Notes: generated by a model not told the origin, from the sequence alone. A stretch of 59,853 nt of DNA, filler included, from 6 parts of 6 records of this genome joined end to end with filler, not necessarily neighbours in it; one strand, 5' to 3'; counted from the whole stretch's first letter, positions 1-59,853 are shown. Program-made: numbers and translations.

Positions 1-1
1 A

Positions 2-367
2 ATGTATCAGATGCCGCCTATGCCGCCGCACCCACAGATGATGCAGGCTCCACAGATGCCTTTTATGGGACAACCGCAGCAGGGCGGAGCAAAAGCGGGC
101 GGGTGCTCACACGATCATAAGCAGGAAGACCCGTTTGGCGGTATGTTTGGGATGTTTGGTGAAATGGTTGATAACAACCCTAACCTCTCAGCTCTGAACA
201 AGGTAGTAGGTGCTACAAACAGCGATTTCCTGAAAGGGGCAATGCTTGGTGCGGGGCTTACACTTCTGCTCACAAGCGACGGCGTAAAAGAGATGCTCGC
301 AGGACTTTTTGCGGGAACAATGGATATGTTTGATAAAGATGAAGATACAGGAGAAGAAGATGAGTAA
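2..367 (+). CDS. Small GxxxG membrane protein of a ferrosome-like cluster (probably 5'-truncated); Pro/Gln/Met-rich N-terminus and acidic C-terminal tail
   Basis: Hydrophobic segment FLKGAMLGAGLTLLLT resembles that of ORF 710-1027; tail DKDEDTGEEDE; overlaps the next gene's start; begins at the contig edge. Confidence 0.75.
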   Translation: MYQMPPMPPHPQMMQAPQMPFMGQPQQGGAKAGGCSHDHKQEDPFGGMFGMFGEMVDNNPNLSALNKVVGATNSDFLKGAMLGAGLTLLLTSDGVKEMLAGLFAGTMDMFDKDEDTGEEDE

Positions 368-695
368 ACCAACAGGTGTTACAGGAACACACATTGCATC
401 AGGAGTAACAAGAGCGGCTCTCTTAGGTGGAGCGGCGGGTGCTGTTATCGGTGGAACTATTTCGGCTGCTAAACAGGCAAAAGATGTTAAAGATGAAAAA
501 ATTACAAAGAAAGAGGCTGTGGCAAATACAGCTAAAGATGCGGCTGGCTCAGGTATAGCTACGGCGGCTGGTGTTGCTGTTGCCGGTGCTGTCGGCGTTG
601 GCGGATTTGCTTCACTTTTAGTAATGGTCGCAGCAGCCACAGGCGCAAAATACCTTTGGGATGCATCAACATCCCCAGAAAAGAAAGAAGCTTAA
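360..695 (+). CDS. Gly/Ala-rich glycine-zipper membrane protein (ferrosome-cluster type)
   Basis: ATG at 360 after AGGAG (349-353); two hydrophobic GxxxG-rich segments (LLGGAAGAVIGG; AAGVAVAGAVGVGGFASLLV). Confidence 0.8.
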   Translation: MSKPTGVTGTHIASGVTRAALLGGAAGAVIGGTISAAKQAKDVKDEKITKKEAVANTAKDAAGSGIATAAGVAVAGAVGVGGFASLLVMVAAATGAKYLWDASTSPEKKEA

Positions 696-709
696 CAGGA
701 GAGAGAGTA

Positions 710-1027
710 ATGGATCACAAAAGTAATACAGAATATAACCACGACCAGAATCAATACTATTATGTACCTCAGCAGGCGTACTATCAGTACCCTCAATATC
801 AGCAGTACCCTCAGCAGACAAATGTTCAGCAGTGGTTCGACTATAAAAACCCTTCTTACATCAAGGGCGCAGTTGTCGGAGCGGCAGTGACACTTCTGCT
901 TACTAACCCGACAGTCAAGAAAGCTATTGTTAAAGGCGTAGTTGGCGTTTGGGGGACACTTCAGGGTGGTGTCGAAGAGCTTAAAGAGCAGATCAGAGAC
1001 GTACAGGCTGAGATGGGCGAAGAGTAA
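710..1027 (+). CDS. FezA/YtxH-like small membrane protein with a Tyr/Gln/Pro-rich N-terminus
   Basis: ATG at 710 after an AG-rich RBS; KGAVVGAAVTLLLT GxxxG helix followed by an amphipathic, coiled-coil-like EELKEQIRDVQAE. Confidence 0.8.
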   Translation: MDHKSNTEYNHDQNQYYYVPQQAYYQYPQYQQYPQQTNVQQWFDYKNPSYIKGAVVGAAVTLLLTNPTVKKAIVKGVVGVWGTLQGGVEELKEQIRDVQAEMGEE

Positions 1028-1029
1028 AC

Positions 1030-1254
1030 ATGGCGAAAGAGAAGAAAGATAAGAAAGATAAGTGGAGAGAATCCACACTGATACGCAAAAGGCGTGCAGT
1101 TAAGTATGGAATGACAGCGAGTATGGCGCTCTGCGTTTATACAGGGCTAAAGAAGGGGAAGGATGCAAAAAAACTGCATATAGCCTCCGGAATCGCCCTC
1201 ATGGGGCTGTCGTATTTTCATACACGTCTGTACCCGAAAAATCAGAGAAGCTGA
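1030..1254 (+). CDS. Small two-helix membrane protein with two His residues (LHIASGIALMGLSYFH)
   Basis: Starts 2 nt after the previous stop; basic N-terminus and two hydrophobic segments; lies directly upstream of the P1B ATPase. Confidence 0.75.
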   Translation: MAKEKKDKKDKWRESTLIRKRRAVKYGMTASMALCVYTGLKKGKDAKKLHIASGIALMGLSYFHTRLYPKNQRS

Positions 1255-1263
1255 GGTGCTCAG

Positions 1264-3381
1264 ATTTTTAACCGTAAATTTTCTACCGGACTGGAAAATG
1301 TAAGTATAGCTCATGAAATTGAGGGCAGGATAAGGCTGAGAGCTAAGGTTCTCGGCAATCCCGCCCTCGATATATCCACGGTGGAGGCTGGTATTGAGTC
1401 CATCGATGGTGTTGAGTCTGTGCGTATAAACCAGAAAGCTAATAATATGGTTGTGAAGTTCGATCCAGCCACAAAAGCTAAGGATGATGTCTTAAGTGCG
1501 CTTACAGCATTTAGTCATACAATCTTTTGTGCTGATGAGGAGCTGACAGGCTCACCTGATATGGTAAATGTCTACTGGGCTGGTACTATGTGGGTGGCGA
1601 AAATGTTTCTCCCTATGAGCCTTAAACCTGCGGCTACTATCACAGGTGCCGCTCCTGTTCTTCTGGAGGGTGTCGAAACCCTTGTTACAGAGGGGCTTAG
1701 GGTTGAGGTTCTGGATGCCACTGTTATCGCTATGCTAATCGCCAGAAAAGATTATTTTACTGCCGGCTCGCTCAACTTCCTTCTCACACTTGGGCACTAT
1801 CTTGAGCAGTCCACCGAGTATAAGTCAGACAAGATGCTGAAAAGTCTTATTAAACCGGACATTAAAGAAGTCTGGATAATGGACGGGAAGGCTGAGAAGA
1901 AGATATCTGTGGAGGAGCTTTGTGTCGGAGACCTCGTTGTAGTTGGTTCAGGTGAGATGATCCCTGTGGATGGTGTTCTTCATTCAGGCGAGGGGCTTAT
2001 CAATCAGGCGTCAATCACAGGCGAATCTCTGCCGGTTAATCCTGAAATTAATAGCCAGATATATTCCGGTACAGTTGTAGTGGAGGGTAGGCTTGTTGTA
2101 AAAGCTGAGAGCGTAGGCTCGGATACCACCACCGCAAGGATAGCTAAATTCATCAGTAATTCACTTAAAAACAGATCTAAAACCGAGACAAAAGCTTTTA
2201 ACATGGCGAACAAGATGGTTCCGGTTACTTTCGCAACGGGGCTTGCAACTCTGGCTCTGACAGGTGATTTCAGAAGGGCATCATCAGTCTTGTCAGTGGA
2301 TTATTCATGTGCGCTTCAGCTTGTAACTCCTACAGCGATTAAGGCGAGCATGTTTAAAGCCGCATCGGAAGGTGTTTTTATAAAAGGTGCTCAGGCTCTT
2401 GAAAACCTCTCAGAAGTTAATACCGTGATATTTGACAAGACAGGAACTCTTACCAAGGGCGCTCTGTCTGTTACCGAGATCGAAGCCTATAGCGGATTTT
2501 CACCGGAAGAGGTTTTGAGGATAGCGGCATCCGCAGAGGAGCACTACTCTCATCCTATCGCTTCCGCTGTTGTTTCTGAGGCTGAAAAGAGAGGTCTTGA
2601 GCTGGATGAGACGGGTGAGGTGGATTTCATCATTGCCCACGGTGTTTCTGCATATGTCGGAGAGCATAAGGTACTTGTGGGGAGCCATCATTTCATCGCA
2701 GAGGATGAAAAGATTATCTGCTGCTTTGCCGAAGAGAAGGCTCAGGAATTTCGTTCCACTGGTCAGTCAGTCCTTTATGTAGCCATCGACGGCGAGCTTT
2801 GCGGAATCATAGCCATGCGTGACATACTGCGTGAAGAGTCAGTAGAGACCATAGCGGAGCTTAAGAAGTGCGGGGTTGAGCGTGTAGTGATGCTGACTGG
2901 TGATCATAAGGATGCAGCACTTAACATAGCCTCTGAGCTTGGGATTGATGACGTGTATTATGAGCTTAAACCGGAAGATAAGGCAGATATTGTCAAAAAA
3001 CTTAAAGATGAAGGTTGTGTCAGTGCATTTGTCGGTGACGGTGTGAATGATGCTCCTGCACTGCTTAGTGCTGATGTGGGTATAAGCCTGCCCGAGGGGG
3101 CTGACCTTGCCAGAGAAACGGCGCAAGTGCTCCTTCTCCGTGAGGATCTGCGAGGTATTGCTCATGCTAAAAAGATAGCGGATGAGACGATGAAGGTTAT
3201 TAAACGGGTTTTCAAAGCGAATGTCGGCATAAATACGGCGACAGTTCTTATGTCTGTTATGGGCTTTCTCTCGCCGCTTCAGTCGGCACTGCTCCATAAC
3301 GGTACAACAGTATCAACACTTTTATACGCTTTGAGTTTATCTTCCAAAAATGATAAAGGGGTATTTGATGCAGAGACTTGA
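1264..3381 (+). CDS. fezB: P1B-6-type heavy-metal P-type ATPase, FezB-like (probable ATT start at 1264; the ORF track starts at GTG 1381)
   Basis: TGES, DKTGT and GDGVND motifs; TM metal-site DYSCA and C-terminal LHNGTT typical of P1B-6; N-terminal HMA-like region AHEIEGRIRLR lies in frame upstream of 1381. Confidence 0.85.
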   Translation: MFNRKFSTGLENVSIAHEIEGRIRLRAKVLGNPALDISTVEAGIESIDGVESVRINQKANNMVVKFDPATKAKDDVLSALTAFSHTIFCADEELTGSPDMVNVYWAGTMWVAKMFLPMSLKPAATITGAAPVLLEGVETLVTEGLRVEVLDATVIAMLIARKDYFTAGSLNFLLTLGHYLEQSTEYKSDKMLKSLIKPDIKEVWIMDGKAEKKISVEELCVGDLVVVGSGEMIPVDGVLHSGEGLINQASITGESLPVNPEINSQIYSGTVVVEGRLVVKAESVGSDTTTARIAKFISNSLKNRSKTETKAFNMANKMVPVTFATGLATLALTGDFRRASSVLSVDYSCALQLVTPTAIKASMFKAASEGVFIKGAQALENLSEVNTVIFDKTGTLTKGALSVTEIEAYSGFSPEEVLRIAASAEEHYSHPIASAVVSEAEKRGLELDETGEVDFIIAHGVSAYVGEHKVLVGSHHFIAEDEKIICCFAEEKAQEFRSTGQSVLYVAIDGELCGIIAMRDILREESVETIAELKKCGVERVVMLTGDHKDAALNIASELGIDDVYYELKPEDKADIVKKLKDEGCVSAFVGDGVNDAPALLSADVGISLPEGADLARETAQVLLLREDLRGIAHAKKIADETMKVIKRVFKANVGINTATVLMSVMGFLSPLQSALLHNGTTVSTLLYALSLSSKNDKGVFDAET

Positions 3382-4078
3382 TTTGGCAGACAGCGGCTGC
3401 TGTTATCGTATAGCAGAGATTAAAGATGAAAAACTCTCCATGAAATTAGCCTCCTATGGACTATTCATAAATAGTCTTATTACTAAGGTTGACCCTGAAT
3501 ATGCTCAGTTTGCCACGCTCAAAATTAGTACAAAAAGAGGCACTGCTTCTATACCGGGAAGTTTGGCTAAACATCTTTTAGTCCGCTCCGGCAGGGGTGC
3601 TGTCAAAAGTATTTACGAGCTTGAGGAAGGCAAGAGTGCAAATGTCACTGAGATAAACGGCTGCGAAAAGACTATTGCTAGGCTGAAACTGCTTGGAGTT
3701 GATAAGGGAGTCAGACTGAAACTGCTTCGAAGCCTGCCGCATATGGAATATGTTGTACTTGTTAACAACCGTACAAGGGTGAGGGTTTCTGAGGCTGTGG
3801 CAGCATCGATAATAGGTGAAAGCCTGAATATGCATAAACAGTTCTCATTTGCCAGAAAGGGGAGAAGCTTTACAGTTAAGTCGATTGTTGCCGGTGAAAA
3901 GATAAGTGCATACCTTGATAAAATCGGAATATCTGATGGTGTGGATATAACCTTAGAAGGGATTGAGCCTGGCAAAGATATACCTTTTGAGGATGACGGC
4001 ACAATTTCAATTTATGCTTTAGAGGGTTTTCATATGATGTTATCGGAAGCCTCAGCAGAAAGTATCATAGTAGTGTAA
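3368..4078 (+). CDS. Protein with three tandem FeoA (SH3-like) repeats
   Basis: ATG at 3368 overlaps the ATPase end; three segments of the FeoA pattern (KLASYGL, RLKLLGV, YLDKIGI). Confidence 0.7.
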   Translation: MQRLDLADSGCCYRIAEIKDEKLSMKLASYGLFINSLITKVDPEYAQFATLKISTKRGTASIPGSLAKHLLVRSGRGAVKSIYELEEGKSANVTEINGCEKTIARLKLLGVDKGVRLKLLRSLPHMEYVVLVNNRTRVRVSEAVAASIIGESLNMHKQFSFARKGRSFTVKSIVAGEKISAYLDKIGISDGVDITLEGIEPGKDIPFEDDGTISIYALEGFHMMLSEASAESIIVV

Positions 4079-4131
4079 AGAATTAAAAAAAATCGTATAC
4101 AATGTACAGAAAACACTTGCGAAAAACACGG

Positions 4132-4150
4132 GATAATGATATTCAATATC
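4132..4150. promoter_or_regulatory. Fur box-like operator (orphan, between convergent genes)
   Basis: GATAATGATATTCAATATC matches 17/19 of the canonical GATAATGATAATCATTATC; TTGCGA at 4117-4122 is a possible -35. Confidence 0.75.
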
Positions 4151-4523
4151 AACTACTCGGGGTGTGTTTTTATCGGGGGGCCCGAGCGGGGCTTATGCCA
4201 TAATAACTTGTAAAGTTATATCCTGTTTACTTGTCAACCCTAGTGCGCAAGAAGATATGGTTTGTCCCCGTCCCCCGGCCTTAACCCTTCTAAAGATATA
4301 TATTAGTTTTTGTAAAGCGTGCAATGGTTATTTCATAAAAAATTATCTAAATTTCTAACTCTGATTATTTAATATTGATAAGAGTAAGAGTCAGGTATGA
4401 AAGAAGAATACTTCTTTTATTGCATGGACATCTTCACTTTTTGAAAGATGTATGGTAAGAGGTCGCAACGGTATTTGGAGCTTTGAGTGCGGGGTCTGTA
4501 TTTTTTATTGGTTTAGAAGCTGT

Positions 4524-4736
4524 TTATTTATTACCGTTACAGCAATCTGATGCTTCATCTCTTTTGTGTTGTCCGCAGCATTCGTGGTCATCATCGCTTG
4601 TGCTTTGGCTCGAACAACATGCTGAGCCTTCTGATTCAGACCCGCAGCCGCATCCTTTCTTTTTGAAGATGAAATTAGCAAGGTAAAGTACGGCAATCAA
4701 TACAATAATAAAAACAATAAGAGAATCGGCATTCAT
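4524..4736 (-). CDS. FeoB-associated Cys-rich small membrane protein
   Basis: N-terminal TM helix then KKKGCGCG...CCS...HECCG...DCC; AAGGAG RBS; last gene of the feo operon. Confidence 0.8.
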   Translation of the reverse strand: MNADSLIVFIIVLIAVLYLANFIFKKKGCGCGSESEGSACCSSQSTSDDDHECCGQHKRDEASDCCNGNK

Positions 4737-4757
4737 TTTGTGTCTCCTTATAAGTGG

Positions 4758-4784
4758 GCGGACGGCAGTTTATCTACCGTCCGC
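4758..4784 (-). other. Intra-operon stem-loop
   Basis: GCGGACGG...CCGTCCGC inverted repeat between the DUF4198 gene and the Cys-rich gene; no U-tract on the coding strand. Confidence 0.5.
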
Positions 4785-4800
4785 AGATGAAAAAAGTTTC

Positions 4801-5595
4801 TTACTTCGCAGGCTTAGCCTGCACCCAGATAACTGCGTCCTGGGAAAGTTCTTTTCCTTTGTATTCTGTGTCAGGACCTGCACCGAGTGCTGCAAATCCC
4901 CACCAGCCTGCAAATGGTATAGCGAATGTGAACTCGCCGTCTTTGTTAGCTTTGATTCCCATTGTTACAAAAGAATCGTGTGGAGCTTCAACAAACGGCT
5001 TGTTGCCCATTTTGTTATTAGCCATGTCAACATCCCATCTGAGGTATTCAACTTCGATCTCAGCGTAAGGGACTGGTTTACCGTTACCCATAACTACACC
5101 TGTGAAGCTTCCGCCCTGCCAGATAGAGTATGGTTTTACAAGTGGAACGATCTCAGCTTTAAGACCGAGCTCTTGATCCCAATGTGTCGGAGCGCCTGCA
5201 ACGTTTGCGATAACTTTAGTGATCTGCTGGATGTAAGCATCTTCAGATTTTTCGAGGTATGGTTCTGGTGTGAGAACAAATGTGTAGTCGCCAAGTCCAC
5301 GGAACTGATACTTCGTTTCGTATCCTGTCGCAGAGTTGTGGTTCCCTTTGAATGTCATCTTTTTCAGAGTACCTAGAAGGTCTTTCTTCCCTTTTTTAGT
5401 AACAACGTAAAATTCTTCGGGCTGTCCCATCTCCATAGTGTGCTCGTCTGCAAATGGGTGATTGAAAACAAGTTTAATATCTTTTTTTCCGCCCTTGTTG
5501 AGTGCGCTCTCTTCCATGTAGAGCATCTGAAAGTGTGCCATAGCGCTTGTTGCGATGGCCATAATCATAAAACTGAGTACAATAATCTTTTTCAT
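4801..5595 (-). CDS. DUF4198 (NikM-like) periplasmic metal-binding protein
   Basis: Signal peptide ending AMA-HFQML (His at mature N-terminus); EIVPLVKPY, GKPVPYAEIEVEY and GWWGFAAL motifs. Confidence 0.85.
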   Translation of the reverse strand: MKKIIVLSFMIMAIATSAMAHFQMLYMEESALNKGGKKDIKLVFNHPFADEHTMEMGQPEEFYVVTKKGKKDLLGTLKKMTFKGNHNSATGYETKYQFRGLGDYTFVLTPEPYLEKSEDAYIQQITKVIANVAGAPTHWDQELGLKAEIVPLVKPYSIWQGGSFTGVVMGNGKPVPYAEIEVEYLRWDVDMANNKMGNKPFVEAPHDSFVTMGIKANKDGEFTFAIPFAGWWGFAALGAGPDTEYKGKELSQDAVIWVQAKPAK

Positions 5596-5618
5596 TTCCC
5601 TCTCCTTTAAACTATAAA

Positions 5619-5930
5619 TTATTCAGCGATTTCGCTACCTTTAACTTCTACTTTGTGTCCTTCGCCTGCATCGAAAACAACCTTGTATTTGCCTTCTGGC
5701 TTGTTATAGGTGAATTCAGAGTCTTCGCTCATCTTTCCGGACATAATTGTTTTGCCTGAAGATGAGATTACATGCATCTTTACTCCGCTTGCAGAAGATC
5801 CGTCAGAAAAGCCGCCTTCACATGTGACTGTTCCGTCTCCGTTATCAAAGCAAGACATAAGTGGTGTGTGTGCAAATGCGCCGGAAGCTGAAAGTGCTAC
5901 GACCATCGCTAATAAAACTAATTTCCTCAT
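5619..5930 (-). CDS. Small periplasmic protein of feoB-DUF4198 operons
   Basis: Signal peptide AFA-HTPLMSC; CEGGFSDGS and FDAGEGH motifs; start overlaps the feoB stop. Confidence 0.75.
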   Translation of the reverse strand: MRKLVLLAMVVALSASGAFAHTPLMSCFDNGDGTVTCEGGFSDGSSASGVKMHVISSSGKTIMSGKMSEDSEFTYNKPEGKYKVVFDAGEGHKVEVKGSEIAE

Positions 5931-8383
5931 ACTGTTCCTCCTGGTTTATTTTTTTCAAATCTTGTAAATCCGAGTGCAATTGTGATTGTGATCATAATTC
6001 CGTAGTAAATGTACATAGCCTGCATCCCATCCACCCCGAATCCGGAGGATATAGAGAAGACTGCTGCAGCTATGAAAGCTCCGAGAGCCATAGGGTAAAT
6101 TATTGAGAAGAGCATCCACTTGTATGAACCAGTTTGTACCTTCACCATCATCATAGATGCAATGCAAGGCGGGTAGAGAGTCATGAAAAGTATCATTGCA
6201 AGTGCGTGAAGCGGTGTTGTGCCGCCTTTCTGGTTTGACATGCTCGTTTCGAGAGAGACATTCTCCTCGTCGCCGTAGATAGCACCTAGTGTTGCAACCA
6301 TGCTCTCTTTAGCAGCAAAAGCACTGAGTATACCGACATTAACTTTCCAGTCGAAGCCAGCGTACTGCGTCACAGGCTCTATAAAACGCCCAGCCATGCC
6401 GAGGTAGCTGTTATCAAGCCTCTCTTTACGCATAAGGCGGTGAACCTTCTTTCTCGCTTTTGAAACTTTCCTGAGCGCTCTGTTCATCGTTTTCGCATCT
6501 TTGTCTTTGCCAGGTTTGATGAAGAGGAAGAAGAACTCATTTTTGTTTTGCATCTTTTCGTTAAATGACTTTAGTGCATCGCCTTTTTTTGTCATGGCGT
6601 TAGCTTTATACTGCTCATAGAAGTTGATCAGGCTCACTACCTGATCTTCAGACTGAACATGTTCAGCGTATTTGTTTTTATCCGTTTTCTTGTGAAATGT
6701 TGCAACAGCCTTATCCATCTGCGCTCTATAGCCGGCTTTTGACTCTTTTGGGAGGCCTGGAAACTGGAGAAGGACAAAAAGGATAACCGCCACAGCTGCG
6801 ACAATTGTTATAATCTTTTTTATATATAGCCAGATACGCTCGATGGTTCTGCTCAAAATCCCTCTTATCGTAGGGAGGTGATAAGCTGGCATCTCCATTA
6901 CAAAAGGAGTTGTCTCTTTATCTTTGAGAACAGTGACCGCAAGAAGCTTTGATATAATAACAGCCATCATCACGGTAACAGTCGATATGAAAAACATCGT
7001 GAAAGCTTTTGTCTGAGCAAAATATACATTCACCAAAAGGGTGTAAAACGGAATTTTTGCCAAGCAGTTCAAGAGCGGAACAATAAGAATCGTAGCTATC
7101 CTCGCCCTTTCATCTGAGATACCTTTTGTGGACATGATGCCAGGGACAGCGCACCCTCCAACGTATACACCACCTAAAACCATAGGAAGTGTTGATTGAC
7201 CGTGGAGCCCGTATCTTGCAAAGAGTTTATCAAGGATAAAAGCCATCCGAGGCATGTAGCCTACATCCTCGAGGAATGCTACCAGCGCAAATAATATGAA
7301 GAATATTGGAAGATAGTTAAGTAGTGCGTTAACACTGTCGATAACCCAGAGTCCCAGTGCTCTTGAGTAGGGTATGTCAACAAGTCCGCTCTGGGGGAGG
7401 ACGTTACTGGCGAAGTTTTTAATAGAGGCAAGATAAGGCCAAGTATAGTTAGTCAGCTTATAACCTTGTACGATAGATAGCTCGTAAAGCAGATAGATGA
7501 TTAGCATCATTATCGCCGGACCAAGTATCTTGTGGCATATTAGCGAATCTGCAATATCAGACATGGAACGCTTATACTCTTTGGTTCTCTTTACGCACTT
7601 CTGGAAAATTTTCTTTGACTCTGCATGTCTTATAGAAGCTATGTAGTCGAGAGGCATTACCCCCTCATTGAGTCTGAACTCCTCTATCGCCTTCTCTCGC
7701 ATAATATCAAAATCTGCAAAGTTACTTATATTTGACTGGAGTTTCTCTACAACATCCATGTCATTCTCAAGAGCTTTAATCGCATACCATCTCTCAGACA
7801 CTGCAAGCTGTTCAGAGTTATCTATTAAGAATTTTTCGAGTTCAGCTATCGGACTTTCGAGTTTAGGGTATTCTATTTTGAATTCATTGGTGTTCGACGG
7901 TTCAGGCTTAATTATTTTTTTAAGATCAGATATGCCGTGCTTTTTAGAGCCGACAGTTTTCGCAACGGGCACACCGAGTATTTCGCTAAGCTTATCTTCG
8001 TCGATGCCCATGCCTCTCTGGTCGGCAACATCAGCCATGTTAAGCGCCATGACCAGCGGCAGTTTTGTTTCTAAGAGCTGAAATGTGAGGTAGAGGTGTC
8101 TTGCGAGGTTTGAAGCATCAAGGATATTAACTAGAATATCAGGCTTGTCAGTAAGTATATAATCACGTGCCACCCTCTCTTCAAGAGAGAAGGACGTGAG
8201 GCTATAAGTCCCGGGCAGATCAACAACATTGACTTCTGTTCCCTCGTGGGAAAAGGTTCCGTACTTCTTATCTACAGTTACTCCGGGGTAGTTTGCAATG
8301 TGCTGTCTTGCGCCTGTAAGCATGTTGAAGATGGTAGATTTTCCACAGTTCGGCTGTCCTGCAAGGGCTACTGAGATACTCAT
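5927..8383 (-). CDS. feoB: Ferrous iron transporter FeoB
   Basis: G1 GQPNCGKS, NYPGVTV, DLPGTYSL and NMAD GTPase motifs; gate motifs EDVGYMPR, PFVMEMPAY and LYPPC. Confidence 0.97.
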   Translation of the reverse strand: MSISVALAGQPNCGKSTIFNMLTGARQHIANYPGVTVDKKYGTFSHEGTEVNVVDLPGTYSLTSFSLEERVARDYILTDKPDILVNILDASNLARHLYLTFQLLETKLPLVMALNMADVADQRGMGIDEDKLSEILGVPVAKTVGSKKHGISDLKKIIKPEPSNTNEFKIEYPKLESPIAELEKFLIDNSEQLAVSERWYAIKALENDMDVVEKLQSNISNFADFDIMREKAIEEFRLNEGVMPLDYIASIRHAESKKIFQKCVKRTKEYKRSMSDIADSLICHKILGPAIMMLIIYLLYELSIVQGYKLTNYTWPYLASIKNFASNVLPQSGLVDIPYSRALGLWVIDSVNALLNYLPIFFILFALVAFLEDVGYMPRMAFILDKLFARYGLHGQSTLPMVLGGVYVGGCAVPGIMSTKGISDERARIATILIVPLLNCLAKIPFYTLLVNVYFAQTKAFTMFFISTVTVMMAVIISKLLAVTVLKDKETTPFVMEMPAYHLPTIRGILSRTIERIWLYIKKIITIVAAVAVILFVLLQFPGLPKESKAGYRAQMDKAVATFHKKTDKNKYAEHVQSEDQVVSLINFYEQYKANAMTKKGDALKSFNEKMQNKNEFFFLFIKPGKDKDAKTMNRALRKVSKARKKVHRLMRKERLDNSYLGMAGRFIEPVTQYAGFDWKVNVGILSAFAAKESMVATLGAIYGDEENVSLETSMSNQKGGTTPLHALAMILFMTLYPPCIASMMMVKVQTGSYKWMLFSIIYPMALGAFIAAAVFSISSGFGVDGMQAMYIYYGIMITITIALGFTRFEKNKPGGTV

Positions 8384-8604
8384 TTCGCTTCCACGTCGAT
8401 CAAGGCTGCTTCTGTTTTCCTGATAGTCATATAGAAACTACCTAGCTTTAGCTCCATAGGGTCTTTCAGCGGAGCGTTTCGGACAACTGTGACCTCAACA
8501 TCAGGCACAAGTCCCATGTCCATAAATCTCTGCTTAAGTGCACCCTCAGCTTTTACTAGTTTCAACATACAACTGCACCCTGGTTTAACTTCATTTAATG
8601 TCAT
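8380..8604 (-). CDS. feoA: Ferrous iron transport protein FeoA
   Basis: 74 aa; RFMDMGLVP...APLKDP...IRKTEA; stop overlaps the feoB start. Confidence 0.95.
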   Translation of the reverse strand: MTLNEVKPGCSCMLKLVKAEGALKQRFMDMGLVPDVEVTVVRNAPLKDPMELKLGSFYMTIRKTEAALIDVEAK

Positions 8605-8629
8605 AATTCCATCTCTTTTAAAATAATGC

Positions 8630-8676
8630 TGTAATGATATTCATTCTCAATATCATTAAGGTTTATCCCTTGTCAA
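8630..8676 (-). promoter_or_regulatory. Fur box-like palindrome overlapping the feoA promoter
   Basis: TAATGATATT-N7-AATATCATTA inverted repeat (8632-8658), 15/19 to the Fur consensus at 8630-8648; TTGACA on the minus strand at 8676-8671. Confidence 0.75.
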
Positions 8677-8834
8677 GAAGTTTATTCGCATATTGTATAC
8701 AATTCTCCATATTTTGAATTTTATAAATATTCAAATATTACAATATTTTGTATCTGGTAATTTTATATGTATGTAGGAGGCTTGATAATTTCCAACTTAT
8801 GTGGGGATATATATATAAGTGTACAAAAATATGC

Positions 8835-8880
8835 TTGACTTTGAGGTTCTATGTTGATATTGATTCTGATAATCTGTATC
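8835..8880 (+). promoter_or_regulatory. Promoter with overlapping Fur box-like sites for the ABC operon
   Basis: TTGACT at 8835; GATATTGATTCTGATAATC (8856-8874, 14/19) and GATTCTGATAATCTGTATC (8862-8880, 15/19) offset by 6 bp. Confidence 0.6.
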
Positions 8881-8909
8881 AATAGTTTTGTTTTTTAATT
8901 GGTGGTTAA

Positions 8910-9794
8910 ATGGAATATCATATTGAAGTGAATGATCTGTACCACAAGTATGGTAATAGGGTTATTTACGAAAATCTTAACTTCAAAGTACCTAAAGGGA
9001 AAGTTTTCGGTCTGCTCGGTAAAAACGGAGTGGGGAAAACCACTCTGATCAAAATCCTCATGGGTTTTTTGCGTCCTGCTGGTGGCTCATGCCGCATTAT
9101 GGGGGACGATTCCCATAATTTATCTCCCGCTACGAGGAGGAGGGTTGGATTGCTTTTTGAGGGGCACTTGTCGTATGAATTTATGACTATTGAAAGTATA
9201 GAAAAATTCTTTGCACCTTTTTATCCGAAATGGAAGAAAGAGCTCTATTACGGACTTACAGATAAACTTAAACTTCCGAAAACCCATAAAATTGGAAATA
9301 TGTCCGAGGGTCAGAGGTCGCAGGTTGTCCTCGGGCTTATCATGGCTCAACAGCCGGAAGTTATGATCCTCGACGACTACACAATGGGGCTCGATGCCGG
9401 ATACCGGTCTCTGTTTCTCGATTATCTGAAGGAATATTTAAAGGACGGTGATATCACTGTTCTTGTTACTTCTCATATAGTTCAGGATTTAGAGGAATTT
9501 GTTGATGATGTCGTATTTCTTGAGAGGGGAGGGCTAGCCACCCAGACAAAGCTCGACGAATTCCTGCAGAATTTCAGGCAGTATTCCATTCCCAGAGGTT
9601 GCGCTTTAAAGGCTGAGAAGGGCGGCATAATAAAGAATATAGAGGATTCAGGTGATAAAAGGCTCGTTTATTCTTTCTCCGGTTTACACGAAATGCGAGA
9701 TTATTTATCAGATTTTGGTGTTGATAGTAATTATGTAACAGAAATCCCGATGAGTTTTGAAGAAGCTTTTATCGGCTTCACAGGCAGGTATTAA
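8910..9794 (+). CDS. ABC transporter ATP-binding protein
   Basis: Walker A GKNGVGKT; signature-like MSEGQ; Walker B ILDD; switch TSH. Confidence 0.92.
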   Translation: MEYHIEVNDLYHKYGNRVIYENLNFKVPKGKVFGLLGKNGVGKTTLIKILMGFLRPAGGSCRIMGDDSHNLSPATRRRVGLLFEGHLSYEFMTIESIEKFFAPFYPKWKKELYYGLTDKLKLPKTHKIGNMSEGQRSQVVLGLIMAQQPEVMILDDYTMGLDAGYRSLFLDYLKEYLKDGDITVLVTSHIVQDLEEFVDDVVFLERGGLATQTKLDEFLQNFRQYSIPRGCALKAEKGGIIKNIEDSGDKRLVYSFSGLHEMRDYLSDFGVDSNYVTEIPMSFEEAFIGFTGRY

Positions 9795-9796
9795 TT

Positions 9797-10465
9797 ATGC
9801 TGATATCAATACTTTTTAAAGAAGTTATGAAGCTAAGGATATTTTGGTTTGCAGCTTTGTTTTTCAACCTGAGCATTGTTATTTATTTATATATTTCAAT
9901 GACTAAGCTGTTTCGTATGGATCATCCGGAGATAGTCTGGTACTACGCGCTTCACCTTGGTGAGATGTTTTTTATAGATTTCAAATATGTGCCTCTTTTC
10001 ACGGGGATATTCTTTGCGGCGTCACAGTTTCTGCCGGAGATGCGTAACCAGAGGTTTAGGATATCTTTGCATCTCCCGATTAAGTCACACATGGTTGTTT
10101 TCGGGCACCTTTTTGTCGGCGGCTGTGCAATCTTATCAATCTTCTTCTTAGATATTATAGGTTTATATACTATGACAGCTCAGGTTTTCCCGTATGAATA
10201 TGTCACAAGGGTGATAGTCACCGTGCTCCCGTGGTGCATGGGCGGAATTGCGGCATATTTGGGCACAACACTTGTCATGCTTGAGCCCGCATGGAAAGTT
10301 CGTTTTATTAATTTCATCATCTCTGCGGGGCTGATGTCGCTATTTTTTACGCCTGCTGATTCCGGGGCTTACGCTTATATGTTTCCAACTCTCGGTTTGG
10401 TTTTACTATTTTTTACAATCACATTGCTGATTCCTGCTCACAGGTTCAGATACAGGAGGGTGTGA
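9797..10465 (+). CDS. ABC-2 type membrane subunit
   Basis: About six hydrophobic helices; QFLPEMRNQRFRISLHLP motif; coupled to the ATPase gene. Confidence 0.8.
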   Translation: MLISILFKEVMKLRIFWFAALFFNLSIVIYLYISMTKLFRMDHPEIVWYYALHLGEMFFIDFKYVPLFTGIFFAASQFLPEMRNQRFRISLHLPIKSHMVVFGHLFVGGCAILSIFFLDIIGLYTMTAQVFPYEYVTRVIVTVLPWCMGGIAAYLGTTLVMLEPAWKVRFINFIISAGLMSLFFTPADSGAYAYMFPTLGLVLLFFTITLLIPAHRFRYRRV

Positions 10466-10466
10466 G

Positions 10467-11738
10467 ATGATTATGGTAGCGAGATACGCTCTTATTCTCC
10501 TTGCTGTGATGATCATGGCTGTTTTTATACCTATGCTTTCAGATATGGCATTCGGCGAAAGACCTATGAAGACTCAGCTCTTTTACAGCCCTGTGAAAGA
10601 GGACTTCGTCTGGCGTGACAAGATGCCTGAGGGGATGGATACCAACCCACAGAAGAAACATCACGTTCAGTTTCTCATTACAGATAAAAATGGTGATAAG
10701 TATACAAGGCAGAGCTTTGAAAAACTGCTTCCGTTCATCTATTACAAGAATATGGAGCTCTGGGGGCTGTTGCCTTTAGAGCTTAAAGGGCGCACGTTTG
10801 ATAAGGCTGCAATAAAGGAGAGCCGTCAGGTTGTGGAGCTTAAGCCGGAAAACCTACCAAAAAATACTACCGGTGACGATATCTACCCTTTGATAGAGTC
10901 AGTTCCAGACGGAGTGCGGCTTGTCCTTCCTGATGATAGATTCAGGATAAATGACAGGATAGAATTTCTGAACGCTGATACTAACTCAGTGGATGAAGAG
11001 CTTTCTGGTAAGTTTACCGATGCGCTTCTCAGTGCAGGATTTATTTTCCCGGGTGAGTTTATAGGCGGTAAATCAAGCATACTTAAACCGTTTGACGAGG
11101 GAGTTTTCTTAAAGGATAAAAGTGGTGCTGTCTTTCACCTGAAGAGAGTGAGAGGTAATCCGCTTGTTGTTAATACCGGAGTAACCCCAGACGGCGGGGT
11201 GAGGTTTATTAAGGTTTCAGAAAACAAGCGAAAGGAATTTTACGGGGTGCTGCTTAGCAATGTCGGTAACCTGTACCTGCTTGGATATAAAGACTATAAT
11301 CTTATCCCGCTGTCTTTAAAAGGGTATGATCCTGATACGATGGATTTCAAAATGATATTTAACCCTTTGTATCGGACGGCAACATACTCAGATAATGACG
11401 TTATCAGAGCTGTAGTGATGGATGAGGGATATCAGGAGATTGACTATATGGAGCATGTGATGCCGGGAACTCAGCCTACTGAAATGCAGAAGGTTGTTAG
11501 CTCTATGCTCCCTTACAGGGTAGTGCTTAAGAGTGAAAACAGCGATTTTCTCAAGCTTAATTTCACTGATTTCGGCATGTCATCTCTGATATCAGCTCTT
11601 TTATGCATAGCTGTTTATATCGGTTTTGCACTTAGGAGAAAGGAGAGCTCAAAGTTTGTTCTCGCAGATGCCGGGCTAATACTTTTCACAGGAGTATACG
11701 GATTAGCGGCGGTTTTTCTGATACCATACGAAAAATAA
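10467..11738 (+). CDS. DUF4857-like membrane-anchored protein with a large extracytoplasmic domain
   Basis: N-terminal TM, YSPV...F and FEKLLPFIYY motifs, KPFDEG, two C-terminal TMs. Confidence 0.7.
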   Translation: MIMVARYALILLAVMIMAVFIPMLSDMAFGERPMKTQLFYSPVKEDFVWRDKMPEGMDTNPQKKHHVQFLITDKNGDKYTRQSFEKLLPFIYYKNMELWGLLPLELKGRTFDKAAIKESRQVVELKPENLPKNTTGDDIYPLIESVPDGVRLVLPDDRFRINDRIEFLNADTNSVDEELSGKFTDALLSAGFIFPGEFIGGKSSILKPFDEGVFLKDKSGAVFHLKRVRGNPLVVNTGVTPDGGVRFIKVSENKRKEFYGVLLSNVGNLYLLGYKDYNLIPLSLKGYDPDTMDFKMIFNPLYRTATYSDNDVIRAVVMDEGYQEIDYMEHVMPGTQPTEMQKVVSSMLPYRVVLKSENSDFLKLNFTDFGMSSLISALLCIAVYIGFALRRKESSKFVLADAGLILFTGVYGLAAVFLIPYEK

Positions 11739-11932
11739 TTCCATAACTTTTTACACTTGCCCCCACGGTGTACAGAGAGCTTGGAAACTTAGATATCTCT
11801 TGTAGTATTAACTTAAATGTTATGATACTTCTAAACATATGTGCATAATTTGACAGAGAATTAATATAAACTTGCCATTTTAAGAAAAATTATTGTTTAT
11901 CCTTATCAATATTATTATTGTGAGGTATAACT

Positions 11933-13180
11933 ATGCGCATTGTTAAAAGGTTGACAACATTCGCAGGTATGGCAGCAATCACACTTGCTGTCGCTGCCTG
12001 TAGCACTGCTACTACAGCTACAAAGCCAGACAGTACGTCTGCTCAGGTCATGAAAAAAACTCTCGAATTTTCATCAGTAAAAGCTCCGGAAACAGATGCT
12101 GAAAAGCGTGCTATTTTCGCTTCGAGCACTGCTAAAATCAACGGTAAAGAGTTCAAAATCGGCTACAACACTATCCTTAGAAGTGGCGAGAGCCCTATGG
12201 GTGATCCTAAAAACGGAACTTTCGGTCTTATGTTTGACAAAGACGGAAATGTAATCATGAATGAAGACGGCTCAAAGTTCATCTCTGTGAGCAACGACTT
12301 CGCTTCAATCCTTACGGGTAAAGACGGCAATCTTTACATGGTTTCTCATTTTGAGAACTCACCTGCTGCGATCTACATCACTGCTCTTGAGCAGGATGCT
12401 CAAACAGGAAAGCTTACTGCTGTTAAAACACGTAACATAGACTACTCCAACGTTAAAGGCGGCTGGGTACACTGTGCGGGCAGTGTTACACCTTGGGGAA
12501 CACACCTCGGTTCAGAGGAGTACGAGCCGGACGCTAGAAAAGTTGATTCTGATACAGGTCACTTCAACGATAACTACAAATTTGCTCAGGCAAAATACTT
12601 CGGTCTTAACTCTAAAGATAAAACTTCCGGTGCATTCGATGAAATGAATGTTTACGATTACGGCTGGCAGATAGAAATTTCTGTTGATAACTTCAAAAAA
12701 GTCAACACTGTAAAGCACTACACAATGGGACGTGTTGCACACGAGCTCGCTTATGTAATGCCTAATAAAAAGACTGCTTACATCTCTGACGATGGAACAA
12801 ACGTTGGTCTCTTCCGTTTCGAGGCTGATAAAGCTGGAGACCTTAGCTCAGGTACACTTTATGTAGCTAAATGGAACCAGACAAGAGCTGCAGGCGGCGG
12901 TCAGGCTGATCTCGGCTGGATAAGCCTCGGTCACGCAACAGACGCTGACATAAAGCACTACATCGATAAGAAAATCACTTTTGACGATATCTTTGAATCT
13001 GTTGAGCCGGAAGGTAATATGTGCCGCTACAGCAGCTTCACAATGATCAACACAACAACGGGTAAAGAGTGCCTTAAGCTTAAACCGGGAATGGCTAAAG
13101 CCGCTTCCAGACTTGAGACACGCCGTTACGCTGCTATGATGGGCGGTACGACAGAGTTCAGAAAGATGGAAGGTATCACA
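11933..13180 (+). CDS. phoX: PhoX (DUF839) alkaline phosphatase, lipoprotein, 3'-truncated
   Basis: Lipobox AVAAC; HCAGSVTPWGTHLGSEEY, MGRVAHE, AYISDDG and KMEG motifs. Confidence 0.85.
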
Positions 13181-13280
13181 NNNNNNNNNNNNNNNNNNNN
13201 NNNNNNNNNNNNNNNNNNNNNNNNTTAATTAATTAANNNNNNNNNNNNNNNNNNNNNNNNNNNNNNNNNNNNNNNNNNNN
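13181..13280. other. Artificial contig linker
   Basis: 44 N + TTAATTAATTAA (stops in all six frames) + 44 N; base composition changes abruptly across it. Confidence 0.99.
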
Positions 13281-14006
13281 ATCCTGCTCACCGACGACCG
13301 CGAAGTCTATGAGCGCGCGCTGCTCTACAGTCACTACGCGCGGCATGGTGAAATCACCTCGTCAGATCTGAAGCGGTTTGCGGGAATTCCCTGCGGGGGA
13401 TTCAAACACCGCATGCACCAGGTCAGTGCCGCCTTTGGGCTCGTCCAGTTGGAGCTGTTCCCGCAACAGATGGCCGAGATCGACAAAGCGATGAATCATT
13501 TTTGCGACCTGCTCGATGACGTCCCCGGGATCAAGCCGATCCGACCCGAGCCCTCCAGCAACACGACCAAAGGTGGCTGGTACTATCCGCATTTCCATTA
13601 CGCCCGCGAGGAGTTGGGCGGGCTGTCGCTTTCGCGGTTCGCCGAGGCGGTGCGGGCAGAGGGCTCGGTCTGCAACCCAGGCTGCAACAAGCCACTGCAC
13701 CATCATCCGCTATTCACCGAGATGGATGTCTACGGACATGGCCGGCCCACGCGCACTGCCCATCTCGATCCAGACGCGCGCGTCGAATCCTATGTCCAGT
13801 CGCTCCCTGTTGCCGAGGGGATTATGCAGCGCGTGTTTGAAGTGCCATGGTTCAAACACAACCGGCATGAGATCATCGCCCAGCATGCCAACGCGTACAA
13901 GAAAGTCGTGGCCGGGCACGAAGCGCTGCTGGCCGACGACCCGGGCGACCCGACGGACGTTGGCGGCTACAGCAGTTTCTTCACCGACCGCAGGGACAAG
14001 AAATAG
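13281..14006 (+). CDS. DegT/DnrJ/EryC1/StrS family PLP aminotransferase, 5'-truncated
   Basis: Open frame from the contig edge: ILLTDDREVYERA...GFKHRMHQVSAAFGLVQL...FAEAVRAEG...PLHHHPLF. Confidence 0.8.
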   Translation: MLLTDDREVYERALLYSHYARHGEITSSDLKRFAGIPCGGFKHRMHQVSAAFGLVQLELFPQQMAEIDKAMNHFCDLLDDVPGIKPIRPEPSSNTTKGGWYYPHFHYAREELGGLSLSRFAEAVRAEGSVCNPGCNKPLHHHPLFTEMDVYGHGRPTRTAHLDPDARVESYVQSLPVAEGIMQRVFEVPWFKHNRHEIIAQHANAYKKVVAGHEALLADDPGDPTDVGGYSSFFTDRRDKK

Positions 14007-14010
14007 AGCC

Positions 14011-16461
14011 CTAGTAGGACGAGGCCATTTCCGGCGGCGTGTACCACAGTGAGCGCCAGTACTCGCGGTCGGTGCGATAGCCGTCGATCGCTGCTACGTC
14101 CGCGATGTCGAGCGGCAGGACGCCATAACGTTTCATCTCGCGCACGTAGGGAGCCGGCGGCACGAAGCCCGGCATGTCGAAGCGCTTGATTTCTGTGAGA
14201 TGCACTTGGCCGGCGCGGCACATCGCGAGGATCTTCTGATAGTCTGGATCTTCCTTGTTGGTAAAAACCTCACCTTCACACGTCCCGTACCCACCGGCCT
14301 CGGTGGCCAGCGGCGCCAGCAGCACCAGTGATTTCTCGGGCCGTGTCAGATTAAACACGAGATGGCGACTCAACCGCAGGCGGGGATCGTCCGGCGCCGG
14401 TCTCCAGAACGACACCTCGCGCTCGTCGGAGAGGTTCCGCGGCAATATCGTATCGCCCGCATGACAGCCCGCGCAGCGCCGCGCGATTGCCTCGGAGGCC
14501 AGTTTCGTCTCGGGCCATTCCCAATCGGTATTGACCTGGCGGTTCTCGTAGTAGCCGCCGATCATGCCATTGCCCAGTGCGGCGTAGGTCCCAGGATAGG
14601 GGGCGCCCGATTCGATCCAGAAGCGGATCATCTTGATCTCATGCGGCGAAAGCTTTACGTCGTGATGGTCGCCCGCGATTTTCTTCATCAGCGGACTGGC
14701 GACGGCCCCGATGGAGCGGGGAGCCAGATTGCTCTTCGGGTCGTTGCGCCCGTCGACGAATTCCTTGCGATACGTCAGGGTGTAATAGCTGTGACTGAAC
14801 ATCGGGCCGTGGTCACCGGCCAGGACCACACCGCCTTTGCGTTTGTCATAGTCGTGACATTCGACGCAGTGCTTGTCCAGGATGGGTTGAATGTCGCGGG
14901 GGAAATCGAACACGTCGGGGATCTCGGCTATCGGCATGACCTCGCTGGGGTCGCGCTCCAACGCGAGCAGATTGCCCGTGGTGCGGCTGGCCGGCGTGTT
15001 GGTCCGCTGTTCGTGGCAGCCTACGCAACTGGTCGTCTCTCCAGGCATCACCGTCAGGAAGCTCTGCATTCGCTTGACCGAGTCGTCGTTCTCGTCCAGC
15101 GCCACGAAGAAGAAACTACGCAGGGCCGGCAGTTCCATGTAGGCCGATCCATCGGGCTCGACCGGGACCGTGCCGACCACGCGCTCCAGCGTGAACGTTC
15201 CGCCGAAACTGATCGGGTCCATGCCGCCGGTATAGTGGATGGGCATCGGCAGGCTCTCCAGCACGAGCAGCTTCTTGATATCGCCCGGTTCGATGCCCTC
15301 CATGCGGCGCCCGCTGTAGATGTCGCTTAAGACGAGTCGGCCGGTGGTCTCGCGCGGTGCGGTTCGTGGTGGGATAATCCTCTCTGTCGGTCTGGGCCGG
15401 AGCGGTCGCGGCTCATGGAGTGTCACTTCCCCCCGGGCCAGTTCCGCCGGTAAGCGGTAGATCGGCCAGGACTGGCCTTGCACGCTCATCAGGATGAGGC
15501 GGTCTTTCTGCGCGGCCAGGATGTAGTCCTTGGACAACGGATACGGATCGCGAAAATCGTCGGTCTTACCGATCTGACGGGCAGCCGCCGGCTCGTCCGG
15601 GCCCAGCTTCGGACTGACAATCGTCACGGCGCCGACATGCTCGCGCCGGCCATGCCCGGGCGAGAAGATCGCTACAATGTCCTTCGTGCCGGGGATGGGC
15701 TTGGCATCGATCATGAGTATTCCGGGATGCATGTTCCCGTAGAACACCATTTGCCCCGTCCCGTCGGGATTCATCGTCCAGAGGTGGTGATAGTGCACCT
15801 GACTGCGGTCGATGTATTCCCAACGTTGATAGAGAATGCGCCCATCGGGCAGAGGCCACGGCGTGTTTTCATGCTCGTTGTTGCTGGAGAGCGGGCGCAG
15901 GTTGCCTCCATCCGCGTCGCACCGGTACAGCACCGCGACCTGGGTCAGCCAGCAGTTGACCCAGCGATTGCACCGGTCCGAACAGAATACGATCCCGCCG
16001 TCCGGCAAGTAGGCCGGTTCGATATCGTTGTGTGGCCCGTCGGTTAGTTGCCGCAGCCCGGTGCCGTCGGTGTTGATTTCGTACAGATGGAAATATTCGG
16101 TTCCACTCTTGCGGTAGGAGAAGACAATCTTGCGTCCATTGTAGTGGACCTGAGGGTCCCGCACGGTGCCTTCCGGCGCGTCGATCATCACGGTGACGGC
16201 GCCGGTGCGCACGTTGAGTTTGCAGAGCTGCCCGCGAGCCCGGTAGGCCTTCCGCGCCACACCTTCAGCGTAGTAGCCAAAATTGGCGTACCAATGCCCG
16301 TCCAGCCCTTCCTGTCGGCAGGCGAAGACGATCTCTTCGGTCTCGCCCATGGCTTCGAGCAGGACTTGCCCCGCCTGTCGCGCCGACGCGGTGCTGAGCA
16401 TCAGGGTGCAGATCAGGATGAGATACCTATACTTCACACGGACAGACGGGACGCGTTTCAC
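14011..16461 (-). CDS. Secreted beta-propeller/multiheme protein related to hydrazine synthase alpha subunit (HzsA-like family)
   Basis: Signal peptide; WD40/TolB-like repeats (LYEINTDGTGLRQLT, LPDGRILYQRWEY); GTVPVEPDGSA; three CxxCH (CVGCH, CVECH, CAGCH). Confidence 0.8.
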   Translation of the reverse strand: MKRVPSVRVKYRYLILICTLMLSTASARQAGQVLLEAMGETEEIVFACRQEGLDGHWYANFGYYAEGVARKAYRARGQLCKLNVRTGAVTVMIDAPEGTVRDPQVHYNGRKIVFSYRKSGTEYFHLYEINTDGTGLRQLTDGPHNDIEPAYLPDGGIVFCSDRCNRWVNCWLTQVAVLYRCDADGGNLRPLSSNNEHENTPWPLPDGRILYQRWEYIDRSQVHYHHLWTMNPDGTGQMVFYGNMHPGILMIDAKPIPGTKDIVAIFSPGHGRREHVGAVTIVSPKLGPDEPAAARQIGKTDDFRDPYPLSKDYILAAQKDRLILMSVQGQSWPIYRLPAELARGEVTLHEPRPLRPRPTERIIPPRTAPRETTGRLVLSDIYSGRRMEGIEPGDIKKLLVLESLPMPIHYTGGMDPISFGGTFTLERVVGTVPVEPDGSAYMELPALRSFFFVALDENDDSVKRMQSFLTVMPGETTSCVGCHEQRTNTPASRTTGNLLALERDPSEVMPIAEIPDVFDFPRDIQPILDKHCVECHDYDKRKGGVVLAGDHGPMFSHSYYTLTYRKEFVDGRNDPKSNLAPRSIGAVASPLMKKIAGDHHDVKLSPHEIKMIRFWIESGAPYPGTYAALGNGMIGGYYENRQVNTDWEWPETKLASEAIARRCAGCHAGDTILPRNLSDEREVSFWRPAPDDPRLRLSRHLVFNLTRPEKSLVLLAPLATEAGGYGTCEGEVFTNKEDPDYQKILAMCRAGQVHLTEIKRFDMPGFVPPAPYVREMKRYGVLPLDIADVAAIDGYRTDREYWRSLWYTPPEMASSY

Positions 16462-16492
16462 TGTTCTTGCTCCTCCTGGAGGCTCGATCCGG

Positions 16493-17449
16493 TCAGTTCG
16501 GCAAGACGCGATTCAGTCGCGCCAGGACATCGGCCAGTCGGGTACGATCGCCACCGCCCACTTCGGCGGTACACCATCCGGTGAAGCCGATCTCATCGAG
16601 CGCCAGGCGCACCGCCGGCCAGTCGATGGTTCCCTCGCCGATGGGTGACCACTTGTTCCCATCCCGGCTGAAGCCTTTCACATCCACCTTGACGATGCGC
16701 TTGCCCAGCGTTCGGATCCAGTCCTGGGGCCGGCCGTACTTGTGATGGTTGCCGATGTCGTAATAGGCGCCCACCCACGGACTGTTGCAGGCGTCGATGA
16801 AGGCGGCGTAGCGCTCGGCGCTCTGTTCGGGTTGGCCGTCGTGGTCGTAGAACATGTGATTCCACACGTTTTCGATCAGGATGTTGATCCCGAGCTTGGC
16901 GGCCGTGGGCAGCGCCTGCTGAATCACGTCGAGCGAGCGGCGGACAATCACGTCTTCAGGGCCGTCTTTGCCATGGCCGGGGACAAAGAGTGCTGAGGAG
17001 CCGCCACAATAGTGTGATTCTTTGATGGCGGTGAGCAGGTCGCCGAGGCACTCCTTGCGTTTGTTCGGGTCCGCCTCGGTCGCGCGCACGCTCCAGTGGC
17101 GCGAATCGACGACGCCGTGAATGGGCATGCCTGTTTGTTGACTGGCCTCCAGGCACTGCTTCTTGTCTTGTCCGCCCGGCGAGTCCAGTTCCACTCCGTC
17201 GTACCCAAGGTCTTGGACGAGCTTGAACTTATCCAGGATAGACATGTTGCCCTTGATCATACCGAACTTGAGCGATTTGAAGATGGGTTTTCGCTCGGGG
17301 CGTCCCGACCCGACCGCCCCGGCCACGACGGGCCTGTCGCGCAACGCTACGGTGCCCAGTGTGACCCCGACTGCTGCTGTCTGAAAAAGCATCCTGCGGC
17401 GTGTGATTCGAGACGGATCTGTTGATAGACCGTTCTGTCGCTGGGCCAT
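16493..17449 (-). CDS. Sugar phosphate isomerase/epimerase (xylose isomerase-like TIM barrel) with a Tat signal
   Basis: ATG at 17449 after GGAGG; ITRRRMLF twin-arginine motif; GYDGVEL, IENVWN, YDIGNH, DVKG and TAEV. Confidence 0.85.
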   Translation of the reverse strand: MAQRQNGLSTDPSRITRRRMLFQTAAVGVTLGTVALRDRPVVAGAVGSGRPERKPIFKSLKFGMIKGNMSILDKFKLVQDLGYDGVELDSPGGQDKKQCLEASQQTGMPIHGVVDSRHWSVRATEADPNKRKECLGDLLTAIKESHYCGGSSALFVPGHGKDGPEDVIVRRSLDVIQQALPTAAKLGINILIENVWNHMFYDHDGQPEQSAERYAAFIDACNSPWVGAYYDIGNHHKYGRPQDWIRTLGKRIVKVDVKGFSRDGNKWSPIGEGTIDWPAVRLALDEIGFTGWCTAEVGGGDRTRLADVLARLNRVLPN

Positions 17450-17813
17450 GATCGAGCCTCCACAAAAAAGCGTTGCGTTTGCGTTGCGCTGCCCGGATGG
17501 CCCGGAGCGCACACGCCCCATTCTACGAATATTGCCGGTGGATTTCCAGAGTCAGTTCACCACCGGCATCGTACCGCGTTGGGCGCAAGTTCGCTTCCCG
17601 GCGGCTCGCTCCGCTACCTGCGCACCCATCCGGAAATACCCCTCCCCTCTTGCGGGACATCCATAATAGGACCTTCGCGTTTGTTCTCCCGGGGCCCGAG
17701 CGAGATTTCCCCTGTTACCGGTGGCCTCCACAGGTGCGTTGTTAAGGCATCCGGGCCTCGTCTGGCACCGCGGTGCCGGATGGGTCCGCATCCGGCAGGC
17801 CATCCACTGGTCC

Positions 17814-17841
17814 TAATCTCCAGGGCCGGAAGTGTCGATAA
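17814..17841 (+). promoter_or_regulatory. sigma28 (FliA/WhiG)-like promoter upstream of the CBS gene
   Basis: TAAT-N16-GTCGATAA compared with consensus TAAA-N15-GCCGATAA. Confidence 0.4.
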
Positions 17842-17928
17842 CCCGAGGATGATATGGACTATGAGGGAGAGTTGGCGAGTGACAAGTAAGGCCATGGCAT
17901 TAAGAGCCAACTATTGAGGACCGAGTTC

Positions 17929-19179
17929 ATGACGCAAATAGACCATTGTGCCAAAGCCCCTGCGCCAGAGCATTCTGCGGGCGATGTGTTTGTCTCACCG
18001 GATACCCGCCTTACCGTGGCGCACGTCATGAACACGGAGGTTGTCTCTGTTCGATCTTGCGACACGGTGCGCGCGGCGATTCAGGCGCTGCACCGCAACA
18101 ACGTTTCCTGTGTGGCCGTAGTGGACGGGCCGGCCGTCGTCGGCATCATTACGGAAAGAGATATTTTGACCAGCGTCGCAGGGAGTGGCAGTACATTTAC
18201 CACTGGAGAGGCGGCCGACATCATGTCGTCTCCGGTGGAGGCTATCTCTCCAGACATGCCGGTCCTGGAGGCCGGCCTGATGATGGAATCAAGCGGGGTC
18301 AAACGACTTCCCGTCACATCCGAGGGGCGCCTGGTTGGGATCGTAACCCAGACCGATATTACGCGCGCTCTGATATCCCTGGACCCCCTGAGTGAAATCT
18401 CCGAGGTGATGAGCCCGTGCGTTATCACCTGCGACGCCGAGGCCACCGTTGCCGAAGCGGTCGAGGTCATGTCGGAGAAAGCAATCACCTGTCTGCTGGT
18501 GGTCCACAACGGCGGCCCGGTGGGTATGCTGACGGAGAAGGACGTTCTCAAAAGAGTCGTGGTCCTCGGGAAGGCTCCGAACCGCACCCAGGTGGCTGAT
18601 GTGATGTCCTTTCCGATTCTGAGCGTTCCGCCAACCTACTCGGTCTTCAGTGCCGGCAAGAAGATGGATGAGAAGCACCTTCACAGACTGGTGGTCATGG
18701 CTGGGCGGGAGGTCTGCGGTATTGTCACCAAGACGGATGTGATGAAAGCGGTCAGAAAGAAGGTACAGCACGATCAGACCGAGCGCCTGCAACAGCTGAA
18801 TCAGTCCGATAACCCGGCTTGTGTTCTCGATGTCCACGAAACGATTGTCCATGTGAACCCGGCGTTTCTCAAGCTCTTCGAAAGCGACGGCGCCGACGAT
18901 TTCGTGGGCCAGCCTTTTCTGCCGGATCGGTTCTGGGCCTGCCTCGCGGACAAAGACGCGGTTGTTGCCGGCCTGGACCAGGAGGATCTCGCGGTCCGAC
19001 AACTCGTGCTGCGCACCGCCAGGCACCGAGAAATCAGGGTTGTGCTGTTCTCCACGCTCACCAAGGGCTTCGACGGCAAGGTCAACGGTCGGCAGGCCGT
19101 GTTCTGTGATCTGACCGCCCACACCCCCGACGGATCGACGCCGCCGGTGGAGATGGCGAGCGGGAAATCGTGGGCTTGA
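17929..19179 (+). CDS. Protein with four CBS domains and a C-terminal PAS domain
   Basis: Repeated GIITERD/GIVTQTD/GMLTEKD/GIVTKTD CBS motifs; PAS-like IVHVNPAFLKLF. Confidence 0.85.
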   Translation: MTQIDHCAKAPAPEHSAGDVFVSPDTRLTVAHVMNTEVVSVRSCDTVRAAIQALHRNNVSCVAVVDGPAVVGIITERDILTSVAGSGSTFTTGEAADIMSSPVEAISPDMPVLEAGLMMESSGVKRLPVTSEGRLVGIVTQTDITRALISLDPLSEISEVMSPCVITCDAEATVAEAVEVMSEKAITCLLVVHNGGPVGMLTEKDVLKRVVVLGKAPNRTQVADVMSFPILSVPPTYSVFSAGKKMDEKHLHRLVVMAGREVCGIVTKTDVMKAVRKKVQHDQTERLQQLNQSDNPACVLDVHETIVHVNPAFLKLFESDGADDFVGQPFLPDRFWACLADKDAVVAGLDQEDLAVRQLVLRTARHREIRVVLFSTLTKGFDGKVNGRQAVFCDLTAHTPDGSTPPVEMASGKSWA

Positions 19180-19262
19180 ATCAACTTGGTTGTTATAGGG
19201 CGTAGAGTTGGTGCTGATGGCCTCCACCCTCCCGCGGGGTGAGCCCGCGCATTCCGCGGTGT

Positions 19263-19289
19263 TAAGCCCTTGCGTGTGAATGCCGAAGG
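19263..19289 (+). promoter_or_regulatory. sigma28-like promoter of the kinase-pilus operon
   Basis: TAAG-N15-GCCGAAGG, about 40 bp before the kinase ATG. Confidence 0.55.
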
Positions 19290-19328
19290 AAGGTGGGTAG
19301 AGGTCTTTAACATGTGAGGAGTATACCG

Positions 19329-21215
19329 ATGCAGACTGACGGACCGATAACCAAGAGGCTGTTCGCCGCCCGGCGCGACATCCTGCGCGGAGACTCTGTG
19401 CTGGCTGTCCTGATTTTCGTCGTGGTGAGCATTTTTCTTGTCAATCTGGTCGCTTCTATCTGGAACAACGTGCATTTCCAGAAGGATGTTCGACAGGAGG
19501 CATCTCTGGAGAATGCCAAAGTGGTTGGCAGCATGCTCGCCAAGACAAGCGAGGTTCTGCTGATCGCCAACGAACTGTCGATGCTGCGTCGCACCGTGGC
19601 CGAAGCCGGCCTGGAGCATGACTTGCACTCCTGCCGGGTCGTTCTTCCCGATGGCGGCGTCATTGCCGATTCCGATCCGGCGGGCATCAACGCGCTCACT
19701 TTGCCGGACGCGTGGGAGGGGGGCCCCGGAAGCTATTCCGAGACGCGTGACGATGACGTGGTGACTTTCAGATTCCCTCTGGAGGTGCCGAGCAGAGGTC
19801 GTGCGCTCATGGAGATCACCACTGGCCTGGACAGCAGGCCGACGGCCCAACTCGAACCGCAAACGGCCCAGATGGCCATTGCCTGTCTGGCGTTGGCCAC
19901 CATGCTGCTGGTCCAGCGGCACGCGCGATTTCGACTTAAGGCCATCGGGGCGATCCATGATGCCTTGTCTGCAGTGACGGAGGGGACCGACGACGTTTCG
20001 ACGCTCGAACTGGATCCGGAACTCGGAACCGAAGCCGTGGCCTGGAACAAGTTGCTCGGTGAGAAGCAGGGGCAACAGGTGCGTGAGGCGATTGAGCACA
20101 TCAAGGTTTCAATGTGCGAAGAGTCCGAGGCGCGGGTTGAACTGACGCGCATGTGTGACGTTCTGCCGCAGGGACTGATGCTGGTGGATGAAGGCCGTCA
20201 CATCGAATACGCCAACGGCGCAGCGGCGGTGCTGCTTCAAACCGGTCGTAGCGATCTGGCCGGCCAGGAGTTGCCGTCTGTGATCGACGATCTCCAGGTG
20301 AAGCAGGCGGTGGAGGATGTACTGAATGGGAGCACCAGGCCTGCCGTTGTCGAGCGACGGTGTGATGGTGGAACGACTTCCGGCGTGCTGCGCTTCACGG
20401 TTCGCCCCATCTGCGGTGACGAGTCGCGCTCGGTGATGGTTCTGATTGAGGACATCACTCAGCAGCGGATCGCCGACGCGGCGCGCAACAGTTTCCTCGC
20501 CAAGGCCGCGCATGAGCTTCGAACGCCTTTGACGAACATCAGGCTCTATGTGGAGAATGCCGTCGACCATTGCGGCAGCGATCCCCAGGCCGTCGCCAAG
20601 TCCCTCAATGTGATCAACGAGGAATCGCGACGGTTGGAGCGTACGGTCTCCGAGGTCCTTTCTGTCTCCGAGATTGAGGCCGGTTCGTTCGACCTGCAGC
20701 GCGATGACGTACGCCTCGGCAATCTCATGGAGCAGATTCGCGCGGATCATGAACCGACCGCCCGGAAGAAGAATATTACCCTGCAATTCGATTTGCCACC
20801 CAAGCTTCCCGTGATTTCTGCGGATCGAGACAAGATCTCACTGGCCATCCATAATCTGGTTGGCAACGCGCTCAAATATACGCCGGACAACGGCCGAGTG
20901 ACTGTCAGTGCGGCCGTCGAGAACGGTCGGATTGTCTTGGATGTGACGGATACGGGCATCGGGATTGGCCAGGACGACCTGGCCCGCGTCTTTGACAAGT
21001 TCTACCGGGCCACGGACGAACGCGTCGCCGATATTACGGGCTCCGGATTGGGCCTGGCTATCGCCCGAGAGATCGTGGGCCTGCACGGCGGGTTCATTTC
21101 GGTCGAATCGGAACTCAACAGTGGCAGCACGTTTACCCTGGCCCTACCGGTGGCTGAGGAGAATGCTCAGAATGAAACTCCAAACACAACAGCGCGGAGC
21201 AGTGACGGTCGTTAG
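19329..21215 (+). CDS. Membrane sensor histidine kinase with PAS domain
   Basis: GAGGAG RBS; two TMs; H-box AHELRTPL; N-box NALKYT; G1 DTGIGI; G2 GSGLGL. Confidence 0.93.
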   Translation: MQTDGPITKRLFAARRDILRGDSVLAVLIFVVVSIFLVNLVASIWNNVHFQKDVRQEASLENAKVVGSMLAKTSEVLLIANELSMLRRTVAEAGLEHDLHSCRVVLPDGGVIADSDPAGINALTLPDAWEGGPGSYSETRDDDVVTFRFPLEVPSRGRALMEITTGLDSRPTAQLEPQTAQMAIACLALATMLLVQRHARFRLKAIGAIHDALSAVTEGTDDVSTLELDPELGTEAVAWNKLLGEKQGQQVREAIEHIKVSMCEESEARVELTRMCDVLPQGLMLVDEGRHIEYANGAAAVLLQTGRSDLAGQELPSVIDDLQVKQAVEDVLNGSTRPAVVERRCDGGTTSGVLRFTVRPICGDESRSVMVLIEDITQQRIADAARNSFLAKAAHELRTPLTNIRLYVENAVDHCGSDPQAVAKSLNVINEESRRLERTVSEVLSVSEIEAGSFDLQRDDVRLGNLMEQIRADHEPTARKKNITLQFDLPPKLPVISADRDKISLAIHNLVGNALKYTPDNGRVTVSAAVENGRIVLDVTDTGIGIGQDDLARVFDKFYRATDERVADITGSGLGLAIAREIVGLHGGFISVESELNSGSTFTLALPVAEENAQNETPNTTARSSDGR

Positions 21216-21507
21216 GCCGGATGGCCCACTCGTCGCGGCTGATGCCGATGAATTCAGACAACGGCTGGCCGAAGAGATACACCAGAACCTCGGCCGCGTG
21301 GTACTCGATGCATCGGCGGTGCCTTTCGTGGACAGCAAGGGGCTCGAGACACTCGTGGACGTGACCGGTGAACTGGCCCAGAGCGGAAAAGCGCTGAAGA
21401 TCTGTTCCCTCAGTGAGACACTCGCGGAGGTGATGGAATTGGCGGGGGTCTCCTCTGAATTTGAATACTATGAGGACGTGATCGGCGCGGTCAGGAGCTT
21501 TCTATGA
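21172..21507 (+). CDS. STAS domain protein (anti-sigma-factor antagonist family)
   Basis: ATG at 21172; VVLDASAVPFVDSKGL carries the conserved D-S-x-G-L phospho-Ser motif. Confidence 0.88.
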   Translation: MKLQTQQRGAVTVVRPDGPLVAADADEFRQRLAEEIHQNLGRVVLDASAVPFVDSKGLETLVDVTGELAQSGKALKICSLSETLAEVMELAGVSSEFEYYEDVIGAVRSFL

Positions 21508-23270
21508 CGGATGCGACTCCGATAACCCGCCTGGGCGACGCGCTGGTCGATGAGGGCATGATCTCCGACGACCAGCTCCAGCAGGCGCTCTCCGATCAGA
21601 GGATCAACGGCGTCTTGCTGGGCGAAATGCTGGTGGAACAAGGCCTCGTTAGCCATGCGACCATGTTGCGGGTCGTGGCTCGCCAACTCGGTGTTCCCTG
21701 CTGTCAGTTGCGTCATGGCCTGGTCGATTTCTCCCTGCTGACACTCATCGGTCCGGAGGAGGCCGAGCGGCTCAAAGCCATTCCCATGTTCAAGATCCAC
21801 AGCACCTTGACCGTGGCCATGGCCGAGCCCCAGTCCCTGCCCAAGATAGACCGGCTGCGCCAATTGACGGGCTGTCGCATTCGACCGGTCCTGGCCGCCG
21901 CATCGAATATCTCCGAGTTCATCAAAAAATACTCCTCCGGTGATACTGACATTGATTCGTTTCTGTCCTCGCTTTCTGAGGCCAACCTCGAAGTGGTGGA
22001 CAAGGAATCGGTGGACGAGGGACCCACTACCGATCTGGACCGCTTGGTCGAGGGCAGCCCTATCGTCAATCTGGTGAATATGTCACTGCTGACCGCGATC
22101 AAAGACGGGGCCAGTGACATTCACATTGAGCCGGACAAGAAGGGAACGCACATTCGGTATCGCATCGACGGCACCCTGCGCGAGCTGATGAAGCCTCCCA
22201 CAGGCCTGCATGCCTCCATCGTGTCGCGGGTCAAAGTCATTGGCAAGATGGATATCGCTGAGAAACGACTGCCTCAGGAAGGCCGGGTACGAATCGTCGC
22301 CGAGGGGCGCGAGATCGACCTGCGTGTCTCCAGTATGCCCACCCTGCTGGGCGAGAAGGTCGTGGTCCGCGTCCTGGACAAATCGAATCTCAAAATACGC
22401 ATGGAGGATCTCGGGTTCCGGGCGGAGACGTTGGCGGCTTTCGATCGCATGCTGCGCCAGCCTTACGGCCTGGTCCTCGTCACCGGCCCAACCGGCAGCG
22501 GCAAGACCACCACACTGTACTCGGCGCTGGACCTGCTGCGCAGTCCGGAACGCAACATTGTCACGGTTGAGGACCCCGTTGAGTACCAGTTGGATATGGT
22601 CAATCAGATCCAGGTTCACGAAGGCATTGGGATGACTTTCGCCCGGGCCCTGCGCAGTATTCTGCGGCAGGACCCCGACGTCATCATGGTCGGGGAAATC
22701 CGGGATGAGGAGACCGCGCGCGTCGCGGTGCAAGCGGCACTGACGGGACACGTCGTGCTCGCCACACTGCATACGAATGATGCCCCGGGGGCGGTGGCCC
22801 GCCTGATTGACATGGGCATCGAACCCTATCTGTTGTCCAGTGCTCTGAACGGCGTCGTCGCCCAGCGGCTGGCGCGCACGGTGTGTCCGAGCTGCGTGAC
22901 GAAGTATTTCCCTTCGGAAAACGTTCTGCGCGACGCCGGACTGTCCAGCGCGCCGGGCCGGCCCTTCCGCCGCGGTGACGGTTGCAAGGAATGTCACAAC
23001 TCCGGCTTCCGCGGCCGCGCGGGGATCTACGCCGTGATGGAAGTGACCCACGAAATTCGGCGTCTGGTCCACAAGGCCGCGCCCACGCACGAGCTGCGCC
23101 AAGTGCTCCACAATCACGGCGTCCTGTCTCTGCGTGAGGAAGGTGTTCTCCTGGCTCAGGACGGCAAGAGCTGCCTGGAAGAGATTCTGGCCGTGACGCA
23201 TAGCGAAGATACTGCGGTGGACGCATCCTCCGAAACGAACGAAACGGTGGAGGCCGCGCAGGTACGATGA
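21504..23270 (+). CDS. pilB: PilB/GspE assembly ATPase with an N-terminal MshEN-type motif
   Basis: GPTGSGKTT, EDPVE, RQDPDVIMVGE, TGH...TLHTN and CPSC/CKEC; N-terminal RLGDALVDEGMISDDQLQQALSDQ. Confidence 0.93.
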   Translation: MTDATPITRLGDALVDEGMISDDQLQQALSDQRINGVLLGEMLVEQGLVSHATMLRVVARQLGVPCCQLRHGLVDFSLLTLIGPEEAERLKAIPMFKIHSTLTVAMAEPQSLPKIDRLRQLTGCRIRPVLAAASNISEFIKKYSSGDTDIDSFLSSLSEANLEVVDKESVDEGPTTDLDRLVEGSPIVNLVNMSLLTAIKDGASDIHIEPDKKGTHIRYRIDGTLRELMKPPTGLHASIVSRVKVIGKMDIAEKRLPQEGRVRIVAEGREIDLRVSSMPTLLGEKVVVRVLDKSNLKIRMEDLGFRAETLAAFDRMLRQPYGLVLVTGPTGSGKTTTLYSALDLLRSPERNIVTVEDPVEYQLDMVNQIQVHEGIGMTFARALRSILRQDPDVIMVGEIRDEETARVAVQAALTGHVVLATLHTNDAPGAVARLIDMGIEPYLLSSALNGVVAQRLARTVCPSCVTKYFPSENVLRDAGLSSAPGRPFRRGDGCKECHNSGFRGRAGIYAVMEVTHEIRRLVHKAAPTHELRQVLHNHGVLSLREEGVLLAQDGKSCLEEILAVTHSEDTAVDASSETNETVEAAQVR

Positions 23271-24499
23271 AGCTGGCCTACAAAGCTTACGACCACCTCG
23301 GGAAAGCCATCGACGGGACGATTGAGTCTCCGGACGTCGTGGCGGCGGCGGAGACCTTACGCCGCAAAGGGCTCTTCGTGGCCCAGGTCGAAACGTCGGT
23401 GGCCAAGGCGACTCCCAAACGAAAAAACCGCACGGCGCTGCCCTTTGGACGTGGCCAGAGGATCAAGAATGTGGCGGTCTTCACCCGCCAGCTCTACGTC
23501 CTGCTCCGTTCCGGCACCCAACTCGTAGAGGCCATCGCCGCGTTGGAGCGGCAGGCGAAACCTGGTCCCTGGCAAGACGCGGTGACGAGCCTGCGCGCCC
23601 GGATCGAAGAGGGGGCATCGTTCTCCGACGCGCTGAAGCTGTACCCGGAGTATTTCGATGCCGTCTACCGCAGTTGTGTAGCGGCCGGTGAGTCCAGCGG
23701 CTATCTGGCCGAAATGCTCGATCGCCTGGCCACCTTGAAGCAGAAAGAGTTGCGCATTCGCAACGCGGTCATGGGCGCCCTGATCTACCCGAGCCTCCTG
23801 GCGCTCGTCGCGCTGACTATCTTTCCCATGCTGCTCATCTTCGTCGTCCCGCGCTTTGCCTCGCTGTTCGCCAGTCTGGACGTGCCACTGCCCTCCAGCA
23901 CGGCGTTCCTGGTGGGTGTCAGCGGTCTCCTGCGTCAGTACTGGTGGATGGCCCTGGCCGCCCCGGTGGTGGCGGGTGTGTCCGTGGTGGCGTTCGTCCG
24001 TACCCCCAAAGGGCAGCGTTGGCGTGACACCGTGATGCTGCGACTTCCTTCGATGGGAGGCGTTGTCAAGAACCTGGCCACCGCGCGCATCGTGCGGTTG
24101 CTGGCCGTACTCATGGAAGGCCATGTCCCGGTATTGGAATCGCTGCAATTCGTTCGGCAGGCCGCGGGCAACGTGCACTATGCCGAGCTGATCGTTCGGG
24201 CGGAGGACCACGTGCTCAAAGGTGAGCCTATCAGCCTGGCCTTTGCCGACAGCAATCTGATCAGTCCCTCGGTTCATGAAGCGATACGCAGTGGCGAGCA
24301 GAGTGGACAACTCGACAGCCTGCTCTCGAACGTGGCCGATTTTCTGGACGAGGAGAATGAAGTGGTGGTCCGTTCGCTGGCCAGTATTGTTGAACCCTGT
24401 ATTCTCATCGTCATGGGCGTCCTGGTCGGGTTCATTGCCGTCAGCATGTTCATGCCGCTGTTTGACCTGACATCGATGACCCAGGGAGGTCGGCCATGA
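23267..24499 (+). CDS. pilC: PilC/GspF inner-membrane platform protein
   Basis: FTRQL, AGESSG, ALIYP, GEQSGQL and EP...PLF motifs. Confidence 0.93.
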   Translation: MKLAYKAYDHLGKAIDGTIESPDVVAAAETLRRKGLFVAQVETSVAKATPKRKNRTALPFGRGQRIKNVAVFTRQLYVLLRSGTQLVEAIAALERQAKPGPWQDAVTSLRARIEEGASFSDALKLYPEYFDAVYRSCVAAGESSGYLAEMLDRLATLKQKELRIRNAVMGALIYPSLLALVALTIFPMLLIFVVPRFASLFASLDVPLPSSTAFLVGVSGLLRQYWWMALAAPVVAGVSVVAFVRTPKGQRWRDTVMLRLPSMGGVVKNLATARIVRLLAVLMEGHVPVLESLQFVRQAAGNVHYAELIVRAEDHVLKGEPISLAFADSNLISPSVHEAIRSGEQSGQLDSLLSNVADFLDEENEVVVRSLASIVEPCILIVMGVLVGFIAVSMFMPLFDLTSMTQGGRP

Positions 24500-25554
24500 G
24501 AGGCTTGCACAAGAGACGAACCGCCATCGGCATCGACGTGGGGGCGCGCAGCATCAAAGCGGTGCAGTTGCATGAGTTCGGCGGGCGCTATCGAACGGCG
24601 GCCATCTCGGCCATTCCGCGACCGGTTGCCGATCCGGAATTGGGCGGTGATGAATTGCGTGACCTGCGGCGCGTGCTGAAGCGACAAGGGTTCCAGGGCC
24701 GTGACGTGGTTCTGGCCGCTCCGGATATCACCCTACTGCGAGGCGTCTTTGATCTGCCACGCCAGGTTTCCGGAGCGCCGGTGGCGCAGATTGCGCGCAT
24801 GGAGTTGGCGCGCATGCACCAGGTGGCCCCGGACTCCTTCGAAATGGTTTGCTGGGAACCGCCCAGTTCGGACCAACCTCAGTCGAAGATGCAGGCTATT
24901 GCAGTCGCGTGTCCGCACGCCACCGCGAATACGTTTCTCGACCAGTTCGAGGAGAACGGATTCAACGTTCGCGCTTTGGACATTCGCAGTGCCGCCGCGG
25001 CCCGGGCGTGTGCGCCGTTGGTCCTGGCCCCGCCGGCGATTACGGCCATTCTGGACGTCGGCTGGAGTGCGGTGAAGCTGCTACTCGTTTGCGGCGGCAG
25101 CATCATCTATGAGCGTCTACTGATCGAGCAGTGCCTCTCCAAACTGATCTCGCGCCTGAGTGAGAAGTTCTCTCTGGCGGCGACCGCCGCCTGCCAGGTT
25201 CTTGACACCCTCGGCCTCTCCGTGGCCGCGGAGGTGCAGGACCTTGACGAGCAGTCACTGGCCGTCATCCACAGAATTGCACGAACTCACTTTGACGGGG
25301 TCATTGAAGAACTGCAGGCGCCGTTTGCCTACGTGAACCACCAGTATCCTGGGGGCGGTATCCAGCGCATCCTGTTGATCGGTGGCGGAGCGAGCATCGC
25401 CGGTCTGGCGCCGTATCTTCACGAAGGGTTACATACTGAGGTGGCGATGGCAACCGCCAGCGATGTGCTGGAGAGTGCTCCCCACCTGCTGGCCAAGGCC
25501 AACCATCCGGCGGCGACCGTGGCATTGGGACTGGCCAAGTTCACCGGAGCATGA
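24496..25554 (+). CDS. pilM: PilM-like actin-fold alignment protein
   Basis: IGIDVGARSIKAVQL, LDVGWS, LIGGGA and VALGLA. Confidence 0.85.
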   Translation: MRGLHKRRTAIGIDVGARSIKAVQLHEFGGRYRTAAISAIPRPVADPELGGDELRDLRRVLKRQGFQGRDVVLAAPDITLLRGVFDLPRQVSGAPVAQIARMELARMHQVAPDSFEMVCWEPPSSDQPQSKMQAIAVACPHATANTFLDQFEENGFNVRALDIRSAAAARACAPLVLAPPAITAILDVGWSAVKLLLVCGGSIIYERLLIEQCLSKLISRLSEKFSLAATAACQVLDTLGLSVAAEVQDLDEQSLAVIHRIARTHFDGVIEELQAPFAYVNHQYPGGGIQRILLIGGGASIAGLAPYLHEGLHTEVAMATASDVLESAPHLLAKANHPAATVALGLAKFTGA

Positions 25555-25557
25555 CCT

Positions 25558-26175
25558 ATGGGCGACATTAATCTGATCCCGGGCGAGAGACTCGCCAGAA
25601 AGCACTGGCAGCGCAGGCTGCGGACCTGGGTGGGCCTATGCGCCGCCTATTCTCTGCTTCTGGCGGCCGGCCTGTTGCTGACGCACTTCTTGTGGCGGAG
25701 CGAAGGCAGTTCGGTGGAGCGCGACAGCCGCACGGCCGCACAAACGATTCGCCGGCACAACGCCCACGTGGGGCAACTGCGCCGCACCCTTGTCGAAGTC
25801 ACACGCGAGTTGGAGGTCAGTCGGGCCGTCGGCACGCAGCCGGATTGGAGCAAGCTCCTGGTGCTTCTCGGCCACGAGCTGGGAGAGGAGGTCGTTCTCG
25901 GTCAATGTGAGCTGGTCACGACCGATGCCAAGGCGGCTGACGTGACCAGCAATTTGAAGGCATGGCTCTTGTCTGCCCCGCTGGAGGATCTCCTGGCCGA
26001 CAGGCGATACCGACTGAAACTGGCCGGTTTCGGCCGGACGCAGAGTTCAGTGTCTCAGTTCGTGCTGGGCCTCGAACGGACAGACGTCTTTGACTCGGTC
26101 AGGCTCATCACCAGCTACCGACAAGCGTTTCTGGATAGCCAGGCCATAGCGTTCAGCATTGAGTGTTGGATCTAG
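25558..26175 (+). CDS. pilN: PilN-like protein
   Basis: N-terminal INLIP motif, TM helix, coiled coil and DWSKLL. Confidence 0.8.
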   Translation: MGDINLIPGERLARKHWQRRLRTWVGLCAAYSLLLAAGLLLTHFLWRSEGSSVERDSRTAAQTIRRHNAHVGQLRRTLVEVTRELEVSRAVGTQPDWSKLLVLLGHELGEEVVLGQCELVTTDAKAADVTSNLKAWLLSAPLEDLLADRRYRLKLAGFGRTQSSVSQFVLGLERTDVFDSVRLITSYRQAFLDSQAIAFSIECWI

Positions 26176-26187
26176 GTGGGAACACAG

Positions 26188-26763
26188 ATGGAACGGACAA
26201 CCAACATACGACGCACATCCTGGATCATTGACGGGGCCGGTTTCGCTATCTGCGTGGCGATCACCGCGGTCGCGTATTTGTTTGGCGTGGGTCCACGACT
26301 CGAGCAAAAGGCAGCGCTGGCCGCCCAACGTCAGCAATTGCGGGACCGGCGTCAGGAATGCCGTGAACTCGAAGTCTCCGTGACGAAACTCGAGGATCGT
26401 CTGGCGGCCGCCCAGGAACAGCTTGCCGAAGGGCAAATTCGACTGGAACCATCCAGTCAGACCAATGGGCGTGTGGCCCGATTAGCTGCGCTGCTCACCG
26501 AGCACGGTCTGGAAATCGACGACGTCCGAATTGGCGAAGTGCTGGCTTCGGACCGGTGCACCGTCGTGCCCATCAACATTGCCGGACGGGGCGACTATCA
26601 GGAATCGGTGACGCTGTTGCACGAGTTTACTCGGACCTTTGCGGACACCAGTCTGGCGCAACTTGAATTTATTGGAAATCCTGCGGGTTCGGACCCGTCG
26701 CACCGGTTCCGCCTGGAATTGCTATGGTACACGGCGCCCGCGTTGCAGGCCTCCGACCGCTAG
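26188..26763 (+). CDS. pilO: PilO/GspM-like protein
   Basis: TM helix plus coiled coil; INIAGRGDY; follows pilN. Confidence 0.7.
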   Translation: MERTTNIRRTSWIIDGAGFAICVAITAVAYLFGVGPRLEQKAALAAQRQQLRDRRQECRELEVSVTKLEDRLAAAQEQLAEGQIRLEPSSQTNGRVARLAALLTEHGLEIDDVRIGEVLASDRCTVVPINIAGRGDYQESVTLLHEFTRTFADTSLAQLEFIGNPAGSDPSHRFRLELLWYTAPALQASDR

Positions 26764-26808
26764 GTCGTGTGTCTGGGATCGCGGCATGGAGCCTTGGAGC
26801 AACTATCT

Positions 26809-27339
26809 ATGGCATTGAACCAACGACAGAGAATGAGCATGGGGGTCTTGGCGATCGGGCTAGTGGCTTTGGTGGTGGATCGCATCTATGTCTTGCCTCA
26901 GAGTGCCCCGGCCGGACAAACGGCTCCAGTTGAGGACTACACCATCACGGCGACCTCAGAGAGGGCAGTCATACCGCCCCCCGCTTCCTCGTCCACCGGT
27001 TTGACGGCTGCGACGAAGCTCGAAACCGCATGGTCGGATAATAACCTGCGCCTGGATGGGCCACGCGATCTCTTCTCCCTGCCGTCGTCATGGCCAAGAA
27101 AGCGCCCGTCCGAGAAGAAGCTCCCCTCGGCCGTGGCGCCCGAGACGATCTTCGCGAACAGCCACAAGCTCGAAGCCATTACCATGGATTTGCAGGGCAC
27201 ACGTGCCTTGGTTGACGACAAGCTGTTGCGTCTGGGAGAGATGCTCGAAGGGTTCGAACTCATCGCCATCGACAGGGAATCCGTCACCTTTGAGCGGGAC
27301 GGACAGCGAGTCCAGCTCGCGTTGGTCAAAGACCACTAG
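26809..27339 (+). CDS. PilP/GspC-like protein
   Basis: N-terminal TM, RDLF motif, C-terminal beta domain ALVDDKLLRLGEMLEGFELIAI. Confidence 0.6.
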   Translation: MALNQRQRMSMGVLAIGLVALVVDRIYVLPQSAPAGQTAPVEDYTITATSERAVIPPPASSSTGLTAATKLETAWSDNNLRLDGPRDLFSLPSSWPRKRPSEKKLPSAVAPETIFANSHKLEAITMDLQGTRALVDDKLLRLGEMLEGFELIAIDRESVTFERDGQRVQLALVKDH

Positions 27340-27406
27340 TGGCGTGCTGGAACGTGGGTTGGTTCTCGGACCCTTGATTGTTTTGTTTTTCGCGCGTGGG
27401 GGCGCT

Positions 27407-27433
27407 TAAGTCTGCTCCCAATCATGACGATAT
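27407..27433 (+). promoter_or_regulatory. sigma28-like promoter of the major pilin gene
   Basis: TAAG-N15-GACGATAT in the gap before the pilin gene. Confidence 0.55.
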
Positions 27434-27496
27434 TGAAGTGACGTCTTTGTATACGAACGTCTACATTAAGAGGATATGGGCAGGAGGTTGAATACG

Positions 27497-27970
27497 ATGA
27501 GTAACACCAGAGGACGAAGCAGGAGAGGATTCAGCTTACTGGAAGTGGTAATCGTAGTCGCGATCATCGCCATTCTAGCGGCGATCGGGATTCCGCGCAT
27601 GAGCCGTGGCTCGCGCGGCGCCAACGACGCGGCCGTCAGCGGGAATCTATCGGTCCTTCGCAACGCGATCGATCTTTTTGCGGCTGAGCACGGTGGGGCC
27701 TATCCGAGCGCGACCGACTGCAACGATCAGCTGACCCTGTACACGGACATCTCCGGCGCCACCAATTCGGATAATACCGGTGGGCACATCTACGGTCCTT
27801 ATCTGCGCAGCATCCCGCCCCTGACCGTCGGCGCCCACAAGGGAGAGAGCGGCATCGCGGACGCCAACGCGCCGGGTGTGGCCTGGATCTACGATGAAGA
27901 TACAGGAGACATCAACGCCAACACGACGGATGAAGAGGACGATTCAGGCGTGCTGTACAAGGATTACTGA
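27497..27970 (+). CDS. Major type IV pilin / GspG-like pseudopilin
   Basis: AGGAGG RBS; class III signal RRG|FSLLEVVIVVAIIAILAAIGIP; GPYL motif. Confidence 0.9.
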   Translation: MSNTRGRSRRGFSLLEVVIVVAIIAILAAIGIPRMSRGSRGANDAAVSGNLSVLRNAIDLFAAEHGGAYPSATDCNDQLTLYTDISGATNSDNTGGHIYGPYLRSIPPLTVGAHKGESGIADANAPGVAWIYDEDTGDINANTTDEEDDSGVLYKDY

Positions 27971-28159
27971 TCGGCCGTGCTGTTCGGCTCTTGATTATCC
28001 GCAAGGTCATCCGACCTTGCCTGGCATCCGAACGAATTCGATGCGGGCCACTGCCGGAGAACACCGGACGTGGCCCCGCTTTCGTTCTGGCCCGTCCCAG
28101 GGCCAGCGGTCACATCCACAGTTGGGTTCTTCTCAAGGTTGGTCATGAACGGTGAAGGC

Positions 28160-28615
28160 ATGCCCAGGAATAGAGGTTTCAGTCTGCTCGAACTGCTCCT
28201 CGTATTGGGGATTCTGATTACGTTCGCGGGCCTGGCGATTCCGCGTTACAGCGACGCGGTGTTTCGTCATCAAGCCGACCTGGCAGCCCGCCGCGTAGTG
28301 ACCGACTTGCGTCAGGCGCAATCCTATGCCCAGACGACCTCGACGGCCTGTACCGTGTCGTTCTCCGTCAATTCCGAGCAATACGAATTGACGAATGTCC
28401 CCTCCCTCGATGGCCAACCGGGTGACTATACGGTGGATCTTCTGGCGGACCCATACAACGCGAAGCTGACCTCCGTGGATTTCGACGGCGCGACCCAGGT
28501 GGTTTTCGATGGTTGGGGCATGCCCGATAGCGGAGGCACGGTCGTGATAGGGCTCGGTTCCGAGCAAAGGACCATCACGGTCGATGGCGAAACGGGGGAG
28601 GCGACGATACTGTGA
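28160..28615 (+). CDS. Minor pilin, GspH/FimT-like
   Basis: RG|FSLLELLLVLGI; LRQAQSYA; VFDGWGMP. Confidence 0.85.
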   Translation: MPRNRGFSLLELLLVLGILITFAGLAIPRYSDAVFRHQADLAARRVVTDLRQAQSYAQTTSTACTVSFSVNSEQYELTNVPSLDGQPGDYTVDLLADPYNAKLTSVDFDGATQVVFDGWGMPDSGGTVVIGLGSEQRTITVDGETGEATIL

Positions 28616-28756
28616 TCGCACCGACGCCCCTATCCGCGCGCTTCCGGGCCGCCCCCTGGTCTGGCGGTTTCACCCTCATCGAGATGGTCGTGACCGTCGC
28701 GGTCATGTCGGTGATCATGCTGGGCCTTGGCTCGGCGATGATCATCGCCGGGCATG
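28612..28756 (+). CDS. Prepilin-type N-terminal cleavage protein, 3'-truncated
   Basis: GG|FTLIEMVVTVAVMSVI. Confidence 0.8.
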
Positions 28757-28856
28757 NNNNNNNNNNNNNNNNNNNNNNNNNNNNNNNNNNNNNNNNNNNN
28801 TTAATTAATTAANNNNNNNNNNNNNNNNNNNNNNNNNNNNNNNNNNNNNNNNNNNN
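28757..28856. other. Artificial contig linker
   Basis: N44-TTAATTAATTAA-N44. Confidence 0.99.
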
Positions 28857-28937
28857 TCTTCCGTGGCGCATGATGAAGTAGCGGTTATTCAGCTCCTTCG
28901 GGTCGAGGGCTGAATCGGGATTGTTTTTGACGGGCAT
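28857..28937 (-). CDS. Histidine phosphatase family protein, N-terminal fragment (not in the ORF track)
   Basis: AAGGAG RBS then MPVKNNPDSALDPKELNNRYFIMRHGR, containing the RHG catalytic motif; runs off the contig. Confidence 0.75.
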
Positions 28938-29394
28938 GGGATCTCCTTAAGGGGATGATGCTACAGTGTATTGAACTCTCCTTTCTTGTCAATGAAAATC
29001 CAATTGAGAACGGGTGGATCCCGGTAAATTCTCTTCATCTGGAAAAGAACTGGCTGCAAGAACAAATCCATCGGGTGGCAGACCAAGGTGATTTCCCGCC
29101 CATGAAGAAGCGCTTTGCTCAATAGGGGGATGCCAGATGATTCCGATCCGCCGGGATTGTGACGATATGCATCCGATGCTTTCCTCATGGAATGGCGCTG
29201 TGTTCCGGAGACCGGCCGGATCAAAGCCGACAGCGAGCTATGGGGTTGCGATGGTGTCGGCTTTATCAGGCAGACCCTTTCCCACTGAAGATCTGAAAAT
29301 CCTCCAGCATATCTGAGATATCTCTTCTTTACGACGAATTCCGGCGGGTCTATATTGATGAAGTGCTAAAAAATACAAAGAAAAGGAAGGACTT

Positions 29395-30672
29395 ATGAAA
29401 CAAACTAGTATCTGCGTCGCCCTGATTCTCTCTCTGGCTACAGTCGTATTCGCAGGCGGGCAAAGCGAGGCCGGGAAAGAGAACAGACCTGTCATCCGTT
29501 ACGCCTACCAGTGGACAGGCGACTTTGATGAGCAGATGAAGGCCTATGCCGAAACAGTGAAGGATGAGTACACACTGGAACTGGAGTGCACTCCCGGACT
29601 GGATCATAAACAAAAGATACAGGTAGAGGTCGCTGCGGGAGAAACTCCAGACGTATTTCAGTACTGGAGCTACGAAACCAATCTGAGGGACCTGGCGAAC
29701 AACGGAATCATCCTTGATGTTGATGAGTATCTGGCCGTATCGAATAAGGTGAGCCGGGATAGCTTCAGTAAAGGCGCCTGGTCGGCGACCGAGGTGAACG
29801 GAAGGAACTACGGTTTTCCCGTTTCAAGTTTCAAGGGGTTTTTTCTGGCGAACAAGGCTCTGTTCGACCGCTATGGCTTAGAGCTTCCCGGTTCTTGGGC
29901 GGACCTTAAAGAGATCTCCTCAGTACTAAGAGAAAATGACATCATTCCCTTAAGCATGGGAAGTGTTAAGGGAGATCCGGGCCATCTCTTTTTCAGCGCC
30001 CTGGCCTTCCAGGCCGGCGAAGGATATAAGGACGCTCAGGACTTGGCTCTCTCCCAAAACTTCGATACCCGGGCCAATCGCAGAGCAGCGGAAGCGCTTA
30101 AGGATTTGATCGAATGGGAGGTGATGCCTTCGGATACCATTACGAATGGAGGATGGGGACCTCAGACTGCCTTGTATAACAGCCAGAAGGCGGCCATGAT
30201 CTACTCCTTCCCATGGAAGATCAGCGACTTTACGGAAGAGGTCGTCAGCGATTCCGTACTGATTCCGGTACCCGCGATACCCGGTGCTGAGGTCGACTCC
30301 TCCACCTTTACCGTAGGCGGCATCTCCATCAGCAATTTGATTAATAAAAACGCATTTCACGATGACGGCAAACAGGCCGCCGTAACGGCTCTGACCGATT
30401 ATTTGCTCTCGGATAAGGTTTATTCGGAGGTCGCTCTTAACGGCAAAGGCTTTCCCGCTAAGATCCTCAGCCTCCCCGAGGGACAGAATCCCCTGTTCGA
30501 TATGGTTCAGGAGTTCACTGCGGAACAGGATATCTATGGCATCCATGAGTTCTTTTTTCCGACTCTTATGAGCTTTGACGGATACAAGAGCGCCTGTGAC
30601 GAACTGTATGCCGGAGCGGTAGCCCCTGATGAGTTTGTGGAAAAGGTCCAGAGAGGCCTCAAGCGTCAGTAA
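29395..30672 (+). CDS. Carbohydrate ABC transporter substrate-binding protein
   Basis: Spirochaete-style signal VFAGGQSE; AGETPDVF; NKALFDRYGLELP. Confidence 0.9.
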   Translation: MKQTSICVALILSLATVVFAGGQSEAGKENRPVIRYAYQWTGDFDEQMKAYAETVKDEYTLELECTPGLDHKQKIQVEVAAGETPDVFQYWSYETNLRDLANNGIILDVDEYLAVSNKVSRDSFSKGAWSATEVNGRNYGFPVSSFKGFFLANKALFDRYGLELPGSWADLKEISSVLRENDIIPLSMGSVKGDPGHLFFSALAFQAGEGYKDAQDLALSQNFDTRANRRAAEALKDLIEWEVMPSDTITNGGWGPQTALYNSQKAAMIYSFPWKISDFTEEVVSDSVLIPVPAIPGAEVDSSTFTVGGISISNLINKNAFHDDGKQAAVTALTDYLLSDKVYSEVALNGKGFPAKILSLPEGQNPLFDMVQEFTAEQDIYGIHEFFFPTLMSFDGYKSACDELYAGAVAPDEFVEKVQRGLKRQ

Positions 30673-30736
30673 TACAGAAACGCAGCCCCTTCCTGGAGTC
30701 TGAGCTCCGGGAAGGTCTCGAACTGGAGCATTATAC

Positions 30737-31612
30737 ATGAAAAGACATGAAATCCCGTATTGTCTGAGCTTCCTCGCACCGGCCTTCCTCCTCTACTCAC
30801 TGCTCATGATCTTACCAATACTGCTTTCGGCGGGATATGGGTTTTACTCCTGGAACGCCATCGGCATGAAATCCTTCATAGGGTTACAGAACTACAGGGA
30901 GCTGATCGCCGATCCCGATTACTGGATGACGTTCAGGAACACTGCGATGCTGATCGCAAGCTCTCTGATCTTCCAGCTGCCCATTGCGTTCTTTCTCAGT
31001 TTTCTGCTGTATCGGATGGGGAGGAGGTCAGAGCTCTTCCGGACAGTTTATTTCTTTCCTGTCGTCATCAGTCCCATCGCTATCGGAACGCTCTTCGCTC
31101 TTTTCTATAATGGAGAGCTGGGCCCTCTCAACGATCTGCTGGAGTTTATTATGGGCCCCCGGGGGAGGCGGAACTGGCTCTCCGATCCCGATCTCGTCCT
31201 GGGAGCTGTGATCGCACCCGATATATGGCGCTATATCGGATATTACATAGTCATCTTCTATGCCGGTCTGCAGGGGATTCCCGAGTCCCTGCAGGAGAGC
31301 GCCGTTATAGACGGAGCCTCGGGCAGGACAATACTCTTTCGCATCATCATTCCCTTGCTGGTCCATGTGATTCAAATCTGCTTTGTGCTGAGCGTAACGG
31401 GTTGTTTGAAGTCCTTCGCTCTGCCCCTGGCCCTGACCGATGGCGGTCCCGGTGTCAGATCAAGCTACCTGTCCCTGTATATGTTCAAAACGGCTTTCAC
31501 CCATCACCGCTTCGGTTACGGTAGCGCCGTCACCATTACGATACTGATCTACGCATTGGTTTTGACATGGATAGTGAAACGTATATTCCCACGGGACGAT
31601 ATCGAATACTGA
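30737..31612 (+). CDS. Carbohydrate ABC permease (MalF-like)
   Basis: FLAPA, FIGLQNY, EAA loop ESAVIDGA. Confidence 0.93.
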   Translation: MKRHEIPYCLSFLAPAFLLYSLLMILPILLSAGYGFYSWNAIGMKSFIGLQNYRELIADPDYWMTFRNTAMLIASSLIFQLPIAFFLSFLLYRMGRRSELFRTVYFFPVVISPIAIGTLFALFYNGELGPLNDLLEFIMGPRGRRNWLSDPDLVLGAVIAPDIWRYIGYYIVIFYAGLQGIPESLQESAVIDGASGRTILFRIIIPLLVHVIQICFVLSVTGCLKSFALPLALTDGGPGVRSSYLSLYMFKTAFTHHRFGYGSAVTITILIYALVLTWIVKRIFPRDDIEY

Positions 31613-31620
31613 GGTGATTA

Positions 31621-32439
31621 ATGAAAGTAACGCATAATTCCCCACTGGTTAAGACGGCACTCTCTGTGTTGGCCGTATTGATGGTCTATCCCTTTTTCTG
31701 GGTAATCCTCAGCTCTTTTAAGTCCACGGATGAGATCTACACATCGGCCTTCTCTCTGCCAGAGCGCTTTCTCTTTATCAACTATTATAATGCCTGGGTG
31801 GAAGCCGACATCGGCATCTGTTTCGGAAACAGTGTTCTGGTATCCGCACTGTCACTGGGAGCCACTCTGCTATTCGCCTCCATGGCTGCCTACGTACTGG
31901 CCAGAAAATGGAAGAATCCCCTTCTGCTCGCCTATTTCACCCTGGGAATAATGATCCCTCTTCAGGCTATCGTCATTCCCTCCTTCCTGATTATCAGGAA
32001 TATAGCTTTGATCAACACCCGGACGGGATTGATCCTCGTCTATACGGTCAGCGGCCTCTCCTTCGGTATCTTCGTCCTCACGGGGTTCCTCAGGACGCTG
32101 CCCTGCGAGATTGAAGAGGCGGCGCTTATTGACGGCAGCGGATTTACGCAGACCTTTTTCAGGATCATCCTTCCTATGGCGAAACCGGCTATGGCCTCGG
32201 TGGGAATCCTCTCGTTCCTTCAATATTGGAATGAGTATCTGTTTGCATCGGTATTAATTGCTAAACAGGAGTATAAGACCCTCACTCAGGGGATCATGGC
32301 CCTCCGGGGCCCCTACACAACCGACTACGGGATGCTTACGGCCGGACTGGCTCTGGCCATTATCCCTCTGATCATCGTCTACATCCTTCTTCAGAAACAG
32401 GTTATTGAAGGAATGACGGCGGGTGCGGTCAAGGGCTGA
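31621..32439 (+). CDS. Carbohydrate ABC permease (MalG-like)
   Basis: SSFKS, EEAALIDG, WNEY, GMTAGAVKG. Confidence 0.93.
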   Translation: MKVTHNSPLVKTALSVLAVLMVYPFFWVILSSFKSTDEIYTSAFSLPERFLFINYYNAWVEADIGICFGNSVLVSALSLGATLLFASMAAYVLARKWKNPLLLAYFTLGIMIPLQAIVIPSFLIIRNIALINTRTGLILVYTVSGLSFGIFVLTGFLRTLPCEIEEAALIDGSGFTQTFFRIILPMAKPAMASVGILSFLQYWNEYLFASVLIAKQEYKTLTQGIMALRGPYTTDYGMLTAGLALAIIPLIIVYILLQKQVIEGMTAGAVKG

Positions 32440-32490
32440 GAGCCGGGCTCAGCGATTTAATTAACGACAAAATTGGGAGAGTATATCGAG

Positions 32491-33690
32491 ATGAAAATAG
32501 ACTATGAAACCCTGTGGATTACCGTACCGACATACTGGGGCGACTACGGCACGGCCGAGAATCCCCCCTGTATAGATTTCGACCATCCTACGGCCCTGGA
32601 CGGAGAGGAAACTCTGAGCCGGACGGTTGGAAGCCTTTGCGACCTGCGGGGCGACTTCCGGCTGCTTGTCGTTCTGGCTGTGACGCACCGGGAATATCTG
32701 CCCGCGGCCCGCAGTCGGGTAGAAAAGATTCTGGCCCCATTCCTATGCAGAAAGGCCCTCTATCTCATCACTCCCGAGGAAACGGAGCGTATCAATGGGT
32801 TTCTGCCCCAACCCCTGTTGCGAATGGACAGCTACGGAAATATCCGCAATGTCCAGCTTTTCCTTCCCTATTGTCTGGGAGCGGAGATTGTCGTCGGAAT
32901 CGATGATGACGAGATCATCGAGGAGCCTGAGTATCTCGAGAAGATGGTAGCTGGGATCGGCACGTCCGAGGACGTCGGCGGCATGGCCGGGCCCTATTAC
33001 GACCGGGAGGGCGAATTCAAAATCAGGGGAGCTGAAGATCTCGGTAGTCAGGAGAACCTTTTCCTGAAGAAAAACTATTATATGAACGAGGCTTTGAAGA
33101 CTGCCATGGCAAGGTCTCCCGGTATCCATCCCAGCTCTGTCGCCTTCGGCGGGAATATGGTGTTCAAAAGGGATACCATCTCCCGGATCTGTCATGATCC
33201 CTTTATACCCAGGGGGGAGGATTACGATTATGTTATCAATGCTCTCATGAAAGGGATCCGCTTTTACTTTCATCCGGAAGCGGGCATCGTTCATCTCCCT
33301 CCCGACTCGACAGGCAGCCAGGCCGGGGATAATGTCAGAAAACTCAAGGCGGACATCCGGAGATTCCTTTATATGAGCGCCAAACTGAAGAGGCATCGGG
33401 AGCTCTACCCAGAGGAAGGGTTCAGCTATGATCTCCTGTCTCCTTATCCCGGCGCCTTTGCCGTGGAGAAAGGGATTCTGGAAACCCAGGGGGAGGCAGC
33501 TCTGACAGAGGGTTATCCCCATTGCATGGATGGATCGACGATCAAGCGCTTCATAGCCGAGGCTGTAGAAGAATCCGACCGAAGGGCCGATGAGTTCTTT
33601 GCGTACCGGGAATTATGGGCAGACCTGGTTTCCTCCAGTTCTGACAAGCCGGAGCTGAAGGCGTACTTGGAGGGGCTGAAGCTGAACTGA
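32491..33690 (+). CDS. GT-A-fold glycosyltransferase-like protein
   Basis: SYGNIRN, GIDDDE (DxD), GGNM, RGEDYD and IVH motifs. Confidence 0.65.
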   Translation: MKIDYETLWITVPTYWGDYGTAENPPCIDFDHPTALDGEETLSRTVGSLCDLRGDFRLLVVLAVTHREYLPAARSRVEKILAPFLCRKALYLITPEETERINGFLPQPLLRMDSYGNIRNVQLFLPYCLGAEIVVGIDDDEIIEEPEYLEKMVAGIGTSEDVGGMAGPYYDREGEFKIRGAEDLGSQENLFLKKNYYMNEALKTAMARSPGIHPSSVAFGGNMVFKRDTISRICHDPFIPRGEDYDYVINALMKGIRFYFHPEAGIVHLPPDSTGSQAGDNVRKLKADIRRFLYMSAKLKRHRELYPEEGFSYDLLSPYPGAFAVEKGILETQGEAALTEGYPHCMDGSTIKRFIAEAVEESDRRADEFFAYRELWADLVSSSSDKPELKAYLEGLKLN

Positions 33691-33787
33691 TGAACCATCG
33701 GCTTGACTACTCCTGCTGGGGAAGGTATTTTGAAGTTCCATCTCCAAAAGGATGTATCATTGAGAAGGGAATGGAAAGGTCCTTTGT

Positions 33788-35545
33788 ATGAAAAGAATCT
33801 CCCGTTTGCGCCGGAAGTTGATGACGCTCACTATCGGAAAGGAAATACTGGCGGCCATGCTCTGCACCGCCCTCCTTCCTACTGGGATTGTCGGGGTGTA
33901 CGGCGGCTGGCAGCTAAAGCTTTTTCTGGATAAAGAGCTTGTGACCTACAACAGCGAGCTTGTGCGTCAGGCCGGTCGGAAGCTCGACTATCTGGCAGAG
34001 GATATCGCCGTCGCGCAGAAACAGCTTGTGGTGCATGCGATCTCCTCCCCGTTGTTCCATCAGTATGAGGAGGTTTCCTTATCAGAGCGTATCCGTGAGA
34101 TCGCAGAAACCAATGCCTACCTGGACACTCTCCGGCAGGTTTATCCTTTTATCTCCGCAATCTACCTCATCGACAATCATCGGAGGGTCTATTCCAGCCT
34201 GATAGAATTCGACCGCGAGTCGCTTCTGTCCCAATCCTGGGTGGAACAATTGTCAGAACAGCCTTACGGATATAGGATTATTCCCCTCCATGACGCCGGA
34301 TATGCTCTGGCCTCCCAACGTGATCCGGTAGGGAAGACCATCAGTTTTATCAGGAAAGTCAGCCGCTTTGGGAACAGCCGGGACGGAACCCTGATCCAGA
34401 TTGATCTGGAAGAGCGATTAATAGCCGAGTTCCTTCAGGAATACCCTTTGGCAGAGGGGGGATACGTTGTACTGCAGGACGAAGGAGGGCAAATCTTGGC
34501 GTCCTCGCCGTTCGATGGTTCCCGTTCATCATCCGGCGCATTCAGGGAGTTCTCTTTTTCTCTTGAGAATCTGGATTGGACTCTGGTGGCGGGTATCCCC
34601 CAGGCAAAGGTCTTTTCCGGAGGAGTCAGTTTCTGGGCCTTCCTGTTTCTGGTTCTCTCGCTTCTGGCATGCTCGGTCTTCTTTTCTATTGTGGTATCCC
34701 GGCGGATTACGGGACCTCTCAGGAAGGTTATCGGAGCGATGGAACACCTCGGGCAGGGGGACTTCAGCCGTAGGCTGCCGGATGTGGCGAACAGTGATCT
34801 TCGATCTCTTGTCGAGGGCATCAACAGGATGAGTGATCATCTGGAGGTCCTTATCGCCAATATCGCCCGTAAGGAAGAGGAGAAGAACAGGGCCAGGATG
34901 AATGCGTTGCAAGCTCAGATCAACCCTCACTTTCTATACAATACCTTCGATGTCATACGAGGGATATCCCAGGTCCAGGGAAATGAAGATGTCGTGGAGA
35001 TCACAGCCTCTCTGGCTAAGGTCTTCCGGTATAGCATCGATGGGGATGAAATGGTTTCAATCGGCAGGGAGCTGGAGAATACAATGCACTATCTTAAGAT
35101 CCAGGAGTATCGATTCGGAGACCGCTTTCGAGCCGAGTACGATATCGGGGAGGATATTCTGGACTGCCAGACGGTTAAGCTCATTCTTCAGCCCCTTGTG
35201 GAAAACGCCTTTAAATATGGCATAGAGGAGTGCAGGAAGGATGGTTTGTTGCGAATCCGTGGCCTCAGGGAGAGTGATCTCGTTCGCTTGACTGTTGAAA
35301 ACACGGGCCCGACCATTGATTTCGAGAGTGCGAGACGATTGAACGAAGGATTCGCCGGCGGAGCTCCTGCCGACAGGGGGGCAAACGAGAGGAGAGCGTA
35401 CGGCAAGGGCTTGGGGCTTTATAATGTTGACGCACGACTGAAAATACATTTCGGTCCTTCTTATGGCGTTCGCATCACGCCCAGGGCCGGGGGAGGAACA
35501 GTTGTTTCTCTGGAATTCCCTTATGGAAAAGGAGCTGAGCTGTAA
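33788..35545 (+). CDS. YesM/LytS-type sensor histidine kinase (Cache-HAMP)
   Basis: ALQAQINPHFLYNT, LQPLVENAFKYG, GLGLYNV. Confidence 0.93.
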   Translation: MKRISRLRRKLMTLTIGKEILAAMLCTALLPTGIVGVYGGWQLKLFLDKELVTYNSELVRQAGRKLDYLAEDIAVAQKQLVVHAISSPLFHQYEEVSLSERIREIAETNAYLDTLRQVYPFISAIYLIDNHRRVYSSLIEFDRESLLSQSWVEQLSEQPYGYRIIPLHDAGYALASQRDPVGKTISFIRKVSRFGNSRDGTLIQIDLEERLIAEFLQEYPLAEGGYVVLQDEGGQILASSPFDGSRSSSGAFREFSFSLENLDWTLVAGIPQAKVFSGGVSFWAFLFLVLSLLACSVFFSIVVSRRITGPLRKVIGAMEHLGQGDFSRRLPDVANSDLRSLVEGINRMSDHLEVLIANIARKEEEKNRARMNALQAQINPHFLYNTFDVIRGISQVQGNEDVVEITASLAKVFRYSIDGDEMVSIGRELENTMHYLKIQEYRFGDRFRAEYDIGEDILDCQTVKLILQPLVENAFKYGIEECRKDGLLRIRGLRESDLVRLTVENTGPTIDFESARRLNEGFAGGAPADRGANERRAYGKGLGLYNVDARLKIHFGPSYGVRITPRAGGGTVVSLEFPYGKGAEL

Positions 35546-36382
35546 ATGAGTTATGGCGTTGTCGTTATAGACGATGAATATTGGATCCGCAGCCTCATCT
35601 GTTCGTTTCTCCCTCAAGAAGAGGGCTTTGTTCTGTTGGGAGAGGCATCCGACGGTGTCGATGGTATCTCTCTGTGCCGCAGTGTTAAACCCGAGATCCT
35701 CATCACAGATATAAAGATGCCTGGGATGAATGGGCTTGAACTGCTGGAGGCTGTCAGCCGTGAATTCCCAGAGACCCAGGTCATTGTCATCAGCGGTTAT
35801 GGCGAGTTCGAATACGCTCAGAGGGCTTTGAAATGCGGCGTCCTCGATTATCTTCTCAAGCCCATAGATAAAAAAGCGGTTCATGACGCTGTTTTTCTAG
35901 CGGCTGGCCGATTGGATGAGCTGCGCCGGGGTAAGCAGAAACTCCACAAGCTGGAGGAGAGAATGAGGCATCTTAAGTCGCTTCTCCACACCGGTACCGA
36001 TGAACACAATATCCGGGACAGACGGCTGGAGCAGGCTGTCGTTTTTATCCATGAGAATTACTCACGGGATATCTCTCTGGACGAAGCGGCCTCAGTTGCG
36101 GGCATGAGTTCAAACTACTTCTCCGAGTGCTTTAAGAAAAGCATCGGGAGTGGGTTCCGCGACTATGTGACGGCTTACCGTCTGCAAATTGCTGTTAAGC
36201 TGCTATCGGAACCCAATCTCAAGATCTCTGAGGTCTCACGTCTTTCCGGATTCAGAGATCCTAACTATTTTTCTAAGCTTTTTAAAAACTTTACCGGATT
36301 GAATCCAAGTGAATGTCGCTGTAGCAATCTTGACTTTAATGCCCTGGATGAAGCGTCACGACCGTTGGAAAATGCGGATTAG
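35546..36382 (+). CDS. YesN-type response regulator with AraC HTH
   Basis: IDDE, TDIKMPGMNG, YLLKP; C-terminal YFSECFKK...GFRDPNYFSKLFK. Confidence 0.93.
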   Translation: MSYGVVVIDDEYWIRSLICSFLPQEEGFVLLGEASDGVDGISLCRSVKPEILITDIKMPGMNGLELLEAVSREFPETQVIVISGYGEFEYAQRALKCGVLDYLLKPIDKKAVHDAVFLAAGRLDELRRGKQKLHKLEERMRHLKSLLHTGTDEHNIRDRRLEQAVVFIHENYSRDISLDEAASVAGMSSNYFSECFKKSIGSGFRDYVTAYRLQIAVKLLSEPNLKISEVSRLSGFRDPNYFSKLFKNFTGLNPSECRCSNLDFNALDEASRPLENAD

Positions 36383-36398
36383 ATAGCGCGGTCCCCTT

Positions 36399-37024
36399 TC
36401 AGTCCCAATGTAAGTTCCTGTAGCTCTTATACCACGCGGCGAAGCTGGCGATTCCCTCGCGCAGTGTGATCCTGGGGGAATAGCCGGTCAGGGCCTCCAG
36501 GCGACCGGTGTCGGCCCAGGTCATGGGCACGTCCCCGTCCTGCATGGGCAGGTACTCTTTATCGGCCTTCATCCCCAGCTTCTCCTCGATGATGGAAATG
36601 AACTCTCCCAGGTCTACGGGAGAGCCGTGGCCGATGTTGAGTATACGGGCGGGGGCTCCGGCCTGATCCCCGTCGTCGGATGAGGCGGGCTTTTCGATCA
36701 GCCGGGAGATGCTCTCGGTGATGTCGTCCACATAGGTGAAGTCCCGCTTCATATTCCCGTTGTTGAAGACCTTGATGGCCTCGCCCCGGACGATGCGATC
36801 GGCGAAGAGGAAGTAGGCCATGTCGGGGCGTCCCCAGGGACCGTAGACCGTGAAGAAGCGCAGACCCGTGCAGGGGAGGCCGTAGAGATGGGCGTAGGAG
36901 TGGGCCAGGAGCTCGTTGGACCTTTTGGTGGCGGCGTAGAGGCTCAACGGCTGTGTCACGGGATCGTCTTCACGGAAGGGGATCTTGGTATTGGCCCCGT
37001 AGACGCTGGAGGAGGAGGCGTAGA
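36399..37024 (-). CDS. NAD-dependent epimerase, UDP-glucuronate 4-epimerase-like, 5'-truncated
   Basis: YASSSSVYG, SLYAATK (YxxxK), RFFTVYGPWGRPDMA, RDFTYVDDI. Confidence 0.92.
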
Positions 37025-37124
37025 NNNNNNNNNNNNNNNNNNNNNNNNNNNNNNNNNNNNNNNNNNNNTTAATTAATTAANNNNNNNNNNNNNNNNNNNN
37101 NNNNNNNNNNNNNNNNNNNNNNNN
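37025..37124. other. Artificial contig linker
   Basis: N44-TTAATTAATTAA-N44. Confidence 0.99.
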
Positions 37125-37339
37125 CCGCATTTGTCAGAAACAGCGGATGCTCCCGATCAAGGTAACAGCAACGTAACACTTTGAAACGTTATGATAAGAA
37201 AACCACGCCATTGAGTTTGGTGTGCAGCGATAACTTAGAAGGACATTTTGGACATGAAACGAAATCCAGTCGTTTAATAAGCAATTTGTAAAAAGTGGAG
37301 CTCCCGTAGCGACGTGCCGATAATCAAAAAGGTGTTGTC

Positions 37340-39580
37340 ATGGAAATCATAATTGGCCTGATCATTTTGTACTTAATTTATAGGTTTTTTAAAGGATACT
37401 CCAATCGTAAAAAACCTCCACAAATTAATGAGGTTACTTTTCGAGTGGAGGTATCAGGCCCAGATGATGACAACAGTAATTACGATCGACCGGAACGTCC
37501 TAGTGGTCCGCCTGCTAAATGGTATCCATACGGAAAAGCGGTCAGCGTGAAGGGCCACGATATTCCAGGCGGCTTAATTTACGTGGGCACTAATCTCAAA
37601 GACATCAACGGCTACGAAAACGATGCCTGTCTGATTAATCCGAAATTGCCGATTGAGCCTGCCGAGCCATGGGAAGCTGGTGATGAAATGGGCTACTGGC
37701 CACATTATGGTCGCATTCCAGCAAAATGCCGTGGCGCATACTTAAAATGGTTGGCAGGTGGGTGCACTGAGCCGGAGGCCAATATAGGTTACGTGTTTTT
37801 GTTTTTCTATGGCCTTGAGCGTCGTCTCTTGGTGGATGGCGCAAAAGGAGAAGTAACTGAAAAGGAGCGATTTGAGATTGTCAATATCGTAAGAAAGCTT
37901 CTGAAAATATATGGCGGAAACCTTTCTTTCCATGGATACGCCGGTAATTTCCTCGCGATGGAATGGGCTCAATTTCAACACGAGAAACCCATCCCCGATT
38001 ACATAAATTTTAATGATCGCTATTGCATCGAACCATTCCAACTGGTTTTGGCAAAAAACATTGCTTCGGGTAAACCGGTTCCGGCAAATATGGCACTTCA
38101 GTGGTACCGTCTTAATCCGGAAGTCAATCTCCGGACTCCCGCTCGTCGGTGTCCTAAAGCATTCGCTACTCTATTCACCATTCGATTTTCTAAAAAATTC
38201 GGCGATGGGTTGGTGGTCAAACCCAACAAAACACGCCTAAAGCTTGAATACCGATCCGCAAGTCCTTCTATCCAAAGACAAATGAAGCTAAATGTACCCG
38301 ACTTGCCAAACCCCTTTATCTTGAAAGGACCAATCAAAAAAATCGGTGCGATTATCGAAGAATGCACGCAAGAATTAGAACCCTACAGTCGTTATTTGGG
38401 TAGAAAAGGCAATGATCCGAAATCGTTGGCCGCAATATCATTAATTCCGAAAGAGTTGATCTGCCGGACGTCCGCAGGAAAAACAATAAATGAACGATTA
38501 AGAAAAATCTGTGAAAATGGTTCAGGATTTCTCCCTTTGGAAACCCTTTATAAAACTATAGGACAGCAGATCCCAATCAAATTGGTGAAAAAGGATTTGG
38601 AAAACCTGGCGTCATTCATTGAAAAAATGGGTTTTGGTATTGCGCCCGATATTCGTTTCCACAATATGAAACCAAGCTTGCATGGACATATAGTTGTTTT
38701 TCCGAAAGGACACGGTATCGATTTCAGGCCTTCAAAGGAATATCGCACCGTTGCTACAATACTCCGACTTGGCTCATTGGTGAGTCAGATCGATAAAAAC
38801 TTAGCTACTGATGAAGAAGCCACTCTTCAGCGATTGATCCATGACAATCGTGAATTGACAAGCCTCGAAAAAGAATCCCTCCTGGCATTTTTACATTGGT
38901 CCCTGAGAACCCCACAAGGGGCAGCTGGTTTGAAGGCACGCCTTTCCGAAGTAAGCGAAACTGAAAAAACAGCCATAAGCCACATTTTAATAACGGTGGC
39001 TCATGCAGATGGTGAGATTAAACCTGAAGAAATCAAGCAGCTCGAAAAGCTCTACACAACTCTTGGATTGGACAAAAAGCAGGTAACCGGTGATATTCAC
39101 GCTCTTGCCACCGAAAACGGCCCGGTTACCGTTGGCCTGCGAGATCCGGACACGTCCTTTTCCATTCCTCAACCTGCGAAACCTGTCCGTACAGCCCGTG
39201 GTTTTGCCTTAAATGAAGAATTGATTCGTATCCGTAAAGAGGAAACCAAACAGGTCAAAAGTGTGCTTGAAGACATTTTTACTGAACAGGAAGAGGACGA
39301 ACCGGACTCGATCCCGGAAGAAGCGATGGTTTCCAACAATCCTTTATCTATGTTGGATGAAGCACATCGGAACCTTTTCAGCCGCATGGTGTCAAAAGAA
39401 ACGTGGGAATTGGTTGCATTGCAGGAAACCTGTAAAAATTTAGGATTAATGGTTGATGGAGCAATGGAAGTTCTCAACGAATGGGCGCTTGAAACTGCAA
39501 ATGCTCCTCTTATCGAGTACGGTGAGCCAATATATGTCGATGTAAGCCTTGCAAAGGAGATTGTCGATGTCGAACAATAA
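37340..39580 (+). CDS. sngA: TerB-N/TerB/TerB-C domain protein (Shango SngA-like)
   Basis: N-terminal TM; YWPHY...RGAYLKWLAGG...IGYVFLFFYGLERR (TerB-N); VAHADGEIKPEE (TerB); GLMVDGAMEVLNEWA (TerB-C). Confidence 0.88.
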   Translation: MEIIIGLIILYLIYRFFKGYSNRKKPPQINEVTFRVEVSGPDDDNSNYDRPERPSGPPAKWYPYGKAVSVKGHDIPGGLIYVGTNLKDINGYENDACLINPKLPIEPAEPWEAGDEMGYWPHYGRIPAKCRGAYLKWLAGGCTEPEANIGYVFLFFYGLERRLLVDGAKGEVTEKERFEIVNIVRKLLKIYGGNLSFHGYAGNFLAMEWAQFQHEKPIPDYINFNDRYCIEPFQLVLAKNIASGKPVPANMALQWYRLNPEVNLRTPARRCPKAFATLFTIRFSKKFGDGLVVKPNKTRLKLEYRSASPSIQRQMKLNVPDLPNPFILKGPIKKIGAIIEECTQELEPYSRYLGRKGNDPKSLAAISLIPKELICRTSAGKTINERLRKICENGSGFLPLETLYKTIGQQIPIKLVKKDLENLASFIEKMGFGIAPDIRFHNMKPSLHGHIVVFPKGHGIDFRPSKEYRTVATILRLGSLVSQIDKNLATDEEATLQRLIHDNRELTSLEKESLLAFLHWSLRTPQGAAGLKARLSEVSETEKTAISHILITVAHADGEIKPEEIKQLEKLYTTLGLDKKQVTGDIHALATENGPVTVGLRDPDTSFSIPQPAKPVRTARGFALNEELIRIRKEETKQVKSVLEDIFTEQEEDEPDSIPEEAMVSNNPLSMLDEAHRNLFSRMVSKETWELVALQETCKNLGLMVDGAMEVLNEWALETANAPLIEYGEPIYVDVSLAKEIVDVEQ

Positions 39581-40889
39581 TAAACGCCGGCTGCGGCCGA
39601 GAGAGCGAGACGCCATTATTCAATCACTTCGTGCTGGTGTGACGCCTCGTGCAGGGCTGCAACATATCCAGGTCGGCCGCGTAAAAGAGGTTGAAGCGCT
39701 AATCAAGGATATCGAACGTATAATAGATGGTGGTTCCTCGCTTCGCCTTACCATTGGTGATTTTGGTTCCGGGAAAAGCTTTTTCATGCAACTGGTCCGA
39801 GTCATAGCCCTCGAAAAAGGACTGGTGACAATACATGCCGATCTTGCGCCCGATAGAAGGCTCCATGCTACCGGAGGACAGGCCAGGAATTTATATGCTG
39901 AACTTATGCGTAATCTTTCCACTCGCACCAAGCCGGATGGTAATGCGCTTACCAGTGTTGTCGAACGATTCATCACTGAATCTCGCAAAAACGCAAAAGC
40001 CACCGGCACGAAGGTCAATGCGATCATTGAAAAGCGTCTTAACCATTTGACCGAGTTTGTCGGAGGCTACGATTTTGCCAAGGTAATCGAATCATACTGG
40101 CAAGGGCACAAAGAGGAGGATGAACAGCTTAAGATAGATGCCGTGCGTTGGCTCCGTGGGGAATTCTCGACCAAGACGGATGCCCGCAAAGCGCTGGGTA
40201 TCAGATCGATTGTCACCGACGCCAATGTATATGATCATTTGAAATTACTCAGCTTATTCGTCAGGCAGGCTGGATATGGCGGGCTCTTGGTAATTATTGA
40301 TGAGATGGTTAATCTCTATAAACTTTCCAGTAAAAAAGCCCGTGTATCCAACTATGAGCAGATCCTTCGCATTCTTAATGATTGCCTTCAGGGGGGCACT
40401 GAATACATAGGCTTTTTATTTGGCGGGACACCGGATTTTTTGCTGGATCCAAGAAAAGGGCTTTATAGCTACGAGGCTCTTCAATCCAGGCTGGCGGAAA
40501 ATACGTTCGCAAAAGGAGCCGGTGTCATTGACTATACATCCCCCACTCTCCATTTGGGGAGCCTGTTGCCTGAAGAGGTGTACATTCTTCTTGGAAATCT
40601 TCGGCATGTATATGCCTCTGGAGATCCGGACAAATATCTCGTTCCCGATGAAGCGCTTGCATCATTTCTACAACACTGTTCCAAAACAATCGGAGACGCA
40701 TATTTTAGAACCCCACGGAACACCATCAAGGCATTTGTTGATTTGCTTGCCGTTCTTGACCAGAGTGACAATTTACAATGGCATCAATTAATTGAAAGCG
40801 TGAAGGTTGAAAAAGAGGTCAACACCGATATGCCCGATATCGGTTCCGAAAAGCCCGGAGATGATGAACTGGCTACCTTTAAGCTCTAA
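39567..40889 (+). CDS. sngB: DUF2791/BrxD-like P-loop ATPase (Shango SngB-like)
   Basis: AAGGAG RBS, ATG at 39567; IIQSLRAGVTP, Walker A GDFGSGKS, Walker B LVIIDE, YEALQSRL. Confidence 0.88.
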   Translation: MSNNNKRRLRPRERDAIIQSLRAGVTPRAGLQHIQVGRVKEVEALIKDIERIIDGGSSLRLTIGDFGSGKSFFMQLVRVIALEKGLVTIHADLAPDRRLHATGGQARNLYAELMRNLSTRTKPDGNALTSVVERFITESRKNAKATGTKVNAIIEKRLNHLTEFVGGYDFAKVIESYWQGHKEEDEQLKIDAVRWLRGEFSTKTDARKALGIRSIVTDANVYDHLKLLSLFVRQAGYGGLLVIIDEMVNLYKLSSKKARVSNYEQILRILNDCLQGGTEYIGFLFGGTPDFLLDPRKGLYSYEALQSRLAENTFAKGAGVIDYTSPTLHLGSLLPEEVYILLGNLRHVYASGDPDKYLVPDEALASFLQHCSKTIGDAYFRTPRNTIKAFVDLLAVLDQSDNLQWHQLIESVKVEKEVNTDMPDIGSEKPGDDELATFKL

Positions 40890-40897
40890 ATGAAATT

Positions 40898-43060
40898 ATG
40901 AGCAGATCGTCAAATTTCGAAAAACTGCATGAAAGTGTTCAGCGATGGATCTGGAATCAGAAATGGACGTCACTAAGAGATATTCAAGAGGCCGCAATCG
41001 ATCCCATCTTAAATGCGGATTGTGATATTGTCATCAGCGCTTCCACTGCGGCCGGGAAGACCGAGGCTGCGTTCCTTCCCGCATGTTCAAGAATTGTTGA
41101 ACAATCTCCTGCCGGCATCGGTATTTTATATGTCAGCCCGCTCAAAGCTTTGATAAACGATCAATACAGAAGGCTCCGGAGCCTTTGCGATATTCTGCAT
41201 ATTTCGGTTACCCCCTGGCATGGTGATATCCTTCGCTCAGTCAAAATCAAGCAGAAAAAGAAACCTAACGGCATCCTGCTAATAACGCCTGAATCACTTG
41301 AATCATTATTGTTAAACCAAGGGAGTTGGTGTTTAAAGGCATTTAAGTCGTTAGGCTATATTATTGTTGATGAATTCCATGCATTTTTGGGAACGGAAAG
41401 GGGGCGCCAACTACAATCCCTAATGCACCGCCTGGAATTTCTTATTCAAAAACCAATCCCAAGAATTGCTTTGAGTGCCACACTTGGTGATATGAAACAG
41501 GTGGCGGATCTTCTGCGGCCAAATCAAGAACTGCCATGCAAAATTATCGAATCAACTGTTTCACACTCTGATTTAAAAATTCAGTTAAGGGGCTATTTGA
41601 CGCCGGCACAACAAAACGAAGACACAGCATCTTCCTTTGATGAAATAATAAAAGACCTCTATGAGATTTTAAGAGGCAAATCTCACTTGGTTTTTGCAAA
41701 TAGCAGAGCACGTACAGAAGAGATCGCTGCAAGACTTTCAGACATGTGTGAACGGAGTTTGGTTCCTAATGAGTTTTTTCCGCACCATGGAAGCCTTTCA
41801 AAAGAAATTCGTGAAAGTTTAGAGTTAAGGCTGCAGAAAGAGAAGCTTCCGACAACTGCGGTTTGCACCATGACCCTAGAGCTTGGGATCGATATTGGAA
41901 GCGTTGATTCCATATCACAGGTAACCTCTCCCCATTCCGTGGCCACCCTCCGGCAGAGACTTGGACGATCGGGTCGCCGGGGAGCGCCTGCAATATTGAG
42001 ACTATTCATACCTGAAAATGAAATAACCGTTAACAGCCACTTGCTGGATCGTTTGCGTGTGCATACGGTCCAATGCATTGCGATGATCAATTTGCTCCTA
42101 AAAAAGTGGTACGAGCCCGCATCTATAAGTCTACACCATTTTTCTACCCTTGTGCAGCAAACGCTTTCTGTGATTGGGCAGTATGGGGGTGTACGTGCTA
42201 GTCAGCTTTGGATGCTTTTGTGTGATTCCGGGCCATTTTCATCGGTGGATCAGTCCCTTTATGGGTCGTTTTTGCGGGCGCTCGGTGAAAAGGATTATAT
42301 CACCCAGATCGAAGATGGGCAGCTTGTTTTAGGGTATAGAGGGGAAAAGGTAGTCGAGCATTATAATTTTTATTCTGCTTTTAACACGCCTGAGGAATAC
42401 AGGCTTGAATTCAATGGAAAAGTTCTGGGAACTGTTCCAATCGATAAACCATTGGTCAAGGGACAACACATAATATTTGCGGGAAAGCGCTGGGAGGTGC
42501 TTTCCGTAGACGATGAAAAAAAGCTAATAATGCTGAAAAAAGCAAAGGGCGGCAAACCGCCCATCTTTAGCGGTGATGGTTTTATGGTTCATCGTATTGT
42601 AAGGCAAGAAATGAAGCGCATTTATCATGAGAGGTCAATTCCGATTTATTTGAATGATTCTGCCAAATCAATCCTTAAAGAAGGGATCGATACTTACCAT
42701 TCATTGAATCTTGACCAGAGAAAGGTATTCCAAGTTGGAAACACGGTCCATGTTCTTCCATGGCTCGGGGACAGGGCCACCAACACCATATCCGTGCTTC
42801 TTAAAATGCATGGCCTTTTGGCAGATTGTTTCGGCGGTGTTATTGATGTCAGAAATTGTACGCCTGATGATTTTTATCGTGTGGCTAGAGATATTATAAA
42901 TGGCTCTAAAATCAGTGCTACAGAGCTTGCAAATTTTATCCCTGATACGATCATAGAAAAGCATGATCCGGTTCTACCTAAAGAAATCAGAGATATCGGT
43001 TATGGCGCCAGATCATTTAATGTAGATGGGGCATGGAAGTGGCTTTTAGAATTGCAATAA
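40898..43060 (+). CDS. sngC: Lhr-like DEAD/DEAH helicase (Shango SngC-like)
   Basis: TAAGKTEA, SPLKALIND, DEFH, SAT, HHGS, TLELGID, QRLGRSGR. Confidence 0.9.
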   Translation: MSRSSNFEKLHESVQRWIWNQKWTSLRDIQEAAIDPILNADCDIVISASTAAGKTEAAFLPACSRIVEQSPAGIGILYVSPLKALINDQYRRLRSLCDILHISVTPWHGDILRSVKIKQKKKPNGILLITPESLESLLLNQGSWCLKAFKSLGYIIVDEFHAFLGTERGRQLQSLMHRLEFLIQKPIPRIALSATLGDMKQVADLLRPNQELPCKIIESTVSHSDLKIQLRGYLTPAQQNEDTASSFDEIIKDLYEILRGKSHLVFANSRARTEEIAARLSDMCERSLVPNEFFPHHGSLSKEIRESLELRLQKEKLPTTAVCTMTLELGIDIGSVDSISQVTSPHSVATLRQRLGRSGRRGAPAILRLFIPENEITVNSHLLDRLRVHTVQCIAMINLLLKKWYEPASISLHHFSTLVQQTLSVIGQYGGVRASQLWMLLCDSGPFSSVDQSLYGSFLRALGEKDYITQIEDGQLVLGYRGEKVVEHYNFYSAFNTPEEYRLEFNGKVLGTVPIDKPLVKGQHIIFAGKRWEVLSVDDEKKLIMLKKAKGGKPPIFSGDGFMVHRIVRQEMKRIYHERSIPIYLNDSAKSILKEGIDTYHSLNLDQRKVFQVGNTVHVLPWLGDRATNTISVLLKMHGLLADCFGGVIDVRNCTPDDFYRVARDIINGSKISATELANFIPDTIIEKHDPVLPKEIRDIGYGARSFNVDGAWKWLLELQ

Positions 43061-43149
43061 CCTGAAGAGTGTAAAGGGCAACTTCATTTTAATTCGCGGG
43101 ATCGGGTCGGGCCATTAAAGAAACGTCTTTCCTGGTGGCGCAGAACACA

Positions 43150-44139
43150 TCACGCGCCGGGGTCGCGGGTGATGCCGGTGATCTTATCCTCTTCAAAATC
43201 AAACAGCTCTTGGGTTTCGGAACCGTCAGCCACGGTGACGGTGCGGCCGTCCAGCACCTTCCCCACAACCGCCGCGTCAATACCCCTTTCCTTGAACAGT
43301 TCGATAATCCTGGTTGAAAACTCAGGTTTGGCCGACAAAACAAATCCGAAACTCTGAAAGGAAAGGAGCCATTGGGAGAGCGTCAGCGGGGCGGGGCAGG
43401 GGATGGCGCTAAGATCGATCATCGCCCCTCGTCCGGAGTTTTCCATCATGATGGAAAGGGTCCCCAACAGACCCGCATTGCTCACATCCTTGCAGGCCCG
43501 GGCCCATCCCCGTTCGGCAATGAGGGGAAGGGTTTCCAGGCGATAGAGGAGCTCCTGGGTGGTTTTTCCGGAGTTGGCGTCCCAACTGGTGACCGATGAA
43601 CAGCCCGCCCGACCGCTGAGATCCGCCGCAAACACAAGGTCGTCTCCCGGCTCGGCCAGGTGGCTCCGTAGGAGTTTCTTGGCGCGCCCCAGAATGGCAA
43701 CGGAAAGGGAAGGGGAATCAGCGGGCGCATCCGGATGGAGGTGTCCCCCCACCATGGGGACGTTCAACTTCTCACACCCTTTTCGGATGCCGTCGATGAT
43801 CTTTGAGCGGTGCGCTTCATTACCGCTTGCCAGCACGTTGACCATGGCCAGGGGCCTTCCCCCCATGGAGTAGATATCGTTCACCGTCACCATGACCGAG
43901 GCTTTTCCGGCGGCATAGGGTTCATTTCGAAGGAGTTTTGTCATCATGCCGTCTGCGGCCAGAAGCAGGTATTCGTCCTTGAAGGGGATAACGGCCGCAT
44001 CGTCTCCGTAGTTGGGAAGCTGGGGGCCGGGGACCCCATGGAGGATGAGTTTGTCGTATGCCTCTTGGATGGGCTGTTTGCGCACAAGCCCCAGGTACTC
44101 CCGGGTATTTTTGATAATTTCAGCAAGGTCTGTTTTCAA
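43150..44139 (-). CDS. AIR synthase (PurM/ThiL/SelD superfamily)-related protein, sll0787-like
   Basis: GDDAAV, VNDIYSMGGRP, VGGH and KDVSNAG; TTG start after AGGAG. Confidence 0.8.
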   Translation of the reverse strand: MKTDLAEIIKNTREYLGLVRKQPIQEAYDKLILHGVPGPQLPNYGDDAAVIPFKDEYLLLAADGMMTKLLRNEPYAAGKASVMVTVNDIYSMGGRPLAMVNVLASGNEAHRSKIIDGIRKGCEKLNVPMVGGHLHPDAPADSPSLSVAILGRAKKLLRSHLAEPGDDLVFAADLSGRAGCSSVTSWDANSGKTTQELLYRLETLPLIAERGWARACKDVSNAGLLGTLSIMMENSGRGAMIDLSAIPCPAPLTLSQWLLSFQSFGFVLSAKPEFSTRIIELFKERGIDAAVVGKVLDGRTVTVADGSETQELFDFEEDKITGITRDPGA

Positions 44140-44268
44140 GGATCTGTTCTCCTGATCGGTTTTAGGGGTTCACACTCTGATTTCGATTTGAAGAAAAAGG
44201 AATATTTTTTCGGATCATCACGGATTAACGTGAAACTGCCCCGGAGGGGTAAAGTCGTATAGCCGGTG

Positions 44269-44368
44269 NNNNNNNNNNNNNNNNNNNNNNNNNNNNNNNN
44301 NNNNNNNNNNNNTTAATTAATTAANNNNNNNNNNNNNNNNNNNNNNNNNNNNNNNNNNNNNNNNNNNN
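44269..44368. other. Artificial contig linker
   Basis: N44-TTAATTAATTAA-N44. Confidence 0.99.
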
Positions 44369-44619
44369 TCTTCCGCCATCTGGACCAGGTCGGTAACCAG
44401 CTTGCTGCCCTGTACCGAGCAGCGGGATTCATCATTCTTTCGCCGGTTTCGGTAACCGGTAATGTGGAAACAGATCAGGTCGTATGGATAGGAGCGGTCT
44501 TTCTCGACCATCGACAGTAGTGCTTCAATACCATCCAACTGTCGGACTCGTTGGCGAGGGGGGGAAATCGTCAACTGGTGAGCAAGTTCCGCGATATCTT
44601 TGCAGGAATAATCCGCCAT
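44369..44619 (-). CDS. N-terminal fragment of a planctomycete-type sigma-70 family protein
   Basis: GGAG RBS; MADYSCKDIAEL...YPYDLICFHITGYR resembles the N-terminal extension of planctomycete sigma factors as I recall it; the sigma domains lie beyond the contig end. Confidence 0.5.
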
Positions 44620-44999
44620 CTTGGCACTCCACAGGGCAGGGTCGTTGCCCCTCCGGCTTGCAAGCAGGGGTGTTCTGTGGACATCAACGGGAGGCAAGCC
44701 TTGTCCGCCCTTCATCCCAACGGGGCGTATGTTGTGTTGCTGTCCGCACCTGTTCGGGCGACTCTCTCGAGCCACCATTTGAGTGATGACAGGTTGCTGT
44801 CATCATCTTACTGGCATGAGGCCAAAGTCCTAAAAAGAATAAGGCCTCATTTGATTATCCTACCCATTATGTGGGTAGTCAAGAAATATGCAGGAAAAAC
44901 GGTATATGCATGTATCGGACGCATTGGAAGTCCCATATTTTGCTGAAAATCGGGATGCTTTTTTGTGCTATTGACTAGTATTCAGCCAGGCTTCAGAGC

Positions 45000-46364
45000 T
45001 TATGGCAGGTGCTGACCACGCTCCTTCAGGCGGTTTCGGAGCTCTTCGGTATCTACATCCAGCATCCGGCAACTCTTCTGGACGCCCATGGCTGCGGCTG
45101 TCCCAGCGGCTTCTCCTGTTGCCAGGCAGACCGGCATTACTCGTGTTGATCCCTGGACGGACCGATCCGTGCCGATGCAACGGCCTGCAGTGAGTACGTT
45201 CACGGATCCCTTCGGAATCAGGCATCGGTAGGGGATTCCGTGTGATTCACCTGGCTCGTACTGCTTGATGCGGTCAGCGTTATCGTATTTCTCGTGATCT
45301 TCCCATTCTTTCTGCGACAGGTGAATGTCGATGTAGTAAGCGTTCCGGGCGATCTCATCCGGGAAGGACTGCTGGTTGACGTAATCCTCCAGGCTCAGCA
45401 TGTATTCACCTACGATCCGCCTCGTCTCCCGGACACCGATTGTTGTCCCGGAGTTGATCAGCACTGCATTCTCGCACCCCGGGCAGTATTTCCGAATGAA
45501 ATCGATCAGGTGATGAATCACTTTCCGGCCGTCGATATGTGACTGGGAGTATTGTTCTCCATTCGTGGCATCGACATTGAAGACATGACTGAAGTTCGCA
45601 CCGATCGTTGTCGGCGTCTGACTGCAGACGTTCGCTGCGACTTCCGGAATATTCAGATCTCCGTTAGCCTTCGCTTCCGCTATGACCTCCTTGAGCAGCA
45701 GATTCTTCTGGTTGTCCGCATTGAGGAACTCGTTGAAGCGTTTCCCGTCAATTCCCGCTGCAACAAAGCAGTGTGTAACGGGCTGAAGCTCGCCTGTCTT
45801 TGGATCACCCTTCTGCAGGTCAAAACCAGCAGTATACGCGACATCTGCATCACCCGTGCAGTCGATGACTGATTTCGCTCCGATCCGTTGCAAGCCGGAT
45901 TTGTTGTGCAGGATAACTGACTGGACAGCGCCAGCGTCCATCAATACGTCGACAAAGCTGGTGTGATACAGAATCTCAGCCCCGGCTTCGACAACACGAC
46001 GTTCGTATATGCTCTTGAGCAGTTCGGCATCAATGGGGACCCAGTCGTATTGATCTTTCGAGACGACTTCCATTCCGGCTTTCATTTCTTCGAGAACCTC
46101 CAGGGCGATTCCCTTTGTGATGATCTTCTCCCGGTCTGTGTACGGACAGAAGGCCGGTACAAGCCCGGAAGTTCCTGCCCCGCCCAGACATCCCAGTTTT
46201 TCAACCAGCAGAGTTGTCGCTCCTTCCCGGGCCGACGCGATCGCCGCCCCGGTCCCTGCAGGACCACCGCCCACGATCAGAACATCCACTTCCCGCGACA
46301 CTGGAATCGATTCCCATGCCTGGTGTAATTGCTTAGAACATCTTGCTGTCTGGTCCTGGTTCAT
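45000..46364 (-). CDS. FAD-dependent oxidoreductase (HI0933/FAD_oxidored-like)
   Basis: DVLIVGGGPAG, IDCTGDAD, GVRETRRIVGEY, IPYRCLIP, GEAAGTAAA. Confidence 0.9.
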   Translation of the reverse strand: MNQDQTARCSKQLHQAWESIPVSREVDVLIVGGGPAGTGAAIASAREGATTLLVEKLGCLGGAGTSGLVPAFCPYTDREKIITKGIALEVLEEMKAGMEVVSKDQYDWVPIDAELLKSIYERRVVEAGAEILYHTSFVDVLMDAGAVQSVILHNKSGLQRIGAKSVIDCTGDADVAYTAGFDLQKGDPKTGELQPVTHCFVAAGIDGKRFNEFLNADNQKNLLLKEVIAEAKANGDLNIPEVAANVCSQTPTTIGANFSHVFNVDATNGEQYSQSHIDGRKVIHHLIDFIRKYCPGCENAVLINSGTTIGVRETRRIVGEYMLSLEDYVNQQSFPDEIARNAYYIDIHLSQKEWEDHEKYDNADRIKQYEPGESHGIPYRCLIPKGSVNVLTAGRCIGTDRSVQGSTRVMPVCLATGEAAGTAAAMGVQKSCRMLDVDTEELRNRLKERGQHLP

Positions 46365-46712
46365 TTCCTGACGTCTCCGGGATTGGAACTTCACTCCTCT
46401 GCAATCAATGACGGAATGCGATTTCAGCAGTCTTCAACAGATTGTCAACGAACATGAGTATTCGTATCGCAATCCCGGGCTCACCTGCTTTCTTTCGAGA
46501 GTTGCGTGTGGATTTCTAATGTTATGCTGGTAAAAGGGTTATGTTGTTGTACGGAGGGTGATGCCTGTCTTGTGATTTTGCGAGTGTGACTTGTGTCGAC
46601 CTTCTTTTGATTTTTGCATTTTGGCGTTTTTGAATTTGCTGCCTTTCACAGCGTTCTGTATTCTGCCTCCATATCTGTCACATTTTCGCATCTTCTTTCA
46701 GGAGTTGAATCG

Positions 46713-48917
46713 ATGCTCGGACACCCTCGCGGCCTGTTTGTCCTGTTCATGACCGAAATGTGGGAACGCATGAGCTTCTACGGCATGAAAGCCCTGCTCA
46801 TTCTGTATCTCGTCAACTACCTGCTCTGGAACCAGGAGGATGCGTCTACCGTAATGGCCTGGTACGCGGGTCTGATTTATATCACCCCTGTATTCGGTGG
46901 TATGCTCGCAGATAAAGTCTTCGGGGCGCGATGGTCTGTCGTCATTGGTGGTGTGCTGATGTGTATCGGGCACTTCCTGCTCGCGTTTGAAGCGATGCCC
47001 TATTTCTATTCAGGACTCGGCTTCCTGATTGCGGGATGCGGTTTGCTCAAGCCGAATATCTCGACCCAGGTGGGTTCGCTCTACACCCCGGACGATCCGC
47101 GAAGGGACTCCGCGTTTACGATCTTCTACATGGGTATCAACGCCGGTGCATTCATCGCCCCGATTATCTGCGGTGCCATCCGACTGGAGTATGGGTTCCA
47201 TTACGGCTTCGCTGCTGCTGGTGTCGGGATGGCCATCGGCCTGGTTGTGTACCTGGTCGGGATGGGATCGGTCGTTCAGAGAATCAAGGAAGTTGAATCC
47301 ATCGTTGCAGCTAAAATTCAGAGAAGTAATAGCGATGCCTCTCCCGTAACAGAAATCGAAGCGCCTTCAAGAAAAGTCGTTCGGGATCGGATTATCGTTC
47401 TGTTTATTATCTTTGCGTTCGTGATCGTGTTCTGGATGGCGTTTGAACAGGGTGCCAACGTGATGACCATCTGGGCAGATAAGAACACCAACCTGTATGT
47501 CTTCCAGGGCTCATCGCCTGAAGCAACGATCGGCGTGCCAGCCGAGCAGGCAACGGAGGTATCACTATCCCTCTGGGAAAAAATTACGACCTGGAGCTAT
47601 ATCAAGAACTGGAAGATGGGACCGGAGTTCCTCCAGGCGGTCAATCCGTTCTTCATCATTACTCTTGCAGGTGTGTTTGCGTGGTTATGGTTATGGCTGG
47701 ACAAACGAAAATTAAATCCTTCGACACCAGCCAAGATGACGATTGGTATGTTTGGAATGACGATCGCCTATGTCGTCATGCTGGCAGCGGCTCAGGTGGA
47801 AAACAAACCATCCAGTGCTCCACTGGCAGTACTTCCTGCGGGTTTGGAACTCCAGGCGGATGGAGTGATCTACAGTATCGATCCAACAGAAGAATCGGAA
47901 GAAGGTTCAGCTACAGCCCAAGCCGGACAACCAGCAGGTGATGAGGAAGCCAACACCACCGCTTTAGCGATGGACACCACCGTTGTTGACGAAAACCGAA
48001 TCTACTACGGCTGCACGCGACTGAAATGGAATGAGTCTGAAAAGGCACTTGAAATGCACGGCGTGCTGACTGACCTTGATTGGCTGCGTGTCCTCAGCCA
48101 GACCGCTTCGGCGGAGTACAAAGATCAGATTGCTGGGTTCAGTGAAGAAGTAGAAGAGGCACAGCGAATCTATGCAGATAAGATCAGCGAAGCGAAAGAG
48201 CGAGCACGCAGCGCAACTGCGGAATACACGTGGACCATCGATACGCAGTTCTCGTACGACCAGAAGGATCAGTTGCCGGGGCGTTTGAATGACCTGATCG
48301 GTGATATGCCTTGGGAAAAAGTTGATCAGTCGCTGGTTGTGACCGAGAAGCTCGCGCGATCCGAAATACAGGAACAGTACCTCGCCAGTATCGAACCGTG
48401 GTCCGTTACGTTTACGTTGCCAGAATCGATGCCGGAACCGCAGTGGGCTGAAGCACTACCGGAACACCTGGAGTGGAATGCCGAAAATCGTACGCTCACG
48501 GCAACGGCGCTTCTCAAGGAAAAAGACAAGCTCATCCTTCTCGCTGCCGGAGCGGATGAAGAGTTCACAACGGCAGCCAACACGGTCTACAAGGATTCTT
48601 CACTTCTGAAAATCAGCATTACCTGGCTCATTCTGTTTTATCTGTGTATTACCGTCAGCGAATTGTGCTTGTCACCAGTCGGTTTATCTCTCGTCACGAA
48701 GATGGCACCGGCAAAACATGTTGGTCTGTTCATGGGGCTTTGGTTTGTGACGACAGGAGGGCTGGCAAACTTTAGTGCTCACTTCATTGGCGGGTACTGG
48801 GGCAAGATGACACCTACTGAATACTTCATGATCTTCGGCAGTGTTGCACTGGTTACCGCGTTCGTCATGTTGATGATGGTCCGATTCCTGAAGAAGAGGA
48901 TGCACGGTATCCAGTAG
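46713..48917 (+). CDS. POT/PTR family proton-coupled oligopeptide transporter with a large insertion
   Basis: AGGAG RBS; EMWERMSFYG (ExxER), LKPNIS, FYMGINAG, ELCLSPVGLS. Confidence 0.93.
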   Translation: MLGHPRGLFVLFMTEMWERMSFYGMKALLILYLVNYLLWNQEDASTVMAWYAGLIYITPVFGGMLADKVFGARWSVVIGGVLMCIGHFLLAFEAMPYFYSGLGFLIAGCGLLKPNISTQVGSLYTPDDPRRDSAFTIFYMGINAGAFIAPIICGAIRLEYGFHYGFAAAGVGMAIGLVVYLVGMGSVVQRIKEVESIVAAKIQRSNSDASPVTEIEAPSRKVVRDRIIVLFIIFAFVIVFWMAFEQGANVMTIWADKNTNLYVFQGSSPEATIGVPAEQATEVSLSLWEKITTWSYIKNWKMGPEFLQAVNPFFIITLAGVFAWLWLWLDKRKLNPSTPAKMTIGMFGMTIAYVVMLAAAQVENKPSSAPLAVLPAGLELQADGVIYSIDPTEESEEGSATAQAGQPAGDEEANTTALAMDTTVVDENRIYYGCTRLKWNESEKALEMHGVLTDLDWLRVLSQTASAEYKDQIAGFSEEVEEAQRIYADKISEAKERARSATAEYTWTIDTQFSYDQKDQLPGRLNDLIGDMPWEKVDQSLVVTEKLARSEIQEQYLASIEPWSVTFTLPESMPEPQWAEALPEHLEWNAENRTLTATALLKEKDKLILLAAGADEEFTTAANTVYKDSSLLKISITWLILFYLCITVSELCLSPVGLSLVTKMAPAKHVGLFMGLWFVTTGGLANFSAHFIGGYWGKMTPTEYFMIFGSVALVTAFVMLMMVRFLKKRMHGIQ

Positions 48918-48940
48918 CAATTGCGTTTATCAAAATTCAC

Positions 48941-48972
48941 AGGGCTTGTGCTGCTCAGCCGGCACAAGCCCT
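48941..48972 (+). terminator. Probable terminator hairpin after the POT gene
   Basis: AGGGCTTGTGC...GCACAAGCCCT 11-bp stem; weak U-tract. Confidence 0.55.
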
Positions 48973-49194
48973 TCCTGTTAGTATCCCCCGGCTTCCTGTG
49001 TCCTCCAAGGATATAATATAGGACACTGATTTTCACAACGTTTTCCATTTTTTCGCAACCATCCGGATTTTCGTCTATAATAAGATGTAGCAACTGGCGA
49101 CTGTTTCGCAGTCAGCCAGGATGGTCCTGTCTTACAGATGGTATTGAGGGGCAGGAGTTTTCGTAGCGAGAAAACACAAGGAGGCCGGTAGGGG

Positions 49195-50607
49195 ATGTTG
49201 AAATGGATCCCGCTGCTGTTTATAGGACTCGTCATCACCGCGACTCCACTGCGCGCTGATGACACCAGCGAATGCGATCTGGGTGACCTGCGATCCCTGC
49301 AGGATGCCTTTGCAGATCTGGCAGACAGCGTACGCCCATCTGTCGTTGCTATTCGTACATTCCGGGTTCCGAAGAACACGGAAGGTCAGAAAGTCTCTGT
49401 CCGCCGGAAGGAAAACCAGGGCAGCGGTATGGTTATCTCTTCCGAAGGGCTGATTCTCACGAACGAACATGTGATCGGAACAGCCGGCCACATCGATGTT
49501 ATCCTGTCCGATGGGACCCGAAGTACAGCTGAAGTTGTCGCAACCGATCCCCGTAGTGATCTGGCTGTTCTCCGGATCAAAGTCGACGAACCACTGCCGG
49601 TGATCAGATGGTGTCCGCTGAACCAGGTCCGCCAGGGACACTGGGCATTTGCGTTGGGTAATCCCTATGGGATGGCCAACGAAGACGGCAGGCTTGCTTT
49701 CACCGTTGGTACCGTAACCGCTCTCGGCAAATCACTGACGCCCGAGCTCGATCCAACGGAAACCCGCTACTACGGAAACCTCATCCAGACGTCTGCTGAC
49801 ATCAATCCCGGAAACAGCGGCGGCCCCTTGTTCAATATCGATGGTTGCGTCATTGGAGTCTGCACGGCTACGATCACCCGCAGCAGCACCCACGATGGTG
49901 TTGGGTTTGCGATCCCCATTACAGACCGCACCCTTAATGTCATTGAAAGACTCAAAGAGGGACAAGCTGTTCAGTATGGCTACATGGGCGTGAAGGTATC
50001 GACTCCGACGAAGACTCACCGATTCCTTGCTGGTGCTGGGTCCGGAGACGCATATGGTGCATTGGTCGCTGCTGTCATCGGACGCGATGGCCCGGGCGCA
50101 AAAGCAGGTCTCCGCGCAGGTGATCTGATCGTTCAATACGATGGCCAGATCGTGAAAGACTCTGACCATTTCGTCCGAATGGTAGGCATGACTCCGGTGT
50201 CCCAGGTGGTCTCCCTGGTCTACTTCAGGGAAGGCAGACGCACCGAAGCCATGGTCAAACTGCAGGAGCGTCCAAAATCCATCATGGCCCGGACCGACTC
50301 CAATCCGGGAGTGGAAGTGGGTACCCGACCGGAACGTTATTCCTGGAAAGGAATCCTCCTTGGTGAACCGACAGATAAAGTGCTCAGCGCCAACGGAATC
50401 TCACGAGCACAATCCGGACTAGTGGCAGTTGATGTTGAACGATATTCCCATGCATGGAACGCAGGTCTCCGAAGAGGAGATGTCGTTATGCAGTACAACA
50501 GCACGCGAGTCACCACCCTGGATGATTTCCGTCAGGTAGACAGCGGACATGAAACGGTCGTTCGTTTAACGCTCAGCGACAATCGCACTCTTCGCTTTAA
50601 ACGATAG
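49195..50607 (+). CDS. htrA: HtrA/DegP-family serine protease with two PDZ domains
   Basis: Signal peptide; triad TNEHV, SDLA, GNSGG; two AGLRxGD PDZ motifs. Confidence 0.92.
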   Translation: MLKWIPLLFIGLVITATPLRADDTSECDLGDLRSLQDAFADLADSVRPSVVAIRTFRVPKNTEGQKVSVRRKENQGSGMVISSEGLILTNEHVIGTAGHIDVILSDGTRSTAEVVATDPRSDLAVLRIKVDEPLPVIRWCPLNQVRQGHWAFALGNPYGMANEDGRLAFTVGTVTALGKSLTPELDPTETRYYGNLIQTSADINPGNSGGPLFNIDGCVIGVCTATITRSSTHDGVGFAIPITDRTLNVIERLKEGQAVQYGYMGVKVSTPTKTHRFLAGAGSGDAYGALVAAVIGRDGPGAKAGLRAGDLIVQYDGQIVKDSDHFVRMVGMTPVSQVVSLVYFREGRRTEAMVKLQERPKSIMARTDSNPGVEVGTRPERYSWKGILLGEPTDKVLSANGISRAQSGLVAVDVERYSHAWNAGLRRGDVVMQYNSTRVTTLDDFRQVDSGHETVVRLTLSDNRTLRFKR

Positions 50608-50936
50608 TTCCAGTGCAGGAAAATCAGCTTTCCTGTCCGGGAGAACAACATTGTCGTTCTGTTCTGGACAAAATCTGCTGTATCAATATTGAAAACAGCG
50701 TTTATTCAACCCTCCAATCAATGACTCAGAATGATCATACCTTGCATGGACATTGTGGATTGCTATAATGTCATGCTCGCTGGAGATTCGCTCCCCCTCC
50801 GACTGATGTGCGGAGGATGAGAGTTAACTGCAGGAAGCACACAACAGTTATTCATCCATCGCCCGGTGGCATTGGGCTACTGGCGCCGGAAAGAGGATTA
50901 CCTAAACGAACAGGAACCCACCCCGTGACATCCGAG

Positions 50937-51702
50937 ATGAATCCCGTGTATGAACGTCCTGATCGCACTGCCGGTCAGCCCGTATCCGATGATCCCGTCG
51001 AAATCCCGAGCAAAGCAGAAGCCGAAATTGCGAAAAACGGCAAACGCAAGCGGATCGACAAGTATTTCGCTACGGTTTGTGATACCGGCGCTTCGGACTT
51101 GCATCTGAAGTCAGAAACGCCTGCGAAACTTCGACTGGGGGGGCATATAAAATCAGTTAAGGGTCGTCCTCTCTCGAATGAAGAAGTTACCAGCATGATG
51201 TTCGAGATCATGACGGACGAGCAGATTAAGCGTTTCAATAAAAATGGGGCGGAGGACTTTGCCTACCAGCTGGGCGACAAAGCCCGATTCCGTGTCAACA
51301 TTTTCCGCCAGAGAGGGCTGACTTCCGTTGCCGCCCGTCGGATTCCATTCGAAATTCTGGATTATAATGCTCTTCACCTGCCTGACTGCCTGGAAGAAAT
51401 CGCGAATCTTCACCAGGGTCTGGTTCTGGTCAGTGGTATTACAGGCTCCGGAAAGAGTACGACCATTGCCTCGATGATTGAGCAGATCAACCAGACGCGA
51501 TCCTGCCACATCGTCACACTGGAAGATCCGATCGAATTCATCTACGAAGACAAAAAGGCCTTCGTCAACCAACGCGAAATTGGACTGGATGTCGAGAACT
51601 TCCACGAAGCCCTGAAGTTCCTCATGCGTGAAGATCCGGACGTCGTCCTCATTGGTGAAATGCGTGACCAGGAAACCTTCGGTGCGGCCCTCCAGGCTGC
51701 TG
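50937..51702 (+). CDS. pilT: PilT/PilU retraction ATPase, 3'-truncated (start uncertain)
   Basis: ASDLHL, RFRVNIFRQRG, GITGSGKSTT, EDPIE, REDPDVVLIGEMRD. Confidence 0.9.
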
Positions 51703-51802
51703 NNNNNNNNNNNNNNNNNNNNNNNNNNNNNNNNNNNNNNNNNNNNTTAATTAATTAANNNNNNNNNNNNNNNNNNNNNNNNNNNNNNNNNNNNNNNNNN
51801 NN
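51703..51802. other. Artificial contig linker
   Basis: N44-TTAATTAATTAA-N44. Confidence 0.99.
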
Positions 51803-54800
51803 CCCCTTTGCCAGAGCGTAATCCATATCCTCGAAGACCTTATGCACCAGGTTCCCGAAGACGCTGCCCCGGGTCAGGCCCAGAACGCCGCTCCGGTCCT
51901 CGGTCGGCATCTCCTCATCACCTCCGTCCCTGTCGGCGTCGTCGGCAGGCAGAATGTGATGGGAACTCCCGTGGACGCCGGCGGTCAGACCGGAAAAGCT
52001 GACGGTCCGGGGATAGCGCTCCCGGAAAGGGGAGCCCGAGCTCAATTCGGCGGCCTGCAGCCGCGACGCTTCACTCTGGTCCGCTGCCGCGGCGGGGGCG
52101 GATGCGGCCTCGCCGGCGACCTCCCTGTAGGCGAAGAGCCCGGAAGAGGCGGCGGCCAGCTCCTTCAGACGCTCGGAGATCCGGGCGTTGGCCAGGGGCT
52201 TCATCACGGCGGCCTTCCCCTTCTTCAACCTGTCCTTCAGGTTCAGATGGAGGGGCCAGATCTGGTCGAAGGGAGCGGCGAAGACGGGATCGTCCTCCTC
52301 CACCAACGTATCCCGGAACAGGGAGGCGTAGAGAGAGCTGAGATAGCAGAAGTCGATCCGCGGGAACCAGGGCATGTAAAGGAGGATGGATGCCCTGGTC
52401 AGGGAGACATAGTAGAGCCTCTTGCGCTCCTCCCAGTCGGAGAGGGCGCTCCTTCTCTGGGATTCGGGACTGCAGAGATAGTCCTTGTACCGCTGTCCCT
52501 CCCAGTAGTATTTCAGCTGATCGCTCCGGGACCGTATGCCGTCGCTCATGCCTCCCGAGAAGAAGACCACCGGGAACTCCAGCCCCTTGGAGGCATGGTG
52601 GGTCATGATTCTGACAGCCTGCCCGTCCCGGTCCAGGCGCACCTGTTTCTCCTCATCCCCCTCGGGATTGTTCAGCTGGGCGAGATAGAAGTCATAGAGC
52701 TCCTGGGCGTCCAGTCCCCGCTGCCTCTGCTCGTTGTGATAGAGTTCGGCCAGCTGGACAAGGTTTGTGATCTGCCTCTTGCCCTCGGTCCGGCGGAGAA
52801 GGCGGTTGCGCCAGGAGTCCTTTCCCTCCATGAAAGGCAGGGGGAGGGGCTCCTCGAAGAAGCGCCGGAAGACCCGCACCAGGCCGCCCCGGTCGCAGTC
52901 CTCCCGGGCCTCCTGCATAAAGAGGAGAAAGGCCTCATACTCCTCCCCGTCCCGCAGGTCCAGCAGCGTCTCCGTTTCCATCTCAAAGGCCGGGGAGAGG
53001 AGGAAAGAGACCGCGGCGCTCCAATGGGACGGCCGGGACAGGGCCTGGAGGAAGCGGCCGAATATCCGGGCCTCGGGGGTGTCCATGACCCTCCGCTCCG
53101 AGAAGACCACGCCGGGGATGCCCCTGGCGTTCAGCCTGTCCAGGAAGGCCTCGCAGTCCGCGTTCTTCTCCATCAGTACGGCGATGTCGCCGGGACCGAT
53201 CTTCCGGCGGTCATCCCCTGTCTCCAGGAGCAGCTCGCCCGCCAGAAGCCGGGAGATCTCGTCGCCGATCCTGTCCATCCACAGGGAGGTCAGAGAGGAT
53301 TTGGATTCCAGCCCCTCCCCTTCGCCCGATGAGATCTCGCAGATCTGCAGGGCCGCGGCGCAGCGTCCCTCGCCGTCCACCGGCAGGGGGGCGTCCGTCT
53401 TTCCCGCGCCCACCTCTTCGAAGGGGACGGTCCGGAAGCCCTCGCTCTTCAGCGGGAAGAGCCTGGAGAAGATATGGTTGCAGACTCCGACGATCCCGGG
53501 ACGGGAGCGGTAGTTCACAGCCAGGGAATAGCGCCGCTCTTCCGGCACCGTGTCGCAGGCCTCGAAATAGACGTTCAGATCGGTTCCCCTGAACCCGTAG
53601 ATGGACTGCTTGGGATCTCCGATAAGGAAAAAGTTATGGTCGTCGTCCCGGTCGAAGAGGGTCTGGAAGATGGACCACTGACGGCGGTCCGTGTCCTGGA
53701 ACTCATCCACAAGGACGGTCCGGTACTGCTGCCGGAGGATGCGGGCCAGAGCTCCGTCGGGCTCAGCCTCCAGGTTTTCGGAGAGCAGGCGGATCAGGTC
53801 GGAGAAGTCCCGGGCCCCCCTGAGGGCCTTCTTGTTATCCAGGACCGGAAGGGTCTCCTCAATGAGCCCTTTGCGGAAGCTGTAGGCCAGCAGGGCGGGC
53901 AGACCGTTCTTTGAGGGAGCCGCCGGGGAGACGAGGGGCTCCAGCTCGGCAAAAAGAGACTCCGCCGCCAATGCCGCGGCGCCGGCCTCTCCTCCGGGCA
54001 GATCGGGGATCTCTCCATCGGGATTCCGGGAGCGGAATTTCGCCTCCAGGTTCCCGGGACAGATCATGCTCAGATAGTGGCCCGGACCCGATGCGGCGCA
54101 GAACCACTCCAGAAAGTCACCCAGGGAAGCGCAGCCGGAGACTCCCTGGTCGTACTCCTCCCAGAACCTCAGAACCCTGGCGGCGGTGGCCTTGGTCTGC
54201 CCCGTCTTCATCCCCTTGAAGAGGGCCGCTACGGTCTCGGCGGAGGGCTTGCACTCTCTGAGGGCCTGAAGGGCGTCACGGATGCGGCCTTCCCCCCGGG
54301 CGAAGGCGGCGGCCTCCTCCAGGATCCTGTCCAGCTCCTGATCGGAGGGGATGCGGACCGAGTCCCTGTCGTCCAGGGCGGAAACCACATCCTCCACCAG
54401 GGCCCGGCATCCCTCCTCCAGCCCTCCTGAGAAGAAGCTGCGCATAAGGTCGCGCTGTTCCATGGGGATGGTTCCGAAACGGCGCGCCAGCACCTCCTCG
54501 GCCGCCTCCCGGGCCAGGGAGTTGTCGCTGAGGAACTCCTGACGGAAAGGAGAGGAGGACTCGAAGGGGAAGGTCTGCAGCACGTGCTGGCAGAAGCCGT
54601 GGATGGTAAAGAGGGAGGCCCGGTCGAAGTCCCGCCTGGCCCTGAGCAGACGGCCGTGAAGCTCGGGATCTCCCCCCTCGCTCTCCCTGGCCCGCCGGTT
54701 CACCAGGCTGCGGATCCGCTCCTTCAGCTCCCGGGCGGCCTTGTTGGTAAAGGTTACCACCAGGATGGATTCTATGGGGATGCCGTAGCGGCCTATGAGC

Positions 54801-54928
54801 TCGCAGACCACCCTCTCCAGATTGTATGTCTTCCCCGTGCCCGCAGAGGCCTCGAGCCTGACAGACTGCAGCAGGTCAGCGGCGGCGGGATCGAATATTC
54901 TCGGCATGTCTTTCTGACTGGGGCTCAT
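51803..54928 (-). CDS. recB: Exodeoxyribonuclease V beta subunit, 3'-truncated
   Basis: EASAGTGKT, VTFTNKAA, TIHGFC, DEFQDTD, GDPKQSIYGFRG, HASKGLEF, YVSLTRA; start overlaps the recC stop. Confidence 0.93.
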
Positions 54929-57900
54929 GACGACTTTCCCCTCTTCCGGCTTTTCTCCAGAGGAAGGTAGATCAGCTCGACCCTCTCCCTGAGCGGCCCG
55001 CCGTCCACCGGAGGGGCTGCGGGAAAGAACTCCTGCCTGAAGAAGCAGTCCTTCAGGGAGTTGTTATTCCATCCGTCCTCAGCCAGCCGCGCCCAGTGAC
55101 TCTGCCACAGGAGCTCCAGCTCAGCGGAGGACAGAGAGGGATTGCGCACCAGCTCCTTTGCCAGGGCCTCCCCCAGCTCGGGGTAGAGGGGCAGGACATC
55201 ATCGCCCCGGTCCAGACAGAGGGAAACGAGACGGTCCAGCAACGCGTCGGGATCGGGGATGACGATCCGCCCCTCGCCGGGCTCCCCCTTCCGAGAGAAG
55301 GTGAGTGAGGGGTAGTCCCTCTTTCCGATCCTGATAAGCTTCAGCTCCTCTGCCCCATCGTAGAGAGCGCAGAGGGCCAGGAATTTGACCAGTCCCGGCA
55401 GATCATGCCTGGCTCCGGGAGTCCCGGATTCACAGTATTCCAGGGTCTGCCAGCGGCTGCCCTCCTCATTGGAACTGACGCAGTCCAGGGTTCCGCTCAG
55501 GCGGACGACAGCCCCCCCATCCCTCGGGACGCTCATGCCGGGGACGGTCGCCAGGGCCAGCTCCGTTCTGTGCGGCCGTCGGAAGACCGAACGCTCGGGA
55601 TCGATCAGAAGATCCCGCCAGGGACCGTCCAGCTCCCTGTCCTCCGCCTGTGCAGCCATCTCTTCCAGGCGGGAGAGCATCGCCTCCTCCAAAAGGAAAC
55701 GTATATCCCCTTCAGGGAGGTTCCCCCGAACCTGCTGCTCCCTGAAGAACTCGGAACTCAGCTCAACATCCCCCAGGGTGCCGGGGGATCTCAGGCGCTC
55801 GGAGCCGTAGACATATCGCTCCAGAAAGGGGAGTTCCAGGTTCTCCCCGTCCTCGCTTTCCAGGCTCTCCCGATCATCGGGAAAACTCTTCAGCACCCGT
55901 CTGAAATACCAGGCCGCCGGATTCTTCAGAAAGGAGAGGATGTCCTCCAGGGGAAGATGCTCCTCCGCCCCGGCAGCATCGTCCACTCCGCCTTCCCTAT
56001 CCGCTGCGGGACGGGAGAGGATCATGCCGCCGCGCCCCTCTTTCTCCTCGCCCTCCAGGCTGAGACGGGCGCTTTCCAGGGCGTTTCGGTCGTATGACAG
56101 GAGCTCCGATCCTTGCTGAAAATAACGGGGATCGAAGCTGTGGATCGACTCATCGCGAATCAGAGCCGCCGCTGCGTTCATCTCCCCTTCTGAAGAATCG
56201 GCAGAACCGAAAGCATAGCGCTGATCCAGAAAATCCAGAAGCTCGGATATCACCGCCGAAGGCTGCAGCGCCTCCCCCCTGACGGCGTCGCGGCTGCGGT
56301 AGAACAGGGTAAGGGAGTCCAGGGCGGAGAGGAGGGTCTCCAGGAAGGTGTAGAGGTCCCCTCCCCTGCGGGAGAGGTCTATGTCCTTTTGGATCACATC
56401 CTTCAGATCGAAGCTGAGAGACTGCTCCTCCCCGGGGAAGCTCCCCTCGTTCATCCCCAGAATATAGATGCGCCGGAAGGGGATGGCCCTCATGGGCTTG
56501 AGGGAGGAACAGCTTATCCCCTGGGTCAGGTAGCGCCCCCGGCCGGAAGAGGATTTGGCGACGAACTCATTCAGAAGGGTCCGGAATACGTAAAAGTCAT
56601 AACGGCTGCCCTCGGGGAGGGGAGTGCTCTCCTCCAGGTTGATGATGTCCCTGAAGCATCCCTTGATCCGGAACCAGTCCTGCTCGTCCTGTCGCAGGTC
56701 CTTTCTGACGGCGAAGTAGGATTCCAGGAGGGATTCGGCATAGAGGGCCCACTCCTTGAGGGTCAGTTCCAAGGTGTCCAGCTCATAGAGGTCGTGGTAG
56801 AGGTTCTCCACCAGCTGCATCAGCTTGCCCCGGCTGCGGGCGCTCTCCTCATCGGGGAGGGCGAAGGGGAGCCGCTCGGGAACGTCGTCCTCGTCCAGAA
56901 AGAGCCCCTCGCGGATGCGGTCGAAGGCGCGGTCCCAGCTGTTGAATCCCGTGGATTCGCTGATGAGGTTCTGTTTGTGCCCTTCGTCGAAACCCCAGCG
57001 GATGTTGAGCTCCTCACAGAGATCCAGCCACCCGTCCCGCTCGTTCCGGCTGATGCCGTGGCACTCGCGGAAACAGGGATTGTCGAAGAGCGTGAAGAGC
57101 TCTGAACGCCTGAAGCGGCTTCCCGGCAGGTTCATGAGATGAAGGAAGCCCTGTATCAGGGCGGAAAGCTCGGAGCTGCTCAGGTCGACGATGTTGTAGG
57201 GAAGATCGAGGCGCTCGTCCTCCGAAGGGAACAGGGCCTCCAGATAGGGAGCGTAGACGTTGATATCCGGCGCCAGTACGGCGATGTCCGTCGTCCTGAG
57301 GCTGCTGTCACGGTCCAGCTCTCTCAGGATAAGGTCCCTGAGGATTTCGCACTCCCGCCAGGGGCCGGTGCAGCCGTGGATACTGAGGGATCGGTCATCG
57401 GATCCGACGGCGGCCTTTTCTCCCGTGAAGGGGGCGTCCTCCCGGATCTCCCTTTGTATCCGGGTCAGCAGGGAGTCTCCCTCCAGCGGGGGGAAGTGAC
57501 GTTCCGGCTCCTCCATGTCGAAGCCTGAGCTGAGGCGAACGAAGCCTCCCATCTGGGTGCACCAGCTGTTCAACAGCGGATTCTTCGGCTCCACAGGCCA
57601 TGAGCTGTAGGCGCTCGAAGGGGTCAGAATAAAGTGGTCTACCCTCAGATCCCGTGAGAGGCGGTAAAAGAACTTCAGAGAGCTGTCGCCCAGGAAGGAG
57701 GAACCGAAGAGGACCACCCTCCCCGCCTCTCCGTCAAAAGAGTCGTCACTCTCTTCCACGGTCCTTATGATACGGCTGATGGAGAGGCCCGATGAGAAGA
57801 CCCGGTCCCAGAGATAGCGCTGCCAGTCCTCGTGAAACCTCAATCCCGGAGGCATATCCGGATAGCCCTCTCCCCTCTCCCAGCAATCGATCAGGGGCAT

Positions 57901-58395
57901 GCAGTTCATGGCATAGTGGGAGAAGAGGCCCGCGATACCGTCGGCGAGACCGTAGAGGCGATCCGATCTGATCTGTTTGCGGCTCTGGGGGTTCAGGCCG
58001 CCCAAGGCGTTCATATATTCATAGAGCCTCCGGCAGACCGCCGGAACCGCTGCGGGATCGGCGAAAAGCTCCTCAAGGATTTTGTAGATCCTGATCTTCA
58101 GGTTATCCATATAGAGGACGGGACGCTCATCTCCCCCCTCCCCCTTGCTTAGCGACCGGACGCATTCATAGCCCCCCGCCAGCTCGCGGAGAGCCTTCTC
58201 GGGCAGGACGGGAAGACAGCCGGCGCTGACGCCCCGCGCCTCGGCAAGCCTGAGTTTGAGCCACTCCCCCATGCTCTTGTTCTGAACCACAAGGTAGAGA
58301 GGGGGACCGAACAATCCGTCGGAACTCAGGATCCGGGAATAGCGATCAATGAAATCCTGAAGAGACGAACTCTGATAGACCCTGTAAGCGCTCAC
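54925..58395 (-). CDS. recC: Exodeoxyribonuclease V gamma subunit
   Basis: VVQNKSMGEWL, NPLLNSW, IHGCTGPWRECEIL, IAVLAPDINVYAP, PMRAIPF, GMNEGSFP. Confidence 0.92.
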   Translation of the reverse strand: MSAYRVYQSSSLQDFIDRYSRILSSDGLFGPPLYLVVQNKSMGEWLKLRLAEARGVSAGCLPVLPEKALRELAGGYECVRSLSKGEGGDERPVLYMDNLKIRIYKILEELFADPAAVPAVCRRLYEYMNALGGLNPQSRKQIRSDRLYGLADGIAGLFSHYAMNCMPLIDCWERGEGYPDMPPGLRFHEDWQRYLWDRVFSSGLSISRIIRTVEESDDSFDGEAGRVVLFGSSFLGDSSLKFFYRLSRDLRVDHFILTPSSAYSSWPVEPKNPLLNSWCTQMGGFVRLSSGFDMEEPERHFPPLEGDSLLTRIQREIREDAPFTGEKAAVGSDDRSLSIHGCTGPWRECEILRDLILRELDRDSSLRTTDIAVLAPDINVYAPYLEALFPSEDERLDLPYNIVDLSSSELSALIQGFLHLMNLPGSRFRRSELFTLFDNPCFRECHGISRNERDGWLDLCEELNIRWGFDEGHKQNLISESTGFNSWDRAFDRIREGLFLDEDDVPERLPFALPDEESARSRGKLMQLVENLYHDLYELDTLELTLKEWALYAESLLESYFAVRKDLRQDEQDWFRIKGCFRDIINLEESTPLPEGSRYDFYVFRTLLNEFVAKSSSGRGRYLTQGISCSSLKPMRAIPFRRIYILGMNEGSFPGEEQSLSFDLKDVIQKDIDLSRRGGDLYTFLETLLSALDSLTLFYRSRDAVRGEALQPSAVISELLDFLDQRYAFGSADSSEGEMNAAAALIRDESIHSFDPRYFQQGSELLSYDRNALESARLSLEGEEKEGRGGMILSRPAADREGGVDDAAGAEEHLPLEDILSFLKNPAAWYFRRVLKSFPDDRESLESEDGENLELPFLERYVYGSERLRSPGTLGDVELSSEFFREQQVRGNLPEGDIRFLLEEAMLSRLEEMAAQAEDRELDGPWRDLLIDPERSVFRRPHRTELALATVPGMSVPRDGGAVVRLSGTLDCVSSNEEGSRWQTLEYCESGTPGARHDLPGLVKFLALCALYDGAEELKLIRIGKRDYPSLTFSRKGEPGEGRIVIPDPDALLDRLVSLCLDRGDDVLPLYPELGEALAKELVRNPSLSSAELELLWQSHWARLAEDGWNNNSLKDCFFRQEFFPAAPPVDGGPLRERVELIYLPLEKSRKRGKSS

Positions 58396-58398
58396 CTG

Positions 58399-58845
58399 TC
58401 AGGAGGGGCGACGGGCGATGGTCCAGATGGAACAGAGGATGATTACGTCAGTCGATACGGCCAGAAGCCAGGTGGAGAAGTCAGGGTAGAAGGAGATATT
58501 GCCGTTGCGGATAACCAGCTCGGTCATAAACCGGACCAGTACGAGGCGGACGAACCAGAAGATGAAGATAAGAACCGATGAAAAGACGACCATTCGGCTG
58601 TCGCCGAAGCGGAAGAGCCCCAGTATAAGCAGCAGCCCCGCGATCAGGCTGATAATCCCCATCACCAGCTCGGTCTGCTGAACGGCCGGATTGGTCGCAT
58701 TGAAGATCCTGGCCACTTCCCTGGCGAAACCGGAGTTCTGAGACATATTGCTGAGGATGCCCTGGACTCCCAGGATCAGGAAAAACAGGGATACAGCGAG
58801 CTGCAGGAAAAAGATGGAGGCGCTACCGCTTCTTTGTCGTCTCAT
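58399..58845 (-). CDS. Hypothetical four-TM membrane protein, first gene of the recCB operon
   Basis: Four hydrophobic segments; stop 3 nt before the recC start. Confidence 0.75.
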   Translation of the reverse strand: MRRQRSGSASIFFLQLAVSLFFLILGVQGILSNMSQNSGFAREVARIFNATNPAVQQTELVMGIISLIAGLLLILGLFRFGDSRMVVFSSVLIFIFWFVRLVLVRFMTELVIRNGNISFYPDFSTWLLAVSTDVIILCSIWTIARRPS

Positions 58846-58957
58846 GAGATCAATCCTTACGATGGTGATTTGCTGCGTATAAAATAGCACGGATCAGGAA
58901 AGGAAGCAATTAAGCTTTTCTAATCGTCTCTTCCTTCCAGAGTCCCCTCCCTTCTTT

Positions 58958-59213
58958 TTATCCACAATTTATCCACAGGACTGTGGAAAAACAGGAATTC
59001 CTGTGAATTCATCAAATTTGACGAATTCAGCTCAAAACAGCTGAATTTCAGGGTTTCACACTCAGTGAACAGGAATTCAGCAGGGATTAGAGTTAAGTTT
59101 TCCCCCGCTTCGAACAGTTGTTATACAGTTTATCCACAACTTATCCACAATCTGTGGATAAATTCTGAGTTTTCCACAGACAGGCCCTCCGGTTTTCCCA
59201 CAACTTATCCACA
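58958..59213. promoter_or_regulatory. DnaA-box cluster (oriC-like or DnaA-titrating locus)
   Basis: Perfect TTATCCACA at 58958, 58969, 59130, 59141, 59205 and reverse at 59153; near-perfect TTTTCCACA at 59170 and reverse at 58982; TTTCCCACA at 59194. Confidence 0.85.
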
Positions 59214-59476
59214 GGCATGGGGAAGCAATCCCCCGCCCTCAGGCTGCGGACGATCGGGGCTGGTCATGCAAAAAAGTTAAAATTTCGGGTGGAATCGGAA
59301 AATAAGAATTATACTAGAAGTATGCGGTATCAATTCGAGTACTTTCATATTTACAGAGGAAAGCTGCTCTTGGGGGAGACCATAGACAATATGGAGGAAC
59401 TCCTTGAGCTCGCCGCGCTGGAGGATCTCAAAAAGGGATCGGAGAAGAGAAAAACGCCTCTCTTCACAACCTCTTC

Positions 59477-59853
59477 TCAGAGGGCGGTAAGCTCTTCGAG
59501 GTAGTCGCCGCTGACTGAGACATAGGAGTCTCCGTTCTTGCGAATGGCGTCGATCATTCCGGGTTTGAGCTCTTTCACTATTCTGGCCGGAGATCCTACG
59601 ACCAGGGACCGGTCGGGAACCTTCATCCCCTGGGGAACCAGACTGCCCGCACCTATCAGACAATCCCTACCGATCTCGGCACCGCTCAAGACGACGGCGT
59701 TCATTCCGATAAGGCAGTTGTCTCCGACCGTGCAGCCGTGTACGACGGCCCCGTGGCCGATGGTGACTCCTTCGCCGACGACGGTGGGGGCTCCCCGGTC
59801 CACATGGATGACCGCGCAATCCTGAACATTGCTGTTCTTTCCGACCGTGATGG
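59477..59853 (-). CDS. Gamma-class carbonic anhydrase family (YrdA/PaaY-like) hexapeptide-repeat protein, 5'-truncated
   Basis: SNVQDCAVIH, TIGHGAVVHGC, LIGMNAVV, GSPARIVK. Confidence 0.92.
   Translation of the reverse strand, partial: ITVGKNSNVQDCAVIHVDRGAPTVVGEGVTIGHGAVVHGCTVGDNCLIGMNAVVLSGAEIGRDCLIGAGSLVPQGMKVPDRSLVVGSPARIVKELKPGMIDAIRKNGDSYVSVSGDYLEELTAL

Follow-up and report, generated by a model that had tools for sequence, protein, structure and literature searches.

A probable large-type fez (ferrosome) operon, truncated at its 5' end and adjoining feoAB, on a contig of an uncultured anaerobe

Six tightly coupled genes on the plus strand occupy positions 2-4078 of the window, the 59,853-nucleotide stretch of DNA analysed here, and lie beside a feoAB operon and Fur-like boxes. 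They encode two paralogous GxxxG proteins (ORF1 and ORF3), a MamC-family protein (ORF2), a small two-histidine protein (ORF4), a P1B ATPase and a triple-FeoA protein. ORF1 and ORF2 overlap by 8 nucleotides, gaps of 14 and 2 nucleotides separate ORF2 from ORF3 and ORF3 from ORF4, the start of the triple-FeoA gene overlaps the end of the ATPase gene, and all six reading frames are intact. An earlier note, made from the sequence by itself, had described a tightly coupled set of four small membrane proteins, three of them with GxxxG, and this is what ORF1 to ORF4 present. The whole window consists of six unrelated contigs linked by N44-TTAATTAATTAA-N44 spacers; the fez locus is confined to 1-13180, a short metagenome contig, and an artificial junction of this kind at 13181..13280 marks the end of its contig. 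The note had also stated that the 5' part of the cluster is cut off. The contig edge does fall inside ORF1. Relatives have, further upstream, genes for another ATPase, of the FezH type, and for a small HMA_2 protein; these are missing here, as is the promoter. Our reading, held with a probability of roughly 0.8, is that a "large-type" fez (ferrosome) operon of an uncultured anaerobe is represented in positions 1-4078 by its 3' two-thirds.

ORF1 (2..367, plus strand; 121 amino acids seen) is truncated within a Pro/Gln/Met-rich repeat region, the contig beginning 1 nucleotide ahead of an ATG. Its homologues at nine loci are 232-459 residues long and carry long tandem repeats followed by the same C-terminal module. 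ORF1 is a paralogue of ORF3 (BLASTP E 2e-7, covering the GxxxG helix) and is FezE-like by position. ORF3 (710..1027, plus strand; 105 amino acids), FezG-like by position, has a disordered Tyr/Gln-rich N-terminus, and its AF2 model (pLDDT 75.5) predicts a hydrophobic helix with the GxxxG motif at residues 49-65, then a second helix at 67-103. Homologues of ORF3 fall into 374 representative clusters at E<=1e-3 and stand directly upstream of FezB-type genes in, for example, Rhodobacter capsulatus (L003) and a metagenome-assembled genome (L001); profile matches of the family are weak (DUF5132 in 7/44, YtxH in 4/44). The GxxxG motif reads GAMLG in ORF1 and GAVVG in ORF3, occurs several times in ORF2, and is absent from ORF4. 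The latter (1030..1254, plus strand; 74 amino acids) is a small two-helix protein, in which H50, H64, K25 and G54 are invariant across a 12-member alignment. Its match to Pfam DUF4405 (PF14358; 15.6 bits, E 0.023) does not reach the gathering score of 26.7 bits, and 8/12 relatives also match weakly (best E 0.0057), all under that score; ORF4 is named only "DUF4405-like".

ORF2 (360..695, plus strand; 111 amino acids), a two-helix membrane protein that is FezF-like by position, matches the NCBIfam MamC model (NF038051) at E 9e-18 with about 64 bits (64.3-64.6), below the equivalog cut-off of 100 bits that bona fide MamC, found in 16/151 genomes, exceeds at 117-150 bits. The relationship is nonetheless a family-wide one: 19/20 members of the ORF2 family match NF038051 at E<=1e-3, precomputed annotation assigns PF26373 (MamC in Pfam 38.1) to 7/7 word-search homologues of ORF2, and a profile of the ORF2 family matches 6/6 bona fide MamC proteins (E 1.5e-22 to 1.8e-17). 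The alignment of ORF2 with above-cut-off MamC takes in the two helices and the loop that joins them as well as a C-terminal KY-WD segment, and by these comparisons ORF2 is a true homologue of MamC over the two-helix hairpin, in the broad family sense. The two differ in setting, ORF2 lying in a fez operon and MamC in the magnetosome island; profile annotation of the genes on the fez contig revealed no magnetosome genes.

The ATPase gene (1264..3381, plus strand) encodes a protein with Pfam matches to E1-E2_ATPase, Hydrolase and HMA_2, 491.6 bits against TIGR01525 (cut-off 346), and intact catalytic motifs DKTGT, TGES and GDGVNDAP. P1B-6/FezB pumps are defined by D[Y/F]SCA together with HNxxT in the last transmembrane helix, and FezB also has an N-terminal R-rich motif (RxR or RxRxR) that is not FezB-specific, according to the available part of the Grant and Komeili preprint (bioRxiv 10.1101/2020.01.10.902569). 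The DYSCA, HNGT and Arg-rich GRIRLR motifs that the earlier note had picked out are all present: DYSCA at residues 346-350 in TM4, HNGTT at 678-682 in TM6, and GRIRLR inside the HMA_2-type N-terminal domain (Pfam match E 1.4e-8). Both published transmembrane motifs are thus carried, and an alignment of 23 homologues shows no variation at D346, Y347, S348, C349, H678, N679 and T682. The Fig. 1 legend of the preprint gives FezB a topology of six helices (bioRxiv 10.1101/2020.01.10.902569), which the AF2 model of the ATPase (pLDDT 80) does not clearly reproduce: helices at 101-115, 121-142, 147-160 and 164-196 precede the actuator domain, and four others follow it.

The start of this gene is unusual. 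The frame is open from 1255, but from the stop that precedes it (1252-1254) as far as residue 43 it contains no ATG, GTG or TTG. The first canonical start is GTG 1381 (666 amino acids), but homology with full-length relatives can be followed back to about 1264. This could be taken as the mark of a locus in decay, or of an unexpressed remnant, whose pump has lost its start codon, a reading we consider very improbable. Apart from the intact frames, protein-level conservation with full-length relatives extends through the 39 codons that precede GTG 1381, and a strong Shine-Dalgarno sequence, GAGGTG (1253-1258), stands 5 nucleotides before ATT 1264. Relatives with 94% and 85% identity are likewise called short at the N-terminal end (662 and 685 amino acids), which suggests a conserved unusual start and not decay. 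Translation probably begins at ATT 1264, giving 705 amino acids, and expression would depend on this non-canonical codon.

The phylogenetic position of the pump was examined among 115 distinct P1B ATPases of >=520 amino acids, drawn from 111 fetched loci and the window; 35/115 carry both D[Y/F]SCA and HNxxT. In a FastTree phylogeny of 110 rows these 35 pumps make up one side of a branch with SH-like support of 95, the window ATPase among them; nine CPCAT "FezH-type" pumps form the next group, and the 65 other rows (64 CPC, CPH, CPD or CPG pumps and one protein without such a motif) stand apart. In a 45-row subset, IQ-TREE gave SH-aLRT 100 for 18 FezB-type rows. The trees do not include the experimentally studied FezB proteins (D. 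magneticus DMR_28330 and those of S. putrefaciens, R. palustris and C. difficile), so that membership of the clade rests on the motifs and on named relatives such as those of Rhodobacter capsulatus, Amorphus, Dorea and Mailhella. With the clade defined by motif in this way, the window ATPase groups with FezB-type pumps and apart from the other P1B subgroups, as expected of the fez-type cluster that had been proposed.

The small-protein families point the same way. Iterated searches over 45 FezB-type loci and 66 loci with other P1B pumps found the ORF1/3 family in 27/45 of the former, ORF2 in 17/45, ORF4 in 16/45 and the triple-FeoA protein, encoded 3' of FezB, in 18/45, and none of these families in any of the 66 others; among the 111 loci, the small-protein families travel only with FezB-type pumps. 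All four small families occur together at 11 loci, nine of which also have the triple-FeoA gene. The gene order of the window is common to 9-11 metagenome loci, and the exact order ORF1-2-3-4-FezB is seen in L081, L082, L085/L086, L097, L098, L099 and L100. The small families are missing from many of the 45 FezB-type loci, in part because the contigs are short, and none was detectable by these searches in the FezB loci of gut Firmicutes and of the Collinsella type.

These results bear on whether the pump might instead be a metal exporter of the cell membrane, a detoxification or metallation pump like CtpC or PfeT, with the small proteins as chaperones or assembly factors and no organelle involved. 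An R-rich/HMA_2 N-terminus also occurs in non-Fez P1B pumps such as CtpC, as the available part of the preprint notes (bioRxiv 10.1101/2020.01.10.902569); one homologue (P0093) is annotated at source as "manganese/zinc-transporting P-type ATPase C", and the sequence gives no sign of localisation. The exporter reading is unlikely all the same: in its DYSCA and HNxxT signatures, and in the clade to which it belongs, the pump agrees with FezB and not with CPC, CPH or CPD pumps, and the accompanying GxxxG, MamC-family and FeoA genes are fez components in the available part of the preprint and are missing from all 66 loci with other P1B pumps.

Iron is the theme of the surrounding genes. The last gene of the fez operon (3350..4078, plus strand; start at ATG 3350 or ATG 3368) encodes three FeoA domains: the whole protein scores 65.3 bits against Pfam FeoA (PF04023; gathering score 23), and each third, scanned alone, matches separately (19.6, 34.6 and 21.7 bits; E 9.5e-4, 2e-8 and 2.1e-4), which bears out the triple-FeoA gene previously described. 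Convergent with it on the minus strand is a feo operon, also anticipated in the note together with Fur-like boxes. It comprises FeoA (8380..8604; 74 amino acids; Pfam FeoA, E 1e-18); FeoB (5927..8383; 818 amino acids; TIGR00437 482.8 bits, cut-off 315; Pfam FeoB_N, Gate, FeoB_C and FeoB_Cyto); a NikL-like protein of 103 amino acids (5619..5930; NCBIfam NF058648, E 1.6e-14, below cut-off) that is conserved in L090; and a DUF4198 protein of 264 amino acids (4801..5595; Pfam, E 3e-52), whose gene lies 3' of feoB in L090 as well. The operon ends with a small Cys-rich membrane protein (4524..4736; 70 amino acids) for which Pfam and NCBIfam gave nothing at E<=0.01 and which may resemble "FeoB-associated Cys-rich" proteins. 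In L090, too, feoAB and DUF4198 adjoin the fez cluster, and in L097 a DUF4198 fragment opens the locus, ahead of a FezH-type gene.

Fur-like 7-1-7 boxes number 9 in the window against 1.99 expected, a count that 0/100 shuffles reach, and 7/9 lie in 1-13180. Two overlapping boxes (4131..4151; 2 and 3 mismatches) stand between the convergent fez and feo operons and match the 19-mer consensus with 2 mismatches (0.01 expected). Another (8635..8649; 2 mismatches) overlaps a promoter-like TTGACA-16-GATATT on the minus strand (8676-8649) upstream of feoA, and two more (8855..8881) precede an operon of ABC, DUF4857 and PhoX-like genes (8910-13180). No Rfam family was found in 1-13180 at E<=1. The alternative that the compartment stores a non-iron metal such as Mn or Zn, or a mixed mineral, must be set against this context. 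The literature examined, some of it accessible only in part, yielded no measurement of substrate specificity for a P1B-6 pump, and the accessible part of a 2026 review raises the question of ferrosome-like structures for other metals. The triple FeoA within the operon, the adjacent feoAB, the enrichment of Fur-like boxes and, in relative L081, a Fur gene that immediately follows the one for FeoA all make for an iron-specific setting, and we regard storage of another metal as quite unlikely.

Comparison with known fez systems places the locus as a further member of a type already described. The larger clusters, in the available part of the preprint, have a second ATPase (FezH), a DUF4405 protein, a FeoA-domain protein and GxxxG proteins (bioRxiv 10.1101/2020.01.10.902569). 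The window shares with them the FezB signatures and R-rich N-terminus, GxxxG proteins, a DUF4405-like protein, a FeoA-domain protein and the association with feoAB and Fur, and upstream in its close relatives lies another R-rich ATPase, of the FezH type, whose metal-site motifs differ. It differs in its 5' truncation and in the triple repeat of its FeoA protein. The "expanded gene set" of the earlier note is not new, agreeing with the larger clusters of Grant and Komeili as far as the accessible text goes. We know of no test of granule formation by the large, FezH-bearing type of cluster.

The six-gene operon of Shewanella putrefaciens CN-32 and Rhodopseudomonas palustris CGA009 encodes FezD, E, F, G, B and C, again by the part of the preprint available (bioRxiv 10.1101/2020.01.10.902569). 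Its products include FezB, two proteins with GxxxG and one with two transmembrane segments; the window has a GxxxG, a two-helix and a second GxxxG protein and then the pump, and in Rhodobacter capsulatus (L003) the same three families lie directly upstream of a FezB-type gene. ORF1, ORF2 and ORF3 are thus probably the equivalents of FezE, FezF and FezG, the FezD/E/F/G names being applied here by gene order and the descriptions in the preprint rather than by sequence comparison with the named proteins. Unlike that operon, in the same partial account, the window has a small two-His protein before the pump and, after it, a triple-FeoA gene and no FezC (HMA plus two TM). Desulfovibrio magneticus fezABC resembles the window type in the signature of its pump and in having a small hydrophobic partner with GxxxG. 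It consists of only three genes, however, against a minimum of six in the window type; complete relatives have eight or more. The combination that marks a fez cluster, a FezB gene with small hydrophobic GxxxG proteins, is seen here with ORF1, ORF2 and ORF3.

According to the part of the preprint available (bioRxiv 10.1101/2020.01.10.902569), D. magneticus, S. putrefaciens and R. palustris need their fez clusters to form ferrosomes, and in E. coli a fez cluster suffices; by analogy the host would be predicted to make membrane-bounded iron granules. Driven by ATP, the FezB-type P1B-6 ATPase would move cytoplasmic Fe(II) into small membrane vesicles, and the iron would be kept there as an iron-phosphate mineral. 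ORF1, ORF3 and the MamC-family hairpin of ORF2 may sit in the vesicle membrane, shaping or organising it and perhaps facing the mineral; ORF4 and the triple-FeoA protein might aid in the handling of metal or link the pump with Feo-type iron traffic, and the adjoining Fur-boxed feoAB operon would supply Fe(II). A bolder suggestion, which we hold tentatively and think on balance doubtful, is that the fez two-helix protein and MamC constitute one family, that ferrosomes and magnetosomes share an ancestral membrane-protein toolkit from which MamC was recruited out of the more widespread ferrosome system, and that the Pro/Gln/Met-rich repeats of the ORF1 family form a disordered matrix that organises the vesicle or its iron mineral. 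The homology of ORF2 to MamC is itself established by the comparisons above; which way recruitment ran, and any role in facing the mineral, are speculative.

As to the host, a guess at Deferribacterales agrees with the closest named relatives of FezB (Seleniivibrio woodruffii 67%, Denitrovibrio acetiphilus 64%, and a partial Geovibrio sp. sequence 71%) and of ORF2 (Seleniivibrio sp., 58%), which are Deferribacterota. It is not borne out by FeoB, whose nearest named relatives (about 54%) belong to Desulfobacterota, and the fez contig (1-13180) holds no marker gene. The other contigs, which make up the rest of the window, range in GC from 0.45 to 0.63.

The cluster at the start of the window is an incomplete example of an already known fez type, as its gene content and motifs, its place in the clade and its synteny show. 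Six plus-strand genes with almost no spacing between them fill positions 1-4078. ORF1 (2-367) overlaps ORF2 (360-695) by 8 nt and is followed by ORF3 (710-1027), ORF4 (1030-1254), a P-type ATPase gene ending at 3381, and the triple-FeoA gene FeoAx3, which overlaps the end of the ATPase gene (start at 3350 or 3368) and runs to 4078. The FeoAx3 protein (236-242 aa) is assigned to FeoA by Pfam, and its thirds match singly (E 9.5e-4, 2e-8 and 2.1e-4). GxxxG is found in ORF1, ORF2 and ORF3; ORF4 is without it. The features that the earlier note had read in this region, namely the DYSCA, HNGT and GRIRLR motifs of the pump, the small GxxxG genes and the triple FeoA, are all present.

The ATPase carries the Pfam domains E1-E2_ATPase, HAD hydrolase and an N-terminal HMA_2, and is a heavy-metal P1B ATPase by NCBIfam TIGR01525 (491.6 bits, cut-off 346). 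An alignment of 23 homologues shows no variation at D346, Y347, S348, C349, H678, N679 and T682. In the available text of the ferrosome preprint, D[Y/F]SCA and HNxxT define the P1B-6 group that includes FezB, and an N-terminal RxR or RxRxR is ascribed to most FezB proteins (Grant and Komeili, bioRxiv 10.1101/2020.01.10.902569). The window and 111 fetched loci yielded 118 ATPase frames 520 aa or longer, of which 115 were distinct. D[YF]xC with HNxxT occurs in 35 of the 115, every one of them with an R-rich N-terminus; ten have CPCAT and an HxxH-type last helix and are likewise R-rich, and the remainder have CPC, CPH, CPD, CPG or other motifs.

In a FastTree phylogeny of 110 rows, five rows below 600 aa having been dropped and the sample being one of fetched pumps without the experimentally studied FezB proteins, the 35 FezB-type rows, the window's pump among them, fell together on one side of a branch (SH-like 95). 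Nine CPCAT rows formed a neighbouring group (support 100), and the 65 other rows (64 CPC, CPH, CPD or CPG pumps and one lacking such a motif) lay apart, these outgroups being a mixed P1B sample from a scan with generic P-type motifs and not the nearest relatives. IQ-TREE on 45 chosen rows gave SH-aLRT 100 for 18 FezB-type rows. Named members of the clade, at 35-40% identity, come from Rhodobacter capsulatus, Amorphus, Dorea, Flavonifractor, Collinsella and Mailhella; a single-protein scan of genome contigs with the pump found no relative. As judged from its sequence, the pump belongs by motif and by clade with the FezB-type ATPases, as the earlier note had proposed.

The small gene families keep company with FezB-type pumps. 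Iterated searches of all loci, 45 with FezB-type and 66 with other P1B pumps, recovered the ORF1/ORF3 family in 27 of the FezB-type loci, the ORF2 family in 17, the ORF4 family in 16 and FeoAx3 in 18, and none of these in any of the 66 others. All four small families occur together in eleven loci, nine of which also hold FeoAx3. The order ORF1-2-3-4-FezB is repeated in L081, L082, L085/L086, L097, L098, L099 and L100, and in each of the seven loci that reach far enough (L085 is cut) a CPCAT-type, R-rich second ATPase lies upstream of ORF1. This second ATPase matches the description of FezH in the available preprint text, and a small HMA_2-like gene stands between it and ORF1 in L081, L082 and L086. 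Locus L081 holds the full order, FezH-type, HMA_2, GxxxG, MamC-like, GxxxG, two-His, FezB and FeoAx3, with a Fur-family gene 3' of the FeoA gene; the order from FezH-type to FeoAx3 is mostly kept in the other relatives' loci.

Larger fez clusters are described in the same text as combining FezH with a DUF4405 protein, a protein with a FeoA domain, and GxxxG proteins (bioRxiv 10.1101/2020.01.10.902569). Given the FezH-type gene upstream in relatives, the "expanded gene set" claimed for the window therefore corresponds to this larger cluster type, as far as that text describes it: the genes are there, but the set is not new. The recurring module from FezH-type to FeoAx3 offers a defined unit to express and dissect.

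ORF2 was found to be related to a magnetosome protein family. It matches the NCBIfam MamC model at E 9e-18 and 64 bits, below the equivalog cut-off of 100 bits, and 19 of 20 members of its family match likewise below cut-off; as a control, in the order containing a Magnetovibrio MAG, 16 of 151 genomes hold a MamC that exceeds the cut-off. PF26373, named MamC in the Atlas output, is present in all seven word-search homologues of ORF2. Conversely, a profile of the fez-cluster ORF2 family matches six of six fetched MamC proteins (E 1.5e-22 to 1.8e-17), two of the alignments extending over 93-94 residues that include both helices, the loop and a C-terminal KY-WD segment. The profile matches, taken with the sub-cut-off scores, make ORF2 a true homologue of MamC and not a magnetosome MamC. 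A search for MamC in the genomes of four of the fetched loci (L001, L003, L013 and L022) did not find it.

In the Rhodobacter capsulatus fez-type locus a trio of GxxxG, MamC-like and GxxxG genes lies upstream of the pump, and this trio fits the available preprint description of FezE, FezF (two transmembrane helices) and FezG. By gene order and description we infer that the trio corresponds to these three proteins. Among the passages of literature retrieved that name the ferrosome and MamC together, none draws a link between them; MamC-family identity of the two-helix Fez protein would tie the ferrosome to magnetosome components.

ORF1 and ORF3 are paralogous (BLASTP E 2e-7 across the GxxxG helix). 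Homologues of ORF1, 232-459 aa in length, have long Pro-, Gln-, Met-, Gly- and Tyr-rich tandem repeats ahead of a conserved C-terminal module, and the window's ORF1 starts within repeat-type sequence, one base from the contig end. Repeat arrays are typical assembly break points. With ORF1 cut in this way and relatives having genes further upstream, the 5' part of the cluster is indeed missing, as the earlier note had supposed. The repeats are lineage-specific (window 2-120; L081 8198-8974; L086 5121-6245; L097 2653-4041), and a short stretch containing Cys and His lies between them and the GxxxG module. With 374 representative clusters at E<=1e-3 the ORF3 family is a large one, without a firm Pfam home and with weak DUF5132 matches in 7 and weak YtxH matches in 4 of 44 members; in the structural model of ORF3 (pLDDT 75.5) a disordered N-terminus leads into a hydrophobic helix of 17 residues, after which comes a second, long helix. 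Two histidines in the second helix of ORF4, spaced by 14 residues, are invariant, and the ORF4 family is weakly DUF4405-like, with matches in 8 of 12 members that all stay under the gathering score.

The pump gene most likely starts at an ATT codon, at 1264. From the ORF4 stop (1252-1254) to a GTG at 1381 there is no ATG, GTG or TTG, and none before residue 43 of the conserved protein; this stretch encodes the conserved HMA_2 start, GRIRLR included. The corresponding start is TTG in L081 and ATG in L082. A Shine-Dalgarno sequence, GAGGTG at 1253-1258, is positioned five bases 5' of the ATT and lies within a small 5-bp hairpin (1251-1263). The pump relatives at 94 and 85% identity are also called N-terminally short, at 662 and 685 aa. 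Fusion of ORF4 to the pump by read-through of TGA was considered and rejected, because the two genes, although they share a frame in the window and in L081, lie in different frames in L082.

The available preprint text reports that three species cannot make ferrosomes without fez and that in E. coli fez suffices (bioRxiv 10.1101/2020.01.10.902569), and the functional analogy also leans on the summary given in a 2026 review. By this analogy the cluster most likely serves ATP-driven loading of small membrane vesicles with Fe(II). The pump would use ATP to move Fe(II), its presumed substrate, into the vesicles, where the pump would be localised and granules would form. Organising the membrane would fall to the GxxxG and MamC-family proteins, and the iron would come in through the products of the feoAB operon with its Fur-like boxes.

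That operon follows the fez genes on the minus strand, where the genes for a Cys-rich 70-aa protein, DUF4198, a NikL-like protein, FeoB and FeoA come in turn; the last four are recognised by Pfam or NCBIfam. The NikL-like and DUF4198 genes and the Cys-rich small membrane protein form an extension of feoAB at 4524-5930; the NikL-like and DUF4198 pair also lies 3' of feoB beside a fez-type cluster in L090 (2508-3783). Fur-like 7-1-7 boxes number nine in the window against 1.99 expected, a count reached in 0 of 100 shuffles; seven of the nine lie within the first 13 kb, and one (8635-8649) overlaps a promoter-like site upstream of feoA. The adjoining feoAB genes and Fur-like boxes of the earlier note are borne out by these data. 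Among relatives, only L086, one of ten loci, has a Fur-like box ahead of its FezH-type gene, and general support for Fur control of the fez operon is thus lacking.

The fez and feo operons converge on a 445-nt gap (4079-4523), and near its start is the Fur-like box that scores best in the whole window (4131-4151). No ORF within the gap matches a family, Rfam matches nothing there, and an Rfam search of the whole of 1-13180 at E<=1 was likewise negative. In L081 the Fur gene holds the comparable position. The gap may hold an iron-regulated small RNA or mark the site of a lost gene. Further along, the stretch 8855-13180 begins with two Fur-like boxes (8855-8881), behind which an operon encodes an ABC ATPase, a 222-aa protein without a family, a DUF4857 protein and a PhoX-like protein whose gene runs off the contig. 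The operon may represent another transport system under iron control.

The closest named relatives of the pump are from Seleniivibrio woodruffii (67%), Denitrovibrio acetiphilus (64%) and, as a partial sequence, Geovibrio sp. (71%), other relatives reaching 94, 89 and 85% identity, and the closest named relative of ORF2 is from Seleniivibrio sp. (58%). These matches are in line with the guess of Deferribacterales made in the earlier note, but FeoB, whose relatives run at 89-72% and then fall to about 54%, has its named matches in Desulfobacterota. The 89% FeoB and the 94% FezB relatives lie on the same 996,913-nt contig, which also encodes a 93% relative of ORF2. Since the 13-kb contig holds no marker gene, a Deferribacterota origin is plausible for the fez genes and not established for the organism. 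A literature search, with the preprint's species tables outside its scope, returned no co-mention of ferrosome and Deferribacter or Deferribacterota. The window adds one more fez cluster, though incomplete, from an uncultured lineage with a pump closest to Deferribacterota.

The window itself is composed of six separate, unrelated contigs, of which only 1-13180 goes with the fez genes. Ten runs of 44 N form five N44-TTAATTAATTAA-N44 spacers (13181-13280, 28757-28856, 37025-37124, 44269-44368 and 51703-51802), cut gene fragments abut the junctions (e.g., 13413-14006 and 36399-36959), and the GC of the six pieces is roughly 0.44, 0.61, 0.52, 0.45, 0.52 and 0.62 (range about 0.44-0.63). Genes on either side of a spacer are therefore not neighbours, and inference of the host must not use sequence past 13180. 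On a different contig, 37340-43060 encodes in a row a TerB_N/TerB_C protein, a BrxC/BrxD-family ATPase and a DEAD-box helicase, which looks like a defence-type module unrelated to the fez cluster. Another contig, of high GC, encodes at 14011-16461 an 816-aa protein in which a PD40 repeat accompanies a hydrazine-synthase-alpha middle domain.
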